The notes below the pieces were generated by a model that worked only from the letters and a program-made list of their open reading frames with translations, was not told where the DNA came from and did not search any database. From Halomicrobium mukohataei DSM 12286 (GTDB taxonomy: Archaea; Halobacteriota; Halobacteria; Halobacteriales; Haloarculaceae): a stretch of 32,000 nt of DNA. A program made the translations under genes and the position numbers. The stretch is taken from positions 2,700,001 through 2,732,000 of the forward strand of contig NC_013202.1 of NCBI RefSeq assembly GCF_000023965.1. Reading direction: 5' to 3'. This document shows, piece after piece, positions 1 to 32,000 of the stretch (position 1 is its first letter; each line of letters opens with the position of its first letter).

Positions 1-128
1 AACGACGACCCGTACAGCCCCCCGAACAGCGACGCTGCGACCGGCGGGAGCATGAATACGGGGTGGATCTGAGAGGCGAGTGCGCGAACCGCCGGAACCG
101 GCCCCTGTCCCTCGGTGGCGAGTGGCAT
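1..128 (-). CDS. partial CDS (N-terminal 42 codons, runs off the window start): hydrophobic membrane protein, possibly a UbiA-type prenyltransferase
   Basis: ATG at 126-128 (minus) opens a frame with no stop down to position 1: MPLATEGQGPVPAVRALASQIHPVFMLPPVAASLFGGLYGSS. It is absent from the ORF track because it is open-ended. The family guess rests only on remembered similarity of this type of N-terminus. Confidence 0.4.
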   Translation of the reverse strand, partial: MPLATEGQGPVPAVRALASQIHPVFMLPPVAASLFGGLYGSS

Positions 129-197
129 ACGCGACACGTCGAACCGAACTGACAAAAAGTCGGGCCCCGTCGGTCGAACAGAGCGTCGGTGTCCGTG

Positions 198-569
198 CTA
201 CGCCCAGTTACCGCGATCGAGGACGAACCCGGAGACGTGAGATGCCAGTTCTCGGGCCGCCCGCTCGCTGTGAGCGTGCAGTTCGCCCGAGACGTGGCCG
301 GCCTCGCCGCCCACCCCCTCCGCCTCGGAGATCGGGTCGGTCCCCGTCGGGTAGCCCCGGCGCGAGCGGACCCGATCACGGAGCGACTGGACGACGCCGC
401 TGGTGAGGCGAGCGTCGAGGTGCTGGAGGTCGTACTTGACGATGTACCCGCGGTCGGCGTTCCGGACGGCGAGTACCGGCTCGCCTCGGTCGCGACAGCG
501 GTCCCAGATCGCGCGCTGCTCGTCGCGGCTCTCGTAGACCGGAACGTTCGACGATGCCAGGTGATCCAT
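198..569 (-). CDS. hypothetical protein (123 aa)
   Basis: ATG start at 567-569. Composition is normal and acidic (MDHLASSNVPVYESRDEQRAIWDR...). The overlapping + frames (80-406, 189-851) are Arg/Pro-rich shadow frames. No family recognised. Confidence 0.5.
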   Translation of the reverse strand: MDHLASSNVPVYESRDEQRAIWDRCRDRGEPVLAVRNADRGYIVKYDLQHLDARLTSGVVQSLRDRVRSRRGYPTGTDPISEAEGVGGEAGHVSGELHAHSERAARELASHVSGFVLDRGNWA

Positions 570-609
570 ACGGCTACCGTACGGGTCGCGAGGATAATGT
601 GGCTATCGG

Positions 610-906
610 CTACTGCACCGTCACGTAGCTCAGGACGGCGATCGCGACGAACTGCAGGCTCCGGAGCACCAGGACAGCCTGCTGAACGTGTGGATCACCG
701 GCGTAGAGACTCGACATCGAGAAGAAGAAGTAGACCGCGACGGCGTTCTCCGCGAGCATCGCGACGGCGAAGACGACCAGTCCGCCCACGAGATTCGTCC
801 GGAACGTCGAGTAGTTGCGGATCCAGATCCCGATCAGGGGCAACAGGATGAGCACGTTCAGCGCCGCCAACGCCGAGGCCGCCTTGATAAGTGGTCCCAT
901 CGCCAT
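610..906 (-). CDS. small integral membrane protein (98 aa, about 3 TM helices)
   Basis: Hydrophobic stretches LAALNVLILLPLIGIWI, LVGGLVVFAVAMLAENAVAVYFFF and LQFVAIAVLSYV. Its ATG (904-906) overlaps the TGA (906-908) of the upstream wHTH gene, which suggests translational coupling. Confidence 0.7.
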   Translation of the reverse strand: MAMGPLIKAASALAALNVLILLPLIGIWIRNYSTFRTNLVGGLVVFAVAMLAENAVAVYFFFSMSSLYAGDPHVQQAVLVLRSLQFVAIAVLSYVTVQ

Positions 907-1181
907 CAGTCGATCCGCTCCATGATCTCCTCGAACGTCTCTCGGTTCCGCTCGAACCGATCGGTCAGGAAGTACAGTTTCGCGTAGTCGGTGTCGCCCG
1001 GTTCGACGACGTCGTGTTCGATCAACTGGTCCATGTGGTGTCGGATCGTCTTGTAGCCCACGTCGAGTTCCTCCGCGAGTTCGTTTGCGTTCATCGGTCT
1101 GTCAGAGAGCGCGTCGATAATTCGAGCGCGATTTTCCCCACCTCGTGTCGCAGTCAGTAGATACCAGAGGGCCTTCTCCAT
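906..1181 (-). CDS. winged helix-turn-helix transcriptional regulator (ArsR-like, 91 aa)
   Basis: MEKALWYLLTATRGGENRARIIDALSDRPMNANELAEELDVGYKTIRHHMDQLIEHDVV is a typical wHTH recognition region. The track ORF extends to a TTG at 1199. The ATG at 1179-1181 was chosen as the start. Confidence 0.8.
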   Translation of the reverse strand: MEKALWYLLTATRGGENRARIIDALSDRPMNANELAEELDVGYKTIRHHMDQLIEHDVVEPGDTDYAKLYFLTDRFERNRETFEEIMERID

Positions 1182-1406
1182 CGCACCATCTTGAAACAAC
1201 TCCAGCGGCGTCGATTATAGTCCTGTCCATCGAGTCGGCACGGTGTCAGTGACGGGGCGGGCGCACAAAACGGTTGTTCGAACGCCGTCCCGAAAGTGGG
1301 TCGAATGTGACCCACATCGCGGACCGGCCAGACATCGGCGCGACGCCGTCGGTCTATGTCCGGCTACCGACGCGTCGCCTCCTCGGGACCGACTGTCGTC
1401 GGTGTC

Positions 1407-2198
1407 TTATCGGGGCTGTACGAGCACGCGAAGCACGTCGCTGGTGTCGGGGTAGTCGTAGCCGTTGATCGTCTCGACCGGTGCGACCGTGCCACGCTCG
1501 ACCAGACCGACGCCGGCACCTCGCTGGCGCTGGACCTGGTTCTCGCCGACGCCGGGCTCCTCGTTGATCTCGGTCCCCGCGTCCCAGAGGTCGACGCGGT
1601 CGGTCACGTCGCCCTGGACCGACTGTTCGTCCGAACTGAGTGGAATCCCCGTCGCGCCCCCCAGCGCGTAGAAGAGGTCGTTCGAAGGAACGAACATCGT
1701 CACCATCGAGAGGTACAGATCGTCGGTCGCCAGTCGCTCGGTCTCGAAGTCGTAAGAGTGGTTCGGCAGTAGCGGACCGGGTTCGTCGCTACCGGCCGGA
1801 ACTGCCTGAACACCGGCGTCGTGGACCGTCTCTCGTTCGCCGAGCGACGCGACGAGAGACTTGGGCGAACCGTCTTCGGCGACGCCTTCGAGCCCGTTGC
1901 CTCGCGCCGACTCACCGGCGGTGAAGATCGGTTCGTCGGCTTCGTGGACTGCGTAGACGACCGGCGAGAGCGGGACCGGCTGCTCGGCCGCGTCCCCCTC
2001 CGCCGTCGTCTGGAGCGTCTGTCCGTCCGAGACGTTCGTGACACGAACGTTGTACCGGAGCTCCTGTGTGCTCTGTACGGTCGCCGCGACCGTCCCGGTC
2101 CCACCCAGCAGGACGGCTCCGGCACCCGCAACGAAGCCGCGCCGTGATACCCGTCGACCGTGCGATTCCTCCGTCGTCGCTGTGTTGTCGTCCGTCAT
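1407..2198 (-). CDS. Tat-secreted protein, probably spondin_N-like domain protein (263 aa)
   Basis: ATG at 2196-2198. Twin-arginine signal SRRGFVAGAGAVLLGG, followed by an acidic mature part. The spondin_N assignment is from memory of haloarchaeal homologues, not from a search. Confidence 0.7.
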   Translation of the reverse strand: MTDDNTATTEESHGRRVSRRGFVAGAGAVLLGGTGTVAATVQSTQELRYNVRVTNVSDGQTLQTTAEGDAAEQPVPLSPVVYAVHEADEPIFTAGESARGNGLEGVAEDGSPKSLVASLGERETVHDAGVQAVPAGSDEPGPLLPNHSYDFETERLATDDLYLSMVTMFVPSNDLFYALGGATGIPLSSDEQSVQGDVTDRVDLWDAGTEINEEPGVGENQVQRQRGAGVGLVERGTVAPVETINGYDYPDTSDVLRVLVQPR

Positions 2199-2207
2199 CG
2201 TAGTTCA

Positions 2208-2221
2208 GTGCCAGCTGGCAC
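2208..2221. promoter_or_regulatory. perfect 14-bp palindrome GTGCCAGCTGGCAC just upstream of the 1407-2198 gene; candidate operator
   Basis: Read directly from the sequence. It lies 10 nt upstream of the ATG (2198) and downstream of a TATA-like TTTAAA (about 2243-2250, minus-strand sense). Confidence 0.35.
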
Positions 2222-2302
2222 GAGCGATCGAACGGAGGTTGGTTTAAAGAGTATTTTTCTGAAACGATCCACACTGTGGGCTAATTCCGTTCCAAATTCG
2301 AC

Positions 2303-3007
2303 TCAGATGTCGGCCAGTCGGGAGAACGGACCGGCCCCGTCGACGAGAACCGCGGTCACGCGCCGGAGCGCGCTCCCGAGGACGAACCCACAGACCGCGA
2401 TCGGCACCCCGAAGGCGATGGCGAACAGGGCAGCGATGCCGACGGCGTCGGGAAGCGAGACGACGCTCGCGCCGTACTCGTAGGTGAGGGTCGTGCCGTA
2501 CCGAGCGACGCCGACGCCGAACACCGGGCCCGCGACCAGCAGCGTCGTCGGCAAGAGTCCGGAGTTGACCGCGGCGCTCGCGGTGGCGAGGACGAGCAGT
2601 GCCGCGACACCGAGGAAGACGGTCAGTGCGGGATCGGTCCCGTACCAGGTGCCACGGACCCACGCCTCCAGCGTCGCGTATCCCATCGTCGAGCGAACCC
2701 ACCACGTCGTCAGAAGCGCCAGTGGCACCGACAGCAGTCCGGCGAGCAACGACACCTCCAGACGGCGGCCGAACAGTCCGTTACGCACGGGGCCGGCCAG
2801 CGCGCGCTTGACCGGACCGGAGAGGAGAGCACTCAGCCACTCGGTGACACGCGCGAGTACGGACCGAGAGAGGATCCAGGCCAGCCGGACAATGGACAGA
2901 CACAGTTTCAGCGCGGTTCGGAGGCTCGCAGCCGTCCACGAGAGGGCCGCGAGAACGACCGAAAGGGCTCGCTGCGACGCCGCCGGGAGGGAGCGTTCAG
3001 GGCTCAT
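2303..3007 (-). CDS. polytopic membrane protein, hypothetical (234 aa)
   Basis: ATG at 3005-3007. Several hydrophobic segments (LLAGLLSVPLALLTTWW, VFLGVAALLVLATASAAV, IAALFAIAFGVPIAVCGFVLG). The other frames here are Arg-rich. Confidence 0.6.
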   Translation of the reverse strand: MSPERSLPAASQRALSVVLAALSWTAASLRTALKLCLSIVRLAWILSRSVLARVTEWLSALLSGPVKRALAGPVRNGLFGRRLEVSLLAGLLSVPLALLTTWWVRSTMGYATLEAWVRGTWYGTDPALTVFLGVAALLVLATASAAVNSGLLPTTLLVAGPVFGVGVARYGTTLTYEYGASVVSLPDAVGIAALFAIAFGVPIAVCGFVLGSALRRVTAVLVDGAGPFSRLADI

Positions 3008-3048
3008 CAGTCAAACGTTCTCCGGCAGTGATATTAGACGTTCCGGAG

Positions 3049-4215
3049 TCACTGGACGGCCGCGAGCGCCTCGTCCATGATCGACAGCGCCTCTTTCAGC
3101 GTCTCCACGTCGACGGGGTACGAGATTCGGGCGTAGCCCGCGCCCTGGGCACCGAAGGCCTCACCGGGGACGACGACGACGCCACGCTCGATGCACTCGT
3201 CGACGAACCCGTCGGGCACCTTCGGCATCGCGTAGAAGGCACCTTCGGGCGTGGGACACTCCAGTCCGATGTCTTCGAGGCCGTCGAGCAACACGTCACG
3301 ACGCTGCTCGAAGGCGGCCCGCATCTCCTCGACAACGTCCTGAGGTCCCGACAGGGCCGCTTCGGCCGCGAACTGGGCGGGCGCGCTCGCACAGGCCTGT
3401 GCGTACTGGTGGACCCGCAGCATGCGCTCGATGCGGTCGCTGGCACCCGTGACCCAGCCCAGCCGCCAGCCGGTCATCGAGTAGCTCTTCGAGCAGGCGT
3501 TGACGACGACGACGTTGCCGCCGTCGTCGAATTCGGCGGGACTGCGGTGCTCGCCCTCGAAGACGATGTGCTCGTACACCTCGTCGGAGAGACAGAGCAC
3601 GTCGTGCTCGTCTGCGATCCGGGCGAACGCGCGCATGTCGTCGGGCGACTGGACCGCGCCGGTCGGATTGGCCGGGCTGTTGACGATGAAGGCGGCGGTG
3701 TCGTCGGTGATCGCTTCCTCGACGGTCGCCGGGTCGAGCGTCAGATCGTCCCGCAGCGGGACCGGCTTGGGCGTCCCGCCAGCGAGGTGGGTCAGCGCGT
3801 CGTAGGAGACGAAGCCGGGGTCGGGGAAGATCACTTCCTGGCCCGCGTTGTCGGACTGTGTCCGATCGCTCCCGGGACTGTGTCCCGGGCCGTCGACGTG
3901 GGCCTCCAGCGCGATGTGCAGCGCCTCGCTGCCGCCCGAGGTGGCGATCACGTTCTCGGGGTCCACGTCCATGCCGTTGTCTCGCGCGTGCTTGTCCGCG
4001 ATGGCTTCCCGCAGCTCGCGGGTCCCCTTGTTCGACGTGTAGGCGTCTGCTTTCCCCGCCTGGATCGCCTCGACCGCCGCCTGGCGGGCGTGGTCTGGCG
4101 TCGGGAAGTCCGGCTGGCCCAGCCCGAGATTGATCGCGTCCTCACCTGCGGCCTCGAAGACCTCTCGGATCCCCGAGATCGACACCTGCTCGACTCGACG
4201 GGAGAACTCTGTCAT
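3049..4215 (-). CDS. pyridoxal-phosphate-dependent aminotransferase, class I/II (aspartate aminotransferase-like, 388 aa)
   Basis: PLP-lysine motif NACSKSYSMTGWRLGW, plus NSPANPTG and an overall AspC-like layout. ATG at 4213-4215. Confidence 0.9.
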   Translation of the reverse strand: MTEFSRRVEQVSISGIREVFEAAGEDAINLGLGQPDFPTPDHARQAAVEAIQAGKADAYTSNKGTRELREAIADKHARDNGMDVDPENVIATSGGSEALHIALEAHVDGPGHSPGSDRTQSDNAGQEVIFPDPGFVSYDALTHLAGGTPKPVPLRDDLTLDPATVEEAITDDTAAFIVNSPANPTGAVQSPDDMRAFARIADEHDVLCLSDEVYEHIVFEGEHRSPAEFDDGGNVVVVNACSKSYSMTGWRLGWVTGASDRIERMLRVHQYAQACASAPAQFAAEAALSGPQDVVEEMRAAFEQRRDVLLDGLEDIGLECPTPEGAFYAMPKVPDGFVDECIERGVVVVPGEAFGAQGAGYARISYPVDVETLKEALSIMDEALAAVQ

Positions 4216-4301
4216 ACTCTACCGGCCGGCTTCGGAGCCGATAACTCTTGATGATCCGGCCGCTGGCGGCGACGATGCACGGTGGCCGCGCCCGCTCCGG
4301 A

Positions 4302-4451
4302 TCACTCGTCGGCGGCCGTCCGCAGGTCGTCGATGTGGGCTTCCAGCCGGCGCAGGGCCGCGTCGGCGTCGTCGTACCCTCGGTCGTAGTCGGCGTAGCA
4401 GTCGTCGGCCGCTGCCAGGAACTCGTCGACGGCGTCTTCGAGATCGCTCAT
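4302..4451 (-). CDS. small acidic protein (49 aa), hypothetical
   Basis: The internal ATG at 4449-4451 gives MSDLEDAVDEFLAAADDCYADYDRGYDDADAALRRLEAHIDDLRTAADE. The upstream part of the track ORF is Arg-rich and unlikely to be coding. Confidence 0.45.
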   Translation of the reverse strand: MSDLEDAVDEFLAAADDCYADYDRGYDDADAALRRLEAHIDDLRTAADE

Positions 4452-4539
4452 ACCGCGGGTTCGTCGCCCGCGTACGGAAACCCTGCGATTTCGGACCGAC
4501 CCGTCAGGCATTTGCCCGAGCCAGCCCGAGTGGGAGGCG

Positions 4540-5217
4540 ATGGAACTCACCTACGACGACCGGGCCGTCGTCGTCGGGGAGACGCTGGTACTGGCCGACC
4601 TCCACGTCGGCAAGGGGTCTTCGAACCTGGAGCTGCCGGTCGGAGACAGCACGGACACGCTGGATCGACTCGACGGGCTGCTGGCGCGCCACGAGCCCGA
4701 GACGGTCGTGATCGCTGGCGACCTGTTACACTCGTTCACCACGGTCCCGCGGACGGTCTCGGACACCGTCGCGGAGATCCGACAGCGCTGTCGCGCACAC
4801 GACGCGCGCCCGATCGTCACGCCCGGGAACCACGACACCATGCTCGACTCGGTGTGGGACGGGGCGACCACGCCCGAGTACGCGGTCGGCGACACCGTGA
4901 TCTGTCACGGCCACGAAGCGCCGGAGACCACGGCCAAGCGGTACGTCATCGGCCACGACCACCCGACGATCGAGATCGAGGGCCAGCGTCGGCCCTGCTA
5001 CCTCGTCGCCGAAGACGCCTACGGGCGCGCGGACGTGGTGATGGTGCCGGCGTTCAACCGCCTGCTCGCGGGCGTGCGGGTCAACGAGATGCGCGCCGAC
5101 GAGTTCATGTCGCCGCTGATCCAGTCGGTCGACCAGTTCCGGCCGCTCGTCTGGAGCGAGGCCGGCGACGAACGCCTGGATTTTCCCCCGCTCGGGGAGT
5201 TCCGGCGACTGCTGTAG
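4540..5217 (+). CDS. metallophosphoesterase (calcineurin-like, COG1407-type, 225 aa)
   Basis: Motifs LADLHVG, AGDLLH, PGNHD, CHGHE and GHDHP. SD-like GGGAGG at 4532-4537 lies upstream of the ATG at 4540. Confidence 0.85.
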   Translation: MELTYDDRAVVVGETLVLADLHVGKGSSNLELPVGDSTDTLDRLDGLLARHEPETVVIAGDLLHSFTTVPRTVSDTVAEIRQRCRAHDARPIVTPGNHDTMLDSVWDGATTPEYAVGDTVICHGHEAPETTAKRYVIGHDHPTIEIEGQRRPCYLVAEDAYGRADVVMVPAFNRLLAGVRVNEMRADEFMSPLIQSVDQFRPLVWSEAGDERLDFPPLGEFRRLL

Positions 5218-5263
5218 CGTTCGAAGCGGCAGATATTTGGCCCGTGACGGTGGATCGGCGGAT

Positions 5264-5434
5264 ATGGTTGCGACCAACGCCGCAGTGGCACTCATCGTCA
5301 CGACGATCGTCGTCCTCGCGTTGCTGACGCTGGCGACGGTGTACTACGTGCCGAAGGTGCTGCCAGGAAACGACGAGCACGGCGAGGGAAACGACGAGGG
5401 AAATGAGCGCCCGCCCGGCGGTCACGCCGCCTGA
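5264..5434 (+). CDS. small single-TM membrane protein (56 aa), hypothetical
   Basis: ATG at 5264 gives MVATNAAVALIVTTIVVLALLTLATVYYV followed by an acidic tail. A TATA-like ATATTT about 27-30 nt upstream fits a leaderless mRNA. The track start at 5237 is a TTG. Confidence 0.4.
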   Translation: MVATNAAVALIVTTIVVLALLTLATVYYVPKVLPGNDEHGEGNDEGNERPPGGHAA

Positions 5435-5485
5435 CACTGTCGGCCCTTTTCGAGGTATTCGAACTGCAGAGGCGACGCCGAGAGA

Positions 5486-6211
5486 TCACTCGCCGTCGCC
5501 CAGCCACGCGTCCTCGATGCGGACCCCGCCCCTGTCGCCCTCCCACTCCGTGTCGTAGGAGAGCCTGATCGGGCGATCCATGTGGGGGCCGTCGGTCACG
5601 AGCGTCTCGAACTCCCCGCCCTCGCCGAGAATGTGGACGCCGTACTCCTCGTTGAGCGTCGTCAGTTCGTCCAGCGCGGTCTCGTCGAGCGTGCGCCCGA
5701 GCCAGGACTCGTCCAGTCCGTAGGCGGCCACCTGGATGATCCGGATCTCGAACCCGGCCGCGAGCATGGCGTCGGCGAGTGCGCGCGGGTCCTCCTGCCA
5801 GAGCGGGGCGAACAGCTCGGCGTCGAGGCGATCACACATCGCCCGGATCCGACTCGTCTGATACTCGCTCTCGACGGCCCCGGCGGTGACGCCGGCCACG
5901 CCGCCCGGAAGCTCCGCGTCGAGCGTTTCCAGTGCCGCCTCCAGTGGCTCCAGTTCGGCGTCGCCTTGCTGGCCCGAGTCGACGGCGCTCTCGGCCGCGA
6001 GGTCGTCGGGCTCGACGTCGACGAGTTCGATCCCGATGCTGTCGGCGGCCAGCGTCGCCAGCGAGGTCGCCGGGATGTGGTACATGTACGAGTCGTCGGA
6101 CGGGTGGACGGTGACGAGTCGCTGCACGTCGCGGCCGCTCTCCAGGGCGCGATACAGCGCCCACGCCGAGTCTTTGCCACCCGAGAACAGACTCACCCAC
6201 GCGTCGGTCAT
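5486..6211 (-). CDS. PP-loop ATP pyrophosphatase, MJ0570/Dph6 (diphthine-ammonia ligase)-like (241 aa)
   Basis: The ATG at 6209-6211 gives MTDAWVSLFSGGKDSAWALYRAL with the SGGKDS PP-loop. The 136 codons upstream in the track ORF are antisense to the neighbouring USP gene and Arg-rich. Confidence 0.85.
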   Translation of the reverse strand: MTDAWVSLFSGGKDSAWALYRALESGRDVQRLVTVHPSDDSYMYHIPATSLATLAADSIGIELVDVEPDDLAAESAVDSGQQGDAELEPLEAALETLDAELPGGVAGVTAGAVESEYQTSRIRAMCDRLDAELFAPLWQEDPRALADAMLAAGFEIRIIQVAAYGLDESWLGRTLDETALDELTTLNEEYGVHILGEGGEFETLVTDGPHMDRPIRLSYDTEWEGDRGGVRIEDAWLGDGE

Positions 6212-6292
6212 ACCCGCCCTTGCCCGCGGCCGAATAAAGCGATGTGGATTCCCGCAGGAACGCATTTCCCGTCGGCGTGTGAACCGCGAGAC

Positions 6293-7153
6293 ATGTACGA
6301 CCGAATCCTGTTGCCGATCGACGGCAGCGACGGGGCGAGGCGGACGATCGATCACGTCGCCGACATCGCGGCCGACCAGGACGCGTCGGTGACCGCGCTG
6401 TTCGTCGCGGACACGACGCTGGACTCGGTGACCCGCATCGAGGGCGACATCGTCGAATCGCTGGTCGAGACCGGCGAAGAGATCGTCGGCGAAGCGGGCA
6501 CCGTCCTGGCGAGCAGCGGTGTCGACTACGAGACGGATGTCGTCTCCGGCGGCCCCGCACGGACCGTCGTCGACTACGCCGACCGGTACGGCTTCGACCT
6601 GATCGCGATGCCGACACACGGGCGGACGGGGATCTCACGGCGGCTGCTTGGCAGCGTCACCGAGACGGTGATCCGGCTGTCCCAGATCCCGGTGTTGACG
6701 ATCCGTCTGGCAGACGAGACCAGAACGACGTTCCCCTACGAACGGCTCTTGGTGCCGACCGACGGGAGTCCGGCGGCGACCGCTGCCGTCGAACACGGGC
6801 TCGACCTGGCGGCCGCGCTGGACGGGACGCCACACGCGCTTTCAGTCGCCGAGTCGGGCTCGGTCCTCGGACTGGGTGGTGACGGAAGCAACCCTCAGTC
6901 CGCCGCCGAGACGGCCGTCGAGAACGTCGAGCCGATGGCGAGCGAGCGCGACATCGGTACGCTCGTGACGGCCGTCGAACACGGGTCGCCACACGAGGCG
7001 ATCACGGCGTACGTCGACGCGAACGATATCGACGCGATCGTGATGGGAACGACGGGAACGCGGGGGATCGGCGAGATGCTCCTGGGCACCGTCGCGGAGC
7101 TGGTCGTCCGGACGGCACCGGTACCGGTGATCACTGTCACGGCCGAGGAGTGA
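6293..7153 (+). CDS. universal stress protein, tandem USP domains (286 aa)
   Basis: ATG at 6293 gives MYDRILLPIDGSDGARRTIDHV. A second domain starts at YERLLVPTDGSPAATAAVEHG. Both domains end in G-x-x-G-(9x)-G(S/T)V motifs (HGRTGISRRLLGSVTE, GTRGIGEMLLGTVAE). Confidence 0.85.
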   Translation: MYDRILLPIDGSDGARRTIDHVADIAADQDASVTALFVADTTLDSVTRIEGDIVESLVETGEEIVGEAGTVLASSGVDYETDVVSGGPARTVVDYADRYGFDLIAMPTHGRTGISRRLLGSVTETVIRLSQIPVLTIRLADETRTTFPYERLLVPTDGSPAATAAVEHGLDLAAALDGTPHALSVAESGSVLGLGGDGSNPQSAAETAVENVEPMASERDIGTLVTAVEHGSPHEAITAYVDANDIDAIVMGTTGTRGIGEMLLGTVAELVVRTAPVPVITVTAEE

Positions 7154-7164
7154 CCGGCGGCGGC

Positions 7165-8292
7165 CTAGTCGACGAACTCGTCCTGGACGCTCGACTGGCT
7201 GAAGTACGCGGCAAAGCGGACGCCGATCAGGCTCACGAGGATCCCACCGAGAATGAACACCGCGAGCCGCGGGCCTCGCTCCAGCGTGACGGCCTCGATC
7301 AGCACCGGGCCGATCGTCGCCGGTCCGATCTGGAACTGGCCGATGGCGCCGGCCCGTTCGAGGAAGTACTCGGAGAACCCTCGGACGACCAGTCCGACGG
7401 CGATCGTCCCGAACGGGAGATTGACGTACGCCGAGCGGATGGAGTCGCGCTGCATGAGTTCGTCGATGAGCCGGCCGGTTGCGGCCGCGAGTGCCGCCGC
7501 CGTGAACCACGGCACGCCGTCGAACGCGAAGCGCATGGCGTGGATGAACGCGCTCTGGTCGCCGGTCGACCGCACGCCCAGCGCACCCACGAAGACGCCG
7601 ACCAGCGCCAGGCCGGCGGCGACCACGTAGGTGACCAGCGACACGCGCCCGGAGTACAGCGCCGCCTGGATCTCGCCGGGGAGCCGCGAGAGATACTCGT
7701 CGATCCCTAGCCCCTTGTAGATGAGGAACGCGCCGACGGCGGCCGCGATGGCCCCGACGGCGAAGGTGGGCGACGTGACCAACAAGAGCAAGGGGAGCGC
7801 GATCAGTGCGATCCCCAGCGGGACGAGGACGGTCTTTCGCAGTTCCTCGTCGGCGAGGAACTGCTTGAGCAGGTAGTACGTCGATTCGATGTCGCGGGCC
7901 TGCCGGACGACCACGCGGTCGACCGCGTCGACGCGCAGGCGACTCTCGATGATCGGGACCAGCCGCTCGTCCTCCGCGCTGTCGACGACGACGACCGCGG
8001 AGTCGGGATCGTGGACCTCGACCAGCTCGTCGACCTGTCTGGCGACGCTCCGGTCGGCGCTGACGCCGTCGCCGCGGTCGCCGACCACCGTCACGATGGC
8101 GTCGTCGCCGTCGGCTTCGAGGTCGTTGGTCACCCGCAGCCCTTCCAGCATCGTGTTGACGCGGCTGTCTTCCGGGTCCGCGAGGCCGACCTCGGTCACG
8201 AGTGCCTCGACGGCGTCGTAGCCCGCGACCGGGAGCGATGTGTCTGGCGGAAACGTCCCCCCGCGGTCGATACAGACCACCAGCGTCGTCAC
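7165..8292 (-). CDS. DUF373-like integral membrane protein (375 aa)
   Basis: The N-terminus (M)TTLVVCIDRGG is typical of the family if the GTG at 8290-8292 is used. An acidic soluble domain is followed by about 6 TM helices. The track ORF extension to 8427 is Arg/Ser-rich. Confidence 0.7.
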   Translation of the reverse strand: MTTLVVCIDRGGTFPPDTSLPVAGYDAVEALVTEVGLADPEDSRVNTMLEGLRVTNDLEADGDDAIVTVVGDRGDGVSADRSVARQVDELVEVHDPDSAVVVVDSAEDERLVPIIESRLRVDAVDRVVVRQARDIESTYYLLKQFLADEELRKTVLVPLGIALIALPLLLLVTSPTFAVGAIAAAVGAFLIYKGLGIDEYLSRLPGEIQAALYSGRVSLVTYVVAAGLALVGVFVGALGVRSTGDQSAFIHAMRFAFDGVPWFTAAALAAATGRLIDELMQRDSIRSAYVNLPFGTIAVGLVVRGFSEYFLERAGAIGQFQIGPATIGPVLIEAVTLERGPRLAVFILGGILVSLIGVRFAAYFSQSSVQDEFVD

Positions 8293-8341
8293 GTACGTCT
8301 GGTCACGTCGCCCGGATAAAAATCCTCGCCAGGGCGACGGC

Positions 8342-9343
8342 CTACCGACGGAACGAGAGCCCGTCGAGATCGCCGTCGAACGCGCTCGCGACACCGGCCC
8401 CGAGCGCGAAGGCGGCCGTCTGAGCACCGGTCTGGAGCCTGCCGGCCAGCCCGCGGGACGGCTCGAACGCCTCGACGGTGACCGGCTCGCCCAGTTGCTC
8501 CTCTAGCTTCGCCTCGACGTCCCGCCGCGTCCCGATCTCGTCGACCAGCCCCAGCTCGTGGGCCTCGCTGCCGAGGAAGATCCGGGCCTCGGTGTCGCGG
8601 ATCTCGGCGGCGTCCAGTTCCCGCCCCTCGGCGACGGTGTCGACGAACTGCTCGTAGTAGTCGTCGACGATCGACTGGAGATACTCGCGTTCCTCCTGCT
8701 CGAACTCCTTGAGTGGGGTCCCGGCGTCTTTGAACGTGCCCGCGGTGAACTGTTCGTAGGAGAGTCCGACCCGGTCTGCGAGCTCCTTGGCGTTGACTCG
8801 CGAGCCGATGACGCCGATCGAGCCGACGATGCTCCCCTCGCGCGCCCAGAGCTCGTCACAGCCGGCGGCGATGTCGTACCCGCCGGAGGCACACACGTCC
8901 GTCGCGTAGCCGACGGTGGGGCCGTCGAAGCGCTCGGCGGCCAGCCGGATGTCCTCGCTGGGAACGATCTCGCCGCCGGGCGTGTTCAGCTCGACGAGCA
9001 GCGCGTCGACCGCGCTGTCGTCGTCGGCGCGCTCGATCTGTTCGACGATGTCCTCGGCACGCGCACCGACCGGCGGACTGGCAAGCGAGCCGCCGCCGTC
9101 GCGACTGATCGGCCCCTCGACAGCAACCTCGGCGACGTTGTAGCCGGGCAGGATCGAACCGGCGAGCGAGCCACCGAGCTTGACGCCAGCCACGACCGCG
9201 ACGACGACGAACACCACACCGAGGAGATCGGCGAGGCTCCCCGGCAGGACGTAGAACGCGAGCCAGCCGACGACCCCCACTACGACCGTGACAGCGGCGA
9301 CGAGCGACAGTCGCCCGACCGTGCGTGTCGTCGACATGGTCAC
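8342..9343 (-). CDS. sppA: signal peptide peptidase SppA (S49 family, 36K type)
   Basis: N-terminal TM helix, then ELNTPGG, CASGGYDIA and GSIGV motifs. The start is the GTG at 9341-9343 (overlapping the upstream stop) or the ATG at 9335-9337. Confidence 0.85.
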   Translation of the reverse strand: MTMSTTRTVGRLSLVAAVTVVVGVVGWLAFYVLPGSLADLLGVVFVVVAVVAGVKLGGSLAGSILPGYNVAEVAVEGPISRDGGGSLASPPVGARAEDIVEQIERADDDSAVDALLVELNTPGGEIVPSEDIRLAAERFDGPTVGYATDVCASGGYDIAAGCDELWAREGSIVGSIGVIGSRVNAKELADRVGLSYEQFTAGTFKDAGTPLKEFEQEEREYLQSIVDDYYEQFVDTVAEGRELDAAEIRDTEARIFLGSEAHELGLVDEIGTRRDVEAKLEEQLGEPVTVEAFEPSRGLAGRLQTGAQTAAFALGAGVASAFDGDLDGLSFRR

Positions 9344-10077
9344 TGGAACATCCCGAGCGGCTTCGCGCTCGTGGACTCGTCGTTTGCCTGCTGCATCTGT
9401 GCAGCCAGGTCCGCCTTCGCCTCGCTGATCTCCTCGGCGTGCTCGACCAGTGCCTCAGTGTCGATGTCGATTCCCGCGAGGGGCTGGACGCCATCTTCCA
9501 GGACGACGCGGGCCGCCGCCGGATCCGGGAACTGCTTGTCGGCATCGACGACGAGCCCGACGCTGTCGAGGCCCTGACGCTGTGCGGCGTAGAGCAGGGC
9601 ACCGGTCGGGCCGGTGACCGCGCCGTCGATCGTCGGCGCGCCGATGTCGGCCGCAGAGAGCAGCGCCTTCCCGTCACCGGTCCCGACACCGTACATCGAC
9701 GCCGTCCCCTCGCGCTTGGCCGGCATCCCGCTGAGGTAGATCGGCGTCACGTCGTTGTCGGCCAGCCAGCCCGTCAAGCAGGTAGCGAACTCGTCGGCGG
9801 TGCTCGGCGAGACCGGCGCGTCGCTCTGGAGGACGAGCAGATCCCGCTCCGCGTCGGCGTAGAGCCTGACCGGCGGCTTGAGCTGCTGGTCGCCCTGTCG
9901 GTAGACGGCGATCTCCGGGAGCCCGTCGCAGTGGATCGAGGCGTACTCGGTCATCTCGAAGGTCTCGACCAGGTGATCGGCCGCGATCTTGCCGACCAGC
10001 CCGACCCCCGGAAGCCCCTCGACGAGCGTCGGCGATTCCAGCGCGAGGTCGTCACGGTGGACTGCAATGTGTGCCAT
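9340..10077 (-). CDS. proteasome assembly chaperone (PAC2)-family protein, COG1938-like (245 aa)
   Basis: The ATG at 10075-10077 gives MAHIAVHRDDLALESPTLVEGLPGVGLVGKIAADHL, typical of archaeal PAC2-like proteins. The track extension to 10353 is Arg/Ser-rich. Confidence 0.75.
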   Translation of the reverse strand: MAHIAVHRDDLALESPTLVEGLPGVGLVGKIAADHLVETFEMTEYASIHCDGLPEIAVYRQGDQQLKPPVRLYADAERDLLVLQSDAPVSPSTADEFATCLTGWLADNDVTPIYLSGMPAKREGTASMYGVGTGDGKALLSAADIGAPTIDGAVTGPTGALLYAAQRQGLDSVGLVVDADKQFPDPAAARVVLEDGVQPLAGIDIDTEALVEHAEEISEAKADLAAQMQQANDESTSAKPLGMFQ

Positions 10078-10201
10078 ACCCGAATACAGCGCGTCCGTGG
10101 AGTTAACAGTCGGGGGCGGCCGTCGACTCGGCGATCGCCTCGGCCGCCCAGAGCGACCCACTCCGAAACAGACAAGCGTGCGACCGCTATACGCACCGCC
10201 A

Positions 10202-11119
10202 ATGGACGTTCTGGAGCGGTACGAACCGCTGATCGATGATTTTTCGGCGTTCCGCGACGCCTGCGCGCGCCCGCTCCCGCCGGTCGTTCGAGTCAACACG
10301 CTCAAGACGACCGTCGACCGGGCCATCCGGGCGCTGCGAGACGAGGGCATCACCGTCGAACGGACCGACTGGCACGAGGGGCTCCTGGAACTGCCCGACG
10401 ATCAGCCGGGGGCGAACTGGCCGTACTTCCACGGCTGGATCTACGGACAGGAAGAAGTCTCGGCCGTGCCCGTCCGCGTCCTCGGTCCAGAGCCCGGCGA
10501 GCGGATCTGGGACGCCTGTGCCGCGCCGGGGAGCAAGACCTCACAGATCGCGGCCCGACAGGGCGACGACGGCGTCGTCGTGGCGACCGACTCCAACCTC
10601 GGCCGCCTCTCGGCGCTGCGGACCAACACCGAACAGCTGGGCATCACCAGCGTCGCCGTCACCCACGAGGACGCCCGCAACCACTCGCTGAAGCCGTTCG
10701 GGGACGACGACAGTGCCGAGTACGACCGCGCGCTCGTGGACGTGCCCTGTTCGTGCGAGGGGACGGTCCGCAAGAACCCGGACACGCTCGACGAGTGGAC
10801 CCTCGAACACGTCGAGGGCATCGCCGGTGTCCAGAAGGGCGTGCTCCGGCGCGCGATCCAGACCACGAAGCCCGGCGGGACGGTCGTCTACTCGACGTGT
10901 ACGTTCGCGCCCGAGGAGAACGAGGCGGTGCTCGACTACGCGCTCGAAACGGAGGCGTGCCGACTCGTCCCCTTCGAGATCCCGCTGGCCTCGACGGGCG
11001 GCGTCACGGAGTGGCAGGGCGAATCCTACGACGACAGCGTCCGGCAGGCCCACCGGATCTACCCCCACCACAACGACACCGGCGGGTTCTTCTGCGCGAA
11101 ACTGGAGGTCACAGCATGA
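10202..11119 (+). CDS. NOL1/NOP2/Sun-family RNA cytosine-C5 methyltransferase (305 aa)
   Basis: The ATG at 10202 gives MDVLERYEPLIDDF. SAM-binding motif DACAAPGSKT, and catalytic motifs DVPCSCEGT and YSTCT. Confidence 0.9.
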   Translation: MDVLERYEPLIDDFSAFRDACARPLPPVVRVNTLKTTVDRAIRALRDEGITVERTDWHEGLLELPDDQPGANWPYFHGWIYGQEEVSAVPVRVLGPEPGERIWDACAAPGSKTSQIAARQGDDGVVVATDSNLGRLSALRTNTEQLGITSVAVTHEDARNHSLKPFGDDDSAEYDRALVDVPCSCEGTVRKNPDTLDEWTLEHVEGIAGVQKGVLRRAIQTTKPGGTVVYSTCTFAPEENEAVLDYALETEACRLVPFEIPLASTGGVTEWQGESYDDSVRQAHRIYPHHNDTGGFFCAKLEVTA

Positions 11120-11616
11120 CCCACGGCGACGTGACCTTCGACCGGGTGCCGGCCGACGACGCGGCCCGCGAGGACCCCGACGCGCCGACGCGCGAGGAGA
11201 TTCTGGACTACTGGCCCGACCGGTTCGCCATTCCCCGCGAGGTGTTCGAACCCTACACCTTCTGGGAGCGTGGCAACGGCAAGATCTGGCTGTTCCGCGG
11301 CGAGGCACCCGACACGGTCCCCATCCAGGGGCTCGGCATGACGTTCCTGCGCACTCGCCAGGAGTTCTGGAAGCCGACGACCGACGCCGTCCAGCGCTTT
11401 GGCGGCCACGCGAGCGAGAACGTCCTCCACCTCGACCGGGACGCCGCCCGCGCCTTCGTCGCGGGCGAGGACCAGGAGATCGAGTGGGACGGCGACTGGG
11501 GCTATCTCATCGTCACCCACGACATCGCCGGGGCGACCGAACCCCTCGGCGTCGGCCTGTACACCTACGGCGAACTCAAGACACAGGTCGCCAAGGGTCG
11601 CCAGCGAGAGCTGTAA
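11116..11616 (+). CDS. small protein translationally coupled to the m5C methyltransferase (166 aa), probably a PUA-like accessory domain protein
   Basis: The ATG at 11116-11118 overlaps the TGA at 11117-11119 (ATGA). Sequence MTHGDVTFDRVPADDAAREDPDAPTREEILDYWPDRF...GLYTYGELKTQVAKG. Function is inferred from the coupling only. Confidence 0.65.
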   Translation: MTHGDVTFDRVPADDAAREDPDAPTREEILDYWPDRFAIPREVFEPYTFWERGNGKIWLFRGEAPDTVPIQGLGMTFLRTRQEFWKPTTDAVQRFGGHASENVLHLDRDAARAFVAGEDQEIEWDGDWGYLIVTHDIAGATEPLGVGLYTYGELKTQVAKGRQREL

Positions 11617-11682
11617 CGGACGGTTTACTGGGGTCGTCGCTCGACTGCTGCACACCACAATCCACCAGATGACCGAGATGGA

Positions 11683-11712
11683 TTCATGTTAGAAGCTGTT
11701 TCGGGCTAGTAT
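11683..11712 (+). promoter_or_regulatory. TTC PAM (11683-11685) plus partial protospacer for the crRNA-like element at 12064-12150; candidate Cascade-binding operator
   Basis: 11686-11706 ATGTTAGAAGCTGTTTCGGGC matches pseudo-spacer positions 1-21 (ATGTTCGAAGCTGTTGCGGGC), with mismatches only at positions 6 and 16. Positions 22-26 do not match. A TATA-like TATTAAGT at 11710-11717 abuts the 3' end. Confidence 0.5.
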
Positions 11713-11754
11713 TAAGTAGGTGGGGCCACATGGTTGAACTGACGCGTCAGCGTC

Positions 11755-11800
11755 CGTAATCAGAGCATCACCCCGTCCAAAGAGAGATGCCCTGATTACG
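11755..11800. repeat. 15-bp inverted repeat (14 bp plus one A.C mismatch) with a 16-nt loop: strong hairpin
   Basis: CGTAATCAGAGCATC (11755-11769) and GATGCCCTGATTACG (11786-11800), read directly from the sequence. Confidence 0.85.
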
Positions 11801-11903
11801 CCGAAAACCGAGCAATGAAACTCACTCGGGCTGCGTTGGCAGCGAGCTAACGTATGTGTCGGTCCGATTTAGGGGTTTGGTTGCTCCAGCGAGAGGCTTC
11901 ACT

Positions 11904-12020
11904 ATGAACCGACCAAGCACACGACCCGACATCCGGCCGACGTTGAACTGGATCGAACGATCACACATCCGTGACGAGAAGGCGGACGTGAAGACAGACG
12001 AAGACAGGCAAAACAACTAA
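11904..12020 (+). CDS. candidate small ORF (38 aa) in the low-GC islet; speculative
   Basis: ATG at 11904, preceded by SD-like GAGAGG (11891-11896) with a 7-nt spacer. Product MNRPSTRPDIRPTLNWIERSHIRDEKADVKTDEDRQNN. It is rich in A-ending codons (CGA, CCA, ACA, TCA, CAA) that are atypical for this genome. It falls below the ORF-track length cutoff. Confidence 0.2.
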   Translation: MNRPSTRPDIRPTLNWIERSHIRDEKADVKTDEDRQNN

Positions 12021-12063
12021 ATCGATTTCTCCTCTCTCCAAACATGCCCGTAGTACAGTCGAA

Positions 12064-12150
12064 TTTTCAGTCGGACGCTGGTGCCGTTGAAGCATGTTCG
12101 AAGCTGTTGCGGGCACTGCTGTTTCAGCTGGACCCTTTTGGGTTCATATT
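12064..12150 (+). ncRNA. crRNA-like mini-array psiR1-psiS-psiR2 (CreA/CreR-type regulatory RNA gene candidate)
   Basis: psiR1 12064-12093 matches the array repeat at 23/30, including GTTGAAGC against the ATTGAAGC 5' handle. psiS 12094-12120 is 27 nt. psiR2 12121-12150 matches at 21/30 (19/22 over the 3'-handle part). The orientation is the same as the cas operon and the array. Confidence 0.6.
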
Positions 12151-12169
12151 CATCATCACCACGATTACA

Positions 12170-12177
12170 TTTATATA
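12170..12177 (+). promoter_or_regulatory. TATA box TTTATATA, probable cas6/cas operon promoter
   Basis: This is the best TATA-like element in the region. It lies 20 nt after psiR2 and about 62 nt upstream of the cas6 ATG. SD-like AGGGAG at 12225-12230 sits 8 nt before the ATG at 12239. Confidence 0.45.
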
Positions 12178-12238
12178 GAATCGTTCGGTTGTGAGTATCA
12201 CAATGACACAAAATGACACGAAGTAGGGAGTACAACGG

Positions 12239-13042
12239 ATGCGAGTGATCGCACATCTGCAAGCACGTGCCGATACGGCGTACGACGCGACGTATCACCA
12301 CAAGCTTCGAGGGCGTCTCTGGGACGCTCTCGACGGGACGGCGTACGAGTCGCTGCACGACGAGAACCGTCCGAAGGGGTTCACGTACTCGAACCCGTTT
12401 CCGCCGGGAAACATGCGCGAGGGCGACGAGAAGACGTTGCTCGTCGCCTCGCCACACGAAGAGTTACTCGCCCACGTCGCGGCCGACCTCAAACTCGACC
12501 GCGAGCTGAACATCGGGGAGATGCCCTTCCACGTCGACGCGGTCAACGGGCTGGCGACCGACGTGGGCGAACCGGGCACGTCGGGGACGATCGAGACCGG
12601 AACGGGGGTCCTGGTCCGGATTCCGCCGTGGCGGTTCGAGGAGTACGGCATCGACACCGACCACGACGAGGCCGAGTTTTGGCGGCCGGAGCACACGATG
12701 GAGCCGTTCCGGAACCAGATCGAGAACAACCTCGACAAGAAACACGGACTGTTCTGTCAGGAGTACCAGCCCGGGCCGTCGGAGACCGACGGCGATCTGT
12801 TCGAGGGCGCGGATCTGATCAAGACGTTCTCGATTCCGGTGACGGTCACGCAGGGCCAGCGCGAGACGTGGGTGTTGAGCAAGTGGCGATTCGACTACAC
12901 CGTCCGCGACGACCACCACCGCCGCCACCTGAATCTGGCGCTGGACACCGGGCTCGGCGAGCGCAACTCGCTGGGCTTCGGATTCGTCAACATCACCGAG
13001 AAGGACGGTCGCCAGCCCGGAACGGAGGACATCGATGCTTGA
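12239..13042 (+). CDS. cas6b: CRISPR endoribonuclease Cas6 (type I-B, 267 aa)
   Basis: First gene of the cas operon. C-terminal glycine-rich loop GLGERNSLGFGFV, typical of Cas6. The stop overlaps the cas8b start. Confidence 0.9.
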   Translation: MRVIAHLQARADTAYDATYHHKLRGRLWDALDGTAYESLHDENRPKGFTYSNPFPPGNMREGDEKTLLVASPHEELLAHVAADLKLDRELNIGEMPFHVDAVNGLATDVGEPGTSGTIETGTGVLVRIPPWRFEEYGIDTDHDEAEFWRPEHTMEPFRNQIENNLDKKHGLFCQEYQPGPSETDGDLFEGADLIKTFSIPVTVTQGQRETWVLSKWRFDYTVRDDHHRRHLNLALDTGLGERNSLGFGFVNITEKDGRQPGTEDIDA

Positions 13043-15140
13043 TCCCGACGAGTTCTACGATGAGTATCCGCCCGAGAAGCTCGAAGACGAGCTCCCCGAG
13101 CGACCGATCTCGTCGCTGCGGGACATCCAGCACCTCTACGGGCGACTCTACACGCTGGCGACGGCCGGCGGCGGCGACTACGCGGCCTATCTGACGCCCG
13201 ATCAGGCCAACGATCTGATCGGGACAGAGGAGAGCCTGATCGCCGTCTGCGTCGATCTGTCCGGAGAGCGGCCGACGCTCGACGCGGAGGAACCCGTCCG
13301 GGTGACCCAGTACACCGACGACCTGGTACAGCGGGTCGCTCACTGCAAGTACAACGCGGCGCGGGGGATCGACCACAGCGTCACGCACCGCTCCGGACGC
13401 AACAGCGATCCCGAGAAACTGGCCCGGTACGCCTGCGAGCGGCTGACGAAGTGGGCGACCGACGACGTGGTCCAGAGCATCGCAGACGATCACCCCGACG
13501 GCGACGTGATCCGCGGACTGGCGACCGTCGGCGAGGACGAGAACGCCCTCGACAGGATTCGAGAGGCCGTCCAGACCGAGCTCGGCGGTTCGACGACAGC
13601 GCTCCTCACCGTGCAGGTGCGCCGGGAGGAGGGCGGCGAGTACGAGTGGCCGGGACAGATTTCCGTGTTCGACGAAGCGATGCGTGCGCGGAAGCTCTCG
13701 AAGCTCGTCTCGAAGGGGCAGGCGACGAACTCTGCCGGCGAGGCGACGGATCTCGTCAGCGGCGAACGGACGCGAACCGTCGGCACCGCCGAGGATCCGC
13801 TCAACTACTTCCTGGGCAAGCAAATGGAGAAGTTCCCGGGGCTGGATCCCGACGAGGCCTGGCGGAGCCACCCCATCTCCGAGGACGGCGCGGTCACGCT
13901 GATGAACGCCGAGGAGTTCGTCGACGCCTGTTCCTACCGGACGTTCAACGCCGACGTGTATTACCTCCCGTACTTCCTCGGACGACCGACGCCCGAAGAG
14001 ACGTACAAGCTGTACGCGGCACTCCACAGAGTCACACGGGACGACGACATGAATCCGGTTCAGGCGCTCTACGACGAGTTCGGCGACCACGAGGCGGCGC
14101 CCGAGGGGCGACTGCGCTTCTACGTCGCGGCGGTGATGAAACACCAGATGTCCCGATTCGACGTGTACGGCGAGACGCTGAACGGCCGGATCCACTACCC
14201 GACCGAGGTCGGGCAGCGACACGAGCAGGTGACCGGCAGCTGGGTCTTCGACGAGGACGACGCCAGGAACGGAGGTCGGACGCCGCCGATGCCCTCCCAC
14301 GAAGAGTGGGCGCTCACTAATTACCAGCGGTTTCGAGAGATGGTCGCGTCGGGTGCCTATCTCTACGGCACCTTCCCGTTCACCGACGAGGACACCGACG
14401 CGACGGTCGACGACGAGCGAATCGACGTTCACGTCTCGATCCTTGCCGGCGATCCCGTCCCGCGGAACCAACTGGTCAGCGCCTACGTCGATCGATTGCT
14501 CGACCGTGACGGTGACGAAGTCCCCGAACTCCTGATCGCCTCCCAGTTCGCACAGCTGTGCGCGCTGGAAAACGCCGGCCTCGTGACGACGGACGCCGGC
14601 GAGACCGAACCGACGCTGATCGACGGCCCCGATTACGACACTATGGAACCAGAACACGCGCGAACCGACGGCGGCACTGCTGCCCTCGATCGCACCGAGA
14701 AACTCGAATCGTTCATCGAACAGACGGACGGACTGGACGACGCCGAACGGAAGGGAGCATTCCTGCTCGGCACGCTCGTCGGCCAGGTCGGCACCTACCA
14801 GCAGGGGTATCACGATCGATCGACGACCGTCATCGACCAGTACCCGATCAAGTCGATGACCAAGACGAAGATCAAGCGCATCACCCAAGAGGTGATCGAC
14901 AAAGACGTAGTCTACTCCCGGGAGATGGCCAAGAAAGGGTCGGAGATCAATTCGACGATGTACAAGGAAGTTACGAACGCCATCGTCGAGACCATGGCCG
15001 AAAGCGATCCGTCGGACTGGGAGATCAGCACCGACGATCTGCGCTTCTACTACGCCCTGGGACTGACCTACGGAATGAACGACCGATCGACTAACGAGAA
15101 CGACGCTGCCGACGACGAAACCTCAGAAACCAATGAGTGA
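13035..15140 (+). CDS. cas8b: Cas8b (Csh1) large subunit of type I-B Cascade (701 aa)
   Basis: Called from position (between cas6 and cas7), size, acidic haloarchaeal composition and coupling by overlaps at both ends. No search was possible. Confidence 0.8.
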   Translation: MLDPDEFYDEYPPEKLEDELPERPISSLRDIQHLYGRLYTLATAGGGDYAAYLTPDQANDLIGTEESLIAVCVDLSGERPTLDAEEPVRVTQYTDDLVQRVAHCKYNAARGIDHSVTHRSGRNSDPEKLARYACERLTKWATDDVVQSIADDHPDGDVIRGLATVGEDENALDRIREAVQTELGGSTTALLTVQVRREEGGEYEWPGQISVFDEAMRARKLSKLVSKGQATNSAGEATDLVSGERTRTVGTAEDPLNYFLGKQMEKFPGLDPDEAWRSHPISEDGAVTLMNAEEFVDACSYRTFNADVYYLPYFLGRPTPEETYKLYAALHRVTRDDDMNPVQALYDEFGDHEAAPEGRLRFYVAAVMKHQMSRFDVYGETLNGRIHYPTEVGQRHEQVTGSWVFDEDDARNGGRTPPMPSHEEWALTNYQRFREMVASGAYLYGTFPFTDEDTDATVDDERIDVHVSILAGDPVPRNQLVSAYVDRLLDRDGDEVPELLIASQFAQLCALENAGLVTTDAGETEPTLIDGPDYDTMEPEHARTDGGTAALDRTEKLESFIEQTDGLDDAERKGAFLLGTLVGQVGTYQQGYHDRSTTVIDQYPIKSMTKTKIKRITQEVIDKDVVYSREMAKKGSEINSTMYKEVTNAIVETMAESDPSDWEISTDDLRFYYALGLTYGMNDRSTNENDAADDETSETNE

Positions 15141-16188
15141 ACACTATCCCACCGTTTCGAACAGGTCCGAAATCGTCTTCGCGTACGACGCGGTCGACGC
15201 GAACCCCAACGGCAATCCGCTGAGCGGCGCGAACCGACCGCGTATCGACCCCCACACCGATCAGGCGATCGTCACCGACGTTCGCCTCAAGCGCTACCTC
15301 CGCGATCAGCTACAGGACGACGGTCACGGCGTCTACATTCGCAACGTCAAGGAAGACGACGGCGATCAGGCGACCCGCGAGGACCTCCTCGAAGACCGTC
15401 TCAAGGACATCGACCTCGACGACGTGGACGAAGCCGACATCGAAAACGCCGTCTTCGGTCAGTTCCTCGAAAACAGCGCCGACGTTCGCTACTTCGGCGC
15501 GACGATGAGCATCGATATGGACGATGAGAAGGTCGACCACCTCCCGGATCACTTCACCGGTCCCGTCCAGTTCTCGCCGGGCAAGTCGCTCCACCGAGTC
15601 ATGGAAAACGAGGAGTACAACAGCCTCACAAGCGTCATCGCGACCGGCGACGACAAGGCACAGGGCGGGTTCGATCTCGACGACCACCGGATCCAGTACG
15701 CGTTCATCGGGTTCCACGGACTCGTCGACGAGCACGGGGCCGAAGGCACGCTCCTGACGGATGGGGACGTGCGGCGACTGGACACGCTGTGCTGGCGCGC
15801 GCTGAAGAACCAGACGATCAGCCGGAGCAAGGTCGGACAGGAGCCCCGGCTCTACCTCAGAGTCGAGTACGCCGACGAGAGCTTCCATCTCGGCGGGCTC
15901 GATCAGGACATCGATCTCGACAGTTCGGAATCCGCTCCCGTCGAGGAAATTCGCAACGTCCGAGACATCTGTGTCGACGTGTCGGCGCTGCTCGAACGGC
16001 TCGACGCGGCGTCCGACCGGATCGACACCGTCCACGTCGTCGCCAGCGACGTTCTCGAACTCTCCGTCGACGGTGAGACGGGCGGTCCGGAGTTCCTCTA
16101 CGACGCCCTCGAATCGAGGGTCGGTAGCGAATCCGTCCGCGAGATCGACGTGTACGAGGACGCGAAGGCGACGATGCCGGAGGAGTGA
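15133..16188 (+). CDS. cas7: Cas7 (Csh2) backbone subunit, type I-B (351 aa)
   Basis: N-terminal SEIVFAYDAVDANPNGNPL motif (DevR/Csh2-type Cas7). The ATG at 15133 overlaps the cas8b stop. Confidence 0.9.
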   Translation: MSEHYPTVSNRSEIVFAYDAVDANPNGNPLSGANRPRIDPHTDQAIVTDVRLKRYLRDQLQDDGHGVYIRNVKEDDGDQATREDLLEDRLKDIDLDDVDEADIENAVFGQFLENSADVRYFGATMSIDMDDEKVDHLPDHFTGPVQFSPGKSLHRVMENEEYNSLTSVIATGDDKAQGGFDLDDHRIQYAFIGFHGLVDEHGAEGTLLTDGDVRRLDTLCWRALKNQTISRSKVGQEPRLYLRVEYADESFHLGGLDQDIDLDSSESAPVEEIRNVRDICVDVSALLERLDAASDRIDTVHVVASDVLELSVDGETGGPEFLYDALESRVGSESVREIDVYEDAKATMPEE

Positions 16189-16191
16189 TCC

Positions 16192-16980
16192 GTGTCCGAG
16201 CACGCACCGACTGCGTCGGGGCTTCCCGACGGCGCTGAGACGTGCCTGTCGTTTACCGTTAGCGGCCCCTGGGGGCACTTCCGGCGCATCGAGGGTAACA
16301 TCGTGAAACAGACCTATCGGGTCATTCCCCGGACCACCGTCGCCGGCCTGATCGCCGCGATGCTGGGGATCGAACGCGACGGCTACTACGACCTGTTCGC
16401 GCCGGGCGAGTCGCTCGTCGCCATCGAACCGACGAGCGAACTGCGGACGATGAAGCTCCCGATGAACACGCTCTCGACGGCCGACGAGCATATGGCGTCG
16501 CTGAACCCGCGCGGGAAGCTCTCGATCAAGCTTCCAGATCCGTCCAAGCCCCGCCAGCAGCACAACTACGAGGTCCTGGTGGAGCCGGCCTATCGAATCG
16601 ACGTGTGGCTCGCCGACGACGAGCGGTACGACCGGCTCCGCTCGCTACTCGAATCGGGAGAGTCGTACTACGTCCCGAGTCTCGGTCTCTCGGAGCACCT
16701 CGCGACGATCGACTACCACGGCGAGTTTCCGGTCGAGCACGGACCGGACGGTGAGACGGTCGCGATCGACTCGACCGTCCCCGAGGCGGTCGACTCGATC
16801 GTCCCCGATCCGGAGACGCGGTACCAGATCGAGCAGACACCGGCGTTCATGGAACGTGACGACGGCGGGCGCACGACCAGTGCGTTCGTCTCCTACGCCT
16901 ACAATCCGGATGGTGGCTCGCTGAGAGTCGCTGACGTGTCGACGTACTCGGTCGACGACCGAGCCGTGGTGTTCACCTGA
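16192..16980 (+). CDS. cas5: Cas5 (Cas5h), type I-B (262 aa)
   Basis: GTG start at 16192. Sequence LSFTVSGPWGHFRRIEGNIVKQTYRVIPRTTVAGLIAAMLGI is the typical Cas5 N-terminal motif. Confidence 0.85.
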   Translation: MSEHAPTASGLPDGAETCLSFTVSGPWGHFRRIEGNIVKQTYRVIPRTTVAGLIAAMLGIERDGYYDLFAPGESLVAIEPTSELRTMKLPMNTLSTADEHMASLNPRGKLSIKLPDPSKPRQQHNYEVLVEPAYRIDVWLADDERYDRLRSLLESGESYYVPSLGLSEHLATIDYHGEFPVEHGPDGETVAIDSTVPEAVDSIVPDPETRYQIEQTPAFMERDDGGRTTSAFVSYAYNPDGGSLRVADVSTYSVDDRAVVFT

Positions 16981-19550
16981 TGGGGACCGAGCCGATCTCT
17001 CATCCGGCCACAGACGGCGACGAGGCGACGCGACTCCTCGACCACCTCGACGACGTGGCCGGACGGGCCGAATCTGTCGTCTCGGCGGACGCAACGACGA
17101 TCGGCGGTGATCCCCTCCCCGAGATGACGGCAGTCGTCGCACGGTGTCACGACTTCGGGAAGGCGACGACGTGGTTCCAGGCGTACGTGGTCGGCGAGCG
17201 CGACGCCAGTGACCGGACGAACCACTCCCTGCTGGGTGCCTATCTCGGGTACTACGTCCTCGACCGGCTGGGATACGACAGCGAGGACTGTCTCGCGGCC
17301 CTCGTCGCCCTCGCGAAACACCACGGCCAGCTCCCCGATGTCGAGGAGTACGTCGACGGCGTTTCGCGTTTCGAGAACACGAGCGAGGCGAGCAACGAGC
17401 GCCAACGGATACTGATCGAACAGGTCGGGAACGTCGACGACCACCGCCGGCAGTTCGCGCAGTCGTTCGTCGCGGACGCGACCGACGGTAACGGGTCGTG
17501 GGAGGAGTTCGCACAGAGCATCGAGGACGAGTCCCTGTTCGACACCGTCCACGAACACGTCTCTCTGTTCGGCTTCGGCAGCGACCGCTCGGCACCGTCC
17601 GAGGAGTTCTACGGGTTGCTCCTCCAGCTCTGGAGTGGACTGGTGTTTGCCGATAAAACGGTGGCTGCCGGTATCGAGAACGGCGATCTCGACGGCTCCG
17701 AACCGGATGCCCGTCTCCTCTCGGAGTACATCGCCGACCTGGGCGGTGACACAGACGAAGACGGTCAGGCCGCCGCGCTCGATACGCTCCGTGGCGAGGC
17801 GAGAGACGACGTACTCGGCGGTGTCGAACGGTTCCGCGACTCGGAGGTATCTATAGCTACGCTGACACTACCGACCGGCATGGGGAAGACGCTGACCGGC
17901 CTCAGTGCCGCTCTGGCGCTCCGCGACGAGGGCGAACGCGTCGTCTACGCACTGCCCTTTACCTCCGTCATCGACCAGGTGGCCGACGAGCTCGCGGACG
18001 TGTTCGACACCGACGCTCGCGACGACCTGTTGACGATCCACCACCACCTGGCAGAGACGGTGACGAAGCTCGGTGATCCGGACGAGGACCCCGACGAGTA
18101 CGCCCGGCTCGCGGAGATGGTCGCCGAGAGCTGGCGCTCCGGGATGACGCTCACGACGTTCGTCCAGCTCTTCGAGAGCCTCGTCGGCCCGAGCAACACC
18201 CAGTCGATGAAACTACCCGCGCTGTACGATTCCGTGATCGTGCTGGACGAACCCCAAGCACTGCCGATGCAGTGGTGGAAGCTGGTCCGGCGGATCGCGA
18301 CGATCCTCACCGAGGAGTACGACGCGACGATCGTCGCCATGACGGCGACCCAGCCGAGAGCGACCGACGAGGAGACGGCGTCGCAAGCCCTGTTCGACGA
18401 TGCGTTCGAACTGGTCGACGACGTCGATCGATACTTCGGCCACTTCGAACGGGTCGAGTACGACGTTCACGACTCCGTGCTCGCGTTCGACGACACCGAC
18501 GCGATCGTGGACTACGAGACCGCTGGCCGGACGATCCTCGACGAGACCGGCAGATCCGAGTCGACACTCGCGATCTGTAACACCATCGACAGTGCCACTG
18601 CGCTCACGGACGCGATCGAGGAACGCGAAGCGGTCGTCGACGTTGGCCGATGTCTCGAACTGGAGCTCGACGACGGGGCTGACGTGGACGCTCTCGTCGA
18701 ACGAGTCGAGTCGACCCTCAGTTCGAACGAACGGGCGCTCGTCCACCTCTCGACTCGCCTGCGCCCGCGCGATCGACTCGCGCTCGTCGAGGCGACAAAG
18801 CGCCTCACCGAGCGCGACGTTCCGGTCCTGGCGGTGTCGACACAGCTCATCGAGGCCGGCGTCGACATCAGCTTCGATCGGGTGTACCGCGATATCGCAC
18901 CGATCGACAGCGTCGTCCAGGCGGCGGGTCGGTGTAATCGGTCCTTCGAGAGCGACCTCGGAACGGTGACTGTCTGGTGGCTCGCACCACCGGCGGGCAC
19001 GACAACGACACCGGCACAGGCAGTCTACGACTCCGAGGGCGTCAGTACGATCTCACTGACCGCCAGGACGCTCGACGCGATCGGTGCGGACGACGGAACC
19101 GTCGCCGAACAAACGATGACTCGCGATGCCGTCGAGCACTACTACGGGCTCGTCGCCGACCGTAACCCCGGTGACCCCGAGTACGTCAAGTGGGTCGACG
19201 AGGCCAACGCCGACGCGCTCGGGGGCCTCTCGCTGATCGGCCAGCGCGAGAGCGTGGACGTGGTCGTCTGCCGAACCGATGGCGATCGAGAACTGGCCGA
19301 TGCAATGGTGGCGGCTCTCGACGAATTTGACTACGACGCGTTCGGCGACTACCGCGAAGCGGCCAAAGATATCACCGTCTCGCTCCCGATCTACAGTCGA
19401 GACTCGACCGAGGCCGAAACAGTTCGAAATCTCGAACCGCTCGGCGATGCCGATCTCCGTGTGCTCAGGCGAGCGCGAGGCACTTCCTACTTCGACGAGA
19501 CGAAGGGCCTCGCCGTGGACGAACCCTGCGTCGACGATCGGTTCCTATGA
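16980..19550 (+). CDS. cas3: Cas3 HD-nuclease/helicase fusion (856 aa)
   Basis: N-terminal HD domain (LDHLDDV, CHDFGKAT, HSLLGAY, AKHHG). SF2 helicase motifs PTGMGKT and VLDEPQ, with later motifs STQLIEAGVDISF and QAAGRCNR. Confidence 0.95.
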   Translation: MGTEPISHPATDGDEATRLLDHLDDVAGRAESVVSADATTIGGDPLPEMTAVVARCHDFGKATTWFQAYVVGERDASDRTNHSLLGAYLGYYVLDRLGYDSEDCLAALVALAKHHGQLPDVEEYVDGVSRFENTSEASNERQRILIEQVGNVDDHRRQFAQSFVADATDGNGSWEEFAQSIEDESLFDTVHEHVSLFGFGSDRSAPSEEFYGLLLQLWSGLVFADKTVAAGIENGDLDGSEPDARLLSEYIADLGGDTDEDGQAAALDTLRGEARDDVLGGVERFRDSEVSIATLTLPTGMGKTLTGLSAALALRDEGERVVYALPFTSVIDQVADELADVFDTDARDDLLTIHHHLAETVTKLGDPDEDPDEYARLAEMVAESWRSGMTLTTFVQLFESLVGPSNTQSMKLPALYDSVIVLDEPQALPMQWWKLVRRIATILTEEYDATIVAMTATQPRATDEETASQALFDDAFELVDDVDRYFGHFERVEYDVHDSVLAFDDTDAIVDYETAGRTILDETGRSESTLAICNTIDSATALTDAIEEREAVVDVGRCLELELDDGADVDALVERVESTLSSNERALVHLSTRLRPRDRLALVEATKRLTERDVPVLAVSTQLIEAGVDISFDRVYRDIAPIDSVVQAAGRCNRSFESDLGTVTVWWLAPPAGTTTTPAQAVYDSEGVSTISLTARTLDAIGADDGTVAEQTMTRDAVEHYYGLVADRNPGDPEYVKWVDEANADALGGLSLIGQRESVDVVVCRTDGDRELADAMVAALDEFDYDAFGDYREAAKDITVSLPIYSRDSTEAETVRNLEPLGDADLRVLRRARGTSYFDETKGLAVDEPCVDDRFL

Positions 19551-20107
19551 CGGACTCCTCTGGCGACCCCGTCGACCGGTTTCTCGCCGCCGCCAGAGAC
19601 GAGAGCGCAGAACTTCCCTTTCGGCTCACGGGCGTCATGTTCCAGTACTACGTCGTCTGTGAGCGCGAGCTATGGTTTCTCAGCCGCGACGTGGAGATCG
19701 ATCGCGACACACCGGCGATCGTCCGCGGGAGCGACGTGGACGACTCGGCGTACGCCGACAAGCGCCGCGACGTTCGCGTCGACGGCATCATCGCAATCGA
19801 CGTGCTCGACAGCGGCGAGATTCTGGAGGTCAAACCCTCCTCGTCGATGACCGAACCGGCCCGGCTGCAGCTGTTGTTTTACCTCTGGTACCTCGATCGG
19901 GTCACCGGCGTCGAAAAGACCGGCGTGCTCGCACACCCCGCGGAAAAGCGCCGCGAGACCGTCGAGTTGACGCCGGAGACGAGCGCCGAAGTCGAATCTG
20001 CGATCGAGGGGATTCGCGCGGTCGTCACTGCCGAATCGCCGCCGCCGGCAGAGGAGAAGCCGGTCTGTGACTCGTGTGCCTATCACGACTTCTGCTGGAG
20101 CTGTTGA
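19547..20107 (+). CDS. cas4: Cas4 RecB-like exonuclease (186 aa)
   Basis: N-terminal Cys (YYVVCEREL), RecB-like D/E-x-K core (DGIIAIDVL...ILEVKPS), and a C-terminal CDSCAYHDFC cysteine cluster. ATGA overlap with cas3. Confidence 0.9.
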   Translation: MTDSSGDPVDRFLAAARDESAELPFRLTGVMFQYYVVCERELWFLSRDVEIDRDTPAIVRGSDVDDSAYADKRRDVRVDGIIAIDVLDSGEILEVKPSSSMTEPARLQLLFYLWYLDRVTGVEKTGVLAHPAEKRRETVELTPETSAEVESAIEGIRAVVTAESPPPAEEKPVCDSCAYHDFCWSC

Positions 20108-20109
20108 TC

Positions 20110-21102
20110 ATGAACGACAACTACCACGTCTTTTCCGACGGACGCATCGAACGCCACGACGACACGGTACGGGTCATCACCGACGACGGCGAGAAAAAAT
20201 ACCTCCCGGTCGAGAACGCCGAGGCGATCTTCCTCCACGGTCAGATCGAGTACAACACCCGCTTCGTCTCCTTTCTCAATCAGGAAGGCGTCGCCGTACA
20301 CGTCTTCGGCTGGCACGATCACTACGCCGGGTCGATCATGCCCAAGCGGGGCCAAACGTCCGGACAGACACTCGTCGACCAGGTCCGGGCCTACGACGAT
20401 CCGGCCCACCGGCTCGAACTGGCTCAGGCGTTCGTCGACGGCAGCATCCACAACATGCGTGCGAACGTCACGTACTACGACGGCCGAGGACACGACTTCG
20501 AGGACGTGCTGGCAGAGCTGACCGAAGCCCGGTCGTCACTCGACAGGATGGAGACGATCGACGAGACGATGGGCGTCGAAGCACGCGCCCGAAAGGCGTA
20601 CTACTCGACCTTCGACGAGATCCTGCCCGACGAGTTCGTCTTCGGCGGCCGCCAGTACGATCCGCCGAACAACGAAGTCAACAGCCTCATCTCTTTCGGC
20701 AATTCGCTCGTCTACGCCAACGTCGTCTCGGCCATCCGAGCGACGGCACTCGATCCCACGGTCAGCTTCCTCCACGAGCCCGGCGAGCGTCGGTACTCGC
20801 TGGCCCTGGACATCGCCGACCTGTTCAAACCGTTGCTCGCGGATCGAGTCATCTTCAGACTCGTCAACCGCGGCCAGCTGACCAGCGACGATTTCGAGGC
20901 CGAGATGAACGCCTGCCTGCTGAACGAGCACGGCCGGAAGACCTACTCGAAGGCCTACGAAGAGACGCTCGACGAGACGATCGAGCACCCGGATCTGGGA
21001 AAGAAGGTGAGCTATCAGTATCTCCTCCGAGTCGAGGTGTACAAGCTCAAAAAACATCTCCTGACCGGCGAGGAGTACGTCCCGTTCCAACGGTGGTGGT
21101 GA
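20110..21102 (+). CDS. cas1: Cas1 integrase (330 aa)
   Basis: The ATG at 20110, 2 nt after the cas4 stop, gives MNDNYHVFSDGRIERHDDTVRV. Typical Cas1 length and position. The track start at 20074 lies inside cas4. Confidence 0.95.
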   Translation: MNDNYHVFSDGRIERHDDTVRVITDDGEKKYLPVENAEAIFLHGQIEYNTRFVSFLNQEGVAVHVFGWHDHYAGSIMPKRGQTSGQTLVDQVRAYDDPAHRLELAQAFVDGSIHNMRANVTYYDGRGHDFEDVLAELTEARSSLDRMETIDETMGVEARARKAYYSTFDEILPDEFVFGGRQYDPPNNEVNSLISFGNSLVYANVVSAIRATALDPTVSFLHEPGERRYSLALDIADLFKPLLADRVIFRLVNRGQLTSDDFEAEMNACLLNEHGRKTYSKAYEETLDETIEHPDLGKKVSYQYLLRVEVYKLKKHLLTGEEYVPFQRWW

Positions 21103-21105
21103 CGC

Positions 21106-21369
21106 GTGGTCTACGTGGTCGTCGTCTACGACATGGAAGCCGACCGGACACACAAGATGCTGAAGTTCCTCCGCCGGTATCTCACCCACGTCCAGAACTC
21201 CGTCCTCGAAGGAGACGTGACCGAGGGCGATCTCGAAAAGATCCGCTCCGGCGTCGACGACCTGCTCAAACCCGGAGAGTCGACGATCATCTACCAGATC
21301 TCCTCGGAGAAGCTGGTCGACCGAAGCGTGTTCGGTGACGATCCCGCCGCAGACGACCAGTTCCTGTGA
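21106..21369 (+). CDS. cas2: Cas2 (87 aa)
   Basis: GTG start at 21106 gives (M)VYVVVVYDMEADRTHKMLKFLRRYL, the canonical Cas2 beta1-alpha1 start. It lies immediately after cas1. Confidence 0.9.
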   Translation: MVYVVVVYDMEADRTHKMLKFLRRYLTHVQNSVLEGDVTEGDLEKIRSGVDDLLKPGESTIIYQISSEKLVDRSVFGDDPAADDQFL

Positions 21370-21530
21370 ACTACCCTACCCTACTCGCACACGGCTGACA
21401 CCGTTCGCTCCTTGAGGGTAGGGCTTCCTGATTCGACGACGCGCTTTGCAGATATATGTGTATCCACAGGGAGCGCAGTCTCCACAGGCGTTGATTCGAA
21501 GTATCCCACTCCTACGTTTTCGAGGCCGCG
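21370..21530 (-). ncRNA. predicted TnpB omega/right-end RNA scaffold overlapping the tnpB 3' end (extent approximate)
   Basis: From established knowledge, TnpB guide RNAs derive from the tnpB 3' end plus RE. The sequence shows a 9-bp stem CCCTACCCT/AGGGTAGGG bracketing the stop codon. No transcript evidence is available. Confidence 0.3.
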
Positions 21531-22622
21531 AGAAAGAATGTTCCACGCTGCGTTCGCGTCCCTGTCCGCCTCGAACCCGCAGGCGGGACAGGAGTGTTCA
21601 CGGACCCACAACGGCTTCTCCGTCGAGACGCCACATGACGCGCATTTCTTGGTCGTCCCTCTCGGGTTGACCGCCACGAAGTGCGTCCCTTCGCGCTCAC
21701 ACTTGTATTCGAGCAACGAGAGGAACGTCCGCCACGCGGCGGAGGCGGTGTTGCGGCTGTTCGACGGCGACTCCATCATCCCCTTCACATTCAGGTCCTC
21801 GACCGCCACAAGGTCGTACTCCCGAGCGTAGTAGTTCGACAACTTATGCAGGAAGTCGCGGCGCTTCCGTCGGAGGTCGGCGTAATACTTCGCGACTCGC
21901 CGCCGTTGCTTCTCGTAGCTGTTCGACCCGTGTTGTTTTTGCGAGAGCTTCCGTTGCTCACGTTCCAAGCGTTCGCGTTCGTCGGTGAGGTCGAGCGACC
22001 CGACTGCTGTACCGTCGGTGTCGTGAGCGTACTTGCAAATCCCCACGTCGATACCGACGCACTTCTCGGGATTCTCAGGTGGCTCGGGAGGTTCACGATC
22101 CATTTCGACACCGAACGTGGCGAACCACTCGCCCGTCGGTTCCTTCTTGACTGTGACCTGCTTGAGCGTGGCGTCGTTGGGGATGGCGCGGTGAAGCCGA
22201 ATCGGTATGTCCGCGAGTTTCGAGAGTGACAGGACAGTCTGACCGCCCTTCTTGTCGAGCTTGAAACCAGACTGACTGTACGTGAAACTGCGGAACTCCC
22301 GTGGCGGCTTCCACTTGAGTTGGCCAACGCCGTAGCCGTTCTTCTTGAGCTTGGAGAGGCCTTTGAGGTTGTCAAACAGGCGTTCCACGACGGTTTGGAG
22401 AACCTTCGAATACACGTCGTTGAGGTCGTCCCACCACTTTTTGAGGTCGGGGAGCTCCGACCGAAGCGTGGTCATGGACGGCAGTTCACCGTGTTCATCT
22501 TGGTACTCGTTGAGGCGGTAGAGCGTGTGGTTGTACAGCTGCCTACAAATATTGCGGTGTCGGTCCAACTCCTCTCGGTGGGCGTCGGACGGCTTGAGAC
22601 GGTACTTGTAGGCGTAGTACAT
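21381..22622 (-). CDS. tnpB: TnpB (IS1341/OrfB-type RNA-guided nuclease, 413 aa)
   Basis: N-terminus MYYAYKYRLKPS. RuvC-like residues in IDVGICKY, VAVEDLNVKGM and ADRDANAAWNI. Zn finger CASCG...CPACG. Confidence 0.95.
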   Translation of the reverse strand: MYYAYKYRLKPSDAHREELDRHRNICRQLYNHTLYRLNEYQDEHGELPSMTTLRSELPDLKKWWDDLNDVYSKVLQTVVERLFDNLKGLSKLKKNGYGVGQLKWKPPREFRSFTYSQSGFKLDKKGGQTVLSLSKLADIPIRLHRAIPNDATLKQVTVKKEPTGEWFATFGVEMDREPPEPPENPEKCVGIDVGICKYAHDTDGTAVGSLDLTDERERLEREQRKLSQKQHGSNSYEKQRRRVAKYYADLRRKRRDFLHKLSNYYAREYDLVAVEDLNVKGMMESPSNSRNTASAAWRTFLSLLEYKCEREGTHFVAVNPRGTTKKCASCGVSTEKPLWVREHSCPACGFEADRDANAAWNILSRGLENVGVGYFESTPVETALPVDTHISAKRVVESGSPTLKERTVSAVCE

Positions 22623-22623
22623 T

Positions 22624-23028
22624 CTACTCGCGTTGGTCCTCGACGTACTGTTTCAACACATCCAGCGACACCTGCCCCGTCGAGATGAGGCAGTACGAGT
22701 CGTTCCAGAACGAGTCACCCCACAGTTCGGTTTTCAGTTCGTCCGCGTACTCGTTGCGGATACGGCGGGCGGTTGCGCCCTTGACCGTGTTGATGAACTT
22801 CACAAGGTCCGTGGTTGGTTTCGCTCGGAACAGGATGTGCACGTGGTCGTCCTCGCCGTCGAGGTTCGTCAGTTCGACACCGTAGTTGTCCGTGAACCCG
22901 CTGATGACCTCGTGAATGAATTGGGTTCGCTCCTCGGTTAGCACTCCGCGCCGGTATTTCGTGGTGAGTATCAGGTGGTAGTGCAGGGAAAACGTCGAGT
23001 GCGCTCCCGAGTCGAGGTCGTACTCCAT
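22624..23028 (-). CDS. tnpA: TnpA Y1 (HUH) transposase of IS200/IS605 (134 aa)
   Basis: HUH motif DDHVHILF and catalytic Tyr region WNDSYCLISTG. Typical size. Confidence 0.95.
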   Translation of the reverse strand: MEYDLDSGAHSTFSLHYHLILTTKYRRGVLTEERTQFIHEVISGFTDNYGVELTNLDGEDDHVHILFRAKPTTDLVKFINTVKGATARRIRNEYADELKTELWGDSFWNDSYCLISTGQVSLDVLKQYVEDQRE

Positions 23029-23127
23029 TAGGTTCAGTCAATATGATACTACCCTATTGCAAAAACATTGTGATTACGTGGGCCTGTGGGCTTTCTATCG
23101 AATTGTGTATGAGAACTGTGCAGCGTT

Positions 23128-23174
23128 AACGAGATGCTCGCGTCTCGTTCGCACACCAGAATCTTTGATTCTGG
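23128..23174. other. two adjacent hairpins between tnpA and the CRISPR leader (candidate IS left-end structures)
   Basis: AACGAGA-TGCTCGCG-TCTCGTT at 23128-23149. A perfect CCAGAATC-TTT-GATTCTGG at 23156-23174. Confidence 0.5.
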
Positions 23175-23175
23175 G

Positions 23176-23381
23176 GACGCTGTATCCCCTCCCTGCTCGC
23201 GCCTCCTGTTCGGTCGGCGCTCGCTGAGGAAGGGGGCTTAGCGCCTCAATTCAGCTAATACTGCCGGCAGTACAACCCCACTTCCATCGACCCCCCGGGG
23301 GTTCGGGGGCTATCGAAGGTCGACGGAAACGATGAAGTGTGAACGGCGAATAGAGGTGCATACGTGGCCTAATCGGCCATG
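23176..23381 (+). promoter_or_regulatory. CRISPR leader (approximate; left boundary set by the unknown IS end)
   Basis: This non-coding stretch lies directly 5' of repeat 1 in the transcribed orientation. It contains a TATA-like CTAATAC (about 23255-23262) and the palindromes CTGCCGGCAG and CCCCCCGGGGG. Confidence 0.5.
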
Positions 23382-25579
23382 GTTTCAGACGGACCCTTGT
23401 GGGATTGAAGCTGCGTCGTCCGGTGGCCGTCAATAAATGTCGCAAGGGGTTTCAGACGGACCCTTGTGGGATTGAAGCTCCTACGACCTCGTCGGCGTCA
23501 ACGGCTGGCCCGAGTTTCAGACGGACCCTTGTGGGATTGAAGCCACCCTACAACAGGTGAAATCTACCAGACAAAAGAGTTTCAGACGGACCCTTGTGGG
23601 ATTGAAGCTCACCCAAGCGCAAGCAACAGCTGATCGAGGACCTGGTTTCAGACGGACCCTTGTGGGATTGAAGCGCGACGGCGGCCAGTTCCGCGAGGGC
23701 GGGAAGGTCCGTTTCAGACGGACCCTTGTGGGATTGAAGCTGCGAGTGTTGCGGGGAACCGACTCGGGTAGGCCAGGTTTCAGACGGACCCTTGTGGGAT
23801 TGAAGCACGGTTTCGCTACCACCATCGCCACCAGCAACTGCCGGTTTCAGACGGACCCTTGTGGGATTGAAGCGACGAGTATGCCAACCGGCTCGTGAGC
23901 GGGCGCGTTTCAGACGGACCCTTGTGGGATTGAAGCTGGTAGGCGTCGTAGGTGTTCGTGGCGAGCGTGTCGTTTCAGACGGACCCTTGTGGGATTGAAG
24001 CACTCACTGGATTATGACCCCTACAACGAGGGCGTCAGTTTCAGACGGACCCTTGTGGGATTGAAGCGGATCTCGATCGTTGTAGTATCCATAGCTGCTA
24101 TACCGTTTCAGACGGACCCTTGTGGGATTGAAGCGAAGTAACGCAACTCCAGTGAGCGCTACTGAGAGCCCGTTTCAGACGGACCCTTGTGGGATTGAAG
24201 CCCGATCACGCCCTGCCGATACTGGTAGTTCGCGATAGTTTCAGACGGACCCTTGTGGGATTGAAGCTCGTCGGCCGGCTCGTCGGCCGACGTGGACTTG
24301 CGTTTCAGACGGACCCTTGTGGGATTGAAGCAGTAGGTCTAATGTCTCTCTGTCGTCTATCAGCCCCGGTTTCAGACGGACCCTTGTGGGATTGAAGCGC
24401 TCTCCGGTGTCACAGGTCAGGTCACGGTCTCCGCGTTTCAGACGGACCCTTGTGGGATTGAAGCACGGACAAGTCATCCACCCGCCAGTATCTCCCGGTG
24501 TTTCAGACGGACCCTTGTGGGATTGAAGCAAATACGATCCTGCGGTGACGCTACGTCCGGGGCAGCGTTTCAGACGGACCCTTGTGGGATTGAAGCCAGA
24601 TGTGGGGTCTGTGGCCACAGTCTAACATCTCTGTTTCAGACGGACCCTTGTGGGATTGAAGCCCTGATAACGGACTCTTGTAGGTCCGTTAGGTCGTGTT
24701 TCAGACGGACCCTTGTGGGATTGAAGCAAAAATGAGTGACGTAGACATTCGGCAAAATGCCGGGTTTCAGACGGACCCTTGTGGGATTGAAGCCAGCAGC
24801 GAAACGAGCCGTCCGTCCTTTTGAGACAGTTTCAGACGGACCCTTGTGGGATTGAAGCGTCTAGCCCAGTCTGGTCGGGGTGGTCGGCAGGATCGGGTTT
24901 CAGACGGACCCTTGTGGGATTGAAGCCACTCCTCATATGTCTGTTCGAGCAGCGGGACGTGGTTTCAGACGGACCCTTGTGGGATTGAAGCACCGTTGCC
25001 GCCGATCGGCAGCGAGCCGGTGATGTGTGTTTCAGACGGACCCTTGTGGGATTGAAGCTCAAAGCGAGCCTCGAACGCGACGACGAAGATATGGTTTCAG
25101 ACGGACCCTTGTGGGATTGAAGCTCCTCCTTGTACCCACGGTCTTGCCGATCCATCCCGGTTTCAGATGGACCCTTGTGGGATTGAAGCGACTGGCGTGT
25201 TGCCGTTCAGGCCGGCGTTGATCCCGGTTTCAGACGGACCCTTGTGGGATTGAAGCCTCAGCAGCAGTCAACGGCATTTTATACACCTTGTGTTTCAGAC
25301 GGACCCTTGTGGGATTGAAGCCACCCCTTCCGGGGAGACGAGGAAACCCCGGACGAGTTTCAGACGGACCCTTGTGGGATTGAAGCGTCACGCTGTCTGA
25401 CGATATGGCTGACCAGGTGCGTTTCAGACGGACCCTTGTGGGATTGAAGCCACTCCTGGGCGGCCTCATCGGCGGCCATCGTCGTTTCAGACGGACTCTT
25501 GTGGGATTGAAGCGTTGTGTGAGGTATGCGATGGACACCACCGATCACGGTTTCAGACGGACCCTTGTGGGACCCGGCA
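23382..25579 (+). CRISPR. CRISPR array: 34 repeats of 30 nt (GTTTCAGACGGACCCTTGTGGGATTGAAGC), 33 spacers of 33-38 nt
   Basis: Repeat starts are 23382, 23449, 23514, 23579, 23645, 23711, 23777, 23844, 23907, 23972, 24038, 24105, 24172, 24238, 24302, 24369, 24435, 24500, 24567, 24633, 24698, 24764, 24829, 24897, 24962, 25029, 25094, 25160, 25227, 25292, 25357, 25421, 25484 and 25550. Variants are repeat 28 (C9T), repeat 33 (C14T) and repeat 34, which matches only over its first 23 nt (25550-25572). The repeat differs by 1 nt from the remembered Haloferax volcanii I-B repeat. Confidence 0.98.
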
Positions 25580-25600
25580 CTGTCGCTGGGGACGATCGGC

Positions 25601-27145
25601 TCACTTCTTTCGGATCGTCCCGCCGCCGAGCCCCTCCCACTCGACTCGGTATCCGAGCGCCGACAGGACGGCGCTGGCGTCGTCGAGCCCGTACTCGTCG
25701 AGGACCGCCTCGGCGGCCGACAGCGACATTCCGGTCTCGATCTCGTCGTCGACCGCCGACAGCACGGCCGGCCTGACCAGCGTCCGCCCGACGCGCTCGT
25801 GGTCGGGAACGGATCGGTCCTCGACAGCGGCCTCGCTGACGCCGTGTTCCGCGGCCAGTTCGGCGAGCGTGAGCACGTCGGCGTCGGGAGTGAGTGTCTG
25901 GGGGAGCGTCGCGGCGTTTGCCGCCGTCAGTTCCGACTCGTATCGGCCCAGTGCGTCGCGAACGTCTTTGATCCGGACGGTGCCCGAGTAGGGGATGGCT
26001 CGGTGGTCGCGGGCCTCGATCTCCGCGCCGATATCGCCGGACTCGGTCCGTGAGGCCGACTGCTGGTCGCCGACCGCGAGGCTCTCGTCGACGGCGACGA
26101 GCAGTTCCACGTCGTCGATCTCGGCCAGCTGTGACAGTTTCTTCTCGACGTACTCGGGCGTCCAGAACCCCATGATCTCGAAGAACACGCGGAAGTCGGC
26201 GTACTCGTAGTCGAAGGCGAAGTCGGGGATCGCGACGCGGGAGCCGGCGGCCAGCGGTTCCGGCTCTCGGGTGAGTTCCCAGTCGAGATCCAGCGCTTCG
26301 AAGCGGGCGGCGAAGTCGGCTTCGACGCCGCTGTCGTAGCTGACATCGGTCACCGGCTCGACGTCGGGGACGGACACGTCTTCGTGGGAGAGCCGGAGCG
26401 TTCGCTCGGTGCCGCGGTCGTCGATCGTCGCCCGGAGCGTCCACTCGGCGGCCGAGGCGGCGACGGTTCGCAGGAGTCGGGCAAAGCGTGTACCGTAGCG
26501 CCGCGTTCGCTGGAAGAGCCGGTCCGGGCCGGTGACGACGACGGTCCGGCCCTCGTCGGTGGCTTCGATCTCGTACATGAGACGGAGGCGCTTGACCGCG
26601 GAGACGAGCGTCCGGGGATCGCTCGACCGGAGACGGACCTCGGTGGCGTCGAACAGGGCGGTCTGTGCCAGCGAGAGGTTGTACTGGGCGATCAGTTCGT
26701 CGGGCTCCCAGCGCGTGTCGACGCGGGTCAGGACCTGCCGGCACTCTCGGTCGGCGTAGAGGGACCGTTCGATGTCGGCGGCGTCGACGGCGAGTCCGTC
26801 GGCCGCCCGTTCGATCGCCGCGCGTCGCTCGTCCTCGGAGGCGACCCCGACCGCCTCGCCGGCCTCGAAGGCAGCGCGGCGGGCTCGCGCCGGTGGGACC
26901 GCGGTCCGGGTCTCGAAGGTGGCCTCGCGTTCGACCAGCTTCGCCAGCCCGCGGACGAGCTTGAAGTCGTCGGCCCCTCGTTCGAGGTCGGTAAGCGCTG
27001 TCTGGAGTGTCTCGCGGGCTTCGCCGACGTGGCCCTGGTAGGTGCCGATCACGCTGGCGGCCAGCGGTTCGTCGGCGTCGTCGGCGAACTGCGGGTGGTA
27101 CCCCCCGCCCGCTCGCGAGACGCGCAGCAGGTCCTTCGTGAGCAC
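25601..27145 (-). CDS. bax1: Bax1 (DUF790) endonuclease, partner of archaeal XPB (514 aa)
   Basis: GTG start gives (M)LTKDLLRVSRAGGGYHPQF, the typical DUF790 N-terminus. Nuclease-like core IPDFAF...VFFEIMGFWTPEYVEKK. It lies directly downstream of xpb. Confidence 0.85.
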   Translation of the reverse strand: MLTKDLLRVSRAGGGYHPQFADDADEPLAASVIGTYQGHVGEARETLQTALTDLERGADDFKLVRGLAKLVEREATFETRTAVPPARARRAAFEAGEAVGVASEDERRAAIERAADGLAVDAADIERSLYADRECRQVLTRVDTRWEPDELIAQYNLSLAQTALFDATEVRLRSSDPRTLVSAVKRLRLMYEIEATDEGRTVVVTGPDRLFQRTRRYGTRFARLLRTVAASAAEWTLRATIDDRGTERTLRLSHEDVSVPDVEPVTDVSYDSGVEADFAARFEALDLDWELTREPEPLAAGSRVAIPDFAFDYEYADFRVFFEIMGFWTPEYVEKKLSQLAEIDDVELLVAVDESLAVGDQQSASRTESGDIGAEIEARDHRAIPYSGTVRIKDVRDALGRYESELTAANAATLPQTLTPDADVLTLAELAAEHGVSEAAVEDRSVPDHERVGRTLVRPAVLSAVDDEIETGMSLSAAEAVLDEYGLDDASAVLSALGYRVEWEGLGGGTIRKK

Positions 27146-27186
27146 GGCAGACTATCGGATACCGATCGGCAAAAGCCCGGCGTCGC

Positions 27187-28521
27187 TCACCGACGCCGGG
27201 CGGCGACGTTCTCCTCTGCCGTCTCCTCGCTGACGAGTTCGTACAGCAGCGCCCGCGAGCCGTCCGCCGTCGGCCGCAGGATCCGTCCGAGGCGCTGTGT
27301 GAACTCCCGCTCGCTGCCGCTGCCAGAGAGGACGACGGCGACGTTCGCGTCGGGCACGTCGATCCCCTCGTCGAGGACGTTGGCGGTGACGATGCGAGAG
27401 TACGTGCCGTCGCGGAACCGTTCGAGGATTTCGCGGCGCTCGTCGGCTCCCGTCTCGTGGGTGATCGCCGGCAGCAGGAACCGCTCGGAGAGCCGGTAGA
27501 CCAGATCCGTGTGGGCCGTGAAGACGATCACGCGGTCGTCGCGGTGGCGGTCGAGGATCGTCGCGAGCCGCTCGATCTTCCGGTCGGCGTTCATCATGAC
27601 TTCGCGTGCGCGCTGTTTGGCCAGCAGGGCCTCGCGCGCCTCGGGATCGGTGCCGGACCGCTTGACCAGTTCCTGGTAGTCGCTGCCCGACCGCATCGTG
27701 ATCGAGGACCGCTGGAGGTAGCTGGTAAACGTCTCCTGGTGGCGCTCGTAGGTCGCTCGCTCGGCCTCGGTCAGCGCGACCGCGATGCGCTTGATGTCGT
27801 AGTCCGCGAGGTGGTCGCCAGCGAGTTCGTCGACGGCGATCCGGTCGGCGAGGTCGCCGATCAGTTCCGCGACGGCCTCGTGGGCACCGTCCGGACGCTC
27901 GAAGGTCGCCGTGAGCCCGAGACGGGCCGGGGCGGCGAGCAGGCGGGCGATGTCGCGGTACCCCTCGCCGCCGAGGTGGTGGACCTCGTCGAAGACGACG
28001 AGTCCGAAGCGGTCGCCGAGTTCGTCGGCCCGGAGGTACGCCGAGTCGTAGGTGGCGACGGTCACGTCGGCGACGCGCTGCTCGCCGCCGCCCATGCGGC
28101 CGATCTCGGAGTCGAACTCTCGTTCGAGCTCCGACTGCCACTGGTCGAGGAGGTCGATCGTGGGCACGACGACCAGCGTCGGCGTCTCCAGTGCCTCCAT
28201 CGCCGCGATCCCGACGACGGTCTTGCCGCTCCCGGTCGGCAGTTCCAGCACGCCGCGATCGCCGCTGTCTCGCCAGGCGTCCAGTGCCGCCTGCTGGTAG
28301 TCGCGGAGTTCGTAGGTCGATTCGAGCGCCAGCGTCGGCAGATCGAGCACGTCGTCCTCGTAGGCGACGCCGCGCTCGTCGAGGGCCGCCCGAACGGCGG
28401 CGTAGCGGTAGGCCGGTGCCCGTCCGGTCTCGCTGCGAGCGTCGTACTCGACGCCGGGGAAGTCGGCGGGCAGTCCCTCCGAGAGGCGGATCGTCCCCTC
28501 CTCGAACGACAGTCGTTCCAT
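27187..28521 (-). CDS. xpb: XPB/Rad25 (ERCC3-like) SF2 DNA helicase (444 aa)
   Basis: LRDYQQAAL, Walker A PTGSGKT, DEVHH motif (VVFDEVHHLGG) and later helicase motifs (TATFERPDG, VLDEGIDVP, QRLGRILR). Confidence 0.9.
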   Translation of the reverse strand: MERLSFEEGTIRLSEGLPADFPGVEYDARSETGRAPAYRYAAVRAALDERGVAYEDDVLDLPTLALESTYELRDYQQAALDAWRDSGDRGVLELPTGSGKTVVGIAAMEALETPTLVVVPTIDLLDQWQSELEREFDSEIGRMGGGEQRVADVTVATYDSAYLRADELGDRFGLVVFDEVHHLGGEGYRDIARLLAAPARLGLTATFERPDGAHEAVAELIGDLADRIAVDELAGDHLADYDIKRIAVALTEAERATYERHQETFTSYLQRSSITMRSGSDYQELVKRSGTDPEAREALLAKQRAREVMMNADRKIERLATILDRHRDDRVIVFTAHTDLVYRLSERFLLPAITHETGADERREILERFRDGTYSRIVTANVLDEGIDVPDANVAVVLSGSGSEREFTQRLGRILRPTADGSRALLYELVSEETAEENVAARRR

Positions 28522-28826
28522 CGTCGCCCGGTTGGGCGCTCCGGGGCAAAACGCTGGCGACGGATCGACACCGACAGACGGTCCGTATAGAAAACATCTG
28601 TATTTTGGTTATTCCATATTTTTGGCTATTCTCGTCGAATCAGCGTACCGTCGAGTGAATCCGCCATTACCCGCAGCCAATTATTTTGGCGGTGAAGTTC
28701 GCGATGGCTAACATACTCTGTTACTCCTATTGGCCTGAAACTCCACCAGTCGTAAAATAGTGCCCAGAATCGAACAACAGTAACAGATCCAGGCGTTCGA
28801 ACGGCCAACTGATCAACCTAGGCTAA

Positions 28827-28836
28827 TTATAAAATA
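28827..28836 (+). promoter_or_regulatory. TATA-like TTATAAAATA, probable promoter of the S8 protease gene
   Basis: A strong A/T box in the AT-rich intergenic region, about 80 nt upstream of the ATG at 28916. Confidence 0.35.
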
Positions 28837-28915
28837 TCTATTACGTCCCCATATGATTCTCGAGAGTAAACTTAGAGCCAGTGATAAGTATGTGGTGTCT
28901 GATTTACAGGACGCC

Positions 28916-30772
28916 ATGACACATGGTACACAGAGCTGGCGACGCAGAGGAGTATTGAAATCTATCGGCGCACTCGGGGCACTCGCCGGTGTCGGCGTGA
29001 CGGGCGCGACTCCCGGACGGAGCCCCGGGCCGAAGCCGGACGAACTGATCGTCGGCGCGAAGCGGGGCGTGAGCACTGCCGATGTCGAGTCGGAAGTCTC
29101 GGCCGCGACGACGGCGAACACGTCGGTGGTCCACCGAAACGAGGCGCTTGGCTATCTCGCCGTCGAGCTTCCGGAGGTGAGCACACAGTCCGAACGCGAG
29201 TCGGTCCGACAGCAGTTCGAGAGTCAGCCGAACGTAGCCTACGTGGAAGACAACGTCACCTACGAAACCCAGCTGACGCCCAACGATCCGCAGTTCGGTG
29301 ACCAGTACGCGCCCCAGCAGGTCAACGCCGAGGCGGCCTGGGACACGACGCTTGGCAGTACGGACGTGACCGTCGCCATCGTCGACACCGGCGCACAGTA
29401 CGAACACCCGGACCTGACGAACCTGTTCGGGAGCAATCCCGGCCGGGACTTCGTCGACGGCGACGGCGACCCCGCCCCGGGATCCGCCGGTGAATCCCAC
29501 GGGACCCACGTCAGCGGGTGTGCGTCGGCAGACACCGACAACGGCGTCGGCGTCGCGGGCGTGAGCGACTCGCGACTGTTGAGCGCCCGAGCACTCGGTG
29601 GCGGCGGCGGCGGCGCGCTGTCGGACATCGCCGACGCGGTTCGATGGGCGACCGACCAGGGTGTGGACATCATCAACATGTCGCTGGGCGGGGGCGGCTA
29701 CACCCAGACGATGAAGCGAGCGGTGGAGTACGCCTACGACCAGAACGACGTGCTGGTTGTCTGTGCGGCGGGCAACGACGGCGGTTCCGTCTCGTATCCC
29801 GCGGCCTACGACGAGTGTGTCGCCGTCTCGGCGCTGGACCCGAACGAAGAACTCGCGAACTTCTCGAACCGCGGGCCAGAGATAGAGGTTGCCGCACCGG
29901 GAGTCAACGTCCTCTCGACGGTTCCATACGACGGGTACGACTCCTTCTCCGGGACCTCGATGGCCTCTCCCGTTGCCGCGGGGGTCGCGGCACTGGGGAA
30001 GGCCGCCGAGCCGGGCCTGTCGGCGAGTCAGCTCCGCGAACGGCTCAAGTCGACGGCCGACGGCGTCGGACTACCCGGCGACCAGCAGGGCTCGGGCCGG
30101 GTCGATGCCGCCGACATCGTCCGTGCCAGCGGCGACCCGCCGGACAACGAGACACCGTCGGCCTCCGCCGCCGCCGATCCGACGGATCCCAGCGTCGGCG
30201 AGAGCGTGACCTTCGACGGGAGCGCCTCGTCCGACCCCGACGGCACGATCGAGAGCTACCAGTGGGACTTCGGGGACGGGAACACCGGATCTGGCGTGAC
30301 TGTGGAACACAGTTACGACGCTGCCGGGGAGTACCAGGCGACCCTGACCGTGACCGACGACAGCGGTTCCTCGACGACCGACGGCGTCGTCGTGAACGTC
30401 GCAAGCGGCGGCGGGGACTGCAGTCAGAGCGCCTCGGGGAGTGCCGACGGCCGGCTCACCGGCTGGCGAGACAGCGACAGTTACACCTGGGCGAGTCAGT
30501 TCTCGTCGACCTGTGAACTGACGGTCGATCTCTCGGGAGCGTCGGGGACAGACTTCGATCTCTACGTCACCGCGGACGGCCGGACGCCGACGACCAACGA
30601 CTACGACGCACGGTCGGTGTCGAGCGACAGCGAGGAGTCGGTGACGCTGTCGGAGATCGGTGACTCGGTCGGCATCCTCGTCGACTCCTATCGGGGCAGC
30701 GGCTCCTACACGGTCAGTGTCGAGGAGACCGGCGCGGGCACTCAGGCGACCGCCAGTTCGGAGGGACTGTAA
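28916..30772 (+). CDS. Tat-secreted subtilisin-like serine protease (halolysin-like S8) with PKD and C-terminal PPC-like domains (618 aa)
   Basis: The ATG at 28916 gives MTHGTQSWRRRGVLKSIGALGALAG (twin-arginine signal). Catalytic triad in VAIVDTG, HGTHVSG and GTSMASP. PKD-like SVGESVTFDGSASSDPDGTIESYQWDFGDG. The C-terminal TDFDLYV region is like the pre-peptidase C-terminal domain. Confidence 0.9.
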   Translation: MTHGTQSWRRRGVLKSIGALGALAGVGVTGATPGRSPGPKPDELIVGAKRGVSTADVESEVSAATTANTSVVHRNEALGYLAVELPEVSTQSERESVRQQFESQPNVAYVEDNVTYETQLTPNDPQFGDQYAPQQVNAEAAWDTTLGSTDVTVAIVDTGAQYEHPDLTNLFGSNPGRDFVDGDGDPAPGSAGESHGTHVSGCASADTDNGVGVAGVSDSRLLSARALGGGGGGALSDIADAVRWATDQGVDIINMSLGGGGYTQTMKRAVEYAYDQNDVLVVCAAGNDGGSVSYPAAYDECVAVSALDPNEELANFSNRGPEIEVAAPGVNVLSTVPYDGYDSFSGTSMASPVAAGVAALGKAAEPGLSASQLRERLKSTADGVGLPGDQQGSGRVDAADIVRASGDPPDNETPSASAAADPTDPSVGESVTFDGSASSDPDGTIESYQWDFGDGNTGSGVTVEHSYDAAGEYQATLTVTDDSGSSTTDGVVVNVASGGGDCSQSASGSADGRLTGWRDSDSYTWASQFSSTCELTVDLSGASGTDFDLYVTADGRTPTTNDYDARSVSSDSEESVTLSEIGDSVGILVDSYRGSGSYTVSVEETGAGTQATASSEGL

Positions 30773-30873
30773 CGCGAGTCGGGCAGTATCGACCGACGCG
30801 TCACCGCAATCCCGACGAGCGAGTACGACCGGATTCTGTAATTCTTTTACCCGCGCGACCCCCTGCTACAGGT

Positions 30874-31533
30874 ATGACCGAGCAGGACGCGGCAGAGACC
30901 GAGGCGTCGTCCGGCGAAGCCGACGAGGACGGGACCGAACGAGAGGACGCCGACGCGTCGGGCGAGTCCGCATCCGAGGAGCGTGTCGACGAGGACGCCG
31001 ACGAGGAACTGATCGAACGGGTCGCCGAGTCGGATCCCGAAGAGATCGCCACCGAGCTAGCGGCGCTGCGGACACGCGTCGACGGCCTCGAAGGAGAGGT
31101 CGACGAGCGCGACGCGGCGATCGACGACCTGGAGTCGAAGCTCAAGCGCAAGCAAGCCGAGTTCCAGAACTACAAGAAGCGAATGAAAAAGCGCCGGGAA
31201 GAAGAGAAAAAGCGCGCCACGGAGAATCTCGTCTCGAAACTGCTCGACGTGCGCGACAACCTCCAGCGTGCGCTCGAACAGGACGAAGACGTGGACATCC
31301 GCGACGGCGTCGAATCGACGCTCCGACAGTTCAACGACGTGCTCGACGCCGAGAACGTCGACGTGATCGAACCCGAACCGGGTACCGACGTGGACCCCGA
31401 GTACCACCAGGTACTGGCCCGCGTCGACTCCGACCAGCCCGAGGGGACCATCGACGAGGTCCACCGGGCGGGCTACGTGATGGCCGAGAAGGTGCTTCGG
31501 GAGGCACAGGTCACCGTCAGCGAGGGCGAGTAG
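30874..31533 (+). CDS. grpE: nucleotide exchange factor GrpE (219 aa)
   Basis: Acidic N-terminus, a coiled coil KRKQAEFQNYKKRMKKRREEE, and C-terminal HQVLARVDSD...VHRAGYVMAEKVLREAQVTV. It lies directly upstream of dnaK. Confidence 0.95.
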   Translation: MTEQDAAETEASSGEADEDGTEREDADASGESASEERVDEDADEELIERVAESDPEEIATELAALRTRVDGLEGEVDERDAAIDDLESKLKRKQAEFQNYKKRMKKRREEEKKRATENLVSKLLDVRDNLQRALEQDEDVDIRDGVESTLRQFNDVLDAENVDVIEPEPGTDVDPEYHQVLARVDSDQPEGTIDEVHRAGYVMAEKVLREAQVTVSEGE

Positions 31534-31713
31534 ACACTCGATCCGACACCTGGCGAGTCCGGCGTAGAACCACTCTGAGCGGTAGTATTGTGGTTGGGTT
31601 TATATCCACCGGTCGAATAGTCACCACTGGTCGAAAACGGTACGCATGCGGTCCCTCCCCGTGATTCCTCACCATCGAATCTAGCAACTTTTAACCGGCG
31701 CAATCGGGTATAG

Positions 31714-32000
<287 letters not shown>

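Follow-up and report, generated by a model that had tools for sequence, protein, structure and literature searches.

The systems closest to the locus described here are the published CreTA modules of Halomicrobium mukohataei and Natrinema J7-2 (Li et al. 2021 Science; PMC8501985; PMC9458426), and the H. mukohataei DNA is the same, with identical primers, psiR1, psiS and psiR2. H. mukohataei creTA was found to be toxic in Haloarcula hispanica. Its creT part cut transformation of this host about 10^4-fold and the toxicity was relieved by a processable psiR1 in wild-type, Cascade-rich H. hispanica, the toxic mechanism not being given in the publication (PMC9458426). In H. mukohataei creT and three other creT genes the authors of the module saw no ORF with rare codons, "suggesting distinct toxicity mechanisms". 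Of the six CreT toxins of haloarchaea, four are without a rare-codon mini-ORF and, according to their discoverers, require a different mode of action. The published accounts consulted treat the creT genes of H. mukohataei and Natrinema as uncharacterised RNAs; the homology of the two modules, an ORF of 34 to 38 codons and a leader with two hairpins are not mentioned there.

The creT segment and its predicted promoter

Within the window (the whole stretch of 32,000 nt that was analysed), the original prediction had pointed to positions 11617-12063 as an A/T-rich islet, the cargo of which would be repressed by Cascade via a neighboring crRNA-like gene and would make the loss of Cascade costly. 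The composition was borne out by a GC content of 0.535; the whole window has 0.648, the upstream 1 kb 0.685 and cas6 0.645, and only 2% of 447-nt stretches were as low in GC. The repressed cargo agrees with the published experiments on the same DNA. The primer CGGACGGTTTACTGGGGT (Hmuk-TAL-F) corresponds exactly to 11617-11634 and the reverse complement of CCGTTGTACTCCCTACTT (Hmuk-TAL-R) exactly to 12221-12238, both being listed in Table S2 of Cheng et al. 2022 (PMC9458426), and the amplicon contains the toxin part, creA and the cas6 promoter (Table 1). The islet is the toxin (creT) half of the already published H. mukohataei CreTA module, and almost certainly it is a toxin cassette repressed by Cascade. 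The locus is a textbook example of a CRISPR "addiction" module; since the module is already in the literature, the existence of the locus is not news.

Two minus-strand ORFs of at least 60 aa overlap the islet, and both had been noted before: a TTG-started frame of 64 aa (11822-12016) and a GTG-started frame (12017-12457) antisense to cas6. Three other frames of this minimum length extend into the islet from the coding region before it (10713-11672 and 11399-11692 on the plus strand, 11059-11658 on the minus strand), none of them with a start inside the islet.

Table 1. Features of the creTA segment; positions are those of the window.
Feature	Position	Strand	Remarks
Intergenic segment, in extent the published H. 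mukohataei creTA amplicon	11617..12238	+	both primers match the ends exactly
TTC PAM (type I-B)	11683..11685	+	kept in all five homologues covering the position
CreA protospacer	11686..11712	+	psiS positions 1-5, 7-15 and 17-21 match, i.e. 19 of the first 21
TATA-like box of predicted P-creT	11710..11716	+	A/T-rich box aligned in all five homologues
HP1, 5'-proximal stem-loop	11755..11800	+	stem ATCAG(G/A)GCA / TGCCCTGAT conserved; CCAA(A/G)G within the loop
HP2, long stem-loop	11810..11886	+	basal helix 11810-11823 pairs with 11872-11886; RNAalifold
Weak Shine-Dalgarno-like GAGAGG	11891..11896	+	7 nt before the ORF38 ATG; GAGAG invariant in five homologues; role presumed
ORF38 MNRPSTRPDIRPTLNWIERSHIRDEKADVKTDEDRQNN, proposed toxin determinant	11904..12020	+	conserved gene of 34-38 codons
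creA (psiR1 12064-12093, psiS 12094-12120, psiR2 12121-12150)	12064..12150	+	outside the islet; partner of the cassette
TTTATATA, TATA box belonging to a separate promoter of cas6	12170..12177	+	outside the toxin cassette

The psiR1-psiS-psiR2 element said to adjoin the islet is real. As creA of a CreTA module, it consists of a spacer-like sequence flanked by degenerate repeats and adjoins the cas genes. The primers of PMC9458426 contain the published psiR1 and psiR2, with which those of the element are identical. Compared with the CRISPR repeat, 7 of 8 positions match in the 5'-handle part of psiR1 and 19 of 22 in the 3'-handle part of psiR2, and both psiR1 and psiR2 are detected by Rfam CRISPR-DR24 below threshold. 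The predicted TTC/protospacer site was also recovered, at 11683-11700, and is unique, being the sole TTC-flanked psiS match in the 32 kb, with 0 expected from shuffles. Mismatches between guide and target are concentrated at 6, 12 and 18, the positions unpaired by Cascade. In relatives, psiS and its target co-vary at positions 1, 8, 10, 14 and 17, and concerted change of the two was seen in Haloplanus, Natrinema and L039.

This PAM-flanked partial match lies over the predicted toxin promoter and abuts the TATA-like box, which reads TATTAAG, AATTATA, GTTATGT, ACTATGT and TTTTATA in the aligned sequences. Based on haloarchaeal promoter geometry, we infer that 11710-11716 acts as the promoter and that transcription would start near 11738-11745. 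A sigma-70 promoter scan found nothing but is irrelevant for archaea. Another TATA-like sequence, GATTTAG at 11867-73, is situated about 30 nt before the ATG of ORF38. It could be an unrepressed internal promoter, which would be odd for a toxin.

Homologous modules, leader hairpins and ORF38

Five further homologous modules were found, in Haloplanus sp. C73 (L006), Natrinema gari (L007), L038, L039/L040 and L042. The modules can be aligned from the PAM to cas6 with about 75% identity. The primers published for Natrinema creTA are present in L007, to which the amplicon maps, and the homology extends over about 480 nt; judged by sequence comparison, the creT of H. mukohataei and that of Natrinema are one homologous family. 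The homologous modules share the TTC PAM, a protospacer covarying with psiS, a TATA-like box, HP1, HP2 and an ORF of 34-38 codons, followed by creA, and in all of them the module is directly upstream of cas6. H. katesii, the Cas6 of which is 99% identical, has the same cas6 promoter and lacks 11623-12160 entirely, the toxin region and creA being absent together; from 12161 onward its sequence is about 96% identical. In the plasmid and viral collections no homologue was found, and a seawater contig (L041) was rejected as a pattern-selected chance match.

In a further module, L012, the order is a TTC-flanked target with 16 of 21 matches (mismatches at 5, 6, 12, 14 and 18), two hairpins, a Shine-Dalgarno sequence GGGTGA, an ORF of 60 aa containing KPD-PTLDWIRYGHVR and, 4 nt later, psiR1-psiS-psiR2. 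A covariance model of the leader recovered only the five training modules and did not find the L012 leader. L012 is therefore analogous and not demonstrably homologous at the RNA level. For its ORF there were no called relatives and no match in Pfam, PADLOC, NCBIfam, PHROG or PDB.

Both conserved stem-loops of the H. mukohataei family are located upstream of ORF38, and no conserved hairpin was seen between ORF38 and psiR1. The spacing between the TATA box and HP1 varies from about 28 to 48 nt among the homologues, and HP1 would therefore be at or near the 5' end of the RNA. Within HP2, the block 11858-11887 is invariant apart from one G-to-A change in L039, and the basal helix shows seven one-sided, pair-preserving changes. 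The covariation test on HP1 and HP2 was not significant (one compensatory pair, equalled by shuffles), the HP1 stem being conserved with almost no covariation. Rfam returned for the islet only the sub-threshold CRISPR-repeat matches on psiR1 and psiR2 and no other family, and a tRNA/tmRNA search found none.

Five small translation-like signals had been put forward as cargo in the original prediction. All their coordinates agree with the sequence and the signals are present, but most of them are at or below chance level and are not conserved in relatives. The mini-ORF MVELTRQRP (AGGTG at 11718-11722, ATG at 11730, TAA at 11757-11759) was rejected, with its ATG absent in Haloplanus and the segment deleted in Natrinema and L038; it is also placed downstream of the TATA box but ahead of the point where transcription is likely to start. 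ATG CCC TGA is indeed found in the 3' arm of HP1 (11787-11795), but it is weak as a candidate, the ATG being AUA in one relative, Haloplanus. The frame GTG ACG AGA AGG... (11971-11991), noticed for its tandem rare Arg codons, was discarded: Haloplanus has lost the AGG, and in Natrinema a deletion removes the region. At 11990-12009, the 10-nt tandem exists but is coding sequence (K-T-D-E-D-R) and not a conserved element, being present as a single copy in L042. The 38-aa ORF is the sole one of the five with start, stop and frame conserved in relatives.

The comparisons of ORF38 and of the leader were made on five or six sequences only. The ATG and TAA of ORF38 are kept in all five full-length copies, and the Natrinema copy has an in-frame deletion of 12 nt. 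In L042, one 10-nt tandem copy is lost, so that the last codons of ORF38 are frameshifted and read into psiR1. The summed dN/dS of ORF38 is 0.24, the best value among the six frames. When the substitutions of ORF38 were placed at random, more amino-acid changes resulted than are observed (P about 0.001), and the frame stayed open in only 11% of the placements. Variable columns are distributed 10/10/20 over the three codon positions. The invariant peptide core, TRPDIRPTLNWIERSH, carries at least eight synonymous changes, and the core motif can be written as [RK]PD..PTL[ND]WI...H[IV][RH]. The antisense -1 frame over ORF38 gave a dN/dS of 0.36 and a permutation P of about 0.002; since this frame shares the wobble positions, the coding test alone does not fix the strand.

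Public data contain a called 38-aa protein identical to ORF38 and another that is 82-86% identical, and protein searches with ORF38 retrieved only P0001-P0003. The peptide had no match in Pfam, PADLOC, NCBIfam, PHROG or PDB, no detectable domain and no detectable relative outside its own small family. An AlphaFold single-sequence prediction had a pLDDT of 68 and was without secondary structure. The peptide is hydrophilic, unlike most small toxins.

The toxic product

In the proposed working of the module, Cas6 would cut CreA from psiR1-psiS-psiR2, and type I-B Cascade loaded with CreA would bind the TTC-flanked partial protospacer at 11686-11706. Because the protospacer abuts the TATA-like box, this binding is proposed to block the initiation of transcription. 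Loss or inhibition of Cascade or Cas6 would let the promoter fire. The transcript would start just before HP1, run through HP2 and the weak Shine-Dalgarno sequence, encode ORF38 and probably continue into creA as a co-transcript. The agent that arrests growth would be the ORF38 product, acting either as the peptide itself or as a nascent chain on the ribosome, and the hairpin leader would serve RNA stability or translation control. On these comparisons, we give ORF38 an even chance of being the toxic determinant. With slightly less confidence, we propose that the CreT of H. mukohataei and Natrinema may be a micropeptide of 34-38 residues (free or as a ribosome-arresting nascent chain) and not an RNA, made from an mRNA with a structured leader that is repressed by CreA and Cascade.

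A toxin that is itself RNA appears rather unlikely. HP1/HP2 would then act on an essential RNA or protein, or AUG-CCC-UGA would stall ribosomes, with ORF38 accessory or incidental. Every characterised haloarchaeal CreT toxin is an RNA, and Pro-stop mini-ORF toxins are known in P. aeruginosa. Within the module, nucleotide conservation is highest in two non-coding blocks (11822-11834 and 11858-11887), and its leader folds far better than shuffles, with an MFE z-score of -3.6 (-5.3 for the L012 leader). AUG CCC UGA is preceded by a purine-rich stretch and ends in UGA as do known mini-ORFs, and the ORF38 frameshift is tolerated in L042 at the DNA level. A toxic RNA would, however, leave unexplained the coding signature of ORF38, its conserved ATG and TAA and the in-frame indel. 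The mini-ORF has its AUG inside a stem, reads AUA there in Haloplanus and contains one Pro codon instead of two; the covariation of HP1/HP2 is not significant and no Rfam family matches. If ORF38 is translated, its peptide could still be irrelevant and its scarce codons (CCA, ACA, TTG, TCA, AGR-CAA) could sequester a rare tRNA. Rare codons that sequester a tRNA had been suggested in the original prediction, which had also remarked on the many A-ending codons; these do stand out, at 10 of 38, nine reference genes taken from the window having 9.5%. AG(A/G)-CAA at codons 35-36 is conserved, and the possibility of such a longer-ORF version of the known CreT toxins was raised by Cheng et al. 2021 (PMC8501985). 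We nevertheless regard rare-tRNA sequestration as improbable. ORF38 contains no two consecutive identical rare codons and no conserved tandem of them, and the module's authors likewise found no such ORF. In relatives the rare codons are exchanged for synonymous ones (CGA/CGC/CGG, TTG/CTG, TCA/TCG) with the amino acids fixed, and variation is strongest in codons 2-5 after the start.

The minus-strand frame 11822-12016 (64 aa) might be the real gene and ORF38 its shadow, as it is open over 64-88 codons in all five homologues with a similar depletion of amino-acid changes. This seems very improbable to us, since its start is not conserved (TTG in four, TCG in L039), nor are its internal ATGs, and its ends are variable. 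The product would be Ser/Cys-rich and basic, atypical for haloarchaea, and its replacements are slightly worse than those of ORF38 (mean BLOSUM62 of -0.76 and -0.47, respectively). No promoter is placed for it, and the PAM, TATA box, hairpins and creA are all on the plus strand; in L012 none of the three antisense frames is free of stops, and a strong Shine-Dalgarno sequence precedes the plus-sense ORF. The stretch could, finally, belong to the cas operon as its long 5' leader or as a regulatory region, with CreA as a CreR-like autorepressor of cas instead of the guard of a toxin, an alternative that had been offered in the original prediction. The module is directly upstream of cas6 in all homologues, and as no strong terminator precedes cas6, read-through from the repressed promoter is conceivable. 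We consider the leader function the least credible of these alternatives. cas6 has its own TATA box, and H. katesii, with the same cas6 and a promoter and 5' UTR about 96% identical, does without the module, which argues against such a role. A CreR guide is directed at the promoter of the cas operon and has no linked toxin, but the only psiS target is situated some 485 nt upstream of the TATA box of cas6. When cloned on a plasmid, the fragment was toxic to a heterologous host, which would not be expected of a mere leader.

Comparison with known Cascade-controlled toxins

A peptide toxin encoded by ORF38 would bring the module close to CrePA of Acinetobacter baylyi (type I-F; bioRxiv 10.1101/2024.01.05.574328), in which an effector guided by CreA keeps the promoter of a protein ORF repressed, as proposed here. 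In H. mukohataei, a protein-coding ORF likewise lies under a predicted CreA-repressed promoter, with the caveat that the antisense frame gives a similar signal. ORF38 starts 221 nt downstream of the PAM; downstream of the target, the distance to the ORF start is about 120 bp in CrePA compared to about 220 nt for ORF38. The guide matches 18 of the first 19 target positions in CrePA and 19 of the first 21 in H. mukohataei. CreP is a 103-aa, phage-derived KilAC-domain protein that blocks cell division, whereas ORF38 is an archaeal, type I-B, putative toxin of 34-38 aa. Given the absence of matches in Pfam, NCBIfam, PHROG, PADLOC and PDB, it is by descent not a member of the CreP (KilAC) family. 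Two of the four CreT toxins ascribed to distinct mechanisms, those of H. mukohataei and Natrinema, are one family with a selected ORF and a two-hairpin leader. If the toxin is a peptide, Cascade-controlled protein toxins would also occur outside the type I-F systems of bacteria. The module would then be the first archaeal type I-B module of CrePA-like kind, with a new toxin family, and haloarchaeal genetics and the design of kill switches would gain a new micropeptide that inhibits growth.

The proline-codon CreT of Pseudomonas aeruginosa (bioRxiv 10.64898/2026.06.02.729485) has a Pro-stop mini-ORF beside a stable hairpin, and AUG CCC UGA of HP1 resembles it in this respect. Besides a Shine-Dalgarno sequence, it requires two Pro codons in a row directly before the stop and a hairpin downstream of them; the H. 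mukohataei element has a single Pro codon and an AUG that is buried in the 3' arm of HP1 and replaced by AUA in Haloplanus.

The tRNA-sequestering CreT of H. hispanica (AGA-AGA) and H. hubeiense (AUA-AUA) have in common with the present module the type I-B system, the TTC PAM and the overlap of a partial psiS match with the toxin promoter. The H. hubeiense module is also upstream of the cas operon, and its creT and creA are co-transcribed. These toxins are mini-ORFs of 4-6 codons in which the same rare codon occurs twice in succession, and a hairpin follows. H. mukohataei creT differs from them in having no conserved mini-ORF, no tandem of identical rare codons within a few codons of a strong Shine-Dalgarno sequence or efficient AUG, and no stem-loop downstream of a mini-ORF. 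Instead, its hairpins precede a 38-codon ORF whose amino-acid sequence is under selection, and the psiS match is longer, at 15-19 of 21 positions compared to 10 seed nucleotides in the tRNA-sequestering CreT.

Setting of the islet and its identity with the published creTA

A haloarchaeal CRISPR-Cas locus of type I-B occupies the window. Between the ORF that ends at 11616 and cas6 lies a gap of 622 nt, of which the islet at 11617-12063 takes up the first 447. The original prediction of an A/T-rich islet was correct (its GC of 0.535, compared with 0.648 over the window, falls in the lowest 2% for segments of that length), and all its motif coordinates, including the 10-nt tandem at 11990-12009, agreed with the sequence. 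Further downstream, an IS200/IS605 element (21381-23028) separates cas2 from the first CRISPR repeat (23382), where the leader is expected, and might influence array transcription or adaptation.

Features of the window and of the analogous module in locus L012 (MAG)
Feature	Position	Strand	Basis or remark
RsmB/F-type methyltransferase gene	9989-11119		upstream of islet
ORF without assignment	ends 11616		upstream of islet
HP1, stem-loop	11755-11800	+	predicted; conserved stem, CCAAGG-type loop
HP2, stem-loop	11810-11886	+	predicted; near-invariant 30-nt block inside
ORF38, 38-aa ORF	11904-12020	+	
psiR1	12064-12093		sub-threshold Rfam CRISPR-repeat match and sequence
psiS	12094-12120		
psiR2	12121-12150		
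cas6	12239-13042		Pfam Cas6
cas8b	13035-15140		Cas_TM1802
Collinear ORFs, presumably cas7, cas5, cas3, cas4, cas1, cas2	to ~21369		position and size only
TnpB-like ORF of IS200/IS605 element	21381-22622	minus	OrfB_IS605 and Cas12f1-like TNB domain
Y1 TnpA of IS200/IS605 element	22624-23028	minus	
CRISPR array	23382-25513		33 repeat copies scored by Rfam; repeat GTTTCAGACGGACCCTTGTGGGATTGAAGC
L012 TTC-flanked target	1771-1748	minus	A/T-rich DNA; 16/21 matches, mismatches 5, 6, 12, 14, 18
L012 60-codon ORF	1562-1380	minus	N-terminus KPD-PTLDWIRYGHVR
L012 psiR1	1375-1346	minus	creA-like mini-array
L012 psiS	1345-1310	minus	
L012 psiR2	1309-1280	minus	

Primer Hmuk-TAL-F (CGGACGGTTTACTGGGGT) corresponds to 11617-11634 (Cheng et al. 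2022, PMC9458426, supplementary primer table) and the reverse complement of Hmuk-TAL-R to 12221-12238, and the psiR-replacement primers contain the sequences of 12044-12063, psiR1, psiS and psiR2 (PMC9458426). Judged from these matches, the islet is the non-creA part of the cloned 'H. mukohataei creTA', and the novelty of the object is therefore low. A plasmid with this creT decreased transformation of H. hispanica ~10^4-fold; creA did not rescue because the host Cas6 leaves the degenerate repeats unprocessed, and replacement of psiR1 led to rescue in high-Cascade cells (PMC9458426). No later paper dissecting H. mukohataei creT was found in the literature searched.

Relatives of the module

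Among 37 cas6-anchored loci drawn from species genomes, a homologue of 11749-12234 with ~76% identity was found in two, Haloplanus sp. C73 (L006) and Natrinema gari (L007); further homologues came from searches of proteins and metagenomes, namely L038, L039 (identical to L040) and L042, which is partial. The published creTA primers of Natrinema sp. J7-2 map to L007 3266-3956, the forward one exactly and the reverse one with 1 mismatch, and the ~76% identity of the L007 module to that of the window includes the ORF and both hairpins. By this sequence evidence the H. mukohataei and Natrinema creTA, handled separately in the literature, are one family, a relationship of which no mention was found in the CreTA papers examined. 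Their identical behavior fits this reading, both modules having required high Cascade levels (Cheng 2022, PMC9458426).

The Cas6 proteins of the window and of Halomicrobium katesii (DSM 19301) share 99% identity. H. katesii also has the upstream genes and the cas6 promoter (window 12161 onward) and carries an unrelated 96-nt filler (L001 3829-3924) in place of the 538-nt module 11623-12160. Gain or loss therefore affected toxin region and creA jointly, and the cas operon can do without them. The two species form a natural presence/absence pair for the cost or benefit of creTA.

In L013, L015, L016, L017, L019, L022 and L037, degenerate repeats occur singly or in pairs, either upstream of cas6 or in the interval from cas6 to cas8, and presumably represent further creA/creR-type elements whose cargo is unrelated; Halorubrum amylolyticum, the species of L019, is listed with a H. 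hubeiense-type creTA (Cheng 2021, PMC8501985). A seawater contig (L041 3001-3036) encodes 10 identical residues, PDIRPTLNWI, within a low-complexity ACAACAAC-rich region. This match, picked by the search pattern itself and lacking the rest of the module, was rejected as probably due to chance.

Guide, target, leader and ORF38

The psiR1-psiS-psiR2 element and its single TTC-flanked target, invoked in the original prediction, are real: one such psiS match occurs (11683-11700; 0 expected by chance), and TTC and protospacer keep their position across homologues. Guide and target co-vary at position 1 (both A in the window, both T elsewhere) as well as at 8, 10, 14 and 17, with a mismatch at position 6 in all modules and at 12 and 18 in most. 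Type I Cascade leaves positions 6, 12 and 18 unpaired. A TATA-like A/T-rich box follows 3-5 nt past the matched part of the protospacer. The 10-30 nt between this box and HP1 vary in length and lack conservation, which eliminated the mini-ORF proposed at 11730.

Leader folding is thermodynamically strong (z = -3.6), and seven one-sided changes in the basal helix of HP2 preserve pairing; covariation in HP1 and HP2 was not significant with five sequences, and both stand as predicted structures. The SD-like GAGAG (11891-11895) and CUCUC (12034-12038), just past the ORF38 stop, are invariant in homologues and paired by RNAalifold. This pairing, at sites with zero sequence variation, could be a long-range masking of the ribosome-binding site. 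Within the invariant block, ~30 nt 5' of the ORF38 ATG, lies GATTTAG (11867-11873), with the L012 counterpart TAAATAT at a similar distance; it could be an internal promoter, whose near-leaderless ORF38 mRNA would evade Cascade repression and so bear on the toxin hypothesis. Within 12007-12063, both the last ORF38 codons with the next nucleotides (CAAAACAACTAAATC) and CATGCCCGTAGTACAG immediately 5' of psiR1 are conserved beyond coding need; the motif CTAAAT could be the TATA box of creA's own promoter.

In the alignment, GAGAG is followed 7 nt on by the ATG of a 34-38-codon ORF with a conserved TAA, ending ~43 nt before creA. Start and stop are retained in all five full-length copies, the Natrinema ORF having a 12-nt in-frame deletion. 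Variable columns are distributed 10/10/20 over the codon positions, and the summed Nei-Gojobori dN/dS, at 0.24, is lower than in any of the other five frames. Substitutions placed at random gave 47 +/- 4.5 amino-acid differences versus 32 observed (P ~0.001), and only 11% of placements were free of stops. Four of the five copies share an unchanged peptide core, TRPDIRPTLNWIERSH, despite at least 8 synonymous changes (L039 has ERPDIRPTWNWIERSH), and A-ending codons reach 26% versus 9.5% in reference genes. The antisense -1 frame, sharing wobble positions, showed nearly equal statistics; its start is not conserved, its ends are variable, and the plus strand is the one on which every other feature of the module reads. 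Protein family, structure and sequence searches found no relatives of the peptide outside its own family, and structure prediction gave no confident fold. In L042 (1-128) the 10-nt unit GAAGACAGAC, present twice in the window, occurs once; because of this loss the L042 ORF is frameshifted near the end, the last codons running into psiR1, which reflects either decay of the toxin or a mistake in assembly.

L012 (1280-1771, minus strand) has, next to a CRISPR array at its trailer end, a module with the same part order as the window: after the target come a hairpin of 11 bp whose loop is CCAAGG, a second stem-loop that is long (z = -5.3), a good SD (GGGTGA) and an ORF whose likeness to ORF38 has a shuffle P <0.001 (E = 6e-4 within the loci set), with psiR1-psiS-psiR2 beginning 4 nt past its stop. 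The leader covariance model did not detect L012, so RNA homology is unproven. It is probably an undescribed CreTA/CrePA-like module, and the recurrence of the layout around a similar peptide motif supports the ORF as conserved cargo.

Candidate toxin and proposed mode of action

The present analysis shows that the islet belongs to the published amplicon, that the modules form a family in which target and guide co-vary, that ORF38 carries a coding signature, and that toxin region and creA are both missing from H. katesii. That the fragment is toxic, and that functional CreA and Cascade relieve this toxicity, was shown by others (PMC9458426), bearing out the Cascade-repressed toxic cargo that had been inferred from raw sequence. 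A cas-operon leader fails as an explanation, since H. katesii keeps the cas6 promoter without the module and the fragment is toxic on a plasmid. The rare-codon version of the toxin fails its defining test. Cheng et al. 2021 (PMC8501985) report no rare-codon ORF in H. mukohataei creT or in three further creT genes of haloarchaea, 'suggesting distinct toxicity mechanisms'. That the RNA itself is the toxin we consider rather unlikely; the most invariant nucleotides of the module are non-coding and the known haloarchaeal CreTs are all RNAs, which speaks for it.

Our candidate is instead a micropeptide gene that is conserved, carries a structured leader and is common to the H. mukohataei and Natrinema modules. 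This hypothesis is concrete and cheaply testable, and addresses how non-tRNA-sequestering haloarchaeal CreT toxins act, an acknowledged open point. Cascade-CreA would occlude the BRE/TATA region; the transcript would start near 11740, HP1 and HP2 would stabilize or gate the mRNA, and ORF38 would be translated into a growth inhibitor. Transcription would then run on into creA, as creT transcription does in H. hubeiense.

What the first reader, a model, noticed from the sequence alone, without database searches (positions are those of the whole stretch)
11683..12150. crRNA-like mini-array upstream of cas6 whose pseudo-spacer partially matches a TTC-flanked site 0.4 kb upstream (CreA/CreR-type Cascade-guided regulator)
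Seen in the sequence: 12064-12093 (TTTTCAGTCGGACGCTGGTGCCGTTGAAGC) matches the array repeat GTTTCAGACGGACCCTTGTGGGATTGAAGC at 23/30. This includes 7/8 of the terminal ATTGAAGC that forms the 8-nt 5' handle of haloarchaeal I-B crRNAs. 12121-12150 (GTTTCAGCTGGACCCTTTTGGGTTCATATT) matches at 21/30, with 19/22 over the part that becomes the 3' handle and a decayed last 8 nt. So exactly the two handle-forming parts are preserved. Both copies are oriented like the cas operon and the array. Between them lie 27 nt, ATGTTCGAAGCTGTTGCGGGCACTGCT, which is shorter than any real spacer here (33-38 nt). At 11686-11706 the sequence ATGTTAGAAGCTGTTTCGGGC equals pseudo-spacer positions 1-21 except at positions 6 and 16. 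Positions 22-26 all mismatch. The 3 nt immediately 5' are TTC (11683-11685), a functional PAM of haloarchaeal type I-B systems. Established knowledge: in type I interference every 6th position is flipped out, so the seed (1-5, 7-11) is intact, while a truncated match supports Cascade binding without Cas3 cleavage. This is the design of the CreA antitoxin RNA of CreTA modules (Haloarcula hispanica I-B; Li et al., Science 2021) and of the later-described Cas-regulating CreR RNAs. Inference: Cas6 processes this element into a crRNA-like RNA. That RNA then parks Cascade on 11686-11706, next to a TATA-like TATTAAGT (11710-11717), and represses whatever is transcribed from there. Alternative: both 21-mers are debris of a duplicated, decayed second array. 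The bases before the upstream copy (GGATTcatgttaGAAGC) can themselves be read as a broken repeat end.
Basis: partly seen in the sequence, partly recalled or inferred. Interest (0 to 1): 0.9.

Follow-up and report, generated by a model that had tools for sequence, protein, structure and literature searches.

The report
Published CRISPR-guarding toxin-antitoxin (CreTA) module
The mini-array in front of cas6 is the already published CreTA addiction module of Halomicrobium mukohataei, in which a crRNA-like RNA (CreA) guides Cascade to silence a neighbouring toxin gene; the one possibly new point is that this toxin gene appears to encode a conserved 38-residue protein.

Summary
psiR1 (12064-12093) matches the array repeat at 23/30 and psiR2 (12121-12150) at 21/30. 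They flank a 27-nt pseudo-spacer. A TTC-flanked site at 11686-11706 matches pseudo-spacer positions 1-21 except 6 and 16.

The primers that Cheng et al. (NAR 2022, PMC9458426) list for "H. mukohataei creTA amplification" match the window exactly at 11617-11634 and 12221-12238. Cheng et al. report Cas6-type handles on CreA by sRNA-seq in 2021. In 2022 they report that this creT is toxic in Haloarcula hispanica.

- Homologous modules in Haloplanus, Natrinema and metagenomes keep the TTC PAM. Four positions (1, 8, 10, 14) have changed on both the psiS and the target side.
- Halomicrobium katesii (Cas6 99% identical) lacks the module.
- psiR2 sits where relatives have the degenerate terminal repeat of an upstream array.
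- creT holds a 38-aa ORF (11904-12020) under purifying selection (pN/pS 0.31, core 0.14) behind a structured leader. This suggests a small-protein toxin, which I did not find described for this family.

Verdict: already known, with low to moderate interest.

The parts
11683..11685 (+). PAM 5'-TTC-3' of the CreA target
   Evidence: Read directly from the sequence. TTC is kept immediately 5' of the target in all five homologous loci, while the bases further upstream vary. TTC is the type I-B PAM according to PMC8501985.
11686..11712 (+). Protospacer of CreA in the creT promoter. Positions 1-21 (11686-11706) match psiS except at 6 and 16, and the remaining 6 nt run into the TATA-like box.
   Evidence: The seed (1-5, 7-11) matches 10/10 with the cognate psiS but only 7/10 with the psiS of the other lineage. 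Positions 1, 8, 10 and 14 have changed on both sides.
11710..11717 (+). TATA-like box TATTAAGT of the predicted creT promoter (PcreT)
   Evidence: An A/T-rich octamer stands at the same alignment position in all 5 homologs (TATTAAGT, AATTATAT, GGTTATGT, TTTTATAC, AACTATGT). Its function as a promoter is inferred; no TSS data were available here.
11738..11903 (+). Structured 5' leader of creT. It has a hairpin (11759-11769 pairing with 11786-11796) and a long stem (11810-11823 pairing with 11872-11886). The start coordinate is predicted from the TATA position.
   Evidence: MFE -66 kcal/mol, z = -3.95 against shuffles. The same helices appear in the consensus fold of 4 homologs, but only 2 pairs show compensatory changes. 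The stretch includes a nearly invariant 40-nt block.
11904..12020 (+). Conserved 38-codon ORF inside creT (MNRPSTRPDIRPTLNWIERSHIRDEKADVKTDEDRQNN), a candidate small-protein toxin
   Evidence: ATG and TAA are kept in 5/5 full-length homologs, and the 12-nt deletion in L008 is in frame. pN/pS is 0.31 overall and 0.14 in the core, against 1.0 or more in the other two frames. The identical 38-aa protein P0001 and an 86% relative P0002 are the only hits among 5.8 billion proteins.
12064..12093 (+). psiR1 of creA, which supplies the 8-nt 5' handle
   Evidence: 23/30 to the repeat, with 7/8 in the last 8 nt. Rfam CRISPR-DR24 gives 28.1 bits. The sequence is identical to the psiR1 in the published primers Hmuk-psiR-V10-F and -R.
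12094..12120 (+). psiS, the 27-nt pseudo-spacer of creA
   Evidence: The boundaries agree with the published primers Hmuk-psiR1-F and Hmuk-psiR2-R.
12121..12150 (+). psiR2 of creA, which supplies the 22-nt 3' handle
   Evidence: 21/30 to the repeat, with 19/22 in the first 22 nt. It is the reverse complement of the sequence in published primer Hmuk-psiR-V10-R1. It stands at the same distance from cas6 (88 nt) as the degenerate terminal repeat of the upstream array in L021 (90 nt).
12170..12177 (+). TATA box (TTTATATA) of the cas6 operon's own predicted promoter
   Evidence: It is conserved in H. katesii, which lacks creTA. Identity between the two genomes resumes at about 12161. It is also conserved in L007, L008, L039 and L021.
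12239..21369 (+). Type I-B cas operon (cas6, cas8b, cas7, cas5, cas3, cas4, cas1, cas2). It supplies Cas6 and Cascade, which CreA needs.
   Evidence: NCBIfam hits are above the curated cut-offs for all eight genes.
23382..25579 (+). CRISPR array with 33 full repeats plus a degenerate terminal repeat at 25550-25579. It is the reference for the repeat consensus.

Best explanation
Window 11617-12238 is the CreTA (CRISPR-regulated toxin-antitoxin) module of the Halomicrobium mukohataei type I-B system.

Proposed mechanism:
1. creA is a degenerate one-spacer mini-CRISPR (psiR1-psiS-psiR2, 12064-12150). It is transcribed and cut by Cas6 in both pseudo-repeats. The product is a crRNA-like RNA with an 8-nt 5' handle, the 27-nt psiS and a 22-nt 3' handle (published sRNA-seq).
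2. Loaded into Cascade, CreA recognises TTC at 11683-11685 and pairs with 11686-11706 (seed intact, 19 of 21 matched).
3. The guide is short and positions 22-26 do not pair. The R-loop is therefore incomplete and Cas3 is not licensed (inferred from type I biology).
4. Bound Cascade covers the BRE/TATA region (11703-11717) and shuts off the creT promoter (inferred here; shown experimentally for the H. hispanica and H. hubeiense modules).
5. creT (about 11738-12063) is toxic when expressed (published for this element in a heterologous host). Loss of any Cascade gene or of cas6 should therefore de-repress the toxin and arrest the cell, making the host addicted to its CRISPR effector. This step is shown for the H. 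hispanica and H. hubeiense modules and inferred here.

My addition, which is inference from comparative data: the toxic principle of this creT family is most likely a translated 34-38-residue protein (ORF 11904-12020) expressed from a structured leader. It does not look like the rare-codon tRNA-sequestering mini-ORF of the two characterised haloarchaeal CreT RNAs.
For: Identity with the published module:
- The amplification primers match exactly at both ends.
- The published psiR1, psiS and psiR2 sequences are the same as the window's.
- Published experiments are summarised.

Anatomy.

Selection on the guide-target pair:
- Homologs L007, L039 and the window each have a 10/10 cognate seed match.
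- The window seed (ATGTT.GAAGC) and the L007/L039 seed (TTGTT.GGACC) differ at positions 1, 8 and 10. These positions, and position 14, have changed in both psiS and target.
- Position 17 likewise differs on both sides in L008.
- Position 6 is a C/A mismatch in all four psiS-target pairs, as expected for a flipped-out base.
- The TTC PAM is kept in 5/5 loci.

Toxin gene:
- Conserved ORF with pN/pS 0.31 (core 0.14) in frame, against 1.0-4.3 out of frame.
- Conserved start and stop codons, and an in-frame indel.
- Structured leader, z = -3.95.
- No pair of consecutive rare codons near the start. This agrees with the authors' remark that no such ORF was found in the other four haloarchaeal creT genes.
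Against: - Those rest on the literature, and the toxicity and rescue tests were done in H. hispanica, not in H. mukohataei.
- In that host the wild-type Hmuk creA did not repress creT. Only repeat-replaced versions did, and only in wild-type cells.
- The Natrinema gari homolog (L008) has two seed mismatches (positions 8 and 9) at the TTC site. Perfect seed pairing is therefore not universal, or that copy is decaying.
- H. katesii, with a 99% identical Cas6, carries no module at this place. The module is dispensable.
- For the small-protein claim: the peptide is hydrophilic, has no recognisable family, and gives a low-confidence model (pLDDT 64.5). One partial homolog (L043) has a frameshifted C-terminus. 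The leader RNA is at least as conserved as the ORF and could itself be the toxin.
Confidence: 0.92

Rival explanations
1. It is a CreR-type regulator. The crRNA-like RNA guides Cascade to autorepress cas expression, there is no toxin, and its role is dosage control rather than addiction.
For: The mini-array lies directly upstream of the cas6 promoter and is co-oriented with the operon. If transcription from the 11.7-kb promoter reads through creA into cas6, repressing it would also lower cas expression. CreA of H. hispanica is known to repress both creT and Pcas8 (bioRxiv 10.1101/2023.03.10.532045).
Against: - The target lies 0.55 kb upstream of the cas6 start. It is separated from the operon's own TATA box (12170) by a conserved gene and by creA.
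- That TATA box and the 5' UTR persist in H. katesii without the module.
- The sequence between target and creA is a conserved ORF plus leader.
- The cloned region is toxic.
- By definition CreR does not co-occur with a toxin gene.
Confidence: 0.04
2. It is inert debris. The two pseudo-repeats and the 21-nt duplicate are remnants of a decayed second CRISPR array upstream of cas6 and have no present function.
For: - Relatives carry an ordinary array at exactly this position (L019, L021, L023, L031, L033).
- The degenerate terminal repeat of the L021 array lies 90 nt before cas6, with a tail like that of psiR2. Halorhabdus salina (L017) keeps only a solitary relic of this kind, 91 nt before cas6.
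- The window's own array also ends in a repeat with a decayed 3' end. A conserved first 22 nt with a decayed last 8 nt is therefore what terminal repeats look like anyway.
- H. katesii has lost the element.
Against: - The psiS seed and its target changed together at four positions (three of them in the seed) between lineages, and TTC is kept in 5/5 loci.
- The 5' handle part of psiR1 is kept at 6-7/8 in all homologs, although the rest of psiR1 has fallen to 13-16/22.
- In the homologs the bases upstream of the target show no repeat-end remnant. The reading of GGATTcatgttaGAAGC as a broken repeat is therefore not supported.
- Published data show a mature CreA RNA and a toxic creT.
Confidence: 0.03
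3. It is a CreTA module as described, but the toxin is the creT RNA itself. The RNA would act through its structured leader, or by sequestering a tRNA or another essential RNA, and the 38-codon ORF would be incidental or only a ribosome-loading device.
For: - Four characterised CreT toxins are described as RNAs: H. hispanica (AGA-AGA), H. hubeiense (AUA-AUA), Acinetobacter I-F and P. aeruginosa.
- The leader is strongly structured and has a nearly invariant 40-nt block.
- A rare AGR arginine codon is kept at codon 35.
- The C-terminus of the ORF is frameshifted in L043.
Against: - Substitutions in the ORF core are 9 synonymous to 1 non-synonymous, and core pN/pS is 0.14. That pattern means the amino-acid sequence is selected, not the codons.
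- Codon identity at the arginine positions varies (CGA, CGC, CGG).
- There are no consecutive rare codons after the start codon.
- A protein toxin under CreA control (CreP) has a precedent in Acinetobacter.
Confidence: 0.4

Closest known systems
CreTA of Halomicrobium mukohataei DSM 12286 (predicted by Li et al., Science 2021, cited from memory and from the two NAR papers; CreA sRNA-seq in Cheng et al., NAR 2021, PMC8501985; creT toxicity and repeat-swap tests in Cheng et al., NAR 2022, PMC9458426)
   Same: It is the same element. Both published amplification primers and the psiR1, psiS and psiR2 sequences match the window exactly.
   Different: Nothing differs in the element. The papers read here give no toxicity mechanism for this creT. 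They also do not mention the 38-aa ORF, the 21-nt extent of the match, the homologs used here, or the absence of the module from H. katesii.
CreTA of Natrinema sp. J7-2 (same papers)
   Same: It is a true homolog. The published Natrinema primers map to L008 (N. gari) at 2267-2284 and 2937-2956. L008 aligns with the window from the creT leader to cas6 at about 76% identity. It has the same architecture and the same ORF.
   Different: Its psiS is of the other seed type (TTGTT.GGACC). In L008 the TTC-flanked target has mismatches at seed positions 8 and 9, and a second target-like copy with a GTC flank lies 37 nt upstream. The ORF is 34 aa because of an in-frame 12-nt deletion.
CreTA of Halobacterium hubeiense (Cheng et al. 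2021)
   Same: [quoted passage not shown] The target has a TTC PAM, overlaps BRE/TATA and has seed pairing at 1-5 and 7-11. creT carries a stem-loop.
   Different: There is no sequence similarity. The Hhub CreT is a 6-codon mini-ORF with two AUA codons that sequesters tRNA-Ile(CAU). Here the ORF is 38 codons, its amino-acid sequence is conserved, and it has no tandem rare codons. Pairing here extends to position 21 rather than 11. The target is on the psiS-identical strand upstream of TATA.
CrePA of Acinetobacter baylyi ADP1, type I-F (Shu et al., bioRxiv 10.1101/2024.01.05.574328)
   Same: A CreA RNA directs the effector to repress a protein-coding toxin gene. This is the precedent for a protein toxin under CRISPR repression.
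   Different: CreP is a 103-aa phage-derived KilAC-domain protein in a bacterial I-F locus. The ORF here is 34-38 aa, archaeal, has no detectable family, and its translation and toxicity are untested.
CreR RNAs (Liu et al., bioRxiv 10.1101/2023.03.10.532045)
   Same: A degenerate mini-CRISPR in a cas locus that guides the effector to a promoter through partial complementarity.
   Different: CreR targets the cas promoter and has no toxin partner. Here the target drives a separate conserved gene that is reported to be toxic.

Membership tests
CreTA (CRISPR-regulated toxin-antitoxin, type VIII TA) | creA is a degenerate mini-CRISPR (psiR1-psiS-psiR2, or psiR-psiS) inside or next to a cas operon, with no leader. 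The 5'-handle part of psiR1 and the 3'-handle part of psiR2 are preferentially kept. | tested here: met
   psiR1 matches at 16/22 and 7/8; psiR2 matches at 19/22 and 2/8. The spacer is 27 nt, the unit ends 88 nt upstream of cas6, and the orientation is the same as the operon. The same pattern holds in L007, L008 and L039.
CreTA (CRISPR-regulated toxin-antitoxin, type VIII TA) | psiS has only partial complementarity (seed 1-5, 7-11) to a nearby site flanked by a functional PAM. | tested here: met
   TTC PAM, seed 10/10, 19/21 matched overall, and positions 22-26 unmatched. The site is unique in the window. Co-variation and PAM conservation hold across homologs.
CreTA (CRISPR-regulated toxin-antitoxin, type VIII TA) | The target overlaps the promoter of the toxin gene. 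| tested here: inconclusive
   A conserved TATA-like octamer starts 4 nt after the paired stretch, and the conserved creT sequence follows.
CreTA (CRISPR-regulated toxin-antitoxin, type VIII TA) | CreA is matured by Cas6 into a crRNA-like RNA. | not testable with these tools
   Published: sRNA-seq of H. mukohataei DSM 12286 shows an 8-nt 5' handle and a 22-nt 3' handle (PMC8501985, Fig. 3).
CreTA (CRISPR-regulated toxin-antitoxin, type VIII TA) | creT is toxic when not repressed, and repression needs Cascade and CreA. | not testable with these tools
   Published: H. mukohataei creT lowers H. hispanica transformation about 10^4-fold. Tolerance returns in wild-type cells when psiR1 is replaced by the host repeat (PMC9458426). 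Dependence on Cascade in the native host has not been reported in the papers read.
tRNA-sequestering CreT RNAs (H. hispanica / H. hubeiense type) | A mini-ORF with a strong start signal, followed at once by two consecutive rare codons (AGA-AGA or AUA-AUA), plus a downstream stem-loop. | tested here: not met
   The conserved ORF has 38 codons and no tandem rare codons near its start. Its amino-acid sequence, not its codon identity, is conserved. The stem-loops lie upstream of the ORF. The non-conserved mini-ORF at 11731 (MVELTRQRP) has no counterpart in the homologs. The authors likewise report finding no such ORF.
CreR (Cas-regulating RNA) | The target lies within or next to the cas promoter, and there is no associated toxin gene. 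| tested here: not met
   The target is about 485 nt upstream of the cas6 TATA box (12170). A conserved creT gene lies in between.
CrePA (CRISPR-repressed protein toxin) | The repressed gene encodes a protein that is itself the toxin (a KilAC-domain protein in the founding member). | tested here: inconclusive
   There is a purifying-selection signal on a 34-38-aa ORF. No similarity to any family or longer protein was found. Translation and toxicity of the peptide are untested.

The most novel reading that the evidence does not exclude
The creT shared by Halomicrobium mukohataei, Natrinema, Haloplanus sp. C73 and three uncultured relatives acts through a translated, family-less protein of 34-38 residues with the conserved core TRPDIRPTLNWIERSH, made from a structured leader. 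That would make it the first archaeal small-protein toxin held in check by a CRISPR effector. It would be mechanistically distinct from both the tRNA-sequestering CreT RNAs and the KilAC-type CreP.
Probability: 0.45. Interest if true: 0.55.

Novelty: already known. Interest (0 to 1): 0.3.

Why it matters
CreTA modules explain how costly multi-subunit CRISPR effectors avoid being lost: the cell dies or stops growing if Cascade fails. They also act as sensors for anti-CRISPRs. This particular module is already in the literature, so the finding adds no new kind of system.

It does show that the first-stage reader can recover such a module from raw sequence with exact boundaries.
- guide-target co-variation across lineages;
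- natural presence or absence between near-identical cas operons;
- psiR2 standing where relatives have an array's terminal repeat;
- a protein-coding signal in a creT whose mechanism the authors left open.

Tried and rejected
- A PLSDB plasmid search with 11000-13100 matched only cas6 and nothing in the creTA part, so the source record is not in that collection.
- Rfam has no family for the creT region. Only sub-threshold CRISPR-DR24 hits on the two pseudo-repeats were found.
- The 9-codon mini-ORF at 11731 (MVELTRQRP*), which I first took for a CreT-like mini-ORF, has no counterpart in the homologs. I dropped it.
- The longer GTG-started 54-aa version of the ORF (11856-12020) was rejected. 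The GTG is GCG in L008, and the upstream part shows no coding-type variation.
- The metagenome scan with the peptide gave one false hit, L041, which is low-complexity seawater DNA.
- AlphaFold2 on the peptide gave pLDDT 64.5 and pTM 0.15. That is too poor for a fold search, so none was run.
- The exhaustive HMMER search of 1.84 billion representatives found no longer protein containing the peptide.
None of the homologs shows anything repeat-like upstream of the TTC.
- The 19/30 repeat-like 30-mer at 4488-4517 is isolated, lies in a region full of ORFs, and is treated as chance.
- Consensus folding of the leader found too few compensatory changes (2 of 68 pairs) to claim a proven RNA structure.
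Full report
**1. The observation**

The region was read directly and the counts were recomputed.
- The CRISPR array at 23382-25579 has 33 repeats of GTTTCAGACGGACCCTTGTGGGATTGAAGC, two of them with one substitution, plus a degenerate terminal copy.
- 12064-12093 matches the repeat at 23/30, split as 16/22 and 7/8. 12121-12150 matches at 21/30, split as 19/22 and 2/8.
- The 27 nt between them, ATGTTCGAAGCTGTTGCGGGCACTGCT, are shorter than the 33-38-nt spacers implied by the repeat coordinates.
- 11686-11706 equals positions 1-21 of this pseudo-spacer except at 6 and 16. TTC lies at 11683-11685 and positions 22-26 mismatch.
- The gene starting at 12239 is cas6. It is followed by cas8b, cas7, cas5, cas3, cas4, cas1 and cas2, all above NCBIfam cut-offs.

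Chance is excluded on three counts.
- Outside the array, the two pseudo-repeats are the best two 30-mer matches on either strand, and they are adjacent and co-oriented.
- Rfam's CRISPR-DR24 model picks both up below threshold (28.1 and 16.6 bits).
- PAM plus seed occurs once in the window, against 0.01 expected with one mismatch allowed.

**2. What it is**

A Cas6-based scan of one genome per species returned Halomicrobium katesii DSM 19301 as the nearest relative, with 99% Cas6 identity. This pointed to Halomicrobium.

H. mukohataei DSM 12286 is one of six haloarchaea for which Ming Li's group published CreTA modules. Table S2 of Cheng et al. 2022 (PMC9458426) settles the identity.
- The primers "for H. 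mukohataei creTA amplification" have genome-specific parts CGGACGGTTTACTGGGGT and CCGTTGTACTCCCTACTT. These match the window once each, without mismatch, at 11617-11634 (+) and 12221-12238 (-).
- Their repeat-swap and mini-CRISPR primers spell out psiR1 as TTTTCAGTCGGACGCTGGTGCCGTTGAAGC and psiR2 as GTTTCAGCTGGACCCTTTTGGGTTCATATT. They place psiS between ...GAAGC|ATGTTC... and ...GCACTGCT|GTTTCAG.

The finding is therefore a rediscovery of the published H. mukohataei CreTA module.

**3. What the literature has shown for this element**

- Cheng et al. 2021 (PMC8501985) sequenced small RNA from H. mukohataei. They report that its two psiR sequences give an 8-nt 5' handle and a 22-nt 3' handle, so the mature CreA has crRNA architecture.
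- Cheng et al. 2022 report that the H. mukohataei creT lowers H. hispanica transformation about 10^4-fold.
- The native creA cannot use the heterologous Cas6.
- Replacing psiR1 by the host repeat restores high transformation efficiency in wild-type cells.
- For the related H. hubeiense module, which also lies upstream of the cas operon, single-base and compensatory mutations proved two things. Seed positions 1-5 and 7-11 and the TTC PAM are what matter, and repression needs every Cascade gene but not cas1-4.
- The authors state that they found no rare-codon ORF in the other four haloarchaeal creT genes, "suggesting distinct toxicity mechanisms".
- I found no later paper in the held library that describes the Halomicrobium or Natrinema toxin.

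BLAST of the 622-nt module against 37 Cas6-related loci found homologs upstream of cas6 in Haloplanus sp. C73 (L007) and Natrinema gari (L008). The published Natrinema sp. J7-2 creTA primers map onto L008, so two of the six published modules are homologs of each other. A peptide-based metagenome scan and protein searches added three more:
- L039, which is identical to L040;
- L042, where the contig ends after creT;
- L043, where the contig starts inside creT.

*(a) Guide and target co-vary.*

| Locus | psiS seed | Target seed |
|---|---|---|
| Window | ATGTTCGAAGC | ATGTTAGAAGC |
| L007 and L039 | TTGTTCGGACC | TTGTTAGGACC |

- Positions 1, 8 and 10 in the seed, and position 14 beyond it, differ between the lineages on both sides. 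Cognate seeds match 10/10 and non-cognate seeds 7/10.
- L008 carries a T instead of C at position 17 in both psiS and target.
- Position 6 is a C/A mismatch in all four psiS-target pairs, as expected for the flipped-out base.
- The TTC is kept in all five loci that include the target, while the bases upstream of it vary.
- Pairing extends to about position 18-21 in every homolog. That is longer than the 11-nt seed match described for H. hispanica and H. hubeiense.

*(b) The module is dispensable and mobile on an evolutionary scale.* In H. katesii the flanks are near-identical: the upstream gene's 3' end on one side, and the cas6 TATA box, 5' UTR and cas6 on the other. Window 11624-12160 (537 nt) is replaced there by about 90 unrelated nucleotides.

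*(c) Origin.* Five relatives have an ordinary array upstream of cas6 that reads toward it.
- In Haloarcula mannanilytica (L021) the degenerate terminal repeat, ATTTCAGACGGACCCCTGTGGTGTCACTAC, ends 90 nt before cas6. It is followed by a CTTTCAC motif and the cas6 TATA box.
- psiR2 of the window ends 88 nt before cas6. In L007, L008 and L039 it ends 85-90 nt before cas6.
- Halorhabdus salina (L017) keeps only a solitary relic there.
- psiR2 is therefore best read as the former terminal repeat of an ancestral upstream array.
- One caution follows. The pattern of a preserved first 22 nt and a decayed last 8 nt is what terminal repeats show in any case; the window's own array does so at 25550.

**5. 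The toxin gene**

- Downstream of the TATA-like box (11710-11717, conserved in position) lies a leader. It folds at -66 kcal/mol, z = -3.95.
- The leader has a hairpin (11759-11769 pairing with 11786-11796) and a 14-bp long-range stem (11810-11823 pairing with 11872-11886). Both recur in the consensus fold, but the sequences are too similar for real covariation: 2 of 68 pairs.
- Then comes an ORF, 11904-12020, of 38 codons. ATG and TAA are kept in five of five full-length homologs, and the only indel among them (12 nt, in L008) is in frame.
- In the core TRPDIRPTLNWIERSH the substitutions are nine synonymous to one non-synonymous.
- Summed over sequence pairs, pN/pS is 0.31 (core 0.14) in this frame, against 2.6 and 1.0 (core 2.7 and 4.3) in the other two frames.
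- With about 25% synonymous sites, nine of ten synonymous has a binomial probability of about 3e-5 (my calculation).
- Codon identity at the arginine positions drifts (CGA, CGC, CGG), and there are no tandem rare codons near the start. The design of the characterised tRNA-sequestering CreT RNAs is therefore absent.
- The peptide is hydrophilic and has no family. Among 5.8 billion proteins only the identical P0001 and one 86% relative were found. An exhaustive profile search of 1.84 billion representatives added only the fragment P0003. The AlphaFold2 model is not usable.
- In L043 a deletion shifts the frame after about codon 32. If the peptide is functional, its N-terminal two thirds carry the function.

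I conclude that the ORF is translated and that its product is selected. That it is the toxin is an inference. The precedent is the protein toxin CreP under CreA control in Acinetobacter. The rival view, an RNA toxin residing in the leader, remains open.

**6. Mechanism, with the status of each step**

1. creA is transcribed and cut by Cas6 in psiR1 and psiR2: published for this organism.
2. CreA loads into Cascade and binds TTC plus 11686-11706: inferred from the sequence and the co-variation, and demonstrated for sister modules.
3. Binding does not trigger Cas3, because the guide is 27 nt and the PAM-distal end is unpaired: inferred from general type I knowledge.
4. Cascade occludes BRE/TATA and silences creT: inferred here.
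5. creT product arrests growth when Cascade or Cas6 fails: toxicity is published in a heterologous host, while addiction in the native host is untested.
6. The toxic product is a 38-aa protein: new inference, about even odds.

**7. Comparison and novelty**

- Membership in CreTA is met for every feature that sequence can test. The remaining features are covered by published experiments on this very element.
- CreR membership fails, because the target is not at the cas promoter and a toxin gene is present.
- The tRNA-sequestering CreT subtype fails.
- CrePA-like function is possible but unproven.

The finding as given is already known. Interest is scored low to moderate. The residual value lies in the comparative results and in the small-protein signal.

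Noticed in passing
window 11904-12020 (+): A 38-codon ORF inside the published creT shows a clear protein-coding substitution pattern across five homologs (pN/pS 0.31, core 0.14). It has no detectable relatives outside these creTA loci. The papers read here do not mention it.
   Followed up: yes
L002 2829-3000 (Halomicrobium katesii DSM 19301) versus window 11624-12160: The closest genome (Cas6 99% identical) has near-identical flanks but lacks the whole creTA cassette. About 90 unrelated nucleotides stand in its place. This is a natural presence/absence polymorphism of the addiction module.
   Followed up: partly
L008 2427-2450 and 2464-2490 (Natrinema gari JCM 14663): The Natrinema homolog has two target-like copies 37 nt apart. 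The TTC-flanked copy has seed mismatches at positions 8 and 9. An upstream GTC-flanked copy has the seed intact except at positions 6 and 11. L042 also has a second target-like copy (2768 and 2799). It is unclear which copy Cascade uses.
   Followed up: partly
L021 2881-2910, L017 2880-2909; window 12121-12150: The degenerate terminal repeat of a real 21-unit array (L021) and a solitary relic (L017) both lie 90-91 nt before cas6. They occupy the position of psiR2 and have a similar tail. This suggests that creA descends from the last unit of an upstream array.
   Followed up: partly
window 21381-22622 (-): A 413-aa TnpB-family RNA-guided endonuclease gene (NF040570, 305.6 bits) sits between cas2 and the CRISPR array. 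It is on the opposite strand and separates the adaptation genes from the array's leader region. No tnpA or omega-RNA was looked for.
   Followed up: no
window 25550-25579, 25160-25189, 25484-25513: The array ends in a repeat whose last 7 nt have decayed (GTTTCAGACGGACCCTTGTGGGACCCGGCA). Two internal repeats near the distal end carry single C-to-T changes.
   Followed up: no
window 25601-27145 (-): A DUF790 protein (PF05626, 403.6 bits) is encoded directly downstream of the array on the opposite strand. It is followed by a 481-aa ORF (27152-28597, -) with no Pfam hit.
   Followed up: no
window 11856-11895 (+): A block of about 40 nt (GTCGGTCCGATTTAGGGGTTTGGTTGCTCC...) just upstream of the ORF is nearly invariant across five homologs, more conserved than the ORF itself. 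It forms the 3' half of the long leader stem and ends at a GAGAG motif that may serve as a ribosome-binding site.
   Followed up: partly
L043 1-130: This partial metagenomic homolog has a frameshifting deletion near the 3' end of the creT ORF, so the reading frame runs into psiR1. Either the C-terminus is dispensable or that copy is a pseudogene.
   Followed up: no

Follow-up and report, generated by a model that had tools for sequence, protein, structure and literature searches.

A structurally intact IS200/IS605 element within the final cas2 codon of a haloarchaeal type I-B CRISPR locus

The window discussed here is a stretch of 32,000 nucleotides from Halomicrobium mukohataei DSM 12286 (contig NC_013202.1, positions 2,700,001 to 2,732,000), and it carries a type I-B CRISPR locus in the order cas6-cas8b-cas7-cas5-cas3-cas4-cas1-cas2, followed by leader and array (Pfam on the locus genes; Cas1, Cas2 and Cas4 in the window). 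The last gene of the operon, cas2, lies at 21106-21369 on the plus strand and encodes 87 aa (Pfam CRISPR_Cas2, E=2e-16), while the leader occupies 23259-23381 on the same strand, opening with the palindrome TACTGCCGGCAGTA, and the array extends from 23382 to 25513 (plus strand), where 32 spacers alternate with 33 repeats, each 30 nt long, the repeats giving 33 matches to Rfam RF01337 (CRISPR-DR24) above the gathering score. Between gene and leader there are 1.9 kb, in keeping with the distance of about 2 kb from the adaptation module to the leader-repeat junction given in a preliminary description of the region, and this space holds two genes on the minus strand, convergent with the cas operon: tnpA at 22624-23028, encoding a Y1 HUH transposase of 134 aa, and tnpB at 21381-22622, encoding a 413-aa protein of the RNA-guided nuclease family. 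The ORF coordinates agree with the earlier placement of the tnpB TAG stop at 21381-21383, only 11 nt from the stop codon of cas2.

Both proteins look complete. TnpA aligns with 120 of the 121 positions of Pfam Y1_Tnp (PF01797, E=7e-40) and with the ISDra2 TnpA structure 2XM3 (E=5e-22), with the HVH motif and the C-terminal Tyr aligned, as expected of the single-strand transposases of the IS605 group. TnpB matches PF01385 (OrfB_IS605, E=6e-27), PF07282 (Zn-ribbon/TNB, E=3e-23) and PF12323, its nearest solved structures are those of ISDra2 TnpB (8BF8/8EXA, E=5e-33, full length, residues 4-372), and alignment over the same residue range with an ISDra2-like designed nuclease shows that it has kept GIDVG, AVEDLN and DRDANAA (the RuvC D/E/D residues) together with the two CxxC pairs (CxxC...CxxC) of the Zn ribbon. 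The catalytic motifs and the Pfam and ISDra2 matches thus bear out the earlier identification of an intact tnpA-tnpB element of the IS200/IS605 type.

Where this element begins and ends is another matter. A repeat search within 21300-23400 gave chance-level repeats only and did not define the ends, which were set instead by six independent plasmid copies, about 60 genomic copies and the orthologous, IS-free locus of Halomicrobium strain pws1. The similarity among copies stops exactly at GTGAAC... on one side and at ...TTCAG|CTAA on the other, and together with the empty site in pws1 these conservation breaks delimit a complete element of 1,889 bp at 21366-23254, whose top strand is the minus strand of the window. 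The ends first proposed, 21374 and 23175, therefore fall short by 8 bp on the right and by about 80 bp on the left, and the two small hairpins that had been read as the left terminus near 23175 are themselves an optional internal module of the left end, a double hairpin of about 54 nt (23124-23177, minus strand; DNA fold z=-3.84), which is missing in ISHma12-type copies, present in others, and also found elsewhere. The left end proper carries a subterminal imperfect palindrome (23186-23235, minus strand) that is kept in all copies, the fold of 23175-23262 on the minus strand reaching -19.1 kcal/mol (z=-2.51). At the right end, the transposon-encoded terminal motif (21366-21371, minus strand) finishes in the bases ...GGGTAGTTCAC, (near-)invariant in 43 aligned right ends, and just inside it lies a subterminal hairpin (21373-21424, minus strand) with a 10-bp stem, GCCCTACCCT/AGGGTAGGGT, and an inner stem, ACGGT/GCCGT, for which the DNA fold has z=-2.98, none of 200 shuffles is as good, and three stem positions covary among 34 copies. 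There are no terminal inverted repeats, and the imperfect palindromes stand on the top strand at both ends, as in the IS605 group.

The junctions of the other copies are equally informative. TTAG precedes the left end at 52 of 68 junctions, with T at position -5 in 40 of 68, while the flanks beyond the right end show no conservation, and this short target 5' of the element is again typical of the group. Copies on haloarchaeal plasmids are 88-92% identical to the window element in nucleotide sequence over its whole length, and a contig scan, whose returned set excluded the window's own genome, found 80 relatives, all in other genera. The window element ranks as an ordinary representative of the ISHmu6/ISHma12 group.

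The comparison with pws1 also relocates the insertion. The IS-free cas2 allele ends in ...CAG TTC CTC TAA and the empty site continues as ...TTC CTC TAA TACTG..., such that occupation converts CT|CTAA to CT[IS]CTAA; the element did not enter downstream of the cas2 stop and ahead of the leader, as previously supposed, but between base 2 and base 3 of the last cas2 sense codon, and no target duplication accompanies it. The target TTAG (23255-23258, minus strand) reads CTAA on the plus strand, that is, the original C of Leu87 followed by the native TAA stop of cas2, which is now 1.9 kb away from its gene. In its stead, base 21366 (the third base of Leu87, CTG) and the TGA at 21367-21369 are supplied by the right end of the element, the ...GTTCAC of its top strand being read on the cas2 strand as G-TGA-AC, and GTGAAC shows no variation in any aligned copy; the position earlier assigned to the cas2 TGA was hence correct, but its status as the native stop was not. 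Since the terminal GTGA remakes both the leucine codon (CTC to CTG, a synonymous change) and a stop (TGA for TAA), Cas2 consists of the same 87 residues with the element as it does without it in pws1, and the IS-free junction answers the question whether the C-terminus of the protein is native: it is. Beyond the native stop, all 123 nt up to repeat 1 are present and collinear with those of pws1, from which they differ by five substitutions, and none of the distal leader was lost, a possibility raised in the preliminary description. Judged from these alignments, the leader and Cas2 are both unaltered by the insertion, the replacement stop being provided by the end of the element itself.

Correcting the ends also corrects the predicted guide of TnpB. 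Conservation at the nucleotide level begins near 21548 and continues as far as the right end, outlining a putative omega-RNA scaffold that takes in the last part of tnpB together with the right end (21366-21548, minus strand, with an approximate, estimated 5' limit). In it, 36 conserved pairs make up five helices, with 99% of cells paired versus 36-48% with slid partners, and compensatory cells number 66 versus 20.6+/-3.9 in shuffles (0 of 500 as high), although helix 5 could be a DNA hairpin instead. A search with Rfam cmscan over 20500-26000, on both strands and at E<=1, returned CRISPR-DR24 only and no omega-RNA or sotRNA family, so the haloarchaeal sotRNA families RF02656 and RF02657 are unmatched here. 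By the rule established for TnpB, in which the DNA directly outside the right end serves as guide (Meers et al., bioRxiv 10.1101/2023.03.14.532601), the predicted guide of 16-20 nt would be AGGAACTGGTCGTCTG(CGGC), at 21346-21365 on the minus strand and antisense to cas2 codons 81-87; the earlier proposal of a guide drawn from this flank and antisense to the cas2 3' end thus stands, with its coordinates moved from 21350-21369 to approximately 21346-21365 and the stop codon excluded. On the guide strand, the empty site of pws1 reads TTAG+AGGAACTGGTCGTCTGCGGC, a TAM followed by a perfect match to this guide, which is what the suggested homing of TnpB to the empty cas2/leader junction would predict, once the corrected coordinates are used.

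How such an element would maintain itself can be outlined from its better studied relatives. TnpB has been found to cleave the donor joint, composed of the TAM and the right-end flank (Meers et al., bioRxiv 10.1101/2023.03.14.532601), and in the case of ISGst of Geobacillus stearothermophilus, scarless excision restores TAM plus right-end flank, TnpB recuts this joint and the transposon is restored (bioRxiv 10.1101/2023.03.14.532601). By analogy, TnpA of the window element would insert the single-stranded element by "peel-and-paste" at its 4-nt target, and TnpB would load an omega-RNA scaffolded by the conserved, structured stretch that spans the end of tnpB and the right end, with the cas2-antisense AGGAACTGGTCGTCTG as its guide. 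Excision by TnpA would leave the scarless donor joint CTC TAA (...TTCCTCTAATACTG...) to be recut by TnpB, and repair of the cut joint from another, IS-bearing copy of the chromosome would keep the element in place.

The element had been called "probably recent or active", and while it is structurally intact, its recency needs qualification in the light of Halomicrobium katesii CECT 7257, which has the same IS junctions at cas2, an IS 99.68% identical to that of the window (6 SNPs and a 5-nt indel), and a cas1-cas2-leader region 99.2-99.6% identical. The arrays of the two strains are almost wholly different, with one spacer in common between 32 in the window and 53 in H. katesii (IS-free pws1 has 21), and as this spacer (number 23 in the window, 44 in H. 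katesii) does not share its neighbors, it cannot serve as a firm ancestral anchor. A shared insertion of 99.7% identity next to nearly unrelated arrays means that the insertion is not brand new and is compatible with continued spacer turnover, although recombination rather than acquisition in place could also account for the exchange of arrays since the insertion. That two strains with a 1.9-kb insert have arrays so different argues that adaptation works without cas2-leader adjacency, and because the Cas1 and Cas2 proteins act in trans, the distance of cas1-cas2 from the leader should not matter. The element itself is not a target of CRISPR by this evidence: when the three arrays, with 106 spacers in all, were compared by BLAST with the IS copies and their flanks, there were short chance matches only. 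Overall, the insertion looks near neutral for CRISPR function.

The most serious alternative is that the copy, although structurally intact, has ceased to transpose or home in this lineage and has simply been inherited, or moved by homologous recombination, along with cas1-cas2-leader. The exact TnpA and TnpB proteins were found at one location only (a look-up in CP045142.1, covering identical proteins, gave no second one), and this genome accordingly shows no trace of recent transposition; the insertion is common to H. katesii, whose right end has a 5-nt deletion, its hairpin lacking one GGGTA unit, a loss that may cripple that copy; and the cas1-cas2-IS-leader block diverges between the strains by just 0.3-0.8% versus 2-4% in the neighboring genes (Fisher p=2e-14), which fits movement by recombination. 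However, both ORFs of the window copy are full length with their catalytic motifs, its ends and hairpins conform to the consensus, and the IS family has spread recently, since several genera carry identical TnpA proteins. I consider an immobile passenger possible but doubtful.

The cas2 insertion is also not an isolated curiosity, in that the same exchange of one stop codon for another is seen at other genes in the ISHmu6/ISHma12 group, such as those for aRF1 and glutamate dehydrogenase. The logic is simple: TTAG is the complement of C-TAA and the right end supplies an in-frame G-TGA, therefore insertion convergent with a gene ending in NNC TAA keeps the protein, which stays the same where the final codon has four-fold degeneracy and elsewhere changes in its last residue at most. 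This geometry was found in 8 of 45 insertions versus 2 of 144 other TTAG sites, which counters the idea that stop-codon insertions merely follow the distribution of TTAG. The simplest explanation of the excess is survivorship of harmless insertions; that the ends of the family have been tuned for silent insertion at the stop codons of GC-rich haloarchaeal genomes is a rather improbable extension. If true, silent insertion would let these elements settle the few available TTAG sites, cas2 included, at little cost.

Two further readings of the locus may be considered. In one of these, the element has been co-opted as a regulator, with TnpB and its omega-RNA, or read-through antisense RNA, controlling cas2 or the cas operon, or with the left end altering the leader promoter, and the arrangement has been kept for that reason. 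In its favor, RNA read through from the element would be antisense to the cas2 3' end, as the predicted guide is, and two diverged strains have retained the arrangement; yet the same geometry arises from any insertion of this element at a convergent C-TAA stop and recurs at the unrelated genes named above, TnpB retains its nuclease motifs and nothing ties the element specifically to CRISPR, all of which makes regulation very unlikely. The least credible reading of all, which the empty-site comparison refutes as long as pws1 shows the ancestral state and not a secondary deletion, has the native cas2 stop intact and the element inserted behind it, truncating the distal leader and impairing spacer acquisition or array expression, for although the TGA at 21367-21369 does terminate cas2 in frame and gene and array really are 1.9 kb apart through the element, the GTGAAC that includes this TGA is invariant in unrelated insertions, the empty site has CTC TAA and then precisely those 123 nt that come after the element here, and the IS-bearing strains hold 32 and 53 spacers versus 21 in the IS-free one.

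It can thus be stated with considerable confidence that 21366-23254 (minus strand) is a single, structurally intact and ordinary IS200/IS605 element inserted 3' of TTAG, with Cas2 and the leader unchanged, a TnpA/TnpB mechanism predicted from its family, and seemingly near-neutral consequences for CRISPR. The anatomy of the locus is corrected accordingly, with cas2 not truncated, the leader uncut and the visible stop codon consisting of transposon DNA, and those annotating such genomes should be warned that some stop codons lie within the ends of insertion sequences. Recurrent stop-for-stop replacement may be what allows the family to last at the ends of genes in GC-rich genomes. Furthermore, the locus amounts to an experiment of nature on a small scale, with 1.9 kb inserted between cas2 and leader of a type I-B system, and the TAM (TTAG), the predicted guide and a natural target (the IS-free allele of pws1) are now defined for tests of a haloarchaeal TnpB.

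Among known systems, the closest are ISHmu6 and ISHma12 themselves (names as annotated in RefSeq for the plasmid copies that match), which share the tnpA-tnpB order, the ends and the TTAG target; Haladaptatus plasmids even encode a TnpA identical to that of the window, annotated as ISHmu6 family, whereas ISHma12 copies lack the double-hairpin module of about 54 nt that the window element has, and insertion into the final cas2 codon is peculiar to the window copy. ISDra2 of Deinococcus radiodurans offers the closest solved homologues of both proteins (TnpA 2XM3; TnpB-omega-RNA 8EXA/8BF8/8H1J) and the layout predicted here, with an omega-RNA across the 3' part of tnpB and the right end, a guide taken from flanking DNA and a TAM equal to the TnpA target, but residue identity is limited (alignments at E=5e-33 and 5e-22) and the TAM is TTGAT rather than TTAG. 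For function, the model is the homing of ISGst TnpB/IscB, where the TAM was likewise defined by comparison with IS-free sites; those elements reside in another domain of life and use another TAM, and homing of the window element is a prediction. Within the haloarchaea, the sotRNAs/omega-RNAs of IS1341-type tnpB genes in Halobacterium salinarum are sense-overlapping structured RNAs at the tnpB 3' end (PMC12558985), and the window element resembles them (RF02656, RF02657) in placing a putative structured RNA there, while it differs in matching neither family at E<=1 and in possessing the tnpA that the stand-alone IS1341-type tnpB genes lack.

The Cas2 encoded next to the element is an 87-aa protein which, by exact-protein look-up, occurs identically in three contexts, namely GCA_009217585.1 (record CP045142.1), assigned to the window genome, GCA_000379085.1, named Halomicrobium katesii CECT 7257 in PMC7755889, and GCA_012726095.1 (WOYG01), which is Halomicrobium strain pws1 (PMC9881276, PMC7755889). 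In pws1 there is no insertion sequence (IS) and the gene ends ...GAC CAG TTC CTC TAA TACTGTCGGCAGTAC..., with repeat 1 starting 123 nt past the TAA, whereas the window reads ...GAC CAG TTC CT/GTGAAC...(IS)...TTCAG/CTAA TACTGCCGGCAGTAC..., and a target duplication is absent. The IS-free junction that the preliminary description had wished to see thus gives the target and the exact ends, which lie elsewhere than first placed: the IS spans 21366-23254 (1,889 bp), with neither junction ambiguous. The CTAA at 23255-23258 is the last base of the original Leu87 codon plus the native TAA, such that the IS splits the last cas2 sense codon after its second base. Read along cas2, the right-end terminus gives G TGA, which completes a Leu codon (CT+G) and puts the TGA in frame, leaving a Cas2 identical to the IS-free protein and its C-terminus (...DDPAADDQFL) native. 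It follows that the TGA at 21367-21369, formerly read as the cas2 stop with the insertion between it and the leader, is transposon DNA, although the 11-nt gap from this TGA to the tnpB TAG was described correctly.

Other copies of the element agree on these termini. A megablast search of plasmid records returned 67 haloarchaeal records with a matching IS, the best 88-92% identical and annotated as ISHma12- or ISHmu6-family, with matches spanning query 366/367 to 2259/2260 (window 21365/6 to 23258/9). When six independent plasmid copies were aligned at both ends, they turned identical at GTGAACTACCC... on the cas2 side (from window 21366, the flanks before it being unrelated) and similarity stopped at ...TTCAGCTAA on the leader side (window 23258); a TnpB scan of GTDB genomes added 80 loci, and the approximately 60 in which ends were located by script share the same termini, the right end being ...GGGTAGTTCAC followed by unconserved sequence. 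The pair of small hairpins at 23124-23177, initially considered the IS terminus, was rejected as such and is an optional internal module, the true left-end palindrome lying at 23186-23235 (minus strand) by copy alignment and DNA fold. This minus-strand module of ~54-57 nt follows the pattern TCCYCAGAA..TTCTGRTGKGC..stem 2..AACG, with covarying stems and kept linkers; ISHma12-type copies lack it, other copies have it at that left-end position, and in several it sits, without breaking the frame, within the tnpB 3'/omega region. One copy has it inverted, and pws1 has it in an intergenic region that contains no IS; further examples are at L039:2639-2663 and L011:20016-20040, among others. Overall it resembles a tiny mobile element with dispersed copies. 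The right-end hairpin also varies in its GGGTA units (L010:3262-3275; L038 right end): most copies have two, H. katesii has one and L038 has three, which suggests slippage and alters the spacing from hairpin to cleavage site.

On the element's top strand CTAA reads TTAG and lies directly 5' of the left end, which is where IS200/IS605 targets lie. TTAG is present at 52/68 left-end junctions, with a T at position -5 in 40/68, pointing to (T)TTAG as the predicted target motif (TAM), and the motif is rare in the GC-rich window DNA, with only 21 sites on both strands of the 32 kb.

The element interrupts a plus-strand type I-B locus comprising, by ORF calls, cas8b, cas7, cas5, cas3, cas4, cas1 and cas2 (21106-21369, ORF and Pfam); Cas4, Cas1 and Cas2 have Pfam matches in the window, and Pfam matching of every gene called at this locus also placed cas6 upstream. 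Two minus-strand genes, tnpB and tnpA, now separate cas2 from the plus-strand array of 33 repeats and 32 spacers (23382-25513; Rfam RF01337 and spacer list). The concern that the distal leader had been cut off is refuted, because the leader is complete: over window 23259-23381 it aligns collinearly with its 123-nt pws1 counterpart, differing by 5 substitutions. Its first bases, directly past the native cas2 stop, form a perfect 14-nt palindrome, TACTGCCGGCAGTA (23259-23272), followed by a second, CCCCCCGGGGG, and these may represent a terminator, processing site or binding site. Directly 3' of the array is a 514-aa DUF790 protein (25601-27145, minus strand), followed in the corresponding loci by an XPB-type helicase, a pair kept in 3/3 Halomicrobium strains.

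There is probably nothing special about the CRISPR context. Empty sites were rebuilt for 45 insertions with TTAG and enough flank, and 8/45, the cas2 case included, have landed on the C-TAA stop of an ORF that is convergent and clearly coding, with a ninth (L039) just under the coding-frame cut-off; in each C-TAA case the IS supplies an in-frame TGA. Pfam on the other seven and L039 (right-end junctions in L020, L025, L029, L039, L055, L069, L078 and L091) bore out six as true genes whose domains extend to the C-terminus; the proteins encoded at these stops include aRF1, glutamate dehydrogenase, PNP/UDP (nucleoside) phosphorylase, an HD-domain protein, an amidohydrolase and a solute-binding protein. 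Of the 144 remaining TTAG sites across the flanks, neighbouring loci and the window, only 2 have this geometry, one being the empty cas2 site (Fisher p=2e-4; 6e-4 without the window case). Survivorship is the simplest reading: copies that land within a gene disappear, and the G-TGA terminus makes those landing at a stop harmless. The "stop-for-stop" arrangement might instead be a selected design.

H. katesii shares this insertion down to its junctions, hence this is not a very recent event and "recent" does not hold in the strong sense. Between the two strains the IS is 99.68% identical (6 substitutions and one GGGTA/TACCC unit lost in the right-end hairpin), cas1 99.3%, cas2 99.6% and the leader 99.2%, whereas divergence is ~2-4% for cas8b to cas4 and for genes past the array (cas1-to-leader block versus the rest, p=2e-14). 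Because IS divergence does not differ from that of cas1-cas2-leader (p=0.19), the IS has moved together with the leader and adaptation module, whether through descent or within a block that recombined. The ~3.4-kb cas1-cas2-IS-leader tract, 0.3-0.8% divergent, either arose by recombination or gene conversion that took in the IS, or is an adaptation module that generally evolves more slowly. Spacers number 32 in the window, 53 in H. katesii and 21 in pws1; only one is common to both IS-bearing strains and none is common with pws1. That spacer (window spacer 23, ~24859-24896; H. katesii spacer 44) is identical with different neighbours in each array, and may have been taken up independently from one protospacer in each strain, or be what is left after extensive loss of spacers. 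If there was a single insertion, both arrays would have been rebuilt with the IS in place, in line with Cas1-Cas2 acting in trans; it is possible that the arrays were instead replaced by recombination. None of the spacers in these three arrays has a match in the IS. An exact-protein look-up found TnpA and TnpB nowhere else in the window genome within the collection searched, so this genome gives no sign of recent transposition, and identical TnpA in Haladaptatus and other genera shows that the IS family itself spread recently.

Conservation beyond coding needs extends ~180 nt inward from the right end in 43 copies. RNAalifold on the 34 copies without insertions gives 36 pairs in five helices, with 99.0% of cells paired versus 36-48% when partners are slid 1-3 columns, and 66 cells with compensatory double changes versus 20.6+/-3.9 in shuffles (0/500 as high). 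Helix 5 corresponds to the right-end hairpin and could serve TnpA as DNA, while helices 1-4, deeper in tnpB, are consistent with an omega-RNA scaffold; this region has no match to any Rfam family, including the haloarchaeal sotRNA models RF02656/RF02657 (PMC12558985). The donor joint consists of the TAM and right-end flank, and TnpB cleavage restores the transposon (Meers et al., bioRxiv 10.1101/2023.03.14.532601). By this established rule the predicted guide would be AGGAACTGGTCGTCTG(CGGC), the reverse complement of 21346-21365. The preliminary description was therefore right in principle to derive the guide from the cas2 end, antisense to the last codons, but these coordinates exclude the stop. 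On the guide strand, pws1 carries TTAG+AGGAACTGGTCGTCTGCGGC, a perfect natural target, and no TAM-adjacent near-match was found elsewhere in the window.

The geometry of the insertion is neater and less damaging than first thought, with only the last codon affected, the stop swapped and the leader intact, and it provides both a defined test case for haloarchaeal TnpB and a natural case in which cas2 and its leader are set apart. Both genes are intact, as originally described: tnpB (413 aa, 21381-22622, minus strand; PF01385, PF07282, PF12323) and tnpA (134 aa, 22624-23028, minus strand; PF01797, E=7e-40) retain, in the printed alignments, the RuvC-type motifs GIDVG, AVEDLN and DRDANAA with two CxxC pairs, and the HUH motif (HVH) with the C-terminal Tyr, respectively. 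Elsewhere in the family, L096:2907-5021 (GCA_023276355.1) holds a 704-aa ORF joining a full TnpB to a sulfatase domain, probably by read-through from an IS copy into an adjoining gene fragment. The closest solved structures are ISDra2 TnpB (8BF8/8EXA/8H1J, E=5e-33, residues 4-372 aligned) and ISDra2 TnpA (2XM3, E=5e-22), and I conclude that the element is a real, intact and ordinary IS200/IS605 member of a known haloarchaeal group.
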